From contig CM082585.2 of the NCBI GenBank assembly GCA_040954595.2, positions 6,535,808 to 6,599,807 of the forward strand: a stretch of DNA of 64,000 nt. The letters run 5' to 3'. Under the pieces are notes generated by a model. That model was not told the origin of the DNA and did no database searches. It saw only the letters and a list, made by a program, of their open reading frames with translations. Below, one piece after another: positions 1 through 64,000 of the stretch (the stretch's first letter is position 1; each line of letters begins with the position of its first letter). The DNA comes from Balanoglossus misakiensis. Taxonomy: Eukaryota; Animalia; Hemichordata. The position numbers and the translations under genes were made by a program.

Positions 1-92
1 GCAAGCTAGTTGAAGACTGAGGTCAACGTGACTGTAATTTGATCCGAGTGCAGCGCCCTCCACATTATTTATTGGACTCATTGTATTCCAAC

Positions 93-3000
93 ATGGCGGC
101 GGCTTGCGGTGGTATATGCGCCGAAAACCGACCGCTCAAAAGATCGAGGCTTGGACCGCCAGACGTTTACCTCCAAGATCCAAAACAAAAGGAGGTAAGC
201 CTGGAAATGTTTCGTTGTACATTAAACCACTCCTCGATCCTCTATACCTTGTGTTTGTGCCGACCGGAGCGGTAGTACGATTCGTGATCGGAGGGGCAAT
301 GTTTCCGTGTGTATGTTGTTGTGTTCATATCTCTGACGCTCATTTTGTGTTTGTTCAACATTAATTCACGACAGCAACATCGTACCAGTCACAGGATTTC
401 GAAACGATTCAGATTTGGTTTCTGACTCACAGTGAAGCTAGATCCACACAAATTTTACATAATTTTTAAAGGGATAAATTTGAACTACACCGGAAGAAGA
501 CTATGCAAATCTGAGTCCTCGAAGCGCCAGACACCGTAATGAGAGATTCCATTGTAAACATCCGTTGATGATAATACAGTTCAGTTTTTGTATTGACTAT
601 AAACGACACATTTAAATGGCAAAAAATGCATATCTGAGTGTTCTAAAGAAAAATGGTGGTGCTCTTTTTTCGCATGTGCCACCCACTGAAAATTTGTGAT
701 CTCAGTTTGCCATGGTAACTGTAGGTAAATTTGCATGACTGGTATATTGATAAAAAAAGGATGGCAATCACGTCCTCAAATGACCCAAACACAAGGTCAT
801 AATTATAGATTGCCACTTTTTTCTGTTCTGTTTCTGACAATAACTTTGATTTCTTTTGACAGGATGAGTTGACAGCTACCAATGTCAAGCAAGGATTCAG
901 TAACACGCCATTTTTTGGTGATGAGGTATTTCATTTCAGTTGTTCATTTCAAGACAGTTTTTCGAACACTTATGGATCTCAGAATCTCATTGGATAGACC
1001 CAATAGATAGTACACATACCAGTATTATTATTAAAAATATGTGGTTTCATAGACCTCATCATGTTGTATATATTTTTTGTTGTTCACAGTATGGAACAGC
1101 TAGGAATAGCAACATTAATCCAAGTCGGGTAAGTGAAATTCATTCTTGACTAAGTATGAAAGACCATTAGTTATTACTAGTAGCTTCAAAGTATGTTTTC
1201 CACTTTGATATACACATGTACATGTATTTGTAGTGTAATGCAATTATACAATTATCAAAATTACAAGATTAGGCATTTTCATTTTAGAAATGCTATGTAC
1301 AATGTCTGTATATCAAACTTCTATATTTACAAACCATTGCTTTCTGTGTCATATATAAATGATAATGTTTTTTTCTTTTCACAGTTTGGAACCTACTTCA
1401 GTGCTATTATTGCCGAGAAACAGAAGTTGAACACTTTTCAAGACACTGGAAAGAGAAAACAACAGATTAGCAAAGATAATTTCTGGCCTGTAAGTATATG
1501 TGTGCTGTAGTTCAGATAGTTGTAAATCAAATGGACAACAACTCATTTGAACCTCATGCTTGATTTATACCAGGGATTAAGTTCAGGTGTTTGTTGCTGT
1601 TGCTGGCAACGTTCCAAACGCCCACTTGTGCACATGCAAAATCTTGCTGACCCTTTTATATGGATTTTTGGTCATGAAATTTTGAAAATTGTAAAATTCT
1701 CAGTTTTAGATTTATTTTTGCATTGCTTTTTTCTTTGTAGGTGACACAGAGATCCAAGAACTCTTTGCAGACATGGTTTCAAGACTTAGCTGGAAACAAG
1801 TCCCTTATGGTTATGGCCAAAAAGGTAGTTGTTGTCACCTTTATTTGCATCTACAAAATTATAATTTACCTATGCCTGAAGTACAGTGAAATCTGTCTGT
1901 TAAGGACACCTCTGGGACCTGAAAATCTGTCCTTAATAGAGAGGTGTCCTGATTAGAGAGGTGTCTATAATGACAAGTTTCTCTGTAAATGGTCAAAAGG
2001 GTGTGTTTGATTTTTGATTGATATGATATGGTAATGGTATGGTGTGGTGTGGTGTGCTATGCTATGGTATGGTATGGTATGGTATGATATGATATGGTGT
2101 GGTGTGGTGTGCTATGGTAATATGGTATGGTATAGTATGGTACATGTATGGTATGGTATGAACTTATGTGTGACCTGGTTGACCTTTTCAGGTGCCAATC
2201 TTCATCAGAAAAGAAGAAGTATTCAGTTATCTGTGTGAATATTCAGTGCCTACCATCAGAGCGACGTGGTTCATCAAAATGACGTCGGCCTACCACGCGG
2301 CCATATCAGAAGCCAAGATCAAAAAGTCCAGACAAGTCAACGACCCATCACAAGGTCAGTTTTACAGATGTGCACATTCCAAACCAGGAGATTTCTTTCC
2401 AAATCAACAATCTGTGTTTTTTGCTGAATGGAATTTTTGAATCAATTTCTCATAAGTGTCAGTCATATTATTTATTGTATTCAAATATTATCCCTCAGGT
2501 CATTACACATGTGATCTTATTTACTGTAATTGATTTGAGAAGTTGTTTCAAAATTTACTACAATAGTGAAAATATGTAGTGGTATTTGCCATGAAAAGTA
2601 AAAGAGTAGCTGTCAGTGATAACAAGAAAGAAGTCATAGAAAAGCTGCATAACTTTTATATTATTATGGTTCGATTGATTTCAGATTGGACCCAAGCATT
2701 TACCAAATTTTTGAAAGATCAGCTTCACAAGGTGTCGGAGTACTACCATTCGATCGTAACAACCGGCTCGACGCCGTTCTCCACTCCCCCGCCAGAAGTG
2801 GAACATGCCTTGAAGTTGTGGCACTATACGACCAGACTGGCCAGGTATCTCTACCAGGTAAGCACATCACGGTTTTAATTTGTAGTGTACATGAAACGAT
2901 GTCGGCCATTTTCTTGACCCCAAAATGACCTTACATCCATAGGTATGAATCCACCTTATAAAATACAACATTTCTATATTTGCAACTGTAGTCAATGATT

Positions 3001-6000
3001 CATGTACTGATTTACCAAAGTGACTCTCTGACGCGGTATTTCACACAGTTCTTTGACAACCCCATACTACAGGAAGTACAAGGATGTAACATTTTGTAGT
3101 ACTGCAATTTAACTTCACAAATCTTTGTTTCCTGTTAAAATGTTGGATCCATTGGAATCCGAGTGCTTTCTCTCGTAGACCATCTCACGTCTCCTCGTTC
3201 TTGCAGGAAGGAATGATGGACCGCCAAGAGTTCCTTACATGGAAGGTGGAAGTTCTAGAGAAGATCAAATTACACGACGAAGGGTTGCTCAAACTCGTCA
3301 TGCCATTGATTGTACAGGTAAACAAAAAGGGTCCATAGTCTTCGCACAGCCAAAATTGGTTCAAACCCGTTACAGTAAAACTCCAATTATCCGAACTCCA
3401 ATTATCCAAACTGTTTGGTTATCCGAACTGCTGTCATGTCCCCCAAACAGTTCTTTTGTATAGGATCGTTATCCGAATAACCGAACTGTCTGCATATCCG
3501 AACAAAATCAATGTCCCCCTGTCAGTTCGGATAATTGGAGTTATTCTGTATTTTCATTGTTAGCTAATATAGCTTGTATACTGATATGTACTATTCATCC
3601 ATGCTAGATTTTAGGTACATACTTTAGCACTATTTAATGATTGCTGTGATATCTGACTGGTCCCAAGGTCATAAATTCACGTACAGTCCAATCAGACTGC
3701 TCATCATTTCACAATAGATAGTCCTAATCTAGAAAAAATGCCACTAAGAGTCCACTGTAGTGTGCTTCTGAAGAAGTCACAGAGTACATGTAGCGGTACA
3801 AAACAAACAAACAAACAAACACACATTACACATTCAAAACGAAACATGTATTTACTGTTGTTTTCATGCATACATGTACATTTGTAGTGTGGTCCGTTTG
3901 ACTTTGGGCATTTTGTCTGTTCACCTGGACATTGGTATTTTCTAATTACAGTATATAGACGAATTTACCAAGAATCAGGTTCTTTCTCGTCGTCTTGCTT
4001 ACTTCTGTGCAAGGAAACTAGCAGTGTTGTGTAATGAATCCGGTGATGGCCAGACCAGATGTCAGTCTCCTCATGTGACTCAGCCATCTGTTGGGTAGGT
4101 GGAACATTTTGTAGTTTGAGTTCAGTTATAGTTGGATGTTAAGTTGTAGTGGCCTCAGTTCTGAACTTTCTCTTATTTTTTGCTCAAGGCAAATTTACAT
4201 TATTCTGTCTTAAAATTAAGAATAAAAATTGGGGTACAATTTTTAGTTTGCAAGCAAAATTGTTCCAAATTTGAAATTCAAAATGGCTGCCAATTTCTGT
4301 TTTGAACTCTATGGAGAAAATTTAAAGTAGTGATTTGGACTATCATTATTCTAAAAAATCTGTTCCTGAGGCACATACTACATGTACCTTTAATGATATA
4401 AATGAGTCCTTTAATGTATTATCTGCACAAAAACCTAACATTACATCATCAGAGCTTTGGGAATTGATGTTGACAGGATTTTGTCTTGCAGGTCAAATCT
4501 TCCCTCAGGCAACGGACCCACACCACAACCGCCCAACGCATCTCTGAACCCAGTGGTGGCCGTATTCTCCGAATACAACAGCTGTGCCCAGCACAGGTCG
4601 CTGGTGCTGAGCCTGAGCTGTGCGCTGCAGACCATTACGCTGTGCTGTCCCAGCGCTCTGGTTTGGAATAATATCGGCGAGGGCAAGATGGGCACCATGA
4701 CGGGATCTCCGCTGGATTGTCTGCCGTGTGCGCCGTCCAGTCTTCCCCTGGCTCTGCAAAACCCACTTCATGGTCATCAGGTATGCAGAGTCCAGAACAA
4801 AATTAGCTGTTTCTGTCATGTGTCGAAAAAAAGTACTGGCGATGTACACATTGTAGATTTTTTCAGCTCTTTACCATCATTCAAGTTGGCTATGCACTCT
4901 GGTTTGTAGTTGTATGGGGAAACCATACTTTTTTTCTGTGTCGTGAGAGGACATTCTGAACTACTGAATTCAGTCCTCTGAAGAAAACACTGATAAATGT
5001 GTTATTGGTATCTTGGGTGTCTTGCAAGAGTGATACTGATGGGTTGTTCAAAACATTGGGCCATGTGTGGTCGAGGGCTTTGTGTGCAGTGTACTGGATG
5101 AATTGAAAGCGAGTCCATTATCTCACATACAGAGCCTGTCCATAGAAGCCCCTATCAAGCAGTTCAGAAAGTAAACATGAGTGTTTCATCCCATAATCTT
5201 GAAGTTGACAATCATTCACCCTTTCTGCAAGAGACATGTATATCAATATTTGTCTTTTTATTGTATTCCTAGATCCGTGCTGCCATCCGTGCGAGCGAAC
5301 AGCAGATAAAACAGCGCGGTCGCGCCGTGGAAGTTCGATGGTCCTCCGATAAATGCCAGGAGTCTACCGCCGGCTTCACCATCAGCCGGGTCCTCAACAC
5401 TCTGGAAATCTTAGATCGTCATTGTTTTGAGCGCTCGGATTCAACCAACTCCATCGATGCTCTCTACAACAAGATTTTTGGGAGCATGCAGAGCAAAGAA
5501 AACAATGAGGTGAGATGTGAAGATTTTATGTGCTGTGTCGGAATTTACAATTACCTTACTTTGTTAGTTTTGTTTGCTGAAATATATGTGATTGGGGTAC
5601 ATTTTGTAAATCTTGCACGTTCGTGACAAAGCAGGTAATACAATATGAACCAAGCTATTTTGAAGTGCTGTAGATTTAAAATGATCCTGAGGTTTACTTA
5701 GTGAAAGTGGAATAAATTCCTTTACCATGCAAAGTGAACTATCACATTTTATACCTTACCTTAGTTACACAATTTTAGGCTGAGGAGTTCTCAAATCAGT
5801 GTCTGTTTTGAGAAAGAATACACAAATTCACACAAAAAACACTGAGTATGAAATTGACAGTTGACCTTTGACTTTCAGCTACCTGCCAGTGATGACCCAA
5901 TCATTCTGTTGCTGTGCGAGTGGGCAGTGTGTCCTCAGAGGTCGGGTGAACATAGAGCATTAGTGGTTGCCAAGTTACTGGAGAAAAGACAAGCTGATCT

Positions 6001-9000
6001 GGAAATAGAGGTAAACAGAATTTTCATTGATAATTTGATTACTGTACTTCCATTATAGCACCGCTACATCATCGTTGGATCGATTACGTTTGTCTATTCG
6101 TGAAGATGACATTTTACATTTTGAACACAGACTATCGAGCTTATGCTGGTGTAAAACCATTGATTATTGGCTATCTCCAGTCACCTTCACCCATTAACCA
6201 GTATTTTACACCAAAATGCGAACAGATTTTAACTTTGTGATAGTCAGACCAATGAGTGTCAGACATTTCATTTTGAAATCTTCTCAAAGTAACACTCAAT
6301 CATTATTCTTAAAATATATTCTAATAGAAAAATGCTGATAATGATATCTTGGATGAGAAGGAATCCATATCTTCAGCTTCCATCATGAGTAACGGCTTAC
6401 CAATATTTCAGAGTCTACTGCTCCATTTTCTAGACCACCAGGCTCCCATCATGGGTAAGTCTAAATAAATTATCCCAACCGTATACAAGTAATTCAGACT
6501 TACTAGATTTTTATTGCTGGTAAGTTCCAAAATGATGACTGAGTTGTTCTGAACTCAGAGTCTTGTCACTAGGTCCATATCATGACAAGGCCAACAACAC
6601 TTACTACTAGACTTCCATCATGAGAAAGTCTAAATACGACGTTCTCGTCAGGGGCAATTTTAACCCTTTAATCCCACTTCCCTCCGTCTGGGTCCAACTT
6701 TACCATAGAAAACAATGGATTTGGACCAAACCATGGTGGTGACAGGGTTAAAAACAGCTGCTAGACCCTGACCATGGAGAAATACCAAAACAGTCACAAA
6801 ATACTTCAGTGTTTTTTCACAGACCATCATTTCATGCCGTGCCACTCATGGTTTCTGTGATGGCATAACACCTGATGAGTGGTTGAGATACTTCAACATG
6901 CTCCTCTGATCATTCTCTGATTCAAAACGTGTTCACAGATGACAACAGCAGCCAAGAAGAGAGGACGGCGTTTGCAAATCTCGTCTTGTTGTTCTGCGAG
7001 TTGATCCGACACGACGTGTTCTCCCACGACGCCTACATGTGCACCTTGATATCCCGCGGTGACCTGGTGACGACCCCACCACCGCCGCCAAGCGTTCAGT
7101 CCAACCAGGATAATCTGGACGACAGCAATGATAAGATGGACGACATAGCTATCAAAATGGAGGTCAGTGCGAAAGATTTTGTCTAAAATGAACACCAAAC
7201 AGACTTCCAGTGTTTTGGGGGTTGAAAACATATGTAAATTAGATTTTCTGTTGCATATGTATTTGAAGGGGACTAGAAAATATGTTCAAATTAGGCAGCT
7301 CATTATATTCGTCATGGTAACGTATGTCAAACTCAAGAGCAATTAAGAAGTCTGATTTAAATATCAATCAAAGATTTCTGTTTGTCCTTGTGGCCTACAT
7401 TTATATGCTGTGTCACTATGATTTCATTTTTGCAAGTAAACTTTGATTTGATTTGATTTGATTACAGATCAAAGATGAAGACATGGACGATAAGGATGAC
7501 AAAGATGAATTCAGTCTCTTCGAACCTCTGAAAGAAACAAGACGAGACTCGTCATTCCAGGAGAAGTTCCTCGAGGCCCTGAAGGCGGAGAAACTGGGGT
7601 CCCAGCAGAGATTCAAAGACGACAAAATCGACGAGGACAGCAGACAGGCCCTGGCGCTGAGGAGCTTCGTGAAGCAGTCGAAACACCTCCTGTACGCCAA
7701 ACACTTCCCCATCCCGCAGGACGACCTGTCCAGCCACGAGTGCAACCAGCGGCTGGTCGTCCTCTACGGCGTGGGCAAGTCCCGGGACGAGGCCAAGCAC
7801 GGCGTGCGTAAGGTACAAAAGGAAATCCTGAAGATCATCAACAAGAAAGGGGAGAAGGAGAACACGACTCCCAGCAAACCCAAGAGGCACAAGTCGGACA
7901 ATATCGCGAGCCTGGACAGCGTCTTCACCACGTTCCAGGCGCTGTCGTACTTCGACCAGCACGTGGTGACCACGACGTGCGCGAACAACGTTCTGGAACA
8001 AGTGCGGAATTTTCATCAGGGAACCTCGTATCATCTGCCTTCTGTGGACCACATTACGTTTATATTTGACCTGATGGAGTACGCCCTCAACATTGATGGG
8101 TTGCTCGACTTTGCAATTCAGGTAAGGCCTTGGGGGTGTGCTTCACTAAAAGTTGCCTGATATCGTGAACTTACTAGGCCATTTTCATGACCCCTATACG
8201 ATCTTACATCTTTGTTTTCCTGTTTGTAAGAATCAGGTTGACTAAAACCTCTACAAAAACTCCATAATTGCTGGTGTAGTCAATAAATTGTGCTCTGAAC
8301 ATGTAGAAGTCTAAAAAAACAAAAGTGAAAAAAAAAGATTATTTTTTTGTGATTTGTGTTATCTCTTAATGATATTATACCATTTGATATTCACCCATAC
8401 AGTTACTGAATGATATGAGTTTAGTAGAGGCTGAGTTATTGCTGAAATCCTCCAACCTGGCTGGAAACTACACCACCAACCTGTGTCTGTGCATTGTAGC
8501 TGTGCTTCGACGGTATCATGCATGTCTCTTGCTGTCACCCGACCAAACAGCTGATGTCTTCGATTTGTAAGTACAAGAAACTTATCAGTACTAACAATGT
8601 TGACGTTATCTGTGAAAATCACCATTAATTAGTAAGTTTTGTGGCAGCCCATCCATTTTATTGTCACAGTGGAGTTTGTGAGTTGTAATGAAGAGCTTGC
8701 ACTAACAATTTACTTTCACTGACTTGTTTTGTTTATAACAGACTTTGTAGTGTGGTCAAACATGTAGGCAATGTTTCCGACTGTACCTCAGCTGAACGTT
8801 GTATATTGGCGTATCTCTATGATCTGTATACATCCTGTAGCTACCTCAAGGTAAGATCTGCTTTAAAACCTTTTTCATCAACATTCTATCCCACACTTCT
8901 ATGTGGTTGTAGAATTCATTTTATCGACTATTCAACGCGTCGTCATTTTTCAAAAAATAAACCCTCATATCGTTTATCCACATTTTTTCTCAAATTTTGA

Positions 9001-12000
9001 TTAAGACCACAAGACAATGTAAAATTATGTCTACTTGGTCTAAAATTAAGGGAAAAAATAAGAGAAAATTGGTAAAAATGATAAAATGTTGCACCACACT
9101 TTGACAGAGAAGGGTTAAAATTTAATGGTGACAACAAACAGTAAGTTGTATGTGTGATTTTGCAAGCCAGATATGTAAATTTTGAGCACATGAGACGTGT
9201 TTCAGTTTTTAGAATCAGACTGGAAATCGTATACCCAGCCCATCTTCTGTCACTTCACGGTGTGTGTTGTTTGATGTTATGTGTTGCAGGCGAAATTTTC
9301 TGAAGTGTTCAGTGGAGTAGCGTCTAAAGTCAAACAGACTATCTATGCCAGCATTCAACCGTCTGCTTCTAATCTACTCTGGGATCAAGCATTTATGACT
9401 GACTACATCAGCAATCCAAGGTGAGTTTTACTAAATGTCTGAAACCAGTGACAAAGTCAGTATATCTCATCAAATTCTGCTGATGATTCCGAGTTATGGG
9501 TATATTGAAATCATCAGACAATAAATGGGAACAGCTTATTTTTGTACAAAAATAAAATATACTTGCAGTTGATTTAATTTTGTTTTGTTTTACAGAGGTA
9601 AACAATGCCACCATTCCGTTGTTGGTTGTTTGCTGAATGATTCAGCTCAGAATCGATACAGTCTTGTCTGTCAAGCTGTTTTGAATATTTGCAACAGTCC
9701 TGACACAGATAGGTAAGTTGTTCAAAAATACTCGCACAGGGTGTAATTTAAGGAGACTTTGTACTTAGAAAATTTGTTGTAATCAAAATAGTCAAAATAT
9801 GTTCTTTAATCAAAGAAACGTAGTATGTAAGCGATTCTGTGTTATGACTTGACCTCATGGTTTGATTTCAGGTTGAATGACATCTCTGCTCTGTGTGCCG
9901 AGTTGACGGCGTGTTGCAATGCTCTGAGTTCCGAATGGCTGGGTGTGTTGAAAGCTCTGTGCTGCTCGTCCAATCACAATCTGGGATTCAATGATGTCCT
10001 CTTACGGGTTGATGTGAGTAGAGCCAATTGGAATTATCAGTATGAACTGGTGACAGGTGGCCTTTATATACAGGTCAATGAATGCATATGTAATGTACAC
10101 AGGGACTGTAACAAAATGGCCACTATATAGAGGTGGTCACTAACACAGGTTTGACTGTAATTTGTAAGTCCAGTATGTGCAATGTGAAAATAAAAACCGT
10201 GCAAAACTTCCTTTGTTTTTCCAGGTTGTGGATACATCGTTCCATGACTCTGTTGCAATATTCACCGCTATATTGATATCCAGACATTGCTTTTCGCTGG
10301 AGGATGTTGTCATGCATGTGGCAATTCCGTCTATTGTCAACGTCTGTCAGTCAGGTAAGCAGGTTTTCATGATTTACAATGATGATCTTAGTGTGCATAT
10401 CTGTGTGGATTAATTCAAAATTGACGCAAGGACAGTGCTCTGTTAATTACTGCTGGAGGCAAAACATAAAAAGGCAGGGAATGGGAAACTATCATTTAGA
10501 AACTATGTAATCTGATTGGTTGAACTGTGAAGCACTATAATTGGCTGTCATACTGTTGCAGATAGTTGTTATTTAGCCAATGGTATAAAAGCCTGCCTTA
10601 ACAGGTTCAGTGTTTTGTTATTATATTGGAGTATTCATTTGAGTTTTAGTGGCAGAATATTAGTTTTGTGTCATTTGCAATTTCAATGAGTATTCTCACA
10701 ATTTTCAGCTGACTTTAATAGACAGTATCATTTGATTTTGAAACAAATGAGTCAAAAATACATGTCATTTTTTGTTCTGATCGAACTTTCAGCTGGGGTC
10801 GATCTGGATGCTGAACCAGGCGCTCGCTTGACCTGTCATCTCTTGCTGCGGCTTTTCAAAACCACCTACGATCCCAACGACCAGTCGGTCTGTAATCGTA
10901 ACATTGCCAGTATCAAATCGTCGTGCGATCGACATCTGCTGTCTGCAGCTCATCACAGCATCAGTGTGGGTGCGGTGTTGGCTGTGTTGAAGGCTCTGCT
11001 GATGCTGGGTAAGTGTGTGGAGAGGATTTTAGTAGAAATGGAAGCAAGCTATACATACACATGCTCACACACATAGTGATACCCACTGCTTTCATGCATG
11101 CAAAATTTCGAATGCTGGAAAATTGCACACACATACATGCACATGCGCACACACACATACACACACTGATTTCATGCATGCAAAATTTGGAATACTGTAC
11201 TCAAAAATTGCACACGAACACATGCACTCACAAACACACACAATATATCTCATCGATGCAAGGTTCAGAATACATGTACACTAAAATGGCATGAAACAGT
11301 AAGTATATGTACATTGAAAAATATTTACTGTAGCTGTGTCATGCCATCACCACAATCTACTGTACAGTGCTGTTGGAACGCATTTTCCAACTTGTTCAGC
11401 CGTAGACCAATCCGATGCCTGCCCAGGTTTGCACATTTTTCACCCCATTGTCGAAGCTCATTATACATTGCAGAAACAAAAATACAGGCTTCATTAACGA
11501 TAGTGAGAATTAGCTGCCCGTCGTCAACAGAACAAACAGAAAATCACGAGAAATTTTGACTGGGATCTGACACAACATTGTGTGTGTAGGTTATGCACTG
11601 TAACCTGTACAGCAGCCACTCAACATCAACACCCATCATTCTCAACCCTGTCATCCCCCAGTTCCCTTTACAGAGGTCCAACCTTACCTTAGAAAACCAT
11701 GGGTTTGGACTGAACCATGGTGGTGATAGGGTTAACTAATGACGCTGATTCTGACTCTCTCACCAGGTGATGCCAATGTTGGCGGCGGTGGCAGCTCAGT
11801 TCCCGGTCTACTGACGGCCTTGGACGATTTCAGCGACGAGATGTACGGCTACGCCAACAAGCCCATCTCGTCTATCGAATCGGCGGGGTTAAGCGACTAT
11901 GCCAAGTACGTCCTCAAGATGATATGCACTCAGGATTGGGTGCGAGAGAAATGCCTGAAAGACCCGGAGAATCTATGCACACCAGAATTGCTTCTGGATA

Positions 12001-15000
12001 ATGTCTTCACTAACAAACAGGTCAGTTGAGAACTTCAATCATTTTGCTGTTTTGTGATTGTTGAAATATGATTCACTGTAGATGCTTGTCTGTTATATTT
12101 TTGAAGAAATATAGTTGATAACTTCAAGCATGATGATGTTTTACTGTTGGCTTACCTATATGGACGTTTTATGTAAGTCCAAAATAAAGTTAATAATTAA
12201 TAATAACCAAATTTCAGTATTAGTGATAGTGATAGTGAACGCAGACACTGAGAATGAAGATCCAAATCAATAGATGTGATTTATTTTGTAAATAAAGACA
12301 GCCACCACCATCACAATTATTATAAACAAATTAGATGTAATGTTAGCACATTTTCACAAAAACGTAATTTTTGCCCTTTTATTATGTCAATTTTACATTT
12401 GTTGTTTTTCATGCCACATGTGAGTTAATTTCTGATTTTTCATGTGATGTATTTTGCAAGGCGCAACATCTTTTGCAGCTAATCTGCTACCCCAACGGAA
12501 TTCCTACAGCCAACGAAGGCAACGTGTCCGACAGCGAACAGAAACAAACCATTGGTCGTATTTTACGGGTGAGTTGATGATCGTAATGATTGGCAGTTCT
12601 CAGATACTTCATCCAACATTGTTCTCCCCAAAGCGATTAAAGCATAGTGGCCACTACTCTTTAATTAATGCATGTACCAAGCAGTACAGCACCACCTAGT
12701 GTTTTTGTTAAAAACACTGACCACTTAGTTCTTTGTCTTATTTTCAAAATGGCACCAAACATGCGTAGTATAGATTTCTAAATTAAATAACAAATAACCA
12801 TTATCAATATCATTGCTTGTATTTCGCCAACAGACACTTGACCAGTGGACATTGAGAGTCTCCTGCCTGGAGTTGCAGCTGATGTTTAAACAGTGCCAGC
12901 ACTCAGAGATGAACACGCTACTGGACAATATCGCCAAGGCGACCATCGAGGTGTTTCAACAGCAGACGGAAGAGAGTGTTCCGGCAGGAATGATGAACGG
13001 CTCCATGGGAGGCAAACGGAAAATGACAACGCAGCAACTCAGGTGAGTGTTGCCTCAGCGACAGGGGATCATGTGATGTTGTGTGTGCCAGTATCATGTG
13101 GCGATATGCAGGAATCATGTGATTATATATGGGAATCATGTGATGATATGTAGGAATGCCATGCTACCTTTGTGTCGCACACTAATTCTGGCTGTTATGC
13201 TCAGTCAAAGACCTAAACAGAGAAAATTGGAACCAGGTAGTAATTGCATTGAGCTCTCGTCTCCTCCCGATTTTACTAAGGCCAGCTTTGCTGAAAATAT
13301 GGTAATATAAGAGAACACAGATAGCAAAATAAAATGACAAATGTCTGAACAAAATTAAGTTACAGTGTAGCTTATATATTCAGCAATAAAAGTATTTCTC
13401 TGTCAGCATTGAAATGTAAAATATTCTGAAGTCTCAAAATTTAGACTGTTACTGGTGTCTGACTTTGAAGCTAAATTCATTTTGCAGCCTGATTCTGTGG
13501 TGACAAAATGAGTTCATTTTCTTCTCGTATTTCTTGTTTTCAGAGTTGAACAAGAACGAGGCAGTGTGTGGCTGGTGGCACCGTTGATCTCCAAACTGCC
13601 AAGCGCCGTACAAGGCAGAGTCTTGAAAGCGGCGGGAAACGTGCTGGAGAGCGGACACAGTTGTTTCTCGTCCTCCAAGGGCTACAGAGACAAAGATCGA
13701 CATGCACAGAAAAGGTAAATGAGGGAGACAGTTCTCGGGTTTTTGAGATATCAGTTTTTGTGAGAGTGTCTGTCCATGAGATAATGTATGCATCCTGGAT
13801 ACAGTCAAACCTGTGTTAGTGGCCACCTCTATATAGTGGCCATGTTACAGTCCCTGCGCAATTCAAATGTACATTTATTGACCTGTCAATGAAGGCCACC
13901 TGTCTATAAAGGCCAGTTTAAGAAAGTCCCTCGACTGGCCACTATAGACAGGTTCGACTGTAGTCCAACTTCATAGGAGCAACCAGACTTTGCAGCCTTG
14001 TATCAAGTCAGTTTATTAATTTTCCAAATTTGGAATGATTGTGAACAATTCCGTATTGTAAATAATAGTCTGTCACAAGATTGTTAGAACAAGCTCTGTG
14101 ATTGGTCAAATGCATGCATTGAACAGACTGGCATCCAATGGCAGCAGTAAACACAGATTTTTTCCCCCAATCTCTGCAGTATGTCACTACTGAGCCACCA
14201 GCCATTCCTGTCACTGGTTCTGACGTGTCTCAAAGGACAAGACGAACAGAGAGAAGGTTTACTCACCTCGCTGCAGACTCAACTGACACAGTTCTTGCAG
14301 TCACCCAAAGATGTAAGTGCACCAGTCCTTTGAAGGGACATTAGCTGTAACTTTTGGTGTTATTTCCAGTATTTTTGTTCTGTATATGTTGTGTTATGGC
14401 CGAGGGGGCAAAGTTCCTGTTTTGTGAAGTTAATGCTCGATGCAATTTATTTCAGGACCGCTGGGAAGACCCAAAAAGTCGGAAAATGATGCATGAAGCC
14501 CTGCAGTTGAGACTGAGTCTGGTTTGTATAGATTACTCTGTGTTCACCATTATAATTCTATAAATATAGTCGAAACTGAATTTCATATCATATGCTGTAG
14601 AGTTCATATTGTGAACTCAAATATGACGACAAAGTTATTCTTAACATTTTTGAAGAAAGATGAATGTAATATTCGGTCAATATGTACAGTGAAACCTGTC
14701 ATTACGGACACCTGCCTAATCAGGACACCTCTCTATTTAGGACAGATTTTCTGGTCCCAGGGGTGTCCTTAATAGACAGGTTCCACTGTATGTAATTTGT
14801 CGTATTATGTATTCTGTGTTGTAGGTTGGGAGTATGTTTGATACGATACTGAGAAGTAACCAGTGGAGTATGGAGTTTGCGATGTTACTGCTGCAGCTGA
14901 TAACTACAGGCACTGTTGACATCCATGCTAGTGGGTCAGTACAGTCTAAAACATTGATCTTAGTGCTAAGGCTGTCTAAATTGTGTACAAAATGACAAGT

Positions 15001-15174
15001 TCTGTTCACTGCATGGAAAGAAGTGGTTTTATTTCAAAGCTTTGCCATTATTAATTGATTTCAGAGGATCAACGATTACACATTTCCTAATAAATAATGT
15101 AAACTGATGATTGTAGAATGAAATAATTCTTTAGTAATTTAAATTGACTGATGACATAATGTTGTGTTATTTTT

Positions 15175-15205
<31 letters not shown>

Positions 15206-18200
15206 TTTTGACAGTGAGCTGTTTACTACAGTATTAGACATGTTGTCTGTCTTGTTGAATGGCACCATGGCAAGCGATATGGCAGCAGGTCAAAGCCCTG
15301 GTGAAGAAAACAAAAGACAACATCAAAATCTCATCAAGAAATTGAAGGTCAGTGTCATCGTCATGGCAATATATCCCCCAAGTTCATATTGTTGTTGTTC
15401 AATTGATTTTCCAGTATCTTTACAAGTAAACTAACACAGCTTCGATTTGATGTATGCAAGAAAATTCTATTTTTTTTCAGCTGATATACTAATTAGAATT
15501 CTTTTCTGTGTCTGTTTGTCACGTGCAGAAAGAGTTAGGGGACAAACATTCTGATGTCGTTGATAAGGTACGACAGTTGTTACCCTTGCCTAAACTGAGC
15601 AGTGAGGTCATCACCTGTGAACCTATGGGAAGTCTCATCGACACCAAAGGGAACAAAATTGCTGGCTTTGACTCCATTGACAAGAAACAAGTAAGTTCAT
15701 TTTGTGTCTCTCTGGGTTAATTTTATATATTTTAATCTTTCACCACAATGGTTCAGTCCAAACGTAGTGTTTTCTATGGTAAGGTTGGACCTCTATAGAG
15801 GGAAGTGGGGTGTAAGGTTTATGTGCATCCAGTTCCTACAGTAGAGTTCCAACCGTACCCTTGAAAACAATGGATTTAGGCCAAACCATGATGGTGAAAG
15901 GGTCAAGGGAAAGTGGAATTATTGAGAGGAACTTCAGTGTTGAATAGGCCCAACATGATTGCTGAAGTGTAATAGATCTTTCAGTTGTGCAGTGGAGATG
16001 ATAAACTGTGGTAAGACTATTACAAGGAAATCTTTTTAACCGACACATGTTAAAGGTATACCATCACCCATTGAAAATTAACTATAGTTACCATGGCAAA
16101 ATGAGATCTAGCCAATCACTGATTTTCAGTGGGTGGCACACGCGAAATAAAGAGCGCCACCATATGTTCTTTCGAACGCCCAAATGCGCCATTTCAGCCA
16201 TATATGGACATATGTAAATTGGAGGTGACTGTATCCCTTTAACTGTTGTATTCCTACCATCCCATTTTGATTGGCAGGGCTTGCAAGTGTCGTCGAAACA
16301 GAAAGTGATTCCGTGGGACATGCTGGAGGGCCACAAGAACCCGGCGCCGCTCTCCTGGGCGTGGTTCGGCGCCGTGCGACTCGAGCGCAAGCCGCTCAAG
16401 TACGAGGAGCAGCACCGCCTGCTGCTCTACCACACGCACGTCAAGCGGAAACCGCCCAGCTACTTCCTGGAGCCGCCGCCGCTGCCGCCGGACGAGGAGG
16501 AACCGCCGCAGGTGGTCAACCAGGAGAACGAGAAGGCGCACAACGACGCGGCCAACAGCGAGCAGCCGGACAGCAAGCCGGTGGCGGAACCCAAGAAGAA
16601 GCGGCAGAGGCAGCGAAAGAAACCGCAGACGTCGTACCAAAAGACAGACGTAAGATTATCAGGGTTCTGTCCAGCTTGACTTGAGTTCTGGCAGCTTATT
16701 AATATTCATGCTTATTAATATTCATGATTATGAATATTCATGATCATGAATATTCATACTCGTTAATGTTCAAATCTGCTGCAAGTCATACCCATTCATC
16801 AATGTATCAAAATGAGATTGATAAAAGACTGGATTGAGTACACAATAGTGCCTACTAGCAGCCTCTGTTTGCTTGACTCATGAACCCTCTATAGATTAGA
16901 ATGAAGGGAGTCTTTAATAGTGGGGAGATGTGCAGACCATTAAAACCAAGGTTCTGCCTTTGCCTGTTAATTGTCATCGTACGAAAATCTTTACACACCA
17001 AACAACGTTGAATGAGTCAGGACACTTCAGCGCACATCTGAGTCTTCTTTTCATTCCCAACATTCCAGCCATTGCCGTACAGAGGCGCCCCTGTGGTGTA
17101 TCCGGACCAAGGATTCGGGATTCCGCAACAGCCAAACTACATGGGAATGCCTCAACAGCAGCCCACGTACTACACCCAACAACCCATGGCTCCAGGTATG
17201 TTATGGTGCCGGAATTTTCCGTCACCATATTTAATTGCTGTAGAGCCTGCATAATGAATAATTCCGGAGGAAATTAATTAGAATCGGGAGTTTTCGTGGT
17301 ATATGGGGTTACAAGGGGTTTACTTAACAAACTCATTTTGTCTCAAAACTTCTAAGGATCCGCATATTTTTTTTGTCATTTCGAGCCATGTGAAATACGA
17401 GAGCGCAAACATTAATTGCCTCTTTCGATATCACAAAATTTTCCTGTTGTGATAATTTCCTGGTCTACAGTATTCAAGTAACACATAATTTGCGTATAAC
17501 CAAATGTGTATAGCCAAATCCACTAGCACAAGAAGTTACACCTAATGTGTCTTAAATGACATGAATGTGTTTCATTCCACATTGATTTTTTTCTGAAATC
17601 TGTCATTCTCACTTTTATTGCAGGTCGGTTAGACCGCAGTTCATCAGTTCCAACAAAGCGTGCATTGAGCACTTACCTCAGATCCAGACAACCTGGAAAT
17701 CAGCCCGCGCAACAACCAAATATAAACGTAAGTGAAACATTTCTTTCCTTTGTTCCTCTTTTCTGAATTTATCCCATGTGTGTGTATTTCCCGTACCCAT
17801 AATTTTGTTGTAGATTTTTGTGAATGAAGTTAGACATTTGAAATTATATACTTTAGCGTGTACCCCAAAATGTACCCATTTCGTCCTGCTAAATACACCC
17901 ACATGTAATTCTCTGGTAACCCTTGTATCCATTCACCCAGTCCAGTATTTCTGAATCCTTGCATACCCCCAAATAGTCCTCACACTTTTCCGCCCCGATA
18001 TGTACAATTAAAATTTTTTTCCATGACCAAAATGTGTTGTGTGTGGTGATTGTACCTGATCTATTAGTTTTCAAACATAAGGATATAAATATTTCCTACT
18101 GCTCTGGCTGTGTCTTTGTTCGTAGATTTTGTAGTAAAAATGCTGATTGATTCTAGGTGTACGTGTGTATTGGTGTCAGTTCTAGTCTGTGTGTAGATAG

Positions 18201-21200
18201 GTTGTTTTGCTGTTGGCATGTTTTGCAGACATGGCTGGTTGGTTGTTGTTCCCTTATGAAAAGCTGGTAATGCATGGTTGTTTTCAGATATTGTGCGTGT
18301 TTCAAAGGTGGTTTTTATGACGCCAAGACTAGTCTGAAATTCAAAGTACATTATGATGTCATTTCACACGGAACCCGTGGATGATATGGCTTCTGTCGAT
18401 AACTATTAGACAGAGAAGATGTGGGCAATACATGTAGTCTACTGGTCATTGGTTTCCAGTGTGTCTCGCCATTTTTTTCATAATTTAACCCTTTCACCAC
18501 CATGGTTCAGTCCAAACCCATTGTTTTCTATGCTAAGGTTGGACCTCTAAAGAGGGAACTGGGGGTAAAAGGGTTAAGCCCCAGGGCTACTCTTTGTGAT
18601 ATCCTAAAAGTAGTTCTAAAATTAGCTGACACTTTAAATATTGAGGGTTGGCTTTTAATGTCAGTAACATATATTTCATTTTTGTTGTAGTTCAACAAAC
18701 AGAATGGTTGATATTCCCTTGGTTTTACTTACAAACCATGTAATTTCAAACATGCTGTGTTGTGTATGAACTCATTTTAGAATGTTGGTGTGCCACCTGT
18801 ATGTAGTGTGTTAGGCTAGTCTTTTGCTTAATACTAACTGACAATAATTGACACGTCTCCATAGCAACAGGATCAGGCATTTTCGTTTGGAAATCCAATA
18901 TTAAAGGTAACTAGATTCCAACTATGTGTGTGTGTGTGCCTGTAGGTAAAGAGACAGTGGTAACAGTTTGTGTGTAATGCATGGCTAGTCTTGTAAGTTG
19001 TAGTATCGTGTTGGTTTTGTCGCTCGTCGAAGGAGTCATCTTGATTAACCCTTTCACCGTTATGGTTTGGTCCAAACCCATTGTTTTCTATGGTGAAGTT
19101 GGACCTGTGTACTAGGGATATGGGGGTGAAAGGACTGCTGTCTGGAAGAAGGGATGGTGACTTTGATCCCTGTACTCTGCTTTTCCCGTGAATGATGGCC
19201 GTGTTTTTTGGACAGTGGTTGTAATTGGTGTGTGTTTACCTCCAATGTGTCTAGTCTAACCTTTCCTGAGAATTTATAGTACATCGTAGTACTATGTTAA
19301 TCATACCCAGTTCACTATCAAAACCCATTGAAACCCACCACTCTCTAAGTACATAAAGCCTATCTGAACAGCTCCAGCTGGTGTTACCCTTCAGAGCCCA
19401 CCTCTGCCTTTTTTGGCAGTTCATACTCCAAGGGACCAATACAGGCCCATTTCAATGATCTGTATTCTTCTCTTCTGAGATACATCACTTAAGCATTTTA
19501 CGAATTCGAAGTCCAGTGGTTGAAGATGAACTGTGTGACTTGCAGTATTCTATGCCATCATATAGTTGATCAAAATGGCTTTAGTTTTGTCCCTTTTCAA
19601 CCAATTTGCTGTCTTTTCCCGAAGTCTTACACATGTGGTCGCCGCCATCTTGTCTGTTGTTAGGACAGCACACTGCCTTATGGCATCAACTGTAAACAAT
19701 TATTGTAACCAGAGTCTCTGGTTTGGCACATGCGCATAAGATGATTGTTGCCATTGCATATAGATATATAAAACAAAATACTGACAAATAAATGTTGTTA
19801 TTTTGTGTTGTCACTCTTGTAGTATCACCTGATGGAGAAACAGCGACAGCAACAAGCCATGTTACAACAACAACAACAACAACAGCAACAACTCCGACAG
19901 CAACTGCCAGGTCGGGTGGACACTGCATTGTTTCCGCAGTACAAAGCGGCCCAGGACCAGCCGTTGACCCACATGCCTCAACCGCAGCCGTCCAGTGTAA
20001 GTCAACATTTCATAGCTTAAAGGGACATTATACCAGGTTCACACACTAAAAGATTTGAGACACGTACTATTTGCCTATGGTTAACACAGAGCATTAATCC
20101 TTTGAGTCGCGTTGTGTCCACACACTCAAAGTTTACGTATAGGCACAGAGGCTCAGTCCCATATAGACAGTGGGTTGCGGAGAGGTGTTAATCCTTACAC
20201 GGGCTCAGGTCTGGCCGGCAAAGCCGTCTTAAATCTTAAGCCATTTCAGAACTATAAACACCATCCACACATGTTTTTTTAAGACGGTTTCTGATCTGAG
20301 ACGCTTCAGAACCGTCTTAATTGTGTGTGTGTGACCCCAATATTAGCTGTATCTGTTGGCTTTATTTCCATGATTTGTTTTTTTAACCAAATTTCCAATG
20401 TTGTTGCTGCAATCAATTTTTAACTGTAATTGTTTAATGCTTAATGCACGCATATATTTTATTTGACCGAAAATTGAATGCTCTTAATGTTTCAGGTTTC
20501 GCCAAACTACGGTAATTACAGCACACAGCCCTTACAGCAGCCCATCACGGCGGACGCTGTTCCCCCTTCAAGTGGAATGTTGTCACCCAACTACGGCTCA
20601 GGGTATGGGACGCCCAACCAGGCCACACCCAACATCCTGCAGCAAATGGGTCGGCCACAGGGCCAGTATATCCCACAACAGCCCCAGCCACAGCAGAGAC
20701 AAATACCGGCTACAGCAGCTAGGTAAGTGTGCCACGCATCTTCCATTGATTTCACCCTCCCACCAGCATGGTTTGGTCCAAATCAATTGTTTTCTATGGT
20801 GAATTTGGACCTTTACAATGTAATTGGGTGTAATTGGGCTTAGCATAAACAGCAGAACAATGAAACAGATGCATTACCGGGTTCACACAGGGTAAAATTT
20901 GAGACACTATTTGCCAGTGGTAACCACAGAGCATTAATCCTTTGAGTTGCGTTGTGTCCACACACACAAAGTTCATGTATAAGCGCTGAGGATCGGCCCC
21001 ATAGACAATGGGTTGCGGAGAGGTGTTAATCCTTGCACCGGCTCAGGTCTGGCCGGCAAAGCCGTCTCAAATCTGAGACGTTTCAAGACCACTTAAACCG
21101 TCCACACAAAATATTTACGCGAGTATTTGATCTGTGACGTTTCAGAAACATCTTAATGGTCCCTGTGTGACCCCCATACAAAATATTCACATGTTTATGT

Positions 21201-21551
21201 TTTTTTTTCATTTGTAGACTGCAACATCAAATACAGCAAAGAACAGGATTGCAGCGCAGCGCCACAATGCCGGTGGGCGCGCCCAGCCAGACGTATTTGA
21301 CGCAGCAGCAGCTCACGCAGCAGCAACAAGAACGACAAAACCAGCTCATCCGACAACAACAGATCCTGGCCATGCAGAAACGTCAGCAGCAACAACAGCA
21401 GCAGCAACAACAACAACAGCAGCAGCAACAGATGCAGACCCAGCAACAACAGCAGACTGCGGCGCTGGTGCGGCAGCTGCAGAGACAAATGTCGGGGGGC
21501 GTACCACCTCCGCAGCAGCACAACCCGTACCAACCACAAAATCAGTTCTAG
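93..21551 (+). CDS. MED12: Mediator of RNA polymerase II transcription subunit 12 (CDK8 kinase module), 37 coding exons, ~2112 aa
   Basis: Exons with GT-AG boundaries: 93-194, 863-925, 1090-1128, 1385-1489, 1741-1824, 2192-2354, 2685-2857, 3207-3317, 3952-4094, 4492-4780, 5273-5509, 5879-6010, 6328-6454, 6939-7162, 7468-8121, 8403-8566, 8742-8850, 9290-9420, 9596-9712, 9872-10013, 10225-10354, 10793-11008, 11767-12020, 12461-12568, 12834-13042, 13544-13714, 14180-14312, 14456-14521, 14825-14934, 15215-15347, 15529-15690, 16278-16649, 17069-17195, 17624-17727, 19823-19996, 20496-20722, 21218-21551. They sum to 6339 nt in frame. MED12 motifs: [53 protein letters not shown] (LCEWAV domain), [44 protein letters not shown] and a C-terminal poly-Q region. 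Confidence 0.97.
2030..2160. repeat. Degenerate (TGGTR)n pentanucleotide microsatellite in a MED12 intron
   Basis: Runs of tggta, tggtg and tgata visible directly. Confidence 0.9.
3371..3550. mobile_element. Tc1/mariner-type (pogo-like) MITE
   Basis: TA-CAGTAAAACTCCAATTATCCGAACT ... AGTTCGGATAATTGGAGTTATTCTG-TA terminal inverted repeats, TA target duplication, internal repeats of TATCCGAAC. Confidence 0.8.
13800..13961. mobile_element. Tc1/mariner-type MITE, representative of a dispersed family
   Basis: TA-CAGTCAAACCTGT ... ACAGGTTCGACTG-TA. Related copies at ~1882-1988, ~10050-10159, ~14685-14790, ~49375-49525 and ~63783-63932. Confidence 0.8.
16050..16242. mobile_element. Kolobok-type non-autonomous DNA element
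   Basis: TTAA-AGGTATACCATCACC ... GGTGACTGTATCCCT-TTAA. An inverted, degenerate relative lies at ~610-745 in MED12 intron 1. Confidence 0.7.
18486..18577. mobile_element. ~90-bp piggyBac-type MITE, representative of about 7 copies in MED12 introns
   Basis: TTAA-CCCTTTCACC ... GGTAAAAGGG-TTAA (TTAA target, CCC termini). The core ACCATGGTTTGGTCCAAACCCATTGTTTTCTATGGTAAGGTTGGACC recurs at ~6660-6750, ~11643-11734, ~15733-15820, ~15850-15905, ~19044-19132 and ~20748-20840. Confidence 0.8.
18865..18906 (+). CDS. Candidate 42-nt in-frame cassette exon of MED12 ([14 protein letters not shown])
   Basis: Flanked by ctccatag| and AAG|gtaact, stop-free, phase 0-0 like the neighbouring exons, inside the longest MED12 intron (17728-19822). 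Confidence 0.5.
20033..21175. mobile_element. Two direct ~300-bp copies of one MITE-like element (~20033-20338 and ~20878-21175) flanking MED12 exon 20496-20722
   Basis: Shared internal text (cacagagcattaatcctttgagt-gcgttgtgtccacacac ... gggttgcggagaggtgttaatcctt ... ggctcaggtctggccggcaaagccgtct) and ggttcacac/gtgtgaccc ends. Confidence 0.75.
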
Positions 21552-21639
21552 TCGCGTACCCCCAAAAGCTGCATTTGCCGGATTATAAGCCTGATTTTCT
21601 GCTCGCATGGCTTGGTAAATTTCCGTGAGCAATAAATAC

Positions 21640-21812
21640 GCGAGAGCCAAAATAGCATGAAAATAAAAAAGTTGCATAATTTTTTTTTGAAGGTACATGT
21701 AACGATGCAGTGAATGAAATAAGAGAACGCGAAAATTAATACTCGTGAAAAACAGTGGCCTCTCTCGATATCGCGAAAATTTCAACTCGCGAAAATAAAG
21801 TGTCTTACAGTA
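21640..21812. mobile_element. MITE remnant in the MED12 3' UTR
   Basis: ctctcgatatcgcgaaaatttcaactcgcgaaaataaagtgtcttacagta is nearly identical to 50359-50409; a diverged copy lies at ~17420-17472; CAGTA/TA-type end. Confidence 0.65.
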
Positions 21813-22911
21813 ATTCACGTCAAGCTTTGTATGAAACATGAATCGGTGGAGGGTTTAACAAAAATTGTAACTCCTCTGCTGTTCAACATGATCAGCCATG
21901 TGTTCTTTGTCCTGTGTCACATGAGAATGTCCTCCCATGTGAAATGCCCCGAAATGTGAAATCTCATAATGTCCTGTGGGGTCAGGAAAATTGTCTATGA
22001 TTGTAGTGTTTACACTTGCTATAAACTAATCAAATGGTGTAAATATTAATTCAAATGAGTACTGTGGAGTTGCACTCAGACTCAGACTCTCAGAGATTAT
22101 ATAAAATCAACTGTAGAAATTATCAGATAACTTTTGGAAAGGGCTTAACATTCCCCTAATGCTGTACTTGGACTCTGTGTGCCTATTCTGTCAGCCGACT
22201 GCTTCAGGTTCAGAATTAACTGTGAATTTTCAACCAGCTACCCTGATGCAGATTCAGATGCTGTGAATATGTGCAATACGATCCTGTTTCTGCAATCGTG
22301 ATGTGGGAGAGTATATCAGAAATTAGTCATGAATCTGCTGGACGTGAAATAAACAGAAATCGATATCTTTGTACTAAACTTAATGCCGGAAAATACTTTT
22401 TGCACACAACCTGACTAAGGTTTTACTTTGCAATTTCAGGACATACCATTCAGGTTTACCATATTATTCAGAGATTACGCCTGATTATAGTGAATGAAAT
22501 CTTTCAAAATTTAAATGACATGCATAAGAGAAGAAAAAAAATTGAGTACATGTATGTTGGAGTAATTACCACTGCTTATTGTACTTGTTACGTCTTCGAT
22601 CAGTAACTGCTTTGTAGCAAAATTTATTCACAATAGATAATGAAAGTCATAATCCATTTTAGCTGCAGTAGTCATGGAAATATATTCCTCTTGTTTTAAG
22701 GAAATAAAATATCAAATATTTATAATTTAAAACAGTAATGTCTGTCTAGTCTGCCTGTATTTCCAGATATGTTGTTATTGCTTCTTTGGAAAATGAAACA
22801 TTCTGATTACATTTTTGAACTTGCTTTATTAATGATGAATGGTAATGTCGTGTTTTGGGGCAGGGGACCAGCTAACCCTAGGCCCCAAAGTTCAGGAAGC
22901 TCACCCTCCAT

Positions 22912-23013
22912 TAGTCTGGTCGCCTGCCCCATTCCCACCGCTGGTGGCGCTACGCTAAAGGGAACTTTAGCGTAGCGCAGCCAGCGGTGGGAATGGGGCA
23001 GGCGACCAGACTA
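22912..23013. mobile_element. ~100-bp almost perfectly palindromic MITE
   Basis: TAGTCTGGTCGCCTGCCCCATTCCCACCGCTGG ... CCAGCGGTGGGAATGGGGCAGGCGACCAGACTA, flanked by accctccat and tccctccat (likely target-site duplication). A diverged right arm occurs at ~27378-27419. Confidence 0.85.
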
Positions 23014-23175
23014 TCCCTCCATGTTCGTAGTGTGTATGTTTGTTTGTTTGTTTGATATTATTGATTGATAATTATAATAAACAAAAAATATTCGTTCATT
23101 TATTACAAATAGAAGGTCACGTTTGCTTGTAAAGAGCAACGGGCAAAAAACTACATCTGCCCTCTCCGCCTCCAT

Positions 23176-23209
23176 CCGCTAGGTGGCGCGACTCAATGAC
23201 CTTTGACCT
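23176..23209 (+). promoter_or_regulatory. CTCF-like site and DR1 nuclear-receptor-like site just upstream of the zinc-finger gene start
   Basis: CCGCTAGGTGGCGC at 23176-23189 matches the CTCF core. TGACCTTTGACCT at 23197-23209 is a perfect DR1. Motif match only. Confidence 0.45.
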
Positions 23210-23222
23210 TTTAGCTACAGTA

Positions 23223-25372
23223 ATGGAGGCGAACACGCTGCAGCTGCAGAGTGGATTTTCGACAAGTGAAAACCAGATGGACGCGACATCAAAGAGTTGG
23301 GTTACTACTTGCAACCTCTTAACAAGCGCTGGTATGTGTCTGTTTAGTCGAGTATCTTGCCGGGCGCTGCCCGCTTTCAAGTTTTCCACCAAGAACGTCT
23401 TCAGTCCACACAAGAGCTGGTTTCGCTAGCCAGACCACAGCTGCTTTTTTTTTTTACGTCCACGTGCTTGGTAACTTCTGTCGAAATCCAATTGATGTAT
23501 AAATAAATTTTAAGCAAATGAGTCCAAAGTTTTTTCATAGATGTTAACAACAAAATTAATTTTGTGTTCCACAAAAATAGTGTATATAACGGCATATATC
23601 TGATGTTCACCCTGCTCATACTTTATTTTTCCAGAATGTTCAGAGGTGTGTAAACTGTACAGAAATTCAAATAAGTTACATGAACTTGGCAGACTGGTGG
23701 AAGCGTTAAATAGCAAATTTAGGGATAAAGTTGAAGCTGGTACTGAATCCTTTGATGGTAAGTAAGCATACACCTTACAATCTGATGATGTTTATTTTAC
23801 AAAAGCAGACAAAAAAAGTGACAGATGTTGCATTCTAGGGCTTCAAATTTTAAAATTAATTTTGATTCATGGGGCTTATAATTCGACAAGAGCCAGAATT
23901 TGCCACCAAGCCTAGAAAAGCCCAAGAGACCCTATTCGGTCACCAAAATTTACTTCTTAATACCCAAAATTATTATTCTTCTCGTTCTGTATGTACAAAT
24001 GTATGTATAACAAAAAATATATAAGACCATGGGCATTGCTGCTATCTGGCTTTGTGTCATCTGCATACAGACTGGTTTGGTAAAATTTACATTACTTTAT
24101 TTCTTTGATAAAATTTTCCTAACCCTTCCAGATTTTTGTTTCCATCCAACAGATGTGTCACTGATAATCCACACCCTGGCACACTATGGCCATATTGAAC
24201 TGAACCCACAGGATGATGTCATCAGTGGAGATGTTGAACGAGAACTTGGGAGAGCACGGGTGCTGCAGCTTGATGGCCAAACTGGACAGTGCCAGAGATG
24301 GTCAGCCCTTGAAGAGTGCATTCCTGCCAGCAGTGAGAATGGTGAGTTTGAGGCACAGCCCTGCAGCCAGACAAGACCTGACTGTTTCAGGAACAGCACA
24401 TTTCCAACACCTTCTGAACAGGCTGGTGAACTTCAGGGACATCAACACCCAGAAACACAAAATTCATATGAAGTCCCACCTGGTAATGGGATTGAAATGA
24501 TTGAAACAAGTACAACTATCTCAAGACATGTACACTCAGCTGGGAAGAAATTTTCAAGCACTGAACATACCTATGTGAAAGAGCGAACACGGATCCATAC
24601 AAACAGAAGACATTTTGTATGCAGTGAATGTGGGAAAACATTTACACAGAGTGGCACTCTCAAAATACACATGAGGAGCCATACAAATGAAAGACCATAT
24701 TCATGTAATGAATGTGGGAAAAGTTTTACACAAAAGGGAAATTTGAAAGCACACACCAGGATCCATTCAATTGAAAGACCATTTGTTTGCAGTGAATGTG
24801 GGAAAACATTTACTCAGAGTGGCACTCTCAAAATACACATGAGGATCCATACAAAGGAAAGACCATATTCATGCAATAGATGTGGGAAAAGGTTTACAGG
24901 GAGTGGACATCTGAAAGTACACATGAGGATCCATTCAAATGAAAGACCATATTCATGCAATGAATGTGGGAAAAGTTTTACACAAAAGGGAAATATGGAA
25001 GTACACATGAGGATCCATACAAATGAAAGACCATATTCATGCAATAGATGTGGGAAAACATTTAAAGGAAGTAGAGATCTGAAAGTGCACATGAGGATCC
25101 ATACAAACAAAAGACGATATTCATGTAATATATGTGCGAAAATGTTTACTCTGAGTGGAAATCTGATAGTACACATGAAGATCCATACAAATGAAAGACC
25201 ATATTCATGCAATGTATGTGCAAAAACGTTTACACAAAGCGGAGATCTGAAGGAACACATGATGATCCATACAAAGAATAGACCATATTCATGCAATGAA
25301 TGTGCGAAAACGTTTACGAAGAGTGGCAGTCTCAGAAAACATTTGAGGATCCATGCAAATGAAAGACCGTAA
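23223..25372 (+). CDS. C2H2 (Kruppel-type) zinc-finger protein, 9 tandem fingers, 3 exons, ~483 aa
   Basis: Exons 23223-23331, 23635-23757 and 24153-25372 (alternative acceptor 24132), phase 1-1, 1452 nt total. Nine CxxC-x12-HxxxH fingers with TNERP-type linkers. The two short upstream exons are less certain than the finger exon. Confidence 0.85.
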
Positions 25373-26612
25373 TTCATGGAATGAATGTGAGAAAATTCCA
25401 TGCAATGGAAACCTGATGGTGCATATATGACAAAGGGAAAGTCTATGCATGCAGTGAATGCGGGAAAATTTTCACAATGACTGAATGAGAGGCAGTCTCA
25501 AGAAACATCTGACAATCCACAAAAGTAAACATTCAGTTGCATACTGGGAATCTGAAAAAGGGTCCATTCAAGACTGATTGAACATTCTCCATTCAAATAG
25601 CAGAGGGTGCTGCCAATGGTGACCCTATGTCACGGATGTACATGTCGCATAGAAATGTTCATGTCACCACTCTGCACTGGATCATTTTGCTCCCATGTCA
25701 TTTTGCCTAGTCCGATTACTGTAAGCCTAGTTAGCCCTGCGTTACAATGATAGAAGCACACTGTCTGCATTGTGTCAGCCTGACCGACGTGGTCTGTTGT
25801 GTAGCTGGATGCTGATCCATGAAGTAACTGATATTAGAACATTGATAATGAAGTGCTTACTTGGATAATCCAGTCTTGGCTAAGCCCACTTCACATGAAG
25901 TTGTAAATTGATCTTTTGGTTATGTTGAACGTTGAAACTCACTGCAGAACAATCGAGGTGTACTGTGGAATACTTTTTGTTAGCAGTAGCACCTCATTTA
26001 TTTTAGTTGTTTTGTGGAAGATCATTTTGTTAGTTCAGCAGGTTTCAATAGTTTCACAGTGATTCGATAGACCAGGGTGTAAGGACTGAATCTTTTGATG
26101 TTAACTTGCAACGAAACAAGACTTTTATTATTTTTGTGTTGAAACCATCCAGTCACTACATTGAGAAAACAATTCAGTTTTAGCTTAGTTTATAAAGTGC
26201 ACAGGTAGAGTTCAGATTAAAAGTCCCTTCCAAAGTGGGCTAACCTTTTGTTAACACAATTGTGCATTGGTGCTAGCATATTGCCAGTATCATCGTGTCA
26301 GCTGAGGTAGAAGCCTCAGCTGTAAGTATGGTTGTAGATTATTGTTTCGGAGCTGGAAACATGCATAGAAACCTCATGGTTCTAGTTCATTTGTTTTATG
26401 TTTGTTAATTACCAGTATTTGTTAAATTTCCCAAAATATGGAAAAGTTTTGAAAATAAAGTTTGGACTGCTACAGCTGAATGTGTGTGGATTAATTATTT
26501 GACCAAATTATGGGCTGTACAGAGGGAAAAAAACTATGTATAAAATCCTATTTAAGAACCTTGATGACAATGGCCATGTATAAAATCCTATTTAAGAACC
26601 TTGATGACTACG

Positions 26613-27212
26613 GCACTCCCATGAAAAGAATTTGAAACTGATGTTTCCCCTCATCAGTGGATATTAAAACTGAACATTGTTTTTATATTTTAAGTATTTG
26701 TATTCTGTGTTGGGAGACATTGTAAACCGAGAATTGAAGGGGGTGTTTTATGTTTGTTAATTACCAGTATTTGTTAAATTTCCCAAAATATGGAACAGTT
26801 TTGAAAATAAAGTTTTGTAAAATACAGAGCTCAAAGCTGCATTTTAATGAACCCGGCAAAAGCAAATTAACTCAACTACCGGTATGTTGGGGAGGACAAA
26901 TTTAACCGTCGCCGCTCAAAGTTATCATGGGGTGGGGGCAAGTCTCCTGACCTGGGACACTAGATAAACCAGTCATAGATTGAAAGGTGTTGATGAATGG
27001 AGGGGGTGGGTGTGGGAGGGGGTGTAAAATAAAGGGCACGAAATTGCATTTTTGCAGACTCAAAATAAATATTTAGTCGTCAAAGTTTTCAAGTCCCCCC
27101 TTTCAGTCCCTAAATTATTTCAAATCCCCCTTACATACTCTCAATTTTTTCAAATCCCCCCCCCCTCAATTCTCCCGTCCCCCCCTCCAGAGGTGTTTGT
27201 GAATGCAGCCTT
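26613..27212. mobile_element. Truncated PIF/Harbinger-like non-autonomous element related internally to 54566-55340
   Basis: Blocks such as ctcccatgaaaagaatttgaaactgatg, aatacagagctcaaag-tgcattttaatgaacc and gattgaaaggtgttgatgaatg are shared with 54803-55105. It ends in gtgaatgcagcc-tta. Confidence 0.65.
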
Positions 27213-27639
27213 AAGGCAGAAAAACGTAAGAACCACGATTTTTGTTAAGAACCCCGGCCACGTGTATAAATTCCTATCTAAGAACCTTGATGATGTCGGA
27301 GAGATAAATTACAATAATTGTTAATTAATAATGAGAAATTATCGTCGCATGGACTAAAAATATGACTTTAAAAGCTAGTAGCGCAGCCAGCGGTGGGATT
27401 GGGACAGGGAACCAGACTACTGCACCGATAGAAAGTAATCCGCGAACGAGGCTGGAAAGCCTGACTTCTTGGTATGCTAATTCAGATAAAAATGGCTCCT
27501 CGTTAGGAAGGCACGTCGTGTTAAGACTTCGCCGACTTAGTCTGTGTTTTTAATTATTTACTGTGAAGGGCATGCTGTGATACTTGTGTCAGACACTATT
27601 ATTAGAACCATCGTCCGCTCGCACGTGTTCGTTCGTTTG

Positions 27640-28087
27640 TAACATTCTCCCATTTTTCGGAGAGCAAAATCTTGGCTATGCCACGCAGAGCTAGACATTG
27701 GCGGGCGGGGGCTGAGATGTAGCAAAACTCAGCGTTTTCTACTGGGACAGTTGTACTCTGGGCACCGTACTCCTCACGGGATCTGATTCACTCAGATCAG
27801 TACACGTCCTAGTGGTTAATGCCGCATCAGTTCCATAAGGGGTGACCATTTTAGACATGACAGGTTAACATTCTTCTAATTTTTCGGAGAGCAAAACCTT
27901 GGCTATGCCAGGCAGACCTTGGCGGGCATGGGCGGAGATGTAGCAAAACTCGGCGTTTTCTACTGGGACAGTTGTACTCTGGGCACCGTACTCCTCACGG
28001 GATCTGATTCACTCAGATCAGTACACATCCTAGTGTTAATGCCGCATCAGTTCCATAAGGGGTGACCATTTTAGACGTGACAGGTTA
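27640..28087. repeat. Two-copy tandem duplication of a ~225-bp unit
   Basis: 27640-27867 and 27868-28087 align over their whole length, e.g. tactgggacagttgtactctgggcaccgtactcctcacgggatctgattcactcagatcagtacac. Confidence 0.9.
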
Positions 28088-28569
28088 TTGTTAAATAGTA
28101 CACGGCATGCCATTTTATTGAGGTTTGGGCATGAATTGTTTGTAAGCGTGGGACAGAACTGGGTCAGGGCAGAAAATTACAATACTAGTTGGGCACAACA
28201 TTTTATTAAGTCATGTTACAGAGGTTGGGGTGGGAACCATGACATATTGTTAATGCCTACAGTAACCTACAGAACTAGGGCATCATATTATCACGAAGTA
28301 GTATAAAGCAAGGAGTTGGCAGACATTTTATTAATAATATATTACCATGCAAGTACATGGTGAGGGATAAGATTTACATGTTATTTAGTACATGAATAGT
28401 ACAGAACTTGGGGGCATTAACATTTTATTGTCAGTCAAAGTACAAAACTAGGTGAGGGTATGACATTTTATTGTATATCATAGTCAAAACTGGAGAAAGG
28501 CATGACCTTATTTTGTCAGGCATAAAATAGAACTAGGGGAGGGTATGACATAGTTTAAAAAAACAAAGG

Positions 28570-31500
28570 GAGGGCTTGGCATTTTATTGTCAGTCATTAC
28601 ACAGATCTAGGGGAGGGGAGGGCTTGGCATTGTATTGTCAGTCATTACACAGATCTAGGGGAGGGGAGGGATTGGCATTTTATTGTCAGTCATTACACAG
28701 ATCTAGGGGAGGGTAGGGATTGACATTTTATTGTCAGTCATTACACAGATCTAGGGGAGGGGAGGGCTTGGCATTTTATTGTCAGTCATTACACAGATCT
28801 AGGGGAGGGGAGGGGAGGGCTTGACATTTTATTGTCAGTCATTACACAGATCTAGGGGAGGGGAAGGCTTGGCATTTTATTGTCAGTCATTACACAGATC
28901 TAGGGGAGGGGAGGGATTGACATTTTATTGTCAGTCATTACACAGATCTAGGGGAGGGGAGGGATTGACATTTTATTGTCAGTCATTACACAGATCTAGG
29001 GGAGGGGAGGGATTGACATTTTATTGTCAGTCATTACACAGATCTAGGGGAGGGATTGACATTTTATTGTCAGTCATACAGATCTAGGGGAGGGGAGGGA
29101 TTGACATTTTATTGTCAGTCATACAGATCTAGGGGAGGGGAGGGATTGACATTTTATTGTCAGGCATACAGATCTAGGGGAGGGGAGGGATTGACATTTT
29201 ATTGTCAGTCATACAGATCTAGGGGAGAGAGGGATTGACATTTTATTGTCAGTCATTATACAGATCTAGGGGAGGGGAGGGATTGACATTTTATTGTCAG
29301 TCATTATACAGATCTAGGCGAGGGGAGGGCTTGACATTTTATTGTCAGTCATTACACAGATCTAGGGGAGGGGAGGGATTGGCATTTTATTGTCAGTCAT
29401 TACACAGATCTAGGGGAGGGGAGGGATTGACATTTTATTGTCAGTCATTACACAGATCTAGGGGAGGGGAGGGATTGACATTTTATTGTCAGTCATTACA
29501 CAGATCTAGGGGAGGGGAGGGATTGACATTTTATTGTCAGTCATACAGATCTAGGGGAGGGGAGGGATTGACATTTTATTGTCAGGCATACAGATCTAGG
29601 GGAGGGGAGGGATTGACATTTTATTGTCAGTCATACAGATCTAGGGGAGAGAGGGATTGACATTTTATTGTCAGTCATTATACAGATCTAGGGGAGGGGA
29701 GGGATTGACATTTTATTGTCAGTCATTATACAGATCTAGGCGAGGGGAGGGCTTGACATTTTATTGTCAGTCATTACACAGATCTAGGGGAGGGGAGGGA
29801 TTGGCATTTTATTGTCAGTCATTACACAGATCTAGGGGAGGGTAGGGATTGACATTTTATTGTCAGTCATTACACAGATCTAGGGGAGGGGACGGCTTGG
29901 CATTTTATTGACAGTCATTACACAGATCTAGGGGAGGGTAGGGCTTGACATTTTATTGTCAGTCATTATACAGATCTAGGGGAGGGTAGGGCTTGACATT
30001 TTATTGTCAGTCATTACACTGATCTAGGGGAGGGGAGGGATTGACATTTTATTGTCAGTCATTATACAGATCTAGGGGAGGGGAGGGCTTGACATTTTAT
30101 TGTCAGTCATTACACAGATCTAGGGGAGGGGAGGGCTTGGCATTTTATTGACAGTCATTACACAGATCTAGGGGAGGGTAGGGCTTGGCATTTTATTGAC
30201 AGTCATTATACAGATCTAGGGGAGGGTAGGGCTTGACATTTTATTGTCAGTCATTATACAGATCTAGGGGAGGGGAGGGATTGACATTTTATTGTCAGTC
30301 ATACAGATCTAGGCGAGGCGAGGGCTTGACATTTTATTGTCAGTCATTACACAGATCTAGGGGAGGGGAGGGATTGGCATTTTATTGTCAGTCATTACAC
30401 AGATCTAGGGGAGGGTAGGGATTGACATTTTATTGACAGTCATTACACAGATCTAGGGGAGGGGAGGGCTTGGCATTTTATTGACAGTCATTACACAGAT
30501 CTAGGGGAGGGGAGGGCTTGGCATTTTATTGACAGTCATTATACAGATCTAGGGGAGGGTAGGGCTTGACATTTTATTGTCAGTCATTACACTGATCTAG
30601 GGGAGGGGAGGGATTGACATTTTATTGTCAGTCATTATACAGATCTAGGGGAGGGGAGGGATTGACATTTTATTGTCAGTCATTATACAGATCTAGGGGA
30701 GGGGAGGGCTTGACATTTTATTGTCAGTCATTACACAGATCTAGGGGAAGGGAGGGCTTGACATTTTATTGTCAGTCATTACACAGATCTAGGGGAGGGT
30801 AGGGATTGACATTTTATTGTCAGTCATTACACAGATCTAGGGGAGGGGAGGGCTTGGCATTTTATTATCAGTCATTATACAGATCTAGGGGAGGGTAGGG
30901 CTTGACATTTTATTGTCAGTCATTACACAGATCTAGGGGAGTGGAGGGCTTGGCATTTTATTGTCAGCCATTACACAGATCTAGGGGAGGGTAGGGCTTG
31001 GCATTTTATTGTCAGTCATTATACAGATCTAGGGGAGGGATTGACATTTTATTGTCAGTCATTACACAGATCTAGGGGAGTGGAGGGCTTGGCATTTTAT
31101 TGTCAGCCATTACACAGATCTAGGGGAGGGTAGGGCTTGGCATTTTATTGTCAGTCATTATACAGATCTAGGGGAGGGATTGACATTTTATTGTCAGTCA
31201 TTACACAGATCTAGGGGAGGGGAGGGATTGACATTTTATTGTCAGTCATTACACAGATCTAGGGGAGGGGAGGGATTGACATTTTATTGTCAGTCATTAC
31301 ACAGATCTAGGGGAGGGGAGGGATTGACATTTTATTGTCAGTCATACAGATCTAGGGGAGGGGAGGGATTGACATTTTATTGTCAGTCATACAGATCTAG
31401 GGGAGGGGAGGGATTGACATTTTATTGTCAGGCATACAGATCTAGGGGAGGGGAGGGATTGACATTTTATTGTCAGTCATACAGATCTAGGGGAGAGAGG

Positions 31501-34500
31501 GATTGACATTTTATTGTCAGTCATTATACAGATCTAGGGGAGGGGAGGGATTGACATTTTATTGTCAGTCATTATACAGATCTAGGGGAGGGTAGGGCTT
31601 GGCATTTTATTGTCAGTCATTATACAGATCTAGGGTAGGGCTTGACATTTTATTGTCAGTCATTACACAGATCTAGGGGAGTGGAGGGCTTGGCATTTTA
31701 TTGTCAGCCATTACACAGATCTAGGGGAGGGTAGGGCTTGGCATTTTATTGTCAGTCATTATACAGATCTAGGGGAGGGATTGACATTTTATTGTCAGTC
31801 ATTACACAGATCTAGGGGAGGGGAGGGATTGACATTTTATTGTCAGTCATTACACAGATCTAGGGGAGGGGAGGGATTGACATTTTATTGTCAGTCATTA
31901 CACAGATCTAGGGAAGGGGAGGGATTGACATTTTATTGTCAGTCATACAGATCTAGGGGAGGGGAGGGATTGACATTTTATTGTCAGTCATACAGATCTA
32001 GGGGAGGGGAGGGATTGACATTTTATTGTCAGGCATACAGATCTAGGGGAGGGGAGGGATTGACATTTTATTGTCAGTCATACAGATCTAGGGGAGAGAG
32101 GGATTGACATTTTATTGTCAGTCATTATACAGATCTAGGGGAGGGGAGGGATTGACATTTTATTGTCAGTCATTATACAGATCTAGGCGAGGGGAGGGCT
32201 TGACATTTTATTGTCAGTCATTACACAGATCTAGGGGAGGGGAGGGATTGGCATTTTATTGTCAGTCATTACACAGATCTAGGGGAGGGTAGGGATTGAC
32301 ATTTTATTGACAGTCATTACACAGATCTAGGGGAGGGGAGGGCTTGGCATTTTATTGACAGTCATTATACAGATCTAGGGGAGGGTAGGGCTTGACATTT
32401 TATTGTCAGTCATTACACTGATCTAGGGGAGGGGAGGGATTGACATTTTATTGTCAGTCATTATACAGATCTAGGGGAGGGGAGGGCTTGACATTTTATT
32501 GTCAGTCATTACACAGATCTAGGGGAAGGGAGGGCTTGACATTTTATTGTCAGTCATTACACAGATCTAGGGGAGGGGAGGGCTTGACATTTTATTGACA
32601 GTCATTACACAGATCTAGGGGAGGGGAGGGCTTGGCATTTTATTGACAGTCATTATACAGATCTAGGGGAGGGTAGGGCTTGGCCTTTTATTGTCAGTCA
32701 TTATACAGATCTAGGGGAGGGATTGTCATTTTATTGTCAGTCATTACACAGATCTAGGGGAGGGGAGGGATTGACATTTTATTGTCAGTCATTACACAGA
32801 TCTAGGGGAGGGGAGGGATTGACATTTTATTGTCAGTCATACAGATCTAGGGGAGGGGAGGGATTGACATTTTATTGTCAGTCATACAGATCTAGGGGAG
32901 GGGAGGGATTGACATTTTATTGTCTGTCATTATACAGATCTAGGGGAGGGGAGGGATTGACATTTTATTGTCAGTCATTACACAGATCTAGGGGAGGGGA
33001 GGGATTGACATTTTATTGTCAGTCATACAGATCTAGGGGAGGGGAGGGATTGACATTTTATTGTCAGTCATACAGATCTAGGGGAGGGGAGGGATTGGCA
33101 TTTTATTATCAGTCATTATACAGATCTAGGGGAAGGGAGGGCTTGACATTTTATTGTCAGTCATTACACAGATCTAGGGGAGGGTAGGGATTGACATTTT
33201 ATTGTCAGTCATTATACAGATCTAGGGGAGGGATTGACATTTTATTGTCAGTCATTACACAGATCTAGGGGAGGGGAGGGATTGACATTTTATTGTCAGC
33301 CATTACACAGATCTAGGGGAGGGTAGGGCTTGGCATTTTATTGTCAGTCATTATACAGATCTAGGGGAGGGATTGACATTTTATTGTCAGTCATTACACA
33401 GATCTAGGGGAGGGGAGGGATTGACATTTTATTGTCAGTCATTACACAGATCTAGGGGAGGGGAGGGATTGACATTTTATTGTCAGTCATTACACAGATC
33501 TAGGGGAGGGGAGGGATTGACATTTTATTGTCAGTCATACAGATCTAGGGGAGGGGAGGGATTGACATTTTATTGTCAGTCATACAGATCTAGGGGAGGG
33601 GAGGGATTGACATTTTATTGTCAGGCATACAGATCTAGGGGAGGGGAGGGATTGACATTTTATTGTCAGTCATACAGATCTAGGGGAGAGAGGGATTGAC
33701 ATTTTATTGTCAGTCATTATACAGATCTAGGGGAGGGGAGGGATTGACATTTTATTGTCAGTCATTATACAGATCTAGGCGAGGGGAGGGCTTGACATTT
33801 TATTGTCAGTCATTACACAGATCTAGGGGAGGGGAGGGATTGGCATTTTATTGTCAGTCATTACACAGATCTAGGGGAGGGTAGGGATTGACATTTTATT
33901 GACAGTCATTACACAGATCTAGGGGAGGGGAGGGCTTGGCATTTTATTGACAGTCATTATACAGATCTAGGGGAGGGGAGGGATTGACATTTTATTGTCA
34001 GTCATTACACTGATCTAGGGGAGGGGAGGGATTGACATTTTATTGTCAGTCATTATACAGATCTAGGGGAGGGGAGGGCTTGACATTTTATTGTCAGTCA
34101 TTACACAGATCTAGGCGAGGGGAGGGCTTGACATTTTATTGTCAGTCATTACACAGATCTAGGGGAGGGTAGGGATTGACATTTTATTGACAGTCATTAC
34201 ACAGATCTAGGGGAGGGTAGGGCTTGGCATTTTATTGTCAGTCATTACACAGATCTAGGGGAGGGTAGGGCTTGGCATTTTATTGTCAGTCATTACACAG
34301 ATCTAGGGGAAGGGAGGGCTTGACATTTTATTGTCAGTCATTACACAGATCTAGGGGAGGGGAGGGCTTGGCATTTTATTGACAGTCATTATACAGATCT
34401 AGGGGAGGGTAGGGCTTGGCATTTTATTGTCAGTCATTATACAGATCTAGGGGAGGGTAGGGATTGACATTTTATTGACAGTCATTACACAGATCTAGGG

Positions 34501-37500
34501 GAGGGTAGGGCTTGGCATTTTATTGTCAGTCATTACACAGATCTAGGGGAAGGGAGGGCTTGACATTTTATTGTCAGTCATTACACAGATCTAGGGGAAG
34601 GGAGGGCTTGACATTTTATTGTCAGTCATTACACAGATCTAGGGGAGGGGAGGGCTTGGCATTTTATTGACAGTCATTATACAGATCTAGGGGAGGGTAG
34701 GGCTTGGCATTTTATTGTCAGTCATTATACAGATCTAGGGGAGGGATTGTCATTTTATTGTCAGTCATTACACAGATCTAGGGGAGGGGAGGGATTGACA
34801 TTTTATTGTCAGTCATTACACAGATCTAGGGGAGGGGAGGGATTGACATTTTATTGTCAGTCATACAGATCTAGGGGAGGGGAGGGATTGACATTTTATT
34901 GTCAGTCATACAGATCTAGGGGAGGGGAGGGATTGACATTTTATTGTCTGTCATTATACAGATCTAGGGGAGGGGAGGGATTGACATTTTATTGTCAGTC
35001 ATTACACAGATCTAGGGGAGGGGAGGGATTGACATTTTATTGTCAGTCATACAGATCTAGGGGAGGGGAGGGATTGACATTTTATTGTCAGTCATACAGA
35101 TCTAGGGGAGGGGAGGGATTGACATTTTATTGTCAGTCATACAGATCTAGGGGAGGGGAGGGATTGACATTTTATTGTCAGTCATTACACAGATCTAGGG
35201 GAAGGGAGGGCTTGACATTTTATTGTCAGTCATTATACAGATCTAGGGGAGGGGAGGGCTTGACATTTTATTGTCAGTCATTACACAGATCTAGGGGAGG
35301 GGAGGGATTGACATTTTATTGTCAGTCATTACACAGATCTAGGGGAGGGTAGGGATTGACATTTTATTGTCAGTCATTACACAGATCTAGGGGAGGGGAG
35401 GGCTTGGCATTTTATTGACAGTCATTATACAGATCTAGGGGAGGGTAGGGCTTGACATTTTATTGTCAGTCATTACACTGATCTAGGGGAGGGGAGGGCT
35501 TGGCATTTTATTATCAGTCATTATACAGATCTAGGCGAGGGGAGGGCTTGACATTTTATTGTCAGTCATTATACAGATCTAGGGGAGGGGAGGGATTGAC
35601 ATTTTATTGTCAGTCATACAGATCTAGGGGAGGGGAGGGATTGACATTTTATTGTCAGTCATTACACAGATCTAGGGGAGGGGAGGGATTGACATTTTAT
35701 TGTCAGTCATTACACAGATCTAGGGGAGGGGAGGGATTGACATTTTATTGTCAGTCATTACACAGATCTAGGGGAGGGGAGGGATTGACATTTTATTGTC
35801 AGTCATACAGATCTAGGGGAGGGGAGGGATTGACATTTTATTGTCAGTCATTACACAGATCTAGGCGAGGGGAGGGCTTGACATTTAATTGTCAGTCATT
35901 ATACAGATCTAGGGGAGGGGAGGGATTGACATTTTATTGTCAGTCATTACACAGATCTAGGGGAGGGGAGGGATTGACATTTTATTGTCAGTCATACAGA
36001 TCTAGGGGAGGGGAGGGATTGACATTTTATTGTCAGTCATACAGATCTAGGGGAGGGGAGGGATTGACATTTTATTGTCAGTCATTATACAGATCTAGGG
36101 GAGGGGAGGGCTTGACATTTTATTGTCAGTCATTACACAGATCTAGGGGAAGGGAGGGCTTGACATTTTATTGTCAGTCATTACACAGATCTAGGGGAGG
36201 GGAGGGATTGACATTTTATTGTCAGTCATTACACAGATCTAGGGGAGGGGAGGGATTGGCATTTTATTGACAGTCATTATACAGATCTAGGGGAGGGTAG
36301 GGCTTGACATTTTATTGTCAGTCATTACACAGATCTAGGGGAGTGGAGGGCTTGGCATTTTATTGTCAGTCATTACACAGATCTAGGGGAGGGGAGGGCT
36401 TGGCATTTTATTGACAGTCATTATACAGATCTAGGGGAGGGTAGGGCTTGACATTTTATTGTCAGTCATTACACAGATCTAGGGGAAGGGAGGGCTTGAC
36501 ATTTTATTGTCAGTCATTACACAGATCTAGGGGAGGGTAGGGATTGACATTTTATTGTCAGTCATTACACAGATCTAGGGGAGGGGAGGGCTTGGCATTT
36601 TATTGACAGTCATTATACAGATCTAGGGGAGGGTAGGGCTTGACATTTTATTGTCAGTCATTACACAGATCTAGGGGAGTGGAGGGCTTGGCATTTTATT
36701 GTCAGTCATTACACAGATCTAGGGGAGGGTAGGGCTTGACATTTTATTGTCAGTCATTACACAGATCTAGGGGATGGTAGGGCTTGGCATTTTATTGTCA
36801 GTCATTATACAGATCTAGGGGAGGGATTGACATTTTATTGTCAGTCATTACACAGATCTAGGGGAGGGGAGGGATTGACATTTTATTGTCAGTCATTACA
36901 CAGATCTAGGGGAGGGGAGGGATTGACATTTTATTGTCAGTCATTACACAGATCTAGGGGAGGGGAGGGATTGACATTTTATTGTCAGTCATTACACAGA
37001 TCTAGGGGAGGGGAGGGATTGACATTTTATTGTCAGTCATTACACAGATCTAGGGGAGGGGAGGGATTGACATTTTATTGTCAGTCATACAGATCTAGGG
37101 GAGGGGAGGGATTGACATTTTATTGTCTGTCATTATACAGATCTAGGGGAGGGGAGGGATTGACATTTTATTGTCAGTCATTACACAGATCTAGGGGAGG
37201 GGAGGGATTGACATTTTATTGTCAGTCATACAGATCTAGGGGAGGGGAGGGATTGACATTTTATTGTCAGTCATACAGATCTAGGGGAGGGGAGGGATTG
37301 ACATTTTATTGTCATTATACAGATCTAGGGGAGGGTAGGGCTTGACATTTTATTGTCAGTCATTACACAGATCTAGGGGAAGGGAGGGCTTGACATTTTA
37401 TTGTCAGTCATTACACAGATCTAGGGGAGGGTAGGGATTGACATTTTATTGTCAGTCATTACACAGATCTAGGGGAGGGGAGGGCTTGGCATTTTATTGA

Positions 37501-38680
37501 CAGTCATTATACAGATCTAGGGGAGGGTAGGGCTTGACATTTTATTGTCAGTCATTACACAGATCTAGGGGAGTGGAGGGCTTGGCATTTTATTGTCAGT
37601 CATTACACAGATCTAGGGGAGGGTAGGGCTTGACATTTTATTGTCAGTCATTACACAGATCTAGGGGAGGGGAGGGCTTGACATTTTATTGTCAGTCATT
37701 ACACAGATCTAGGGGAAGGGAGGGCTTGACATTTTATTGTCAGTCATTACACAGATCTAGGGGAGGGTAGGGATTGACATTTTATTGTCAGTCATTACAC
37801 AGATCTAGGGGAGGGGAGGGCTTGGCATTTTATTGACAGTCATTATACAGATCTAGGGGAGGGTAGGGCTTGACATTTTATTGTCAGTCATTACACAGAT
37901 CTAGGGGAGTGGAGGGCTTGGCATTTTATTGTCAGTCATTACACAGATCTAGGGGAGGGTAGGGCTTGACATTTTATTGTCAGTCATTACACAGATCTAG
38001 GGGAGTGGAGGGCTTGGCATTTTATTGTCAGCCATTACACAGATCTAGGGGATGGTAGGGCTTGGCATTTTATTGTCAGTCATTATACAGATCTAGGGGA
38101 GGGATTGACATTTTATTGTCAGTCATTACACAGATCTAGGGGAGGGGAGGGATTGACATTTTATTGTCAGTCATTACACAGATCTAGGGGAGGGGAGGGA
38201 TTGACATTTTATTGTCAGTCATTACACAGATCTAGGGGAGGGGAGGGATTGACATTTTATTGTCAGTCATTACACAGATCTAGGGGAGGGGAGGGATTGA
38301 CATTTTATTGTCAGTCATTACACAGATCTAGGGGAGGGGAGGGATTGACATTTTATTGTCAGTCATACAGATCTAGGGGAGGGGAGGGATTGACATTTTA
38401 TTGTCTGTCATTATACAGATCTAGGGGAGGGGAGGGATTGACATTTTATTGTCAGTCATTACACAGATCTAGGGGAGGGGAGGGATTGACATTTTATTGT
38501 CAGTCATACAGATCTAGGGGAGGGGAGGGATTGACATTTTATTGTCAGTCATACAGATCTAGGGGAGGGGAGGGATTGACATTTTATTGTCAGGCATACA
38601 GATCTAGGGGAGGGGAGGGATTGACATTTTATTGTCAGTCATACAGATCTAGGGGAGGGGAGGGCTTCACATTTTATTGT
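28570..38680. repeat. ~10.1 kb tandem satellite/minisatellite, 48-bp unit with 45- and 43-bp variants, roughly 215 copies
   Basis: Consensus TTGACATTTTATTGTCAGTCATTACACAGATCTAGGGGAGGGGAGGGA, head-to-tail with no unique spacers and a BglII site (AGATCT) in almost every unit. Confidence 0.98.
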
Positions 38681-38777
38681 CAAAGTACAACAAGGGCAGG
38701 GTATGACATGGGTGGTGGTGTCAGTGGATATTGTACATGTATGTACATACCGGTATAAAAATGGTGTATTTCATCAG

Positions 38778-38921
38778 TAGTGTTCTCCCCAGAGCAATTA
38801 AAGTGTAGTGGCCACTACTTCTTATTTTTAGAAGACAATAGAACTTAATCAACATGAGAATTGTTTACATTGTTATGGATATAAGCAGTTATGCTATCAG
38901 AAATACCTGGGGAGAACACTG
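38778..38921. mobile_element. hAT-like MITE
   Basis: TAGTGTTCTCCCCAG ... CTGGGGAGAACACTG inverted ends. A related degenerate copy lies at ~12618-12720. No clear target-site duplication. Confidence 0.6.
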
Positions 38922-40019
38922 ATCAGTGATTTTGTATTCAGGAATTTTCAGCTGTAAAAAGTGACCCTCTCCCAAAGATTGGGTTGAATGCGCTATTCCA
39001 AAATTAGATTCTGCTTTAATAGTTATTCATTGAGTATTTACTTGAATTACTTCTAATTTTAGTGGCGTGGTTATTTATCCCCAATTGACGGAAATATCAT
39101 AATAGGTACTGGTTTTCACATGTAATACAACCTTTTAAAACTATATTTGTGTAGCAGCCTATAATTTCAAATGAGACAGCTACAAATGAGATAAAAATGA
39201 TTGATTATATGTCATAATACAGTTTATGTGAGACCCCCTAGGAATGGCTTGGTGTTTTTCTTCTGCCTTGATTGCTGTTTGTGTGTTAGGAGGGCATTTT
39301 TTGCATGGATGATGATGTTGCTTTCGTCGGTAGTTGTCGTAGGCAGAGGCGAAGTCATGTACTTTGTTGAGGAGGTTTTTTCGCTAATATCACCATGGGC
39401 TGGGTAATTTCTGACGCTTTAGGTTATTACAGAAAGGTAAAAACAGAGACTTTGTCCCTTTAACTGACACTTACCAAGCAGAATAACAACAAAGCTTATC
39501 CTAAATGGTGCGGAAATTGATGAACAAAGCACGGATATAATAAACACGTACTATTTGGGGATAACGATAATTGCATATGATTAAATTGTGGACAAAATGA
39601 GTAGTAAATTTGTTGAACATGCTGTGAATAAAGTCATTCTACCGTTGTTTAAACAAAAAAATATGACGAAAACAGCAGATACGTATTACGTATGTAGACT
39701 TTCAATTAATCAACATTTATCACAAATAGGTTCCAATAGTGTTGAAAAAGAAAATTACAGGATTTAACATTTTAATATTTGGAAATAATATTACATGTAA
39801 TCATGTTATCCATTTAATACAATCTTTTAAACTAATTTGTGCATGAGTTAACTTGCGTACCATTTCCAGTCGTTAAGACTTCAAACACAAATGATTGATT
39901 GTAAATACCATTGGACGATTGCAGTAACCAATAAAAAAGAGAATAGTTTAGGTACTTCCGGCTGCGGGATTTAAATAGTCATAAATTGTCGAAAGAAATT
40001 CATACAGCCAGCTTCAATC

Positions 40020-43000
40020 ATGGAAGGGGTCAAGCAATTGATGACGCTCACGATATTGTTGTTCGTCCAGCGTTCGACAGTATTTTCCCTGGATTTGGTA
40101 CGCTATATAACATTCAGTTTTTCATCCTTTTCTTGTCTTTGCGATTTTCTTTCATGTTTAGAACGTTGGCATTCGTACATTGATTTATGGCGACATGTGT
40201 GAAAAGTGATATGCTATCATTTGAGGAATTGAGGGTTTAGATTTTCCGTTTAAATGGTACATTTAGTACTCGGACAGTACGATTTATGATCTTCAATTGA
40301 AACTGTATAATTCCCTGGTTTAACAGTATTTAGGGAAAATATGGAAATTATTAACTGTTAATAGTTTATTTTTAATATCTATGAATATTTACTATGTATA
40401 AGAAGGGGAATTGATTAATCTGTGGATTTCGATGCCGATGTAAATACTATGTGCACAAAATGTTAACATTCATCACGCAACAACGAAAATGAGAGGTACT
40501 ATTTGGTGACTGAACAAAATACAAGGTTGTTCATCAATATTCGTTCGCCTGAGTTTTGTTTTGAGTATTGTATCGCTTTCTGTAGGAGTTGTCAGAAGAA
40601 GTAGTTGAAAGATATGCAAGAGCAGCTGGAATGGACGAAGGTATTAAGATAAATTAAGTAAATTTGCTCGATATATTTTACACCAAGTTTTATTCCCTGA
40701 GGTGATTGCGTTACAGTGTTTATTGCGTAACTGTCCCAAGAGTCACAGACCAATATGGTTGGTTTTTCAGAGCTGTTAGTCGAACTGTGTATACTTTGAT
40801 TCAGAATAACACCCATCATTTGCTCAATCATTGCAACAGAATAATTTCTTGTTGTATCGACTATGTGACTGAGCATACGGCTTACAGTGGCTTCCTCATG
40901 TCCAGGCAATATGTTAACGGCGTTAACAGTTTCGCGTACTTACGTGGCAGCTGTATTGTTCGATGCATTTTGAGTTCCCTTGAAGAACCTGGATCATCAA
41001 TCATTTCCAGGTGCTGAATACGATATTATCTACCCTAAGATAAGTGAACTATGGAAAAGAGAGGGTGCCGTGAGCGATGATGATGCTGAAGATCACTTAA
41101 CAGTGGAGGCATTTGGCGATTCTTTTAATCTTCGTCTGAAACGAAGTGGTGGTAAGCGTGTGGTGAAAATAATGAATTTTTCTCAAAATGACGCACAATT
41201 TAAATAGTATCACTTACCTTTCTAAACCGTCTAAAATAATAAACAAATCCCTCCTAATGATTAAACAATATTACTGCCCAAAACCCTATGACATGCGAAT
41301 CTTACGGTATATACTATACTCTTTTGGTCGTCAGTGACAAACTTACTTAGCTACACTGATCTCTCCTAGATTTCTTCTTGACTCCATTCGTGGAATACTG
41401 TGGCGACGGTGGCATCGTTTGGGACATGTTTCCGGTGGACGTCGACAAATCTTGTTATCACAGTGGTTACATAACGGGTGTTGAGAACTCCTTGGTAGCC
41501 ATTTCTGTCTGCAACGGGAATGACGTGGTGAGTTATCTCAAAGACACTTTCAGGGGAGACTTCTTTAACAGTAGTGCAATATAATAACGCCCAAGGTCAA
41601 TTAAATTGCATTTATTGTGAAAATTTTGTCTGCTCGATAACCGCACTTTCAAGAAAATTTTCGCAACACACGATGAACACTTGGTTTTCACCTTACCAAC
41701 ACAGCCAATGTGTGGCGTGGCAACAACTTTGAAATTTGAATTTAATTCTGAAATCGAATTTTCAAGTCAACATTTGCTATGCCGGTATACGTGTCGACCG
41801 CCATGTCACAAGTAGTATAGTGGACATTTTGGCATGCTTTATGAAGGACAAGTTACAAGTCAGTCAACAGCTGTTAGAGAAGTTAATACACATAATAAAA
41901 TAAGGTCAAAAATCAACTATAAAATACTCTAATGTTTTAGAAGTCGAAAGGCTTCCAAGGCATAAACGTTTAACTCACAATTATTTTTTAACTTCCTATT
42001 GGTTTTTCACAAACACGTAATTAGGCTACTATACAGATGATGTACTTTTCTTAATTACATTCATATAGGAACTGAATTTACGAGTTAACTGCTGCCACTA
42101 ATAAAGCCAATATATGATGGCTCTTCTTAATTAAAATAACTAGCTGGATAAATTCCTGTGCAAATGATAAAAGAGGTTTAGAAGCAGAGCAGTAACTGTG
42201 TGTTCATGCTTAATATCAACACAGTGCCTGAAATACAAACCTGATATGATAATTTTAAGAGGAAACGTTTTTGTATTTAAGTAAATTTTTGTATAAATGT
42301 TTTAATTGTGGTATACATTTTTTAATCGCTAAAACGTTACTTTTTATGAGGTGTTGTTTTATTCGTAAACACTTGATTAGTTAAAAGCGTATTGATATTC
42401 GTACAGCTTGTAAAACATAGTTCTGTATGAGTCAAATTCTAGATTATTTATATTATATACGCACTGTTGCGCCCAGCTGCGCGAGTTATAATATTCCATT
42501 AAAATATTTCCGATTCTAATTTCCTTCTAATATTTCTTTCTATAAGATTGGTTGGCTAATAGGCAATTACACACTCTTCCTGCACCCGATTGCAAATGAA
42601 GATGTCGCAGGAAGACGCAGACGAGACACTGACGAGCGCCCTCATATAGCATTCATCGTCGACGACGACCCGACGGAGGAGTTCCTTAGGAATGATGTTC
42701 ACTTCAAAGAAGAGTCCAGTGACGGTAAAATAAAATCGATAATGTATACTTTTACTTTGCCCGTAGGGATGAAATCACGTTATAATTTTGCGCCAGGTGT
42801 GAAAACGTCGACAACTCACTTTTAGTATTAGCAATTGTAACGCACTTCTTTCTTAACAGTTGCCCGCATTATATCGGTAGACATATTAGGTATAAGTCAG
42901 CCAGCCAACCAATTTTCACTTCCTCTAATGGACATTTTCCTTGACTTATAATACAGGTCGCTTATCCACACGAACACATGACGAGCGAGAAACTCGGGAC

Positions 43001-46000
43001 ACTGAAAGTAGTCCTCGCCCGATTTACATGGAGTTGATGGTTGCTGTTGATAAAGCAGCCCAGGAGAAACTCGGAAAGAACACAGTTCCTCACGTTCTGG
43101 CTATGGTTAATTTGGTACGCATATCTTACATTACCTCTTGGTTCATATTCATGAATATACGACTTTTTTGTTTATTGATTATTTTGTGTGAACTTTTTTG
43201 ATAGTTTTGAGCGTTACTTTTTCCATGTTCCTGAAATCGCTCGCGAATGTTCATGTTGAAGGTTTATGTTTAAATGTCTCATTCTATTGAACTTTGAACT
43301 TGAAGGTTGCTACGGCATACAAGCATCCCTCTGCTGAAGAAATGGATATTAATGTCCGTTTAGTGAGATTGATACTGATTGACGAAGACAAGGTAAACAA
43401 TTTAATAATATTTTCTAAATTCCTAGCTGTAATCCACTGACGGGGTTTCATGGTTATATTTCATGTAAACGGATTTCTAATTATTTAATAACACCGACAG
43501 ATATATTTATGATCTCACATAACAATGATGTTCCTGACTGAACATAATTGAACATGAATTATTGAGACACTAAACCACGAATAGCAAAAATATAACCGTC
43601 GCTTATTTTCTGAATATATTACTGAGAGGTTCTGATTGTTTTGATGTCTGTTATGCCAAGTTGTGTCCAAATTATCCAATTATCATTAAAGGATTTTTCT
43701 GTGTCTCAAGTGACTCGCCATGGTGCTTACATACCCAGACATTTTTCCATCTAACCCTTTGTGTTTCAGTGCAAGCCATTTTTGAATGTATCGAACGATG
43801 TTTACGACCGTCTTCGATTTTTCGCTGATTGGGCGAATGAGATAAACGTTGCAGACGAAGATAATCCACTCCATTTTGATTATGAGTTCTTATTCACAAA
43901 GTAAGTTCTGACGTTTTATTTGTATCACATGATCTTATGTGCTAACCCTACACACCTCCCTGAATATACCAGCCAGCAAAATATGACGCGATTAAAAATC
44001 TTTGTTATCAAAAATGGGCCATAGTATACTCGGACATATATTCCCGTATCTGCATAATTTGACTTTCTTTGGTTTCCGGTCATAATCATTTAACATGGTG
44101 TATGTTCTCATGTTGTCTGTTGGTCCCTTTGGGTTGTTGTAGATAAAATTATAATTGTTGTTGTTGGAGATGCTTTTTCAGTCTTATGGTAATTTGATCT
44201 TCTTCTATTGACAGTAAAGACTGGGTGAATAGTGGTGTTGGTGGCCTTGCTTATGTCGGGGTAATGTGCGGTGTCAGCTCAGCGGGATTGTGTCCCATCA
44301 GCACATATGTTAGCTGCTTCGGCCATGAAATGTCGCACACGTGAGTTATATACATTTCATTCGTGACATTATCAAAAATCGCAATTTATATTGTTTGGGT
44401 CCATTCCAGACACAACAGAATAGTAATAGACATTATTGAATGAATAGAGTCACAAACACATCTTATATTATAATGCTGAAGTGGTAAAACAATTTGATAT
44501 ACATGTAATATGATTGGTAGTGTATGCTCTTCATAGCAAGCACTGACCAACCCTTGTCATTTAGAATATTCTTATGTTTGTGTTTTCGCTCGAAGTATTC
44601 ACCTATGTTTGTTTTAAATTTCTGTTGACTAGGCTTGGTCTAAGTCACGAATTGTCCATATGTCCGAATTCAACTGAGAAGGGGTTTCATTCTGGTGGTT
44701 ATTACAAGTTTACTGAGTGCAACAGAAACCAACTACGACCTTACTTTGAGTGAGTATGTATGTATGTATGTATGTATGTATGTATGTATGTTTCCGTGAA
44801 TTTAGTGATTCTAGAACCAGAAATAAAAGTCGAAAGAGTTCAATGATGATTATTTCATTAGGTCATACCGCAAACCGTCATCCTGTTTGTATGATGAACC
44901 CATCTGTGAAACAACATGGCCTTGGCCGAACTTTTACAACGGAGAGAGACCCATTACCGGGGAGGTGTTTAGCACAGAAGTGCAGTGTAAGGCGTACTAC
45001 TATGGGCGAAGTACAGGGGAGTGCCCTTGGAAGAGAATGGACGTACAGGCAAGTCCTCTGTGTATATTCCAGAGAGTATTTTTGAGTCATGTTATGTATT
45101 CTTTATTCCATTGTCAGCGGCCCTGCGTATTGCTGAGATTACAGTTTACTCGTTCGTGACTGTAAACGGAAGAGCATTTGGATTAATAGGTATTCGACCT
45201 TCGTCGCAGAATGATAAAACAATATTCAGCAGATGTCCTGTTTCGTAACAGATACATTGGTCCGAGTTATATAACTGTGGACTTTTGCGATAGTTTTAAA
45301 TTATGGTTTAAATATTTGCTAGTACCAACTGAACTGAAATTGGTTACAACTGGTCAAACTGTTGCATGCTACACCAAATTGTATATTGCGAACATTTTGT
45401 CGTCAATTTAAGGCAAACTCGGTAGGGTACGATTTGATGAGGTCTTAGGAAGCAGTCAACTCCAAATTTCGAAAGAGCTTACTAACGTTTTCAGCAACAT
45501 GTCATGTCACCTTTCAGAACTTTAACAATGGAGATACATGCTATCTTCACTGTGAAATGACTGATGGAACCTGTGAGAAGTGGGGCAAAACAATCGAAGG
45601 CTCGCCATGCGGACCAGGAAAGGTAAAGTGTTATGTGGAGGAATGGTGAGGTCGTAAATGTAATATTTTCGATAAACAAGGGCGAATTCTGCAAGCAGAA
45701 ATAGATCAATTCCTTAGATATATGTTATTAATACATTTTGAACCGAATTATATAACACAATTCAGTCCATACGTGAATTTATAAACATTTCGTATACTTG
45801 CCCTCGGTGGGAGGTTATTGCTTAAGTACCGGTATATCGTTTATATATCTATGTACTATAAAATTTACTTTAGAGAAATATATGTGTATTTATCCACAGG
45901 TCTGTCTTGCAGACATTTGTACATGTGTCGATGAAGTGGTGTGTGGACAGCCAGGTGGGATTGGTAAGTCAAAGTATATGTATATGTAATCTTTGACTGC

Positions 46001-49000
46001 CTGCTAATCATAACATACGAGATGATATCTGGTATATATGGTAGTACTTGCTGGTAGTGTTATTGTGTTACACAGTTTAATTTCTTCATACAAAACTAAG
46101 CAATCACAGAGTGTCTCATCGGAAAAATATGCTCAAAATACTAAACCACGATAACTCTTGTCATGCTATGTATTTTGCCAATGTTTTGGAGAATAAGCAA
46201 TAATTATTATAGTTTAAGTAAAACAAATCACTTTTATTCAGTCCACAGCTCCCTAAAGCGCAAATTAACCTTTCAAACTAATATCATTCTGGTTGCTTGA
46301 CCAGTTTATCATACACATGGCTTTTTGACCGCAGTTTGCAGCAAGGAAGACGGTTTCGACCGAGTTGGACATGATGTAGTCAATGGGTGGGAAAATCGTA
46401 AATCCAGCACAGACGAGTGCTGTGAAGATTGCAAGAGTAACAGGCAGTGTGTCGCGTGGACTTTCAACAAAGATACTGGTGATTGTTGGTTAAAGGATGC
46501 AGTCCCCGATAAAACGTCAAACTCCATTGCGGTGTCGGGCGTCGTCGCAAGACCAGGTAAATCAAGCGTAGGGTAGGGGGACAACCGGGTAGGGTTAGGG
46601 CTTTTGAATTTTAGTTCCGGAGAATCACACAAAAGTTTTCCCCTTTTCCAGGTTCAAGGCCCGAGAACACCAACTATGTGCCGTCCGTATTTTCGGCCGA
46701 CCGCGACACCGCAGTCCAAATCTGCGACAGTCAACAAGGCTCCCTAGCGAAAATATTGAACAAAGACACCAACGATTACTTGATCAACGTCGTCGAAAGT
46801 TTCAGCATGAGGAGAGACTACCGTTTCCATTTCGACGGGAGACGATATCCTCACAAAGGAAACAATTGGAGGACCATTGATGGGGAACCGTTGACATTCT
46901 TTAATTGGGAATCTGGTGAACCGAATAACAGTGGTGGTAGTCAAGAATGTTTACTCCTATGGTGAGTTTTGTGAAGGTGCTGCGTGGTCATAATATATTC
47001 ATGTGTATTGAAATATTTGACGTCACTGTGAAAAATATTGTCTTTGAATGTTCTAACTACATCTCAACTAACAAGATCCTACCCAAGGATGAAAAAAGAA
47101 GTTTACACAATCATGCAGTTTTGCTACAAAGGGGGCGCTCCTCAAAGCAGTTTCTGTCATTGCTAGACCAAAACAAAATGATAAATATGTTGAGTGTGTA
47201 GGCTACATGTACTGAGCTGAGAGTTTTACGGAGTTTATCCCCAAATAGTTCCACACTGTCCCAACCCGACCCGACGACGGTGGTGGGCCATTTGTGTTTA
47301 TCCCTGACCTGGTCTTCTTTTACAATAGCTATATCGTTAGGGTTGAATTGTAGATTTGGGTTGGTGCCTTCTTTAATTCTACTTATAACTTTATATCATT
47401 TCTCAATGATACCAGGGAGAATATAATGGAATTTTCTGACTATTCGTGCAGTACACACAGCCATTACATCTGTCAGAAAGGTAAATGTTCTTAAATTGTA
47501 CATCTGTCTGGGTCCGTCCGCTGCAGAAATAAGTGTTACTAAAAACTATAAAATATGCATAAACAAAGACACCAATGCTTTAACATACGGTTATTTTGTG
47601 AATGTTTGGTTTTTAATATTATAATTGAAATAATTGTATAATGTATTTCATGGACTTATTGTAACTTAAACAGATGGCAAAGGAGAATGTTTTACAGAGA
47701 AACTTGCCAATGACTATCGTGGAAGAAAATCGACGACCAAAAACGGACACACGTGCCTTAAATGGACCAGACATTCTCATGGCAAGACTCCAGCAGCTTA
47801 TCCTAACCGCGGATTGGGCGATCATAATTATTGCCGTAACCCGGATGTTGACTCTGGGGGTGCTTGGTGCTATGTTTCTGGTGGAAGTAAACATTATGAT
47901 TATTGTGATGTTGGCCAACCGAAAGAAAGTTGCGGTGAGTGTTGTGACGTCATCATCATCATCATCATCACCACCATTGCCGTCGCCGCCACTACAAAAA
48001 CCACCACCACCGTGCTGACGGTGAAATAACTTACCCTAGTGACGCGATTTCATTCTCCTTGTTAGGCGGGAAAGACGAATGCTATCAAGACTCCAATGGA
48101 AACGACTATCGAGGTAAACTATCGAAAACGAAGAAAGGCTTCACCTGTCAGAAGTGGACCTCACAGACACCTCAAAGTCATTCGAGAACACCTGAAACGT
48201 ATCCCAATGGTGGTCTCGGAGATCACAACTACTGCCGTAACCCTGACAACGTACATGCCCCCTGGTGTTACACAGTCGATGGTGATAGATATGATTATTG
48301 TGACGTTGGAAATCCCGGAGATTGTGGTAAGGAAGCGATTTTTTGGCCACTGTCAGGATTTCGGACAGCCACTGATTGGCTGATCCGTCTGTATGACCTG
48401 GGTCACTGCAACTCGACTGTACTGAAATGGCGATGCAACGTCTAATAAGTGACTCTTGGCAATGTGAGTTTTTGTCTTGTCACATCAAGAGACTGGTACT
48501 TGCTGTGAAAATTTTAGTCGACAATTGGTCGAGGAATCTGTGATTGCTACTAAATACCTGTGCTTGATAAAACATTTTTGCAGAAAAACTTGGACCAGTC
48601 ATGGAAGGGAAGATGGTAGGTCTTAGTGCAGCATCGACAATTGTATCAACCAAACCCTTCACTCAACCCATCTCTGAAATCACCGTGTCTTTCTGGGTTA
48701 GAAGCACCGGAAGTGACTCGAGTACAGTGTTCGTTTATTCCTCGCCGTCTGTCGAAGATGACGTGAGTGTTCGAAATATTGGCAATATGAAAATCTATAT
48801 CAATGAGGTCCAAGGGGAACCGTCATTACTGGATGCGAATGATGGCTATTGGCATCAAGTGGCTGTCACCTGGCAGAGTGCAGATGGTACATGGCGGTTT
48901 TTCAAAGATGGCGTACTGATATCGTCTGGCGCTGGCTTTGAGACGGGACACCAAATTCAGCCCGGTGGTGTGCTGGTGGTTGGTCGTGGTCAAGATAAAC

Positions 49001-50179
49001 CAGGTGATGCTTGGTCTTCCGGTTACATTGAAGGTCACATGAGCAACTTTAACATCTGGAGCAGGCAACTGACAATGGGGGAAATGGAGACCTTGTCCAA
49101 GACCTGTGACGGTTCTATGACAGGTAATCTGATCTCTTGGAATGGTGATGATCTGAGTGTGCAACTGTCATCGCCTGGTAGTCTGCCGATTGAAGAAGCA
49201 GACACTTGTGGTAAGTGTATACCTCACATTGACCCAATCTGTAAGGAAATGTTACTTTTAAAGGACACTGGCGCACACAGATGCATAGATATTTCCAGAC
49301 CACTGACAGTGGCCGTTGCGATTTGTGAAGGTATGGTGAATTAAATGACCCATGATTTTGGAAATGGTATTAAAGTCGAACATGTCTATAGTGGCCAGTC
49401 GAGGGACATTGCTAAACTGTCCTTTATAGACAGGTGGCCTTTATATACAGGTCAATGAATGCACATGTATATTGCACAGGGAGAGTAACAAAGTGGCCAC
49501 TATACGGTATACTGGTTTGATTGTATTTCATGAATAATCTTCGGTAATTGATTGTTCACTCACAATAGGAAATCTTTGTTTGCATTTATATTTTACAGAA
49601 CCCGTGTTGTCTGGGCTTGATGGCAAAATGATTCAGTTTGATGGAGATTACACGTTGCAGTCCTTCAAAACATTACCTAAGCTGACCGATTTATCAGTGT
49701 GCTTTTGGTTTCAAATCACCGAAAATAATGGGGGCTGGTTCACCTTTGAGACACAGGACGAATACGTACTGGCATTTTGGCGCGACACTGAGCTGATGGT
49801 GCAGTCGGGCAATTGGAATGGCGAATCGCTCTCCGTCGACGACGGCCAATGGCATCACGTGTGTGTCACGTGGAAGTCCGCCGGCGGGCTGTGGCAGGTC
49901 TTCAAAGATGGCACCCTAGCTACCAACGGTGCTGGTCTCGGCGACAAATTTGAATTAGCCGCAGGAGGAAAGTTTATCCTGGGAGCATCGAGACAGTACA
50001 AGGTCAAAGGCAACATGGCGCTTTTTAATGCATGGGACCGGGTTCTCAGCAGTGATGAAGTCAGTGATGTGAAGTCTTCCTGTGATGGTGACTACGAGGG
50101 GAATCTGGTGTCATGGAAACAGGGTTTAGCACCACCGGAGAGCAAATACACGGCCAATTTTAGCCAATGTACCGGCTAG
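40020..50179 (+). CDS. Secreted ADAMTS/reprolysin-like (M12B) metalloprotease with PAN/apple, C-type lectin, two kringle and two pentraxin domains; 20 exons, ~1303 aa
   Basis: Exons: 40020-40097 (signal peptide MEGVKQLMTLTILLFVQRSTVFS); 40586-40640, 41011-41151, 41370-41527, 42547-42724 (propeptide, RRRR furin site); 42957-43114, 43306-43392, 43770-43900, 44215-44340, 44633-44749 (catalytic domain: IYMELMVAVD, YKHPS, GLAYVGVMC, HEMSHTLGLSH); 44862-45048, 45518-45622, 45900-45963 (ADAMTS disintegrin-like Cys-rich); 46335-46556 (PAN); 46652-46961 and 47416-47480 (CTLD, WESGEPNN); 47674-47934 and 48066-48326 (kringles, NYCRNPD); 48584-49210 and 49599-50179 (pentraxin, WHHVCVTW). They sum to 3912 nt in frame. 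Confidence 0.88.
44753..44790. repeat. (TGTA)n microsatellite
   Basis: Run of gtat units directly after a splice donor. Confidence 0.9.
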
Positions 50180-51044
50180 CTAATCAACGTCGATTATAGT
50201 AAACAATATCATGTGTTTGGAATGTATGCATGCACATATCCAAGATATACATTGATTAAAATTGTCTTAAGTATTGCATGATTATAATGTTGCATGACTT
50301 GATTAAAAAAATAAGTTGTTTGTTGGATTAGATGTGAAGTAACATGAAACTTTGTTGCTCTCTCGATATCGCGAAAAATTTAACTCGCGAAAATAAAGTG
50401 TTTTACAGTTCATACAGACATATTCACAAAATGCAGACTGCAGACGTATAGTCTCACAGATTCCCTCTATAAATGTACACATAGAACAAAATGGGATTCT
50501 TAAAAATAATAATCTTTATTTCATCCTATTATATGCCATTATCTCAAGTATTGTTGAAATCAAGCAAATAAAATACAACAACTGTGACAAAATTGCAAAA
50601 GAAGGAATTCATTCTAGTTTTTATAAAAACACTACAAGTATGTTTTACCATAGTGAGAGTACACAGTCTTTCTCTTGATGTATTGTCTATATTAATTTAC
50701 AAATCTTGGAAAATGACTTGACATATCCATTGAGTAACAAATAAGAAACACAGTGTATACACAGTTTTAATAAAAACACTACAATAGTCACAGATCAGAA
50801 TACAAGTCAGTTCTACAATGAAAACTTTAAGAGCAATATGACTTGTCAATGTCTTTGTTTTTTTATTCTACATGACAAGATATTTAAAAGCTAAAACTAC
50901 CACATTATCAATCTTTCAGACCCCCTTCAGAATATCATTTGGTCCAACCCTAATAATATTCTGCAAAGAAATGTGCCCTGGTTACTCATACCATTCATTT
51001 GTCTTTCTCATAAAGTAACGGCTGCTGAAATTTACTGTGGCTGT

Positions 51045-54000
51045 TTAACTTTCATTGTGCTTCAAAAAGTTAATGGCTATTCTTAATGTACAGACTGGTA
51101 CAGGCTTTTGCCATCCTATTTCATTGCCAAATGTGGCCAGAGTGATACACTCTTCAATGACCAAATGGTTAGATTTCACCAGAGTTGACATCTCAGACAT
51201 AATCCTGTCATTTATTCCAGAAGCAATCTTTGAGAAAATTACTATCGTAAAGGAATGAAGACTGATAGGCTTAGCCTTCTCAAGGAGAGTGTTGACATAT
51301 GACTGGATTCCATCACACATTGATGACTCAGTAATAATGAGTTTTAGTGTGAAATGTTTCACACTTCTAGACCATTGCTGGTTTGGTATTAGACACGTCA
51401 AATCAAAAGGTCCCCATATACGCAAGTATAAAAATAAGTATTCTATATGTCTGACTTGCCTTGTGAGAATCAATGCATAATTTGCCAGGTTGTGAGTAGA
51501 CACACCAGTTTCGAATTCTGTGACACTGCTACACATATTCAATGCCTTCACAAGATTCGCAGTGTTATCAGCTGTGTCTATGAGATCACACCCTTGGATG
51601 TAAATAGAATTTAACACTGGACTGGAAGATTTCAAAGCAGATAGCAACCATGCTGGAAAGCCTTCAGTATGAAGCAACATGAATTTTCTTGTTTGTTTAC
51701 AGTTCTGGATAAACCGACTTAGTGAATCAATTTGTGCATCATTCATATCAATGTACTGGTATAATAATACTAGAGACACACACTCTGGACTTTTTTCTAT
51801 AAGTTTGTCAAATGGTAATGGGACTTCACGGCACAGATACTCCACACCCCACTGAAAATTCTGCAAATGTTTGTTGGAACTAACACTTTGGAATAAACGA
51901 GTGATAGCCTGGGCACATGTTTCTGTGTTCACCAGTTCATCTCTATGTAATGATATAAATCCATAGAAGGTATTCAAATGCCATCCTCTGTTCAATGCAT
52001 TTGCTATTCGCCAAATTGATTTTAAGGTATCACAATGCAATGCCACTGATGTTAAACAAATGCAATGTTCAGTTATTTCCTTAATTACCTCTGTGAAGAA
52101 ATATGATCTGCCCCGATGCTGTAAATATAAATGTTTGATGCCTTGAACACTGTCATTGTTCTGAGCCATGCTATTCAATAGACTAATTACCTGCCAAAAC
52201 GTTTTCTGGCTAAGTGTACATGCACAATACAGGCTACTCTCTATGGCATTTCTTGCATCATGATTGAACATATCATAATTATACCAACCACTATAAAAAT
52301 TATAATCAAATTCACCATCATGTAGTATCAAATGATTTGGCATAAATGGTGCTAGGTGTTCAATTTTGATATTGGCTTCAAATAAACACTTGCAAATGAT
52401 TGTAAATTCATCTGTGATGTCAAAGCCATCCTGACTACTATACTTACTTTGCATTGTCTTCTCAATCAGAAGTTTCATAAAAGGTTCTGCTTTCTGTTTT
52501 AAGATGCCAGCAACAAACAGGCAAACCTGTTTTTCTCTTATAATACTTTCAATGGCAGACTCTGATCCAACACTACCAACAATGTTGCTGATATGCAAGG
52601 CAGTGAAATATTCAAGCCAGGTTTTATGGTAGAAAAAGCAACCAGTCTGCAACTTGATTCTAGAAATTCCAGTATCTCTCACTAGTAAGCCCAGTGACAG
52701 AATTGTTTTGCTGACAGAATTTTCATCTATCATCATAGACCCTTGTGAATATACATCATATGCAACACTAGCTAATGCAGCCACTTCATCATTTAAATCA
52801 TTTGGTATGCTATCAGTCAATTCCCTGTTATTCTTGCAACAGAATCTCTTCAAAATACAGTCCAAAATTTCAGAATAAATGTCAGTCAAATTATTCTTGG
52901 GGATGGTTTTCTTCTCTTCCCAAAGCAGACAAACAAATGCTAAATGTAAGGGATTACATAGCAGATCTCGCTTGATGTTGACTGCAGTGTCTATATCCTC
53001 CTCCTTCTTCTTCTCCTCCTCCTCATCATCATCATCATGATACCATGGCTTACCGTCAGACTCTTTAACAATATCAAGGTTTAACTCTGAAACAAGACTC
53101 TCCACTTGGTTTACTCTCTGACTAAAATACTTGTGTATATAGTCAATTGCATCTTTTGTTGAAAAGCCTTTAATTCTGAAGTATGCCTGACAATCTTTGA
53201 GAGCTTCATCACATTCATGAGGTCGTGTTGTTGTGACAACTGTACACCATGGCAACAATTTCTCTGAGATAATAGGAAGTATGTCTGATTTCTCTCTGGA
53301 TGTTGATGTAATTTCATCTAACCCATCAAATAAACACAGTACTAAATTTTGATTTTGTTCAATGTAACCATAAAGATCCTGTTTCTTGATTTTGGCATCC
53401 CTATGAAGTAACTGATGGAAGATGATGTCATCTAATCTCTTTTTGTCAGAAACGTGTCTCATTTCTAAGAGAAACAGAAGTTTGAATTGTGGTAGTTTGC
53501 CCTGTGCCCAATCATATGCTAGCTTCCTGCAGAATGTTGACTTTCCCATTGCCGGAGCCCCCTCAATTCTGATTCGACTGCAAATTAACTGTGGATCTGT
53601 CTCTTTAATTATGTCATGCTCACTTGTGAGAACGCTCCCTTCTTCAAAAAGTTGTCTTCTGTCAGTTTTGATAACTCTCAGTTTCGTGTAGACTTCAGTG
53701 AGACTTAGAGATACACTTTCGTTCCACGGAATTGGTCTGAAATCGTTGAAGTGTCTTGTATACTTTTGTTGTAAATGTTCTATCAACCAATGTATGCTTC
53801 CTGAAACCAAAATTGGGAATAAAAAAGAAGCATTAAAGCGATGAATGACACCACAGTACTCACACTTCATGCAAGATCGATTCATGAGGGATTACAGAAA
53901 TAATGTGTTCAAGTCAGCATTTTGAGTATCAATACAGTAATGCAGTGAACATACTAGAATGAACAGTACTCTGGCACGCTGCGATTGCAACTGAGGTTCG

Positions 54001-57000
54001 TGATTGTACAACACTAGTACCCGGGGGTACACAGCTGAATCTTTCAATCAATGGCAACGCGTCCATGTAAAATGTCTGTAATCTCTGATACATTGTATTT
54101 TGGTTACCTGATACATTTCGTGGCTGATTGGGATGGATCAGTTCAACCAGATCATATCTCCCAATTCTACGAAGTAAGTCTGACAGCAAATCTGTTTTGT
54201 CTTCCCCAATGACATTTCTGTCAAGTAACTTCTCAAACAACTTTGTAGCAAGTTGAATTCCTTCAATTTCTCTCTTTGGTATTCCCGTTGATTCCATGTT
54301 TCTGCACAGGAATTTCATGGATTCAAGTTCATCTGTAATGGTAATTACACAACACAAACTTAATCTGTGAGTTTTTTGTCCCAGAAGAACCAACTGGTAT
54401 ATAATACACACCTTTCGTTTTCTTTTATGGGGCTACATTTTTATGTGTAGCCCTATAATTTTACACCATTTTATAATTCCTTATAGTAAATTTTCACCCA
54501 TTACCTGACCAAACATGCGAGTGAACATAGCCTTCATATAAGGACTTAATTCGCACCCTTATTTAGGGCCTGGTCAGAATTAACAGAGGGGGAAGGCTAG
54601 TGCGATTCGAAATCTGAATGCATGAAAAATACTGACCCTCCACTGATTTCTTGCACAAAAAATGCTGACCCTCCCCCTTCTCCATGAACAAAACCAAGTG
54701 ACCCTCCCCACAGTACGTGAAATATCCCATGATTCATTCTGATTTCAGTCAAACCAGGCAAAGTTCATATGTGTAGAGAAAATTGTAGACCACTAAACAG
54801 CGCTCCCATGAAAAGAATTTGAAACTGATGTACCATTCCCTCATCAGTGGGTATTCTGTGTTGGCAGACATAGTAAACAAAAAAATTGAAGGGGGTTAGA
54901 AAATTTTATAAAATACAGAGCTCAAAGGTGCATTTTAATGAACCAAAAAGCAAATTAACTCAACTACCTGTATGTTGGGGAGGGTAAATTTAACATTCGC
55001 CGCTCAAAGTTAGCATGGGGGGGGGGGGCAAGTCCCCGGACCTGGGACGTTAGATAAACCAATCAATGATTGAAAGGTGTTGATGAATGAAGGGGGTGGG
55101 TGTGAGGGGGTGTCCCCCTCCCACATTAGAAAAAAATGAATTATGAATGGTTCAAAACTGCATATTTTAGGACTCAAAACATTTTCGGTGTCATCCTTGC
55201 ACAAAAATTAGTGACCCTCCCCCTGACTCGTGCCCAAAATGCAGCGGCCCTCCCCCAAACTGTTGCATGAAAAATAGTGACCCTCCCCCCAATCGCACCA
55301 GCCCTCCCCCCCCCCCCCCCTGTTAATTCTGACCAGGTCCTTACATGTGCCTATAGCTGCTTGCTGGCATGCAGGGTATTAAACACCACTGTTAGCAGTT
55401 AATTGGTGTATGGTAGGTACAATTGCATGTAACACCACCATCATAACAATAGTTTATAGTCTGTTATAACTAATACAATCCACTTACCCTGTCCTATTTC
55501 ATCTGCTATTCTGAGAAGTAACCCAATAAAATGATCTTTACTTCTTTTAGTGTAACTTTCAGTGGCTTGTATCTCCTCTGTCCCTTTAAAATTGAAATTT
55601 GGAGAAACACGTAAATGTTTGAAAAGATTAACCTTTTTAAGTCAATGCACATCATAGTCAGAGCTGTGAGGAACATTTATGCTATCTTGTAATTCCCACT
55701 CCAACACTTAGCTCTCCCTTTATATCCAGGTTCAACATTTTATTGGCTACTTTTAAGCTTCAACTATACCAGCCACAGCCCTGAATTATAAGTTATCATT
55801 TTTTAAATACCTGTGCGTGCCTCCTGTATATTTGGTATCTGTATTTCATGAGCCCATTCGGAGAGTTGATGCTTAAATTTTGTACCGGTATATTCATGGT
55901 TATATTTCTCATGATGTAACAGTGCATCATAGTGTCCTGTACTGAGCCAACTGATGTAGATATCACGTGTAGGACTTTCACCATGTCTTGGACTGTGTAA
56001 ATGAAACCTTGGTTCTCCTCCACTGTTCATACCACTAACCAATACATGTATATTAACACACAGACTGTGGCTTAAAGCAACAATTTCTGTTGACCCAGCC
56101 CACACACCATCCATGGCAGCTCTTTGTAGGAAATTCGATGGATCTCCTTCAATTGCATGCTCAAACTGGGGTAGGTTTTGGTTGAGGTATCTCACAGCCT
56201 CTTGTCTGAGACTGTCATGTTTAGACTGATCGCCGTACCCGGATTCTGCAATGGCACGATAAAGACAGTTTCCATCTGGAATAATGTTGTATCTGTACAA
56301 ACCATGGCTTTGTAAGAATGCATCCTGTATTTCCTGTTCTCGGACAGTTTTGTCACCACCAAGTCTCTGACACAGGGTTTTGATGGATTCTTTAGGTGTC
56401 CGCAGCATATGGAAAATCTCTGTAAAGTATACATGATAGTTCATTATGTCATATAGTAATTGAAAAAAAAACTACTTGTGGCCGTACGTTTATATGTACG
56501 ACGTAACCTATAAAGTAGTAAGACATGGTGACTTGCCTTCAATATTAAACTTTCAGGAGTTTCTACAGGACAAAATATTGTTTTTATTCAAAATTTACAG
56601 TCTGACCAAATACATGAGAGGTTCAAGGGTCAGTGCCAGACTCCTCCAACATCGTCGTCACATCATCATCATCATCATCATCATTCATTATCATCATCAT
56701 CATTAAACAGTCACACATAAAATAACTTGGTTCCACTATAAATGCTGCCCTCAGTCAGCTAACTGCCCAAATGTGCCAGCTCTGGACCCAGGGCCAACCC
56801 AGTTTGGCAAATTTCATGTGCATACAAAAGTACATCAACATTTCGTGCTATATAAACAATAGTACTGGCTACAAAACATTTGACAAACTACATATTAAAC
56901 AATATGGCAACTGGCTATCATTGCACCAACTCATCTTTTGTGCAGTGATTGCAAATAAAAATCTCGATCTGTTGTGTTGCATAATTAAACTAAGCTAAAC

Positions 57001-60000
57001 TTTCATTTCTCAATATCAGTTAAAGGGGAAATCCGTTGTAGCTGATTTCCACATAATTTGGTAGCTTTGAGGTCACTCTTTCAGAAAAAAACATATTCGC
57101 CATGTATAAGTCGCGCGATTTTTTACAAAGTCTAGGGAAAGTTGGCAGAATTTCCAATATGGCGTTTACTCTAATTTGAATCATGGGAAAAAAAGCGCCA
57201 GGACCAACTTCCGCCCACCATGGTGTGGGTGATACCATTCTCCGATTGGTGTCACTGGGCGACAGACTAGGCGTATTTTCATAGCTATTGTTTGTTCTTT
57301 GCATCAGTTGATAAACAATCATCAGCAAAGTTGAAAATTTGTCATCTATTGACAGTTTTCATGAGCTATAACCCATGAAAAAGATGCAAATACGCTTAGC
57401 CTGTGACGCAGTGACACCAATCGGAAAATGGTATCACCCACACCAAGGTGGGCGGAAGTTGGTCCTGGCGCTTTTTTTCCCATGATTCAAATTACAGTAA
57501 ACGCCATATTGGAAATTCTGCCAACTTTCCCTCGATTTTGTAAAAAATCGCGCGACTTATACATGGCGAATATGTTTTTTTCTGAAAGAGAGACATCAAA
57601 GCTACCAAATTATGTGGAAATCAGCTACAACGGATTTCCCCTTTAAGTTTAATATTTACCTGGTGTATTTCCTCTTGTCACAGTTGTTGGTATTTTGTCT
57701 GGTGTAGCAATCTGCTCATACTTTCTTTTTTTAGGTTGAATATGTTCTGACTGTGGCCTCACTGATGCTTCACTTTGTTCAGATGAATAAGTGCCAGAAG
57801 ATTGGCCCATTTGCTGTAGTTGCTGCACTGGTGGCAGTTGTGAGAAATGTTGTTGGCATGGCAATGGTTGTGGTTGGAAGGTCTGTGTTGGCATTGGTGA
57901 TCCATGTTGCATTGCCTGGCTCTCTGAAGACTGGTGTTGCTGTATTGGTATTGGTTGAAATGAGGGTTGTTGACCACCAGTTACTCTAGATAGCGTTGAC
58001 TGATGTAACTGTTGTGGTATTGAAGATTGGGCCTGCTGATCCCGTGCCTGTGACGTCGACTGCAGCATCCCATGTTGCATTGCCTGGCTCTCTGAAGACT
58101 GGTGTTGCTGTAATGGCATTGGTTGAAATGAGGGTTGTTGACCACCAGTTACTCTAGATAGCGTTGACTGGTGTAACTGTTGTGGTATTGAAGATTGGGC
58201 CTGCAGATGCCGTGCCTGTGACGCTGACTGAGGTATCCCATATTGCATTGCCTGGCTCTTTGAAGACTGGTGTTGCTGTAATGGCATTGGTTGAAATGAG
58301 GGTTGTTGACCATCAGTTACTCTAGATAGCGTTGACTGGTGTAACTGTTGTGGTATTGAAGATGGGGCCTGCAGATGCTGTGCCTGTGATGCTGACTGAG
58401 GTATCCCATATTGCATTGCCTGGCTCTTTGAAGACTGGTGTTGCTGTAATGGCATTGGTTGAAATGAGGGTTGTTGACCATCAGTTACTCTAGATAGCGT
58501 TGACTGGTGTAACTGTTGTGGTATTGAAGATGGGGCCTGCAGATGCTGTGCCTGTGATGCTGACTGAGGTATCCCATATTGCATTGCCTGGCTCTTTGAA
58601 GACTGGTGTTGCTGTAATGGCATTGGTTGAAATGAGGGTTGTTGACCATCAGTTACTCTAGATACCGTTGACTGGTGTAACTCTTGTGGTATTGAAGATG
58701 GGGCCTGCAGATGCTGTGCCTGTGATGCTGACTGAGGTATCCCATGTTGCATTGCCTGGCTGTCTGACAACTGGTGTTGAAGTGGCCGAAATGAAGACTG
58801 TTGACCACCAGTTATTCTAGATAGCGTTGACTGATGTAACTGTTGTGGTATTGAAGATGGGGCCTGCAGATGCTGTGCCTGTGATGCTGACTGAGGTATC
58901 CCATGTTGCATTGCCTGGCTCTCTGAAGACTGGTGTTGCTGTAATGGCATTGGTTGAAATGAGGTTTGTTGACCATCAGTTACTCTAGATACCGTTGACT
59001 GGTGTAACTCTTGTGGTATTGAAGATGGGGCCTGCAGATGCTGTGCCTGTGACGCAGACTGAGGTAACCCATGTTGCATTGCCTGGCTGTCTGAAGACTG
59101 AAGTGTCTGCTCTTGGGGGTGGCTACTTTCGTCCTAAAAATGAATACATGTATGTACAAATTGTGAAACAAACCGAATACTCTGCTCATTTTCTCATGGT
59201 GTAGATACATAAATACACACTAACATGGTGATCGAATATCTGCAGTCTCTGTTCTGCCTGGAAACTTTTCTAAATATGCACTTAATATTTAATACATTGT
59301 ACCTTAATTCTCACTGCAGATAGCCCTGGCTGGTGTAACTGTTGTGGTATTGAAGATGGGACCTGCAGATGCTGTGCCTGTGATTCTGACTGAGGTAACC
59401 AATGTTGCATTGCCTGACTGTCTGAAAACGGGTGTTGTAGTGGTGGAAATGAGGACTGTTGACCATCAGTTACTGACATATCTGGTTGCCACGGGTAATT
59501 GTGCTGCAATGATTCGGTTGTCTGCTCTTGGGGGTGGCTACTTTTGTCCTAAGAAATGAATACATGTATGTACAAATTGTGAATACTCTGCTCATTTACT
59601 CATGGTGCAGATACATAAATACACACTAACATGGTGATCGAATATCTGCAGTCTCTATTCGGCCTGTATCTGGAAACTTTTATAAATATGTACTTCATAT
59701 TTAATACATCGTACCTAATTAATTCTCACATACAGCTACCATAAACCAGCCACAAAACAAACAAAAACGGTTTTAGTTTTCTGGGGTTCACTTTTGAGAG
59801 GTTTTGCAGTAGTCTTGAAAATACATTAGCAGAAAAGGATACATATCATAGATATGATGCAAAGATTTAAACAAATTTAAGTTTACTGCAGATGACCATG
59901 TTGAGATTTTTATCAATTATTGATGTATGATTTGTCTCACTGACTTCTATGAGAAAAATACATCTTTGGCTCCACCACATGAAAAAGGTAATTAATGTTA

Positions 60001-60043
60001 ACTGTCTGAAACAAAATGCTAATACCTGTGAATACTGTTCCAT
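51045..60043 (-). CDS. NLR-like protein: Gln-rich repeats, OTU deubiquitinase, death effector domain, NACHT and divergent LRR-like region; 7 coding exons, ~1803 aa
   Basis: Minus-strand exons: 60043-60026 (ccaacATGg start, MEQYSQ), 59548-59315, 59133-57660 (repeats), 56419-55811 (OTU: IIPDGNCLYRA ... SWLSTGHYDAL), 55583-55488 and 54332-54108 (DED: FIGLLLRIADEIGQDELESMKFLC ... RIGRYDLV), 53800-51045 (Walker A GAPAMGKST, Walker B LCLFDGLDE, sensor-1 VVTTTRP, NPLHLAFVC, winged helix FYHKTWLEYFTA). All junctions are GT-AG and phase-compatible; total 5412 nt. The start codon and the joining into one transcript are inferred. Confidence 0.8.
54566..55340. mobile_element. PIF/Harbinger-type MITE in the intron splitting the DED
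   Basis: TTA-GGGCCTGGTCAGAATTAACA ... TGTTAATTCTGACCAGGTCC-TTA (3-bp TTA duplication), with subterminal TGACCCTCCCC repeats. Confidence 0.8.
57020..57646. mobile_element. Foldback Kolobok-like element with ~260-bp inverted arms
   Basis: TTAA-AGGGGAAATCCGTTGTAGCTGATTTCCACATAATTTGGTAGC ... GCTACCAAATTATGTGGAAATCAGCTACAACGGATTTCCCCT-TTAA. The mirror-image ORFs 57020-57328(-) and 57428-57646(+) show the arms are near-identical. Confidence 0.88.
57895..59095 (-). repeat. Coding tandem repeat, 168-bp/56-aa unit, 7 full copies plus a partial
   Basis: MQ(H/Y)GIPQSASQAQHLQAPSSIPQQLHQSTLSRVTDGQQPSFQPMPLQQHQSSKSQA repeated in ORF 57649-59079. The one shorter unit (53 aa) keeps the frame. Confidence 0.95.
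59101..59730. repeat. Local tandem duplication of an intron end plus exon start (~59104-59314 vs ~59519-59729)
   Basis: tgtctgctcttgggggtggctacttt-gtcctaa-aaatgaatacatgtatgtacaaattgtga ... aattctcac is present twice, about 415 bp apart. Confidence 0.9.
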
Positions 60044-60793
60044 GTTGGTATCCCAGGTATGAACTCTTCTTGGAGATTTTTTTCCTTTTCTTTTTCTTCT
60101 TCATCGCCTCCTTTTACTTTTTGGCTAACTTTAAATACTCAGAGTTACTCTGATTCAGTAAATGACGATCTGTAGTGTTTGTTTTCCTGTCAAGAGAAGA
60201 TGTTAAAAAATTTACAGACAGAGAATAAAATATTCAGAGATTTCAAACGACTTATCAATCCTTTAAAGTTTGACAGCTTTGTCTATTGACATAAAGAAAA
60301 TTGGGTTGGGTGGAGGTCAAAGGTCTTGAAAACAAATAATCTACTGTTCGCGGCTAACATTATTGCAGCCGTGGGATCAGATATGGGTTGACAGTCCCCA
60401 GTTACTTGCACTTTCCGGACGGGTTGTTTTTGTGAATGTATTGGATGTTCTTGAATATAGAAAAAGGTATAATGCTTTCTTTTTATTTCACACGTTTCTT
60501 TTTCAGTTTTTTTTCGGCTGAACGTTCCTGAATATTTCAATGACGTACTCAAGACTTATGATGAACAAAGTTAATCACACTGCAGCGAATACCATGAGTA
60601 CAAACGCAATAACAAGTGAATATTTGCACGTCAGTCATAATACTCCGGCTTTCAGAAGTATAACACAGATTCAGCCTTTCAGAACTACACGATAAATCAA
60701 TACATTCTTCTGTTGTACTGTACCGATACATGGGGTCAAATCGACTTGATAGGTTTTCAAGCAGGCGTCCTCGGGGGCTTGTGATCTTATCAT

Positions 60794-62298
60794 ACTATAG
60801 TCTAGTCAATATAGGGCTAGACCCACCACAAATTTGAAACATAATTTTTTTCTTCAAAATGCATTTTGGAGAGGTGTCTAGAACAACATATTAAAAATGC
60901 ACCTGAATCCACCTTGTGGAAATATGTCTAATTTGCATAAATTTAATATTGGAGATTTTTGGGCCAAATATCAAGAAATAAACGTTTTTATTCCATGATT
61001 TTAAAATTTAAAACTATATCATGTTCATGAAGAAACATTTTGGAATAATATTTGGCATGGGCAGTTTTCATGATTTGCATAAATTCAATATGGCGGACAG
61101 TATTCCTAAAAACACATATCTGGGCAGTATATAGGGTACTACGCAAATTATTTTAGTGTTTTTTAATTCAAAATTACCTCTATGACATTTGGAACAATTT
61201 TGAAATTATTTTGTTTACATTTGCAATTTATATTTTCCATAAATCCAACATGGCCACCAAATGAATGTTCGACAGCTTATCATACTCCGGCATATATAAT
61301 AAGGTTGTAGCATAGAAAATATGTTGTAGCACTAGGAATATATACAAAAGAGAATGAAAAATGATTCCAGATTCAATCATATACTGAAAAAGTAGGTCCA
61401 AGTTACAGCTAATGGAGTAAAAACTAGTAAGGTAACATCTCAGTTCATTTAACAGATGTTCGTGTAACCAATTCGCCAGAATACGTTTCAGCTGATTTTT
61501 AAGACTTAGATATATGATCTAAAATTTATTTTCGGAGATAAAGTACGACTAATTATAATAAGTTAAACAATAATCTACAATCGTCATTTAATTGACATTT
61601 TAATACTATAGGAAGTATATCGTTAGACCGATTACTATACAGGTTTAAGGAAGTCATGTGATTATAATTATTTGTTGCATTGCTATTATATTTTCGTTTT
61701 ACATATTAATGTACGAGAGTTTTATATTTGCTTCGCTACGCATTCCTAGTGCTACAACATATATTCTATGCTAGAACCTTATTATATATGCCGGAGTATG
61801 ATCAGCTGTCGAACATTCATTTGGCGGCCATATTGGATTTATGCAAAATATAAAGTGCAAATGTAAACAAAATGTTTTCAATATTGTTCCAAATGTCATA
61901 GAGGTTGTTTTTTAATTAAAAACACACTAAAATAATTTGCGTAGTACCCTATATACTGCCTAAATATGGTTTTCTAGGAATACTGTTCCGCATATTGAAT
62001 TTATGCAAATTATGAAAACTGCCCATGTCAAATATTATTCCGAAATGGTTCTTCATGCACATTAAATATTTTTAAACTTAAAAATCATGGAAAAAATCAT
62101 GTTTATTTCTTGATATTTGGCCCAAAATTTTCAATATTAAATTTATGCAAATTAGACATATTTCCACAAGGTGGATTCGGGTGCATTTTTGATATGTTGT
62201 TCTTGACACCTCTCCAAAATATATTCTGAAGAAAAAATTTCTGTTGCAATTTGTGGTGGGTTAGGTGCCCAAATCTCGTAGATTGACTAGACTATAGT
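60794..62298. mobile_element. ~1.5 kb foldback DNA element with ~545-bp imperfect inverted arms
   Basis: The left arm 60794-61338 (actatagtctagtcaat ... gttgtagcactaggaat) is the reverse complement of the right arm 61742-62298 (attcctagtgctacaac ... attgactagactatagt). ~400-bp AT-rich spacer, no transposase ORF. Confidence 0.88.
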
Positions 62299-62552
62299 TG
62301 GTTAATCATTGGACATTTAGTGTAGCAGGATATCCTGTTCATTAACCAACACGAGGTCGGTTAATCATTGGACATTTAGTGTACCAGATATACATGTTCA
62401 ATGATTAAACAACTCCTCCACCTACAGTAGAGAAGCCATCTTTTGCTATAAACCAGGAACTTTTAATATTACACCATCTAGACTACAAAATAACTTTAAT
62501 ATGAGTTCATAGTGTACAGTGTTCTAATATAATGATCTGGCTTTAAACTTAC

Positions 62553-62645
62553 CTTTACAGTTGGTTGATGAAGCTCTCTCACTGCTGTTTGTCTCGTTTC
62601 AACGTTAGAGCAAGATGGCAAATAAGTAATGGCTTCAAAATGGCG
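62553..62645 (-). other. Putative non-coding first exon and promoter region of the NLR-like gene
   Basis: Strong minus-strand donor AAAG|gtaagt at 62553/62552, and YY1-like CAAGATGGC and CAAAATGGCG at 62611 and 62636. A matching acceptor precedes exon 60186-60026. Confidence 0.4.
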
Positions 62646-63674
62646 TTGTCAAAAAAACCAACAAACAAAAAACTTGTACTATATGAAGACCATAAAAGTT
62701 TGGTATAGGGACTTGGACGTATCAGTGGTAGTGTATTCCTATCTGACGACGATGCCTTACTGGTGTTGGAATTTTGGCGGTCAATGGCAGAGTAAGTGTG
62801 GAACCCCGTCACGACGTGTTGCACATAGATCTACGGTACACAGGAATGATTTATAGAGTAGACTTTCTTTGGCATTTTGCCATTCAAACATTTCGCAAAA
62901 GTCCCAGATATATAGCGCCATCACGGTTGATAATGATAAGCTGAGTTGTATTTGCTTACAAATTTGTGAATTTATTTCTGAAAATAAAGCATAAGCAAAT
63001 TCATTAAAGCCCCAATATCTGCCATTTTCTGGATTATAAAACAATACGTTGGCTAACAAAGCTTTAACGGTTTTGTACACCGCAAGCAAGATGGTTGGTG
63101 GGTTTCCTTTTCATACACAACAGTTTTACAACGATCTGTGTCTTTTATACATCCCAAATGAATATTCTACCTATCAGAATTTATATAATTTAACAGCACG
63201 CTGCAGCCTTCGAATGATGTAGTTCGCGAAAACTGCATATTTCTTTATAAAGCATTTAATTAAAGAAAACAATGTCTTTCTGAACAATTATTTTCTGTAT
63301 TTTAGTGCTTACTGCATACCATAAATTGTAGATGATTTGGAAATGAAACTCTTTGCAATGGGGTCGGAGGCCTATTGCAATAAATAGACACTTAGAAACA
63401 TAAAATGGTATTACCAATCAAAAGTATGATTTATTGAAACTTGACTCTATATCTCCTGAATACAATAAAATAGTACTTGGATACATTCTTGGAAAACAAC
63501 TTTTGTCTTAAATATCTATCTTCAAGAAAGGTGTCCTTCTTAGAGCAGTGTCTGCAAAGACACTAGATACACAGTATACTTTCTACGAATTTCAAAGACC
63601 ATCACATGAATTAATTAAGTTTAGTCTGTTTCTAATATAAGGCGTTTGCAAACTCCATTTTCTGTACACCTCAA

Positions 63675-64000
63675 TTAAAGGACACTGGCGCACACAGATG
63701 CATAGATATTTCCACTGACAGTGGCCGTTGCGATTTGTGAAGGTACGGTGAATTAAATGACCCATGATTTTGGAAATGGTATTACAGTAGAACCTGTCTA
63801 TAGTGGCCAGTCGAGGGACATTCCTAAACTGTCCTTTATAGACAGGTGGCCTTTATATACAGGTCAATGAATGCACATGTATATTGCACAGGGACAGTAA
63901 CAAAGTGGCCACTATATACTGGTTTGATTGTATTTCATGAATAATCTTCAGTAATTGATTGTTCACTCACAATAGGAAATGTTTGTTTGCATTTATATTT
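63675..64000 (+). repeat. Direct duplicate of 49258-49592, running off the window edge
   Basis: ttaaaggacactggcgcacacagatgcatagatatttcca ... ctcacaataggaaat-tttgtttgcatttatattt matches almost base for base, including non-MITE flanks. Offset 14417 bp. Confidence 0.92.

Follow-up and report, generated by a model that had tools for sequence, protein, structure and literature searches.

Does one gene of the acorn worm Balanoglossus misakiensis join a deubiquitinase domain to a death-effector receptor of the NLR type, and if it does, what could that domain be doing there? Ubiquitin editing controls NLR, NF-kB, and caspase-8 complexes, and in the systems known to us the deubiquitinase is a separate, recruited protein. 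In the window (the whole 64,000-nucleotide stretch of DNA that was analyzed), a deubiquitinase domain appears to be hard-wired between a low-complexity tail and a death effector domain (DED). A sequence-only reading had proposed that seven minus-strand exons join in frame to encode this protein, and the frame, GT-AG introns, and phases of the rebuilt gene model uphold that proposal.

The seven minus-strand exons lie between 60043 and 51045 and form one frame of 1,803 aa (5,412 coding bases), whose only stop is the terminal one. Each of the six introns is of the GT-AG type; introns 1 and 2 are in phase 0, and introns 3 to 6 are in phase 1. The domain order of the predicted protein is Gln-rich repeats-OTU-DED-NACHT-LRR. 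Candidate exon 1 (60026 to 60186) is bounded by an acceptor at 60187 and has an in-frame ATG at 60043, its coding part being 60043 to 60026. Exon 2 (59315 to 59548) is Gln/Ser/Pro-rich, and another donor, after 59303, is equally in frame; exon 3 (57660 to 59133) carries 168-bp (56-aa) tandem repeats and a KKRK basic patch at its end. The entire OTUD1-type OTU domain is on exon 4 (55811 to 56419), a symmetric phase 1-1 exon. Exon 5 (55488 to 55583; linker and DED helix 1) and exon 6 (54108 to 54332; the remainder of the DED, with an RYDL motif) are also phase 1-1. Exon 7 (51045 to 53800) encodes the NACHT-HD1-WH-HD2-LRR portion and ends with a TAA stop at 51047 to 51045, beyond which an AATAAA is found at 50867. 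The junctions given by the first reading (57660/56419, 55811/55583, 55488/54332, and 54108/53800) proved right in this model.

Comparisons with related acorn-worm proteins, for which we use our own labels (P0002 and so on), bear on several of these junctions. Junctions 5/6 and 6/7 lie in ungapped alignments to P0121, P0002, and P0125, and junction 6/7 has a one-residue gap in P0123 and a two-residue gap in P0122. Junction 4/5 falls within a variable linker, and junction 3/4 is spanned by P0003 only. Exons 5 and 6 must join, because DED helix 1 sits on exon 5. Exons 1 to 3 had no significant homologue (best E value, 0.13 against six family proteins), so the support for junctions 1/2 and 2/3 consists of frame and splice signals. 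By a crude in-house splice score, the donors of introns 3 to 6 ranked 4, 26, 1, and 7 among 520 GT sites, and the weakest acceptor, that of exon 5, ranked 167 of 641 AG sites. This weak acceptor, an AATAAA within intron 4 (at 55744), and two Ptychodera flava models that stop after or just past the OTU exon (P0001 and P0150) would suit a different reading, in which the fusion is an artefact of gene modeling, with the OTU exon being part of its own Gln-rich-OTU transcript or the locus being a pseudogene. However, the OTU and DED exons are only 227 bp apart (intron 4) and have matching phases, 5.4 kb of coding sequence runs without a stop, and the OTU is joined to the DED in five models from two other species (P0002, P0003, P0121, P0122, and P0123). 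We consider such an artefact very improbable. On the question of a single transcript, the frame, the phases, and the colinear models in other species agree with the joined gene, and the locus is very probably a real NLR gene and a single one.

The domains downstream of the OTU are those of an NLR. Pfam matched both the DED (PF01335; 2.1e-14) and the NACHT domain (PF05729; 2.8e-26) above the curated cutoffs. The nearest solved relatives of the DED, as judged by the best PDB matches, were the DEDs of FADD and caspase-8, in line with the FADD/caspase-8 type that had been proposed. The NACHT domain (53118 to 53573, minus strand, in exon 7) is followed by an acidic insert, HD1, the winged helix, and HD2. 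It contains GAPAMGKST (53561 to 53535), LFDGLDE, TTTRP, and FYHKTW, which we take to be the Walker A, Walker B, sensor-1, and winged-helix motifs, respectively; together with the Pfam match, these motifs, including the winged-helix His, confirm the earlier assignment. In the predicted structure, the C-terminal tail (51138 to 52334, minus strand) is a divergent LRR-type solenoid of 14 strand-helix repeats with a spacing of 26 to 37 aa. Pfam was silent there (no LRR match in the tail at an E value of ≤1), and it was the structure prediction of the C terminus that bore out the suggested LRR-like tail. With the tail invisible to Pfam as an LRR, this receptor would be missed by a survey relying on LRR profiles, and surveys of that kind overlook such receptors. 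The LRR is also the fastest-evolving domain, with 36% identity to P0121 versus 54 to 65% in the other domains.

For the predicted fold of exon 7 (31-row alignment; pLDDT, 78.6; pTM, 0.72), the best Foldseek matches were NLRC4, NOD2, and NLRP3 (E values, 2.6e-25 to 8e-23; about 1,000 aligned columns). These vertebrate receptors share the NACHT-HD1-WH-HD2-LRR fold with exon 7, but identity is 12 to 17%, TM scores are ≤0.53 for full-length rows, and they have CARD or PYD where the window protein has a DED and an extra enzyme domain. The ESM Atlas returned generic NACHT clusters only, with scores of ≤0.84 and none with an OTU. The gene is likely an acorn-worm immune-sensor gene.

The OTU domain itself matched Pfam above the curated cutoff (6.7e-17), and its catalytic codons could be read directly: Asp at 56276 to 56274, Cys (TGT) at 56267 to 56265, His at 55934 to 55932, and Asp at 55928 to 55926. 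The Cys-His-Asp triad and the oxyanion loop are present and the DGNC and GHYD motifs are intact, as the first reading had stated. Its claim of closeness to OTUD1 also stood. Human OTUD1 was the best solved-structure match among eight matched chains (5e-35; next, 1e-9), the predicted fold overlays OTUD1 structure 4BOP at 2.0 Å (TM, 0.88 to 0.89 depending on the target), and the window OTU groups with chordate OTUD1 in phylogenetic trees (100/100 in a 22-row tree and 80/82 in a 68-row tree). The triad, the Cys loop, the His loop (LSTG versus LSNG), and the WAG arm of chordate OTUD1 are kept; the differences are that the window OTU is fused into an NLR and has no C-terminal UIM. A looser pattern and alignment, on which this call rests since a stricter pattern missed even human OTUD1, found the UIM absent from the window protein and from all seven relatives. 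The corresponding DEELAxxM/L helix was present in the human, fish, and two tunicate OTUD1 rows; in the window protein, the OTU leads through a short linker to the DED, with no UIM-like helix between them. According to PMC3705208, both the K63 specificity and the full activity of OTUD1 depend on its C-terminal UIM, and UIM-less OTUD1 is less active and nonspecific. Because the window protein has no UIM, the K63 preference that had been carried over from OTUD1 is not transferable.

An OTU-bearing NLR had also been thought unprecedented. It is undescribed in the literature searched, but it is not a one-off. Among 30 matches of an exon-7 search, four have an OTU before the DED, three from P. flava (P0121, P0123, and P0002) and one from Glandiceps talaboti (P0122); the OTU of P0121 and P0123 was missed by Pfam and is visible in the sequence. 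The OTU-DED-NACHT architecture occurs in RefSeq models XP_070536456.1, XP_070537049.1, and XP_070532842.1 of P. flava and XP_077991469.1 of G. talaboti; P. flava XP_070532830.1 has the order too but ends at Walker A. These relatives are automated, uncharacterized models. They fall into the same NACHT clade as the window gene and are colinear with it over junctions 4/5 to 6/7, but in them Ser replaces the catalytic Cys and the arm at positions 351 to 385 has decayed, whereas the window copy has Cys and an intact arm; the 575-aa Gln-rich repeat region is a further difference of the window gene. Exon 7 was closest to XP_070536456.1 (47% identity), and no match was identical to the window protein.

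Searches with the OTU domain extended this picture. Among proteins of at least 353 aa there were 258 matches; of the best 120 of these, the top three were P. flava models, including XP_070532842.1, and the remainder were vertebrate or unnamed OTUD1-like proteins. The OTU region of XP_070532842.1 gave 3 matches among 122 candidates. When 1.84 billion representatives, each standing for one 50% cluster, were scanned without a profile, there were 2,440 matches, and of 49 that were domain scanned among the 150 listed, mostly picked for length, one contained a NACHT domain (P0284, a metagenome protein). We considered and rejected a horizontal origin from bacterial NACHT-OTU proteins: the domains of P0284 are in reverse order, its OTU is different, and it matched the window OTU at only 3e-10. 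Nameable OTUD1-type proteins among the listed matches came from vertebrates, hagfish, tunicates, and amphioxus, and no free-standing acorn-worm or echinoderm OTUD1 was recognized among them (best 120 of 258; 150 of 2,440). As these comparisons place it, the window gene belongs to a small acorn-worm NLR subfamily that is already latent in RefSeq.

The literature search covered few subscription papers, and in it no description of an OTU-bearing NLR was found; supplementary architecture tables may list one. Papers combining the terms NACHT, OTU, death effector domain, and deubiquitin were mammalian reviews as judged by title only. A term search found "OTU" absent from the main text of PMC8662601, PMC8195603, PMC10210618, PMC11508797, PMC2575513, and PMC3879445. 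One file of the TIAMMAt supplement contained neither OTU nor PF02338, and NACHT architecture tables may lie outside that file. The invertebrate DED-NACHT NLRs of amphioxus, sea urchin, and Nematostella resemble the window gene in joining a DED directly to NACHT(-LRR) but the main text of PMC2575513 names no OTU or other ubiquitin enzyme in them. The OTU-bearing DED-NACHT-LRR protein is apparently an undescribed variant of the DED-NACHT-LRR kind.

Phylogenetic analyses point to a single origin of the fusion. A 31-row tree of NACHT sequences placed the OTU-bearing genes in one clade (97/91) together with P0125, which is modeled without an OTU, and made the window gene sister to P0121/P0123/P0125 (100/98). 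A 16-row tree of a longer region recovered the OTU-bearing clade at 87/88 and the sister grouping of the window at 99/97, and a clade of the other five NACHTs that excludes the window was rejected (p-AU, 0.006). When the Cys/Ser column was masked, the eight NLR-type OTUs of the 22-row OTU tree were one clade (96/97) inside the 100/100 group with chordate OTUD1; the window joined P0150/P0001/P0121/P0123 (90/82), and a clade of the seven Ser OTUs was marginally rejected (p-AU, 0.045). The 68-row unmasked OTU tree, from which P0210 and P0284 were left out, placed the window outside six P. flava Ser rows as their sister (97/86), with the long Glandiceps branch unplaced. We infer that the NLR family acquired its OTU domain a single time, on a symmetric phase 1-1 exon. 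A run of three such exons, one for the OTU, one for the linker and DED helix 1, and one for the remaining part of the DED, would be the usual signature of exon shuffling.

Within this clade, only the window copy is intact. All seven related OTUs, six of them from one species (six P. flava and one G. talaboti, with P0001 and P0150 being models without a DED or NACHT), have DGNS or DENS in place of the DGNC of the window and OTUD1, and the intact copy is nested among these Ser copies. We compared them over 52 columns whose conservation across 18 chordate OTUD1 rows is 85% or more. Of the 52, the window OTU keeps 43, chordates keep 44 to 52, and the Ser copies keep 32 to 36. The shortfall of the Ser copies is concentrated in the arm at human positions 351 to 385 (numbering anchored on C320), where they keep 3 to 7 of 14 columns versus 12 in the window; in OTU-ubiquitin structures, it is this arm that lines the distal-ubiquitin site. 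With so many columns kept, both overall and in the arm, many sites of the window OTU, rather than a single one, look maintained for catalysis. The Ser copies keep the Cys loop (10 to 11 of 13 conserved columns) and the His loop (6 to 8 of 10), which are described as the conserved S1' face in PMC3705208.

The arm decays differently in three Ser lineages (a 6- to 7-aa deletion, WTK, and CPG), which fits repeated loss, and we infer that catalysis was lost two or three times in the other lineages. One loss followed by a regain is the other possible history: the ancestral fused OTU would already have been a Ser pseudo-enzyme, and the window lineage would have regained Cys by one base change, with the copy re-activated or neutral. 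That history fits the constant Ser substitute, which it explains, as well as simple step counting (two steps versus three losses on the 22-row OTU topology), and it is consistent with the nesting of the window among Ser genes (p-AU of 0.006 for the NACHT and a marginal 0.045 for the OTU). However, the window copy also keeps IEGD and DGxWAG-xx-E, whose loss took three different forms among the Ser lineages, and the arm is intact in none of the seven Ser copies. A regain from a Ser ancestor seems unlikely to us, and we favor repeated loss, which we take to be roughly twice as probable as one loss with a regain. According to a bioRxiv report (10.64898/2026.10.20.760496), Cys-substituted deubiquitinases have residual ubiquitin-esterase activity, and a Cys-to-Ser variant of a bacterial deubiquitinase lost isopeptidase activity and kept reduced esterase activity. 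By analogy, some activity may persist in the Ser copies. What the family likely documents is the conversion of an enzyme into a noncutting bait or binding module.

How might the intact copy act? In NLRs generally, the LRR senses, the NACHT oligomerizes, and death-fold domains recruit a caspase or adaptor. By this precedent, the LRR of the window protein would sense a trigger, the NACHT would exchange nucleotide and then oligomerize, and the clustered DEDs would recruit a DED caspase or a FADD-like adaptor. For invertebrate DED-NACHT proteins, PMC2575513 proposed that DED caspases are engaged with no need for an ASC-like hub. Since an OTU without a UIM would, from OTUD1 biochemistry, be weak and not linkage specific, its targeting would come from proximity, through tethering inside the complex. 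We give about an even chance to the reading that follows this scheme, in which the gene is an acorn-worm NLR whose intact OTUD1-type domain serves as a tethered deubiquitinase that trims ubiquitin from its own signaling complex. The likeliest effect would be a built-in brake or threshold on activation; in other lineages, the OTU would persist as a noncatalytic binding or bait surface. Mammalian OTUD1 suppresses the caspase-8/FADD complex II, apoptosis, and necroptosis and restrains NF-kB, as reported for the full-length protein in mammalian cells (PMC9360000), and on that account we consider a death switch less likely than a brake or threshold.

Such a switch had been the first proposal: oligomerization would strip K63 chains from the complex and turn NF-kB survival signaling into DED-caspase death within one protein. 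It can draw on the intact catalytic residues, on a DED closest to those of FADD and caspase-8, and on the removal of K63 chains from NF-kB factors by OTUD1 (PMC9360000). However, the missing UIM leaves the K63 preference without a basis, relatives with the same DED-NACHT have no catalytic Cys, and OTUD1 loss in mammalian cells raises complex II and death (PMC9360000). The absence of the UIM and the suppression of death by mammalian OTUD1 weaken the proposal, and we now think it improbable.

A binding role is the main rival of the tethered enzyme, because catalysis is dispensable at the family level. Given that seven of seven relatives are without the catalytic Cys, whatever the whole family conserves is something other than catalysis, and this favors binding. 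The OTU could be an integrated bait, such that a pathogen factor aimed at host deubiquitinases binds or modifies it and trips the NACHT-DED portion; the window copy would then be an active "guardee" and the Ser copies would be decoys. The missing nucleophile spans two genera, the Cys loop and the His loop stay while the 351 to 385 arm decays, all Ser copies share one fold-preserving substitute, and in plant NLRs, integrated domains follow a pattern of losing catalysis. Against this, the LRR evolves faster than the OTU relative to P0121 (36% versus 56% identity), and the window copy retains the full ubiquitin-binding arm. The decoy alternative, which the sequence-only reading had also raised, gains from the seven Cys-less relatives at the family level and is opposed by the full arm of the window copy itself; we rate it as possible but doubtful. 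It is also not likely, in our estimate, that the acorn worms' own OTUD1 gene was captured wholesale into an NLR and that one clade documents the passage from integrated enzyme to integrated decoy, with the window copy as the active "guardee" that survives, whereas the Ser copies retain just an active-site face as bait for microbial anti-deubiquitinase factors. If true, an animal NLR would here guard the ubiquitin system by the route of plant integrated-domain NLRs.

Plant integrated-domain NLRs and animal NLRs with extra N-terminal modules resemble the window gene in having a built-in host domain that may lose activity. In animals, the BIRs of NAIP and the protease bait of NLRP1 are such modules, and HEPN-NLRs carry another (PMC8662601, main text). 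Plant NLRs have NB-ARC, whereas the window gene has a NACHT and a deubiquitinase domain, and it differs from both groups in that active-site-intact and Ser versions occur within one clade. As far as the aligned copies go, this split between intact and Cys-to-Ser forms is new here and is the most valuable point. Because both versions share one clade, the family offers a natural experiment on two questions, namely, whether a domain integrated into an NLR serves as effector enzyme or bait and how enzymes become pseudo-enzymes. OTU domains, at about 150 aa, are easy to assay.

The 5' part of the gene has several features of its own. An alternative ATG lies upstream, at 60104; it does not share the frame of exons 2 and 3 and is in frame if exon 1 is spliced straight to exon 4. 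A promoter motif scan found no NF-kB-like site near the gene start and an ISRE-like GAAANNGAAAC at 60504 to 60494, one of four in the window versus 0.82 expected; four such sites were reached in 3 of 100 shuffles, which is too weak to use. Residues 1 to 575 are 24% Q, 17% S, and 10% P, and these Gln/Ser/Pro-rich repeats are likely disordered. The core motif of RHIMs is [IV]Q[IVLC]G. A motif scan and Pfam found no RHIM-like core in the whole predicted protein, and we rejected an amyloid or RHIM role for the Gln repeats, which lack that motif and a Pfam RHIM match and are Pro-rich. The tandem repeats of exon 3 run from 57902 to 59100 (7.2 copies; 93% matches). A within-window repeat comparison showed that exon 2 duplicates the beginning of exon 3, upstream intron included, and intron 3 contains a MITE-like inverted repeat (57020 to 57646; 263 bp, 95%).

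The predicted seven-exon NLR gene on the minus strand, which joins Gln-rich repeats (exons 2 and 3), an OTU domain of the OTUD1 type (exon 4), a DED, a NACHT and an LRR tail, possibly gives rise to a second isoform that lacks the Gln repeats. An upstream ATG lies in candidate exon 1 on the minus strand, where the stretch from this ATG to the donor end of the exon is 60104-60026. When this exon was joined to exon 2 or 3, the frame ended at a stop after 29 codons; when it was joined directly to exon 4, the same ATG (60104) opened a frame of 1,254 aa encoding a polybasic N terminus followed by OTU, DED, NACHT and LRR regions.

Among the proteins matched in searches with the OTU domain, P0284 (a bacterial-looking metagenome protein of 2,142 aa; JGI/IMG, ENA) carries an N-terminal NACHT and one or more C-terminal OTU domains and is a NACHT-OTU fusion of independent origin. 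In three weaker OTU matches (P0178, P0210, and P0197), the domain is fused to a MULE transposase or a Helitron replicase; these proteins are not the closest relatives of the NLR gene's OTU domain.

The NLR gene lies between two copies of a 336-bp repeat (49258-49593 and 63675-64000; 94.6% identical, 14.4 kb apart), and this pair could reflect either a duplicated haplotype or a tandem duplication whose unit includes the entire gene. The repeat extends to the acceptor of a pentraxin exon at the end of the window, and partial copies were found at 13830-13962 (136 bp) and 10052-10129 (78 bp). Immediately upstream of the gene is a MITE-like element of ~1.5 kb (60794-62298) with inverted arms of 560 bp (89%). 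An ISRE-like motif, GAAAAAGAAAC (60504-60494, minus strand), which precedes the acceptor of exon 1 by ~300 bp, showed no convincing excess over chance.

Tail-to-tail with the NLR gene, a plus-strand neighbor (46654-50179) encodes a C-type lectin, two kringles, and two pentraxin/LamG domains, and its product is likely a secreted recognition protein. Farther away on the plus strand are a Med12 exon (7462-8160) and a C2H2 zinc-finger gene (24011-25372). The repetitive open frames at ~29000-38800 are due to a long G-rich satellite with a strong GC skew (0.38 to 0.43).
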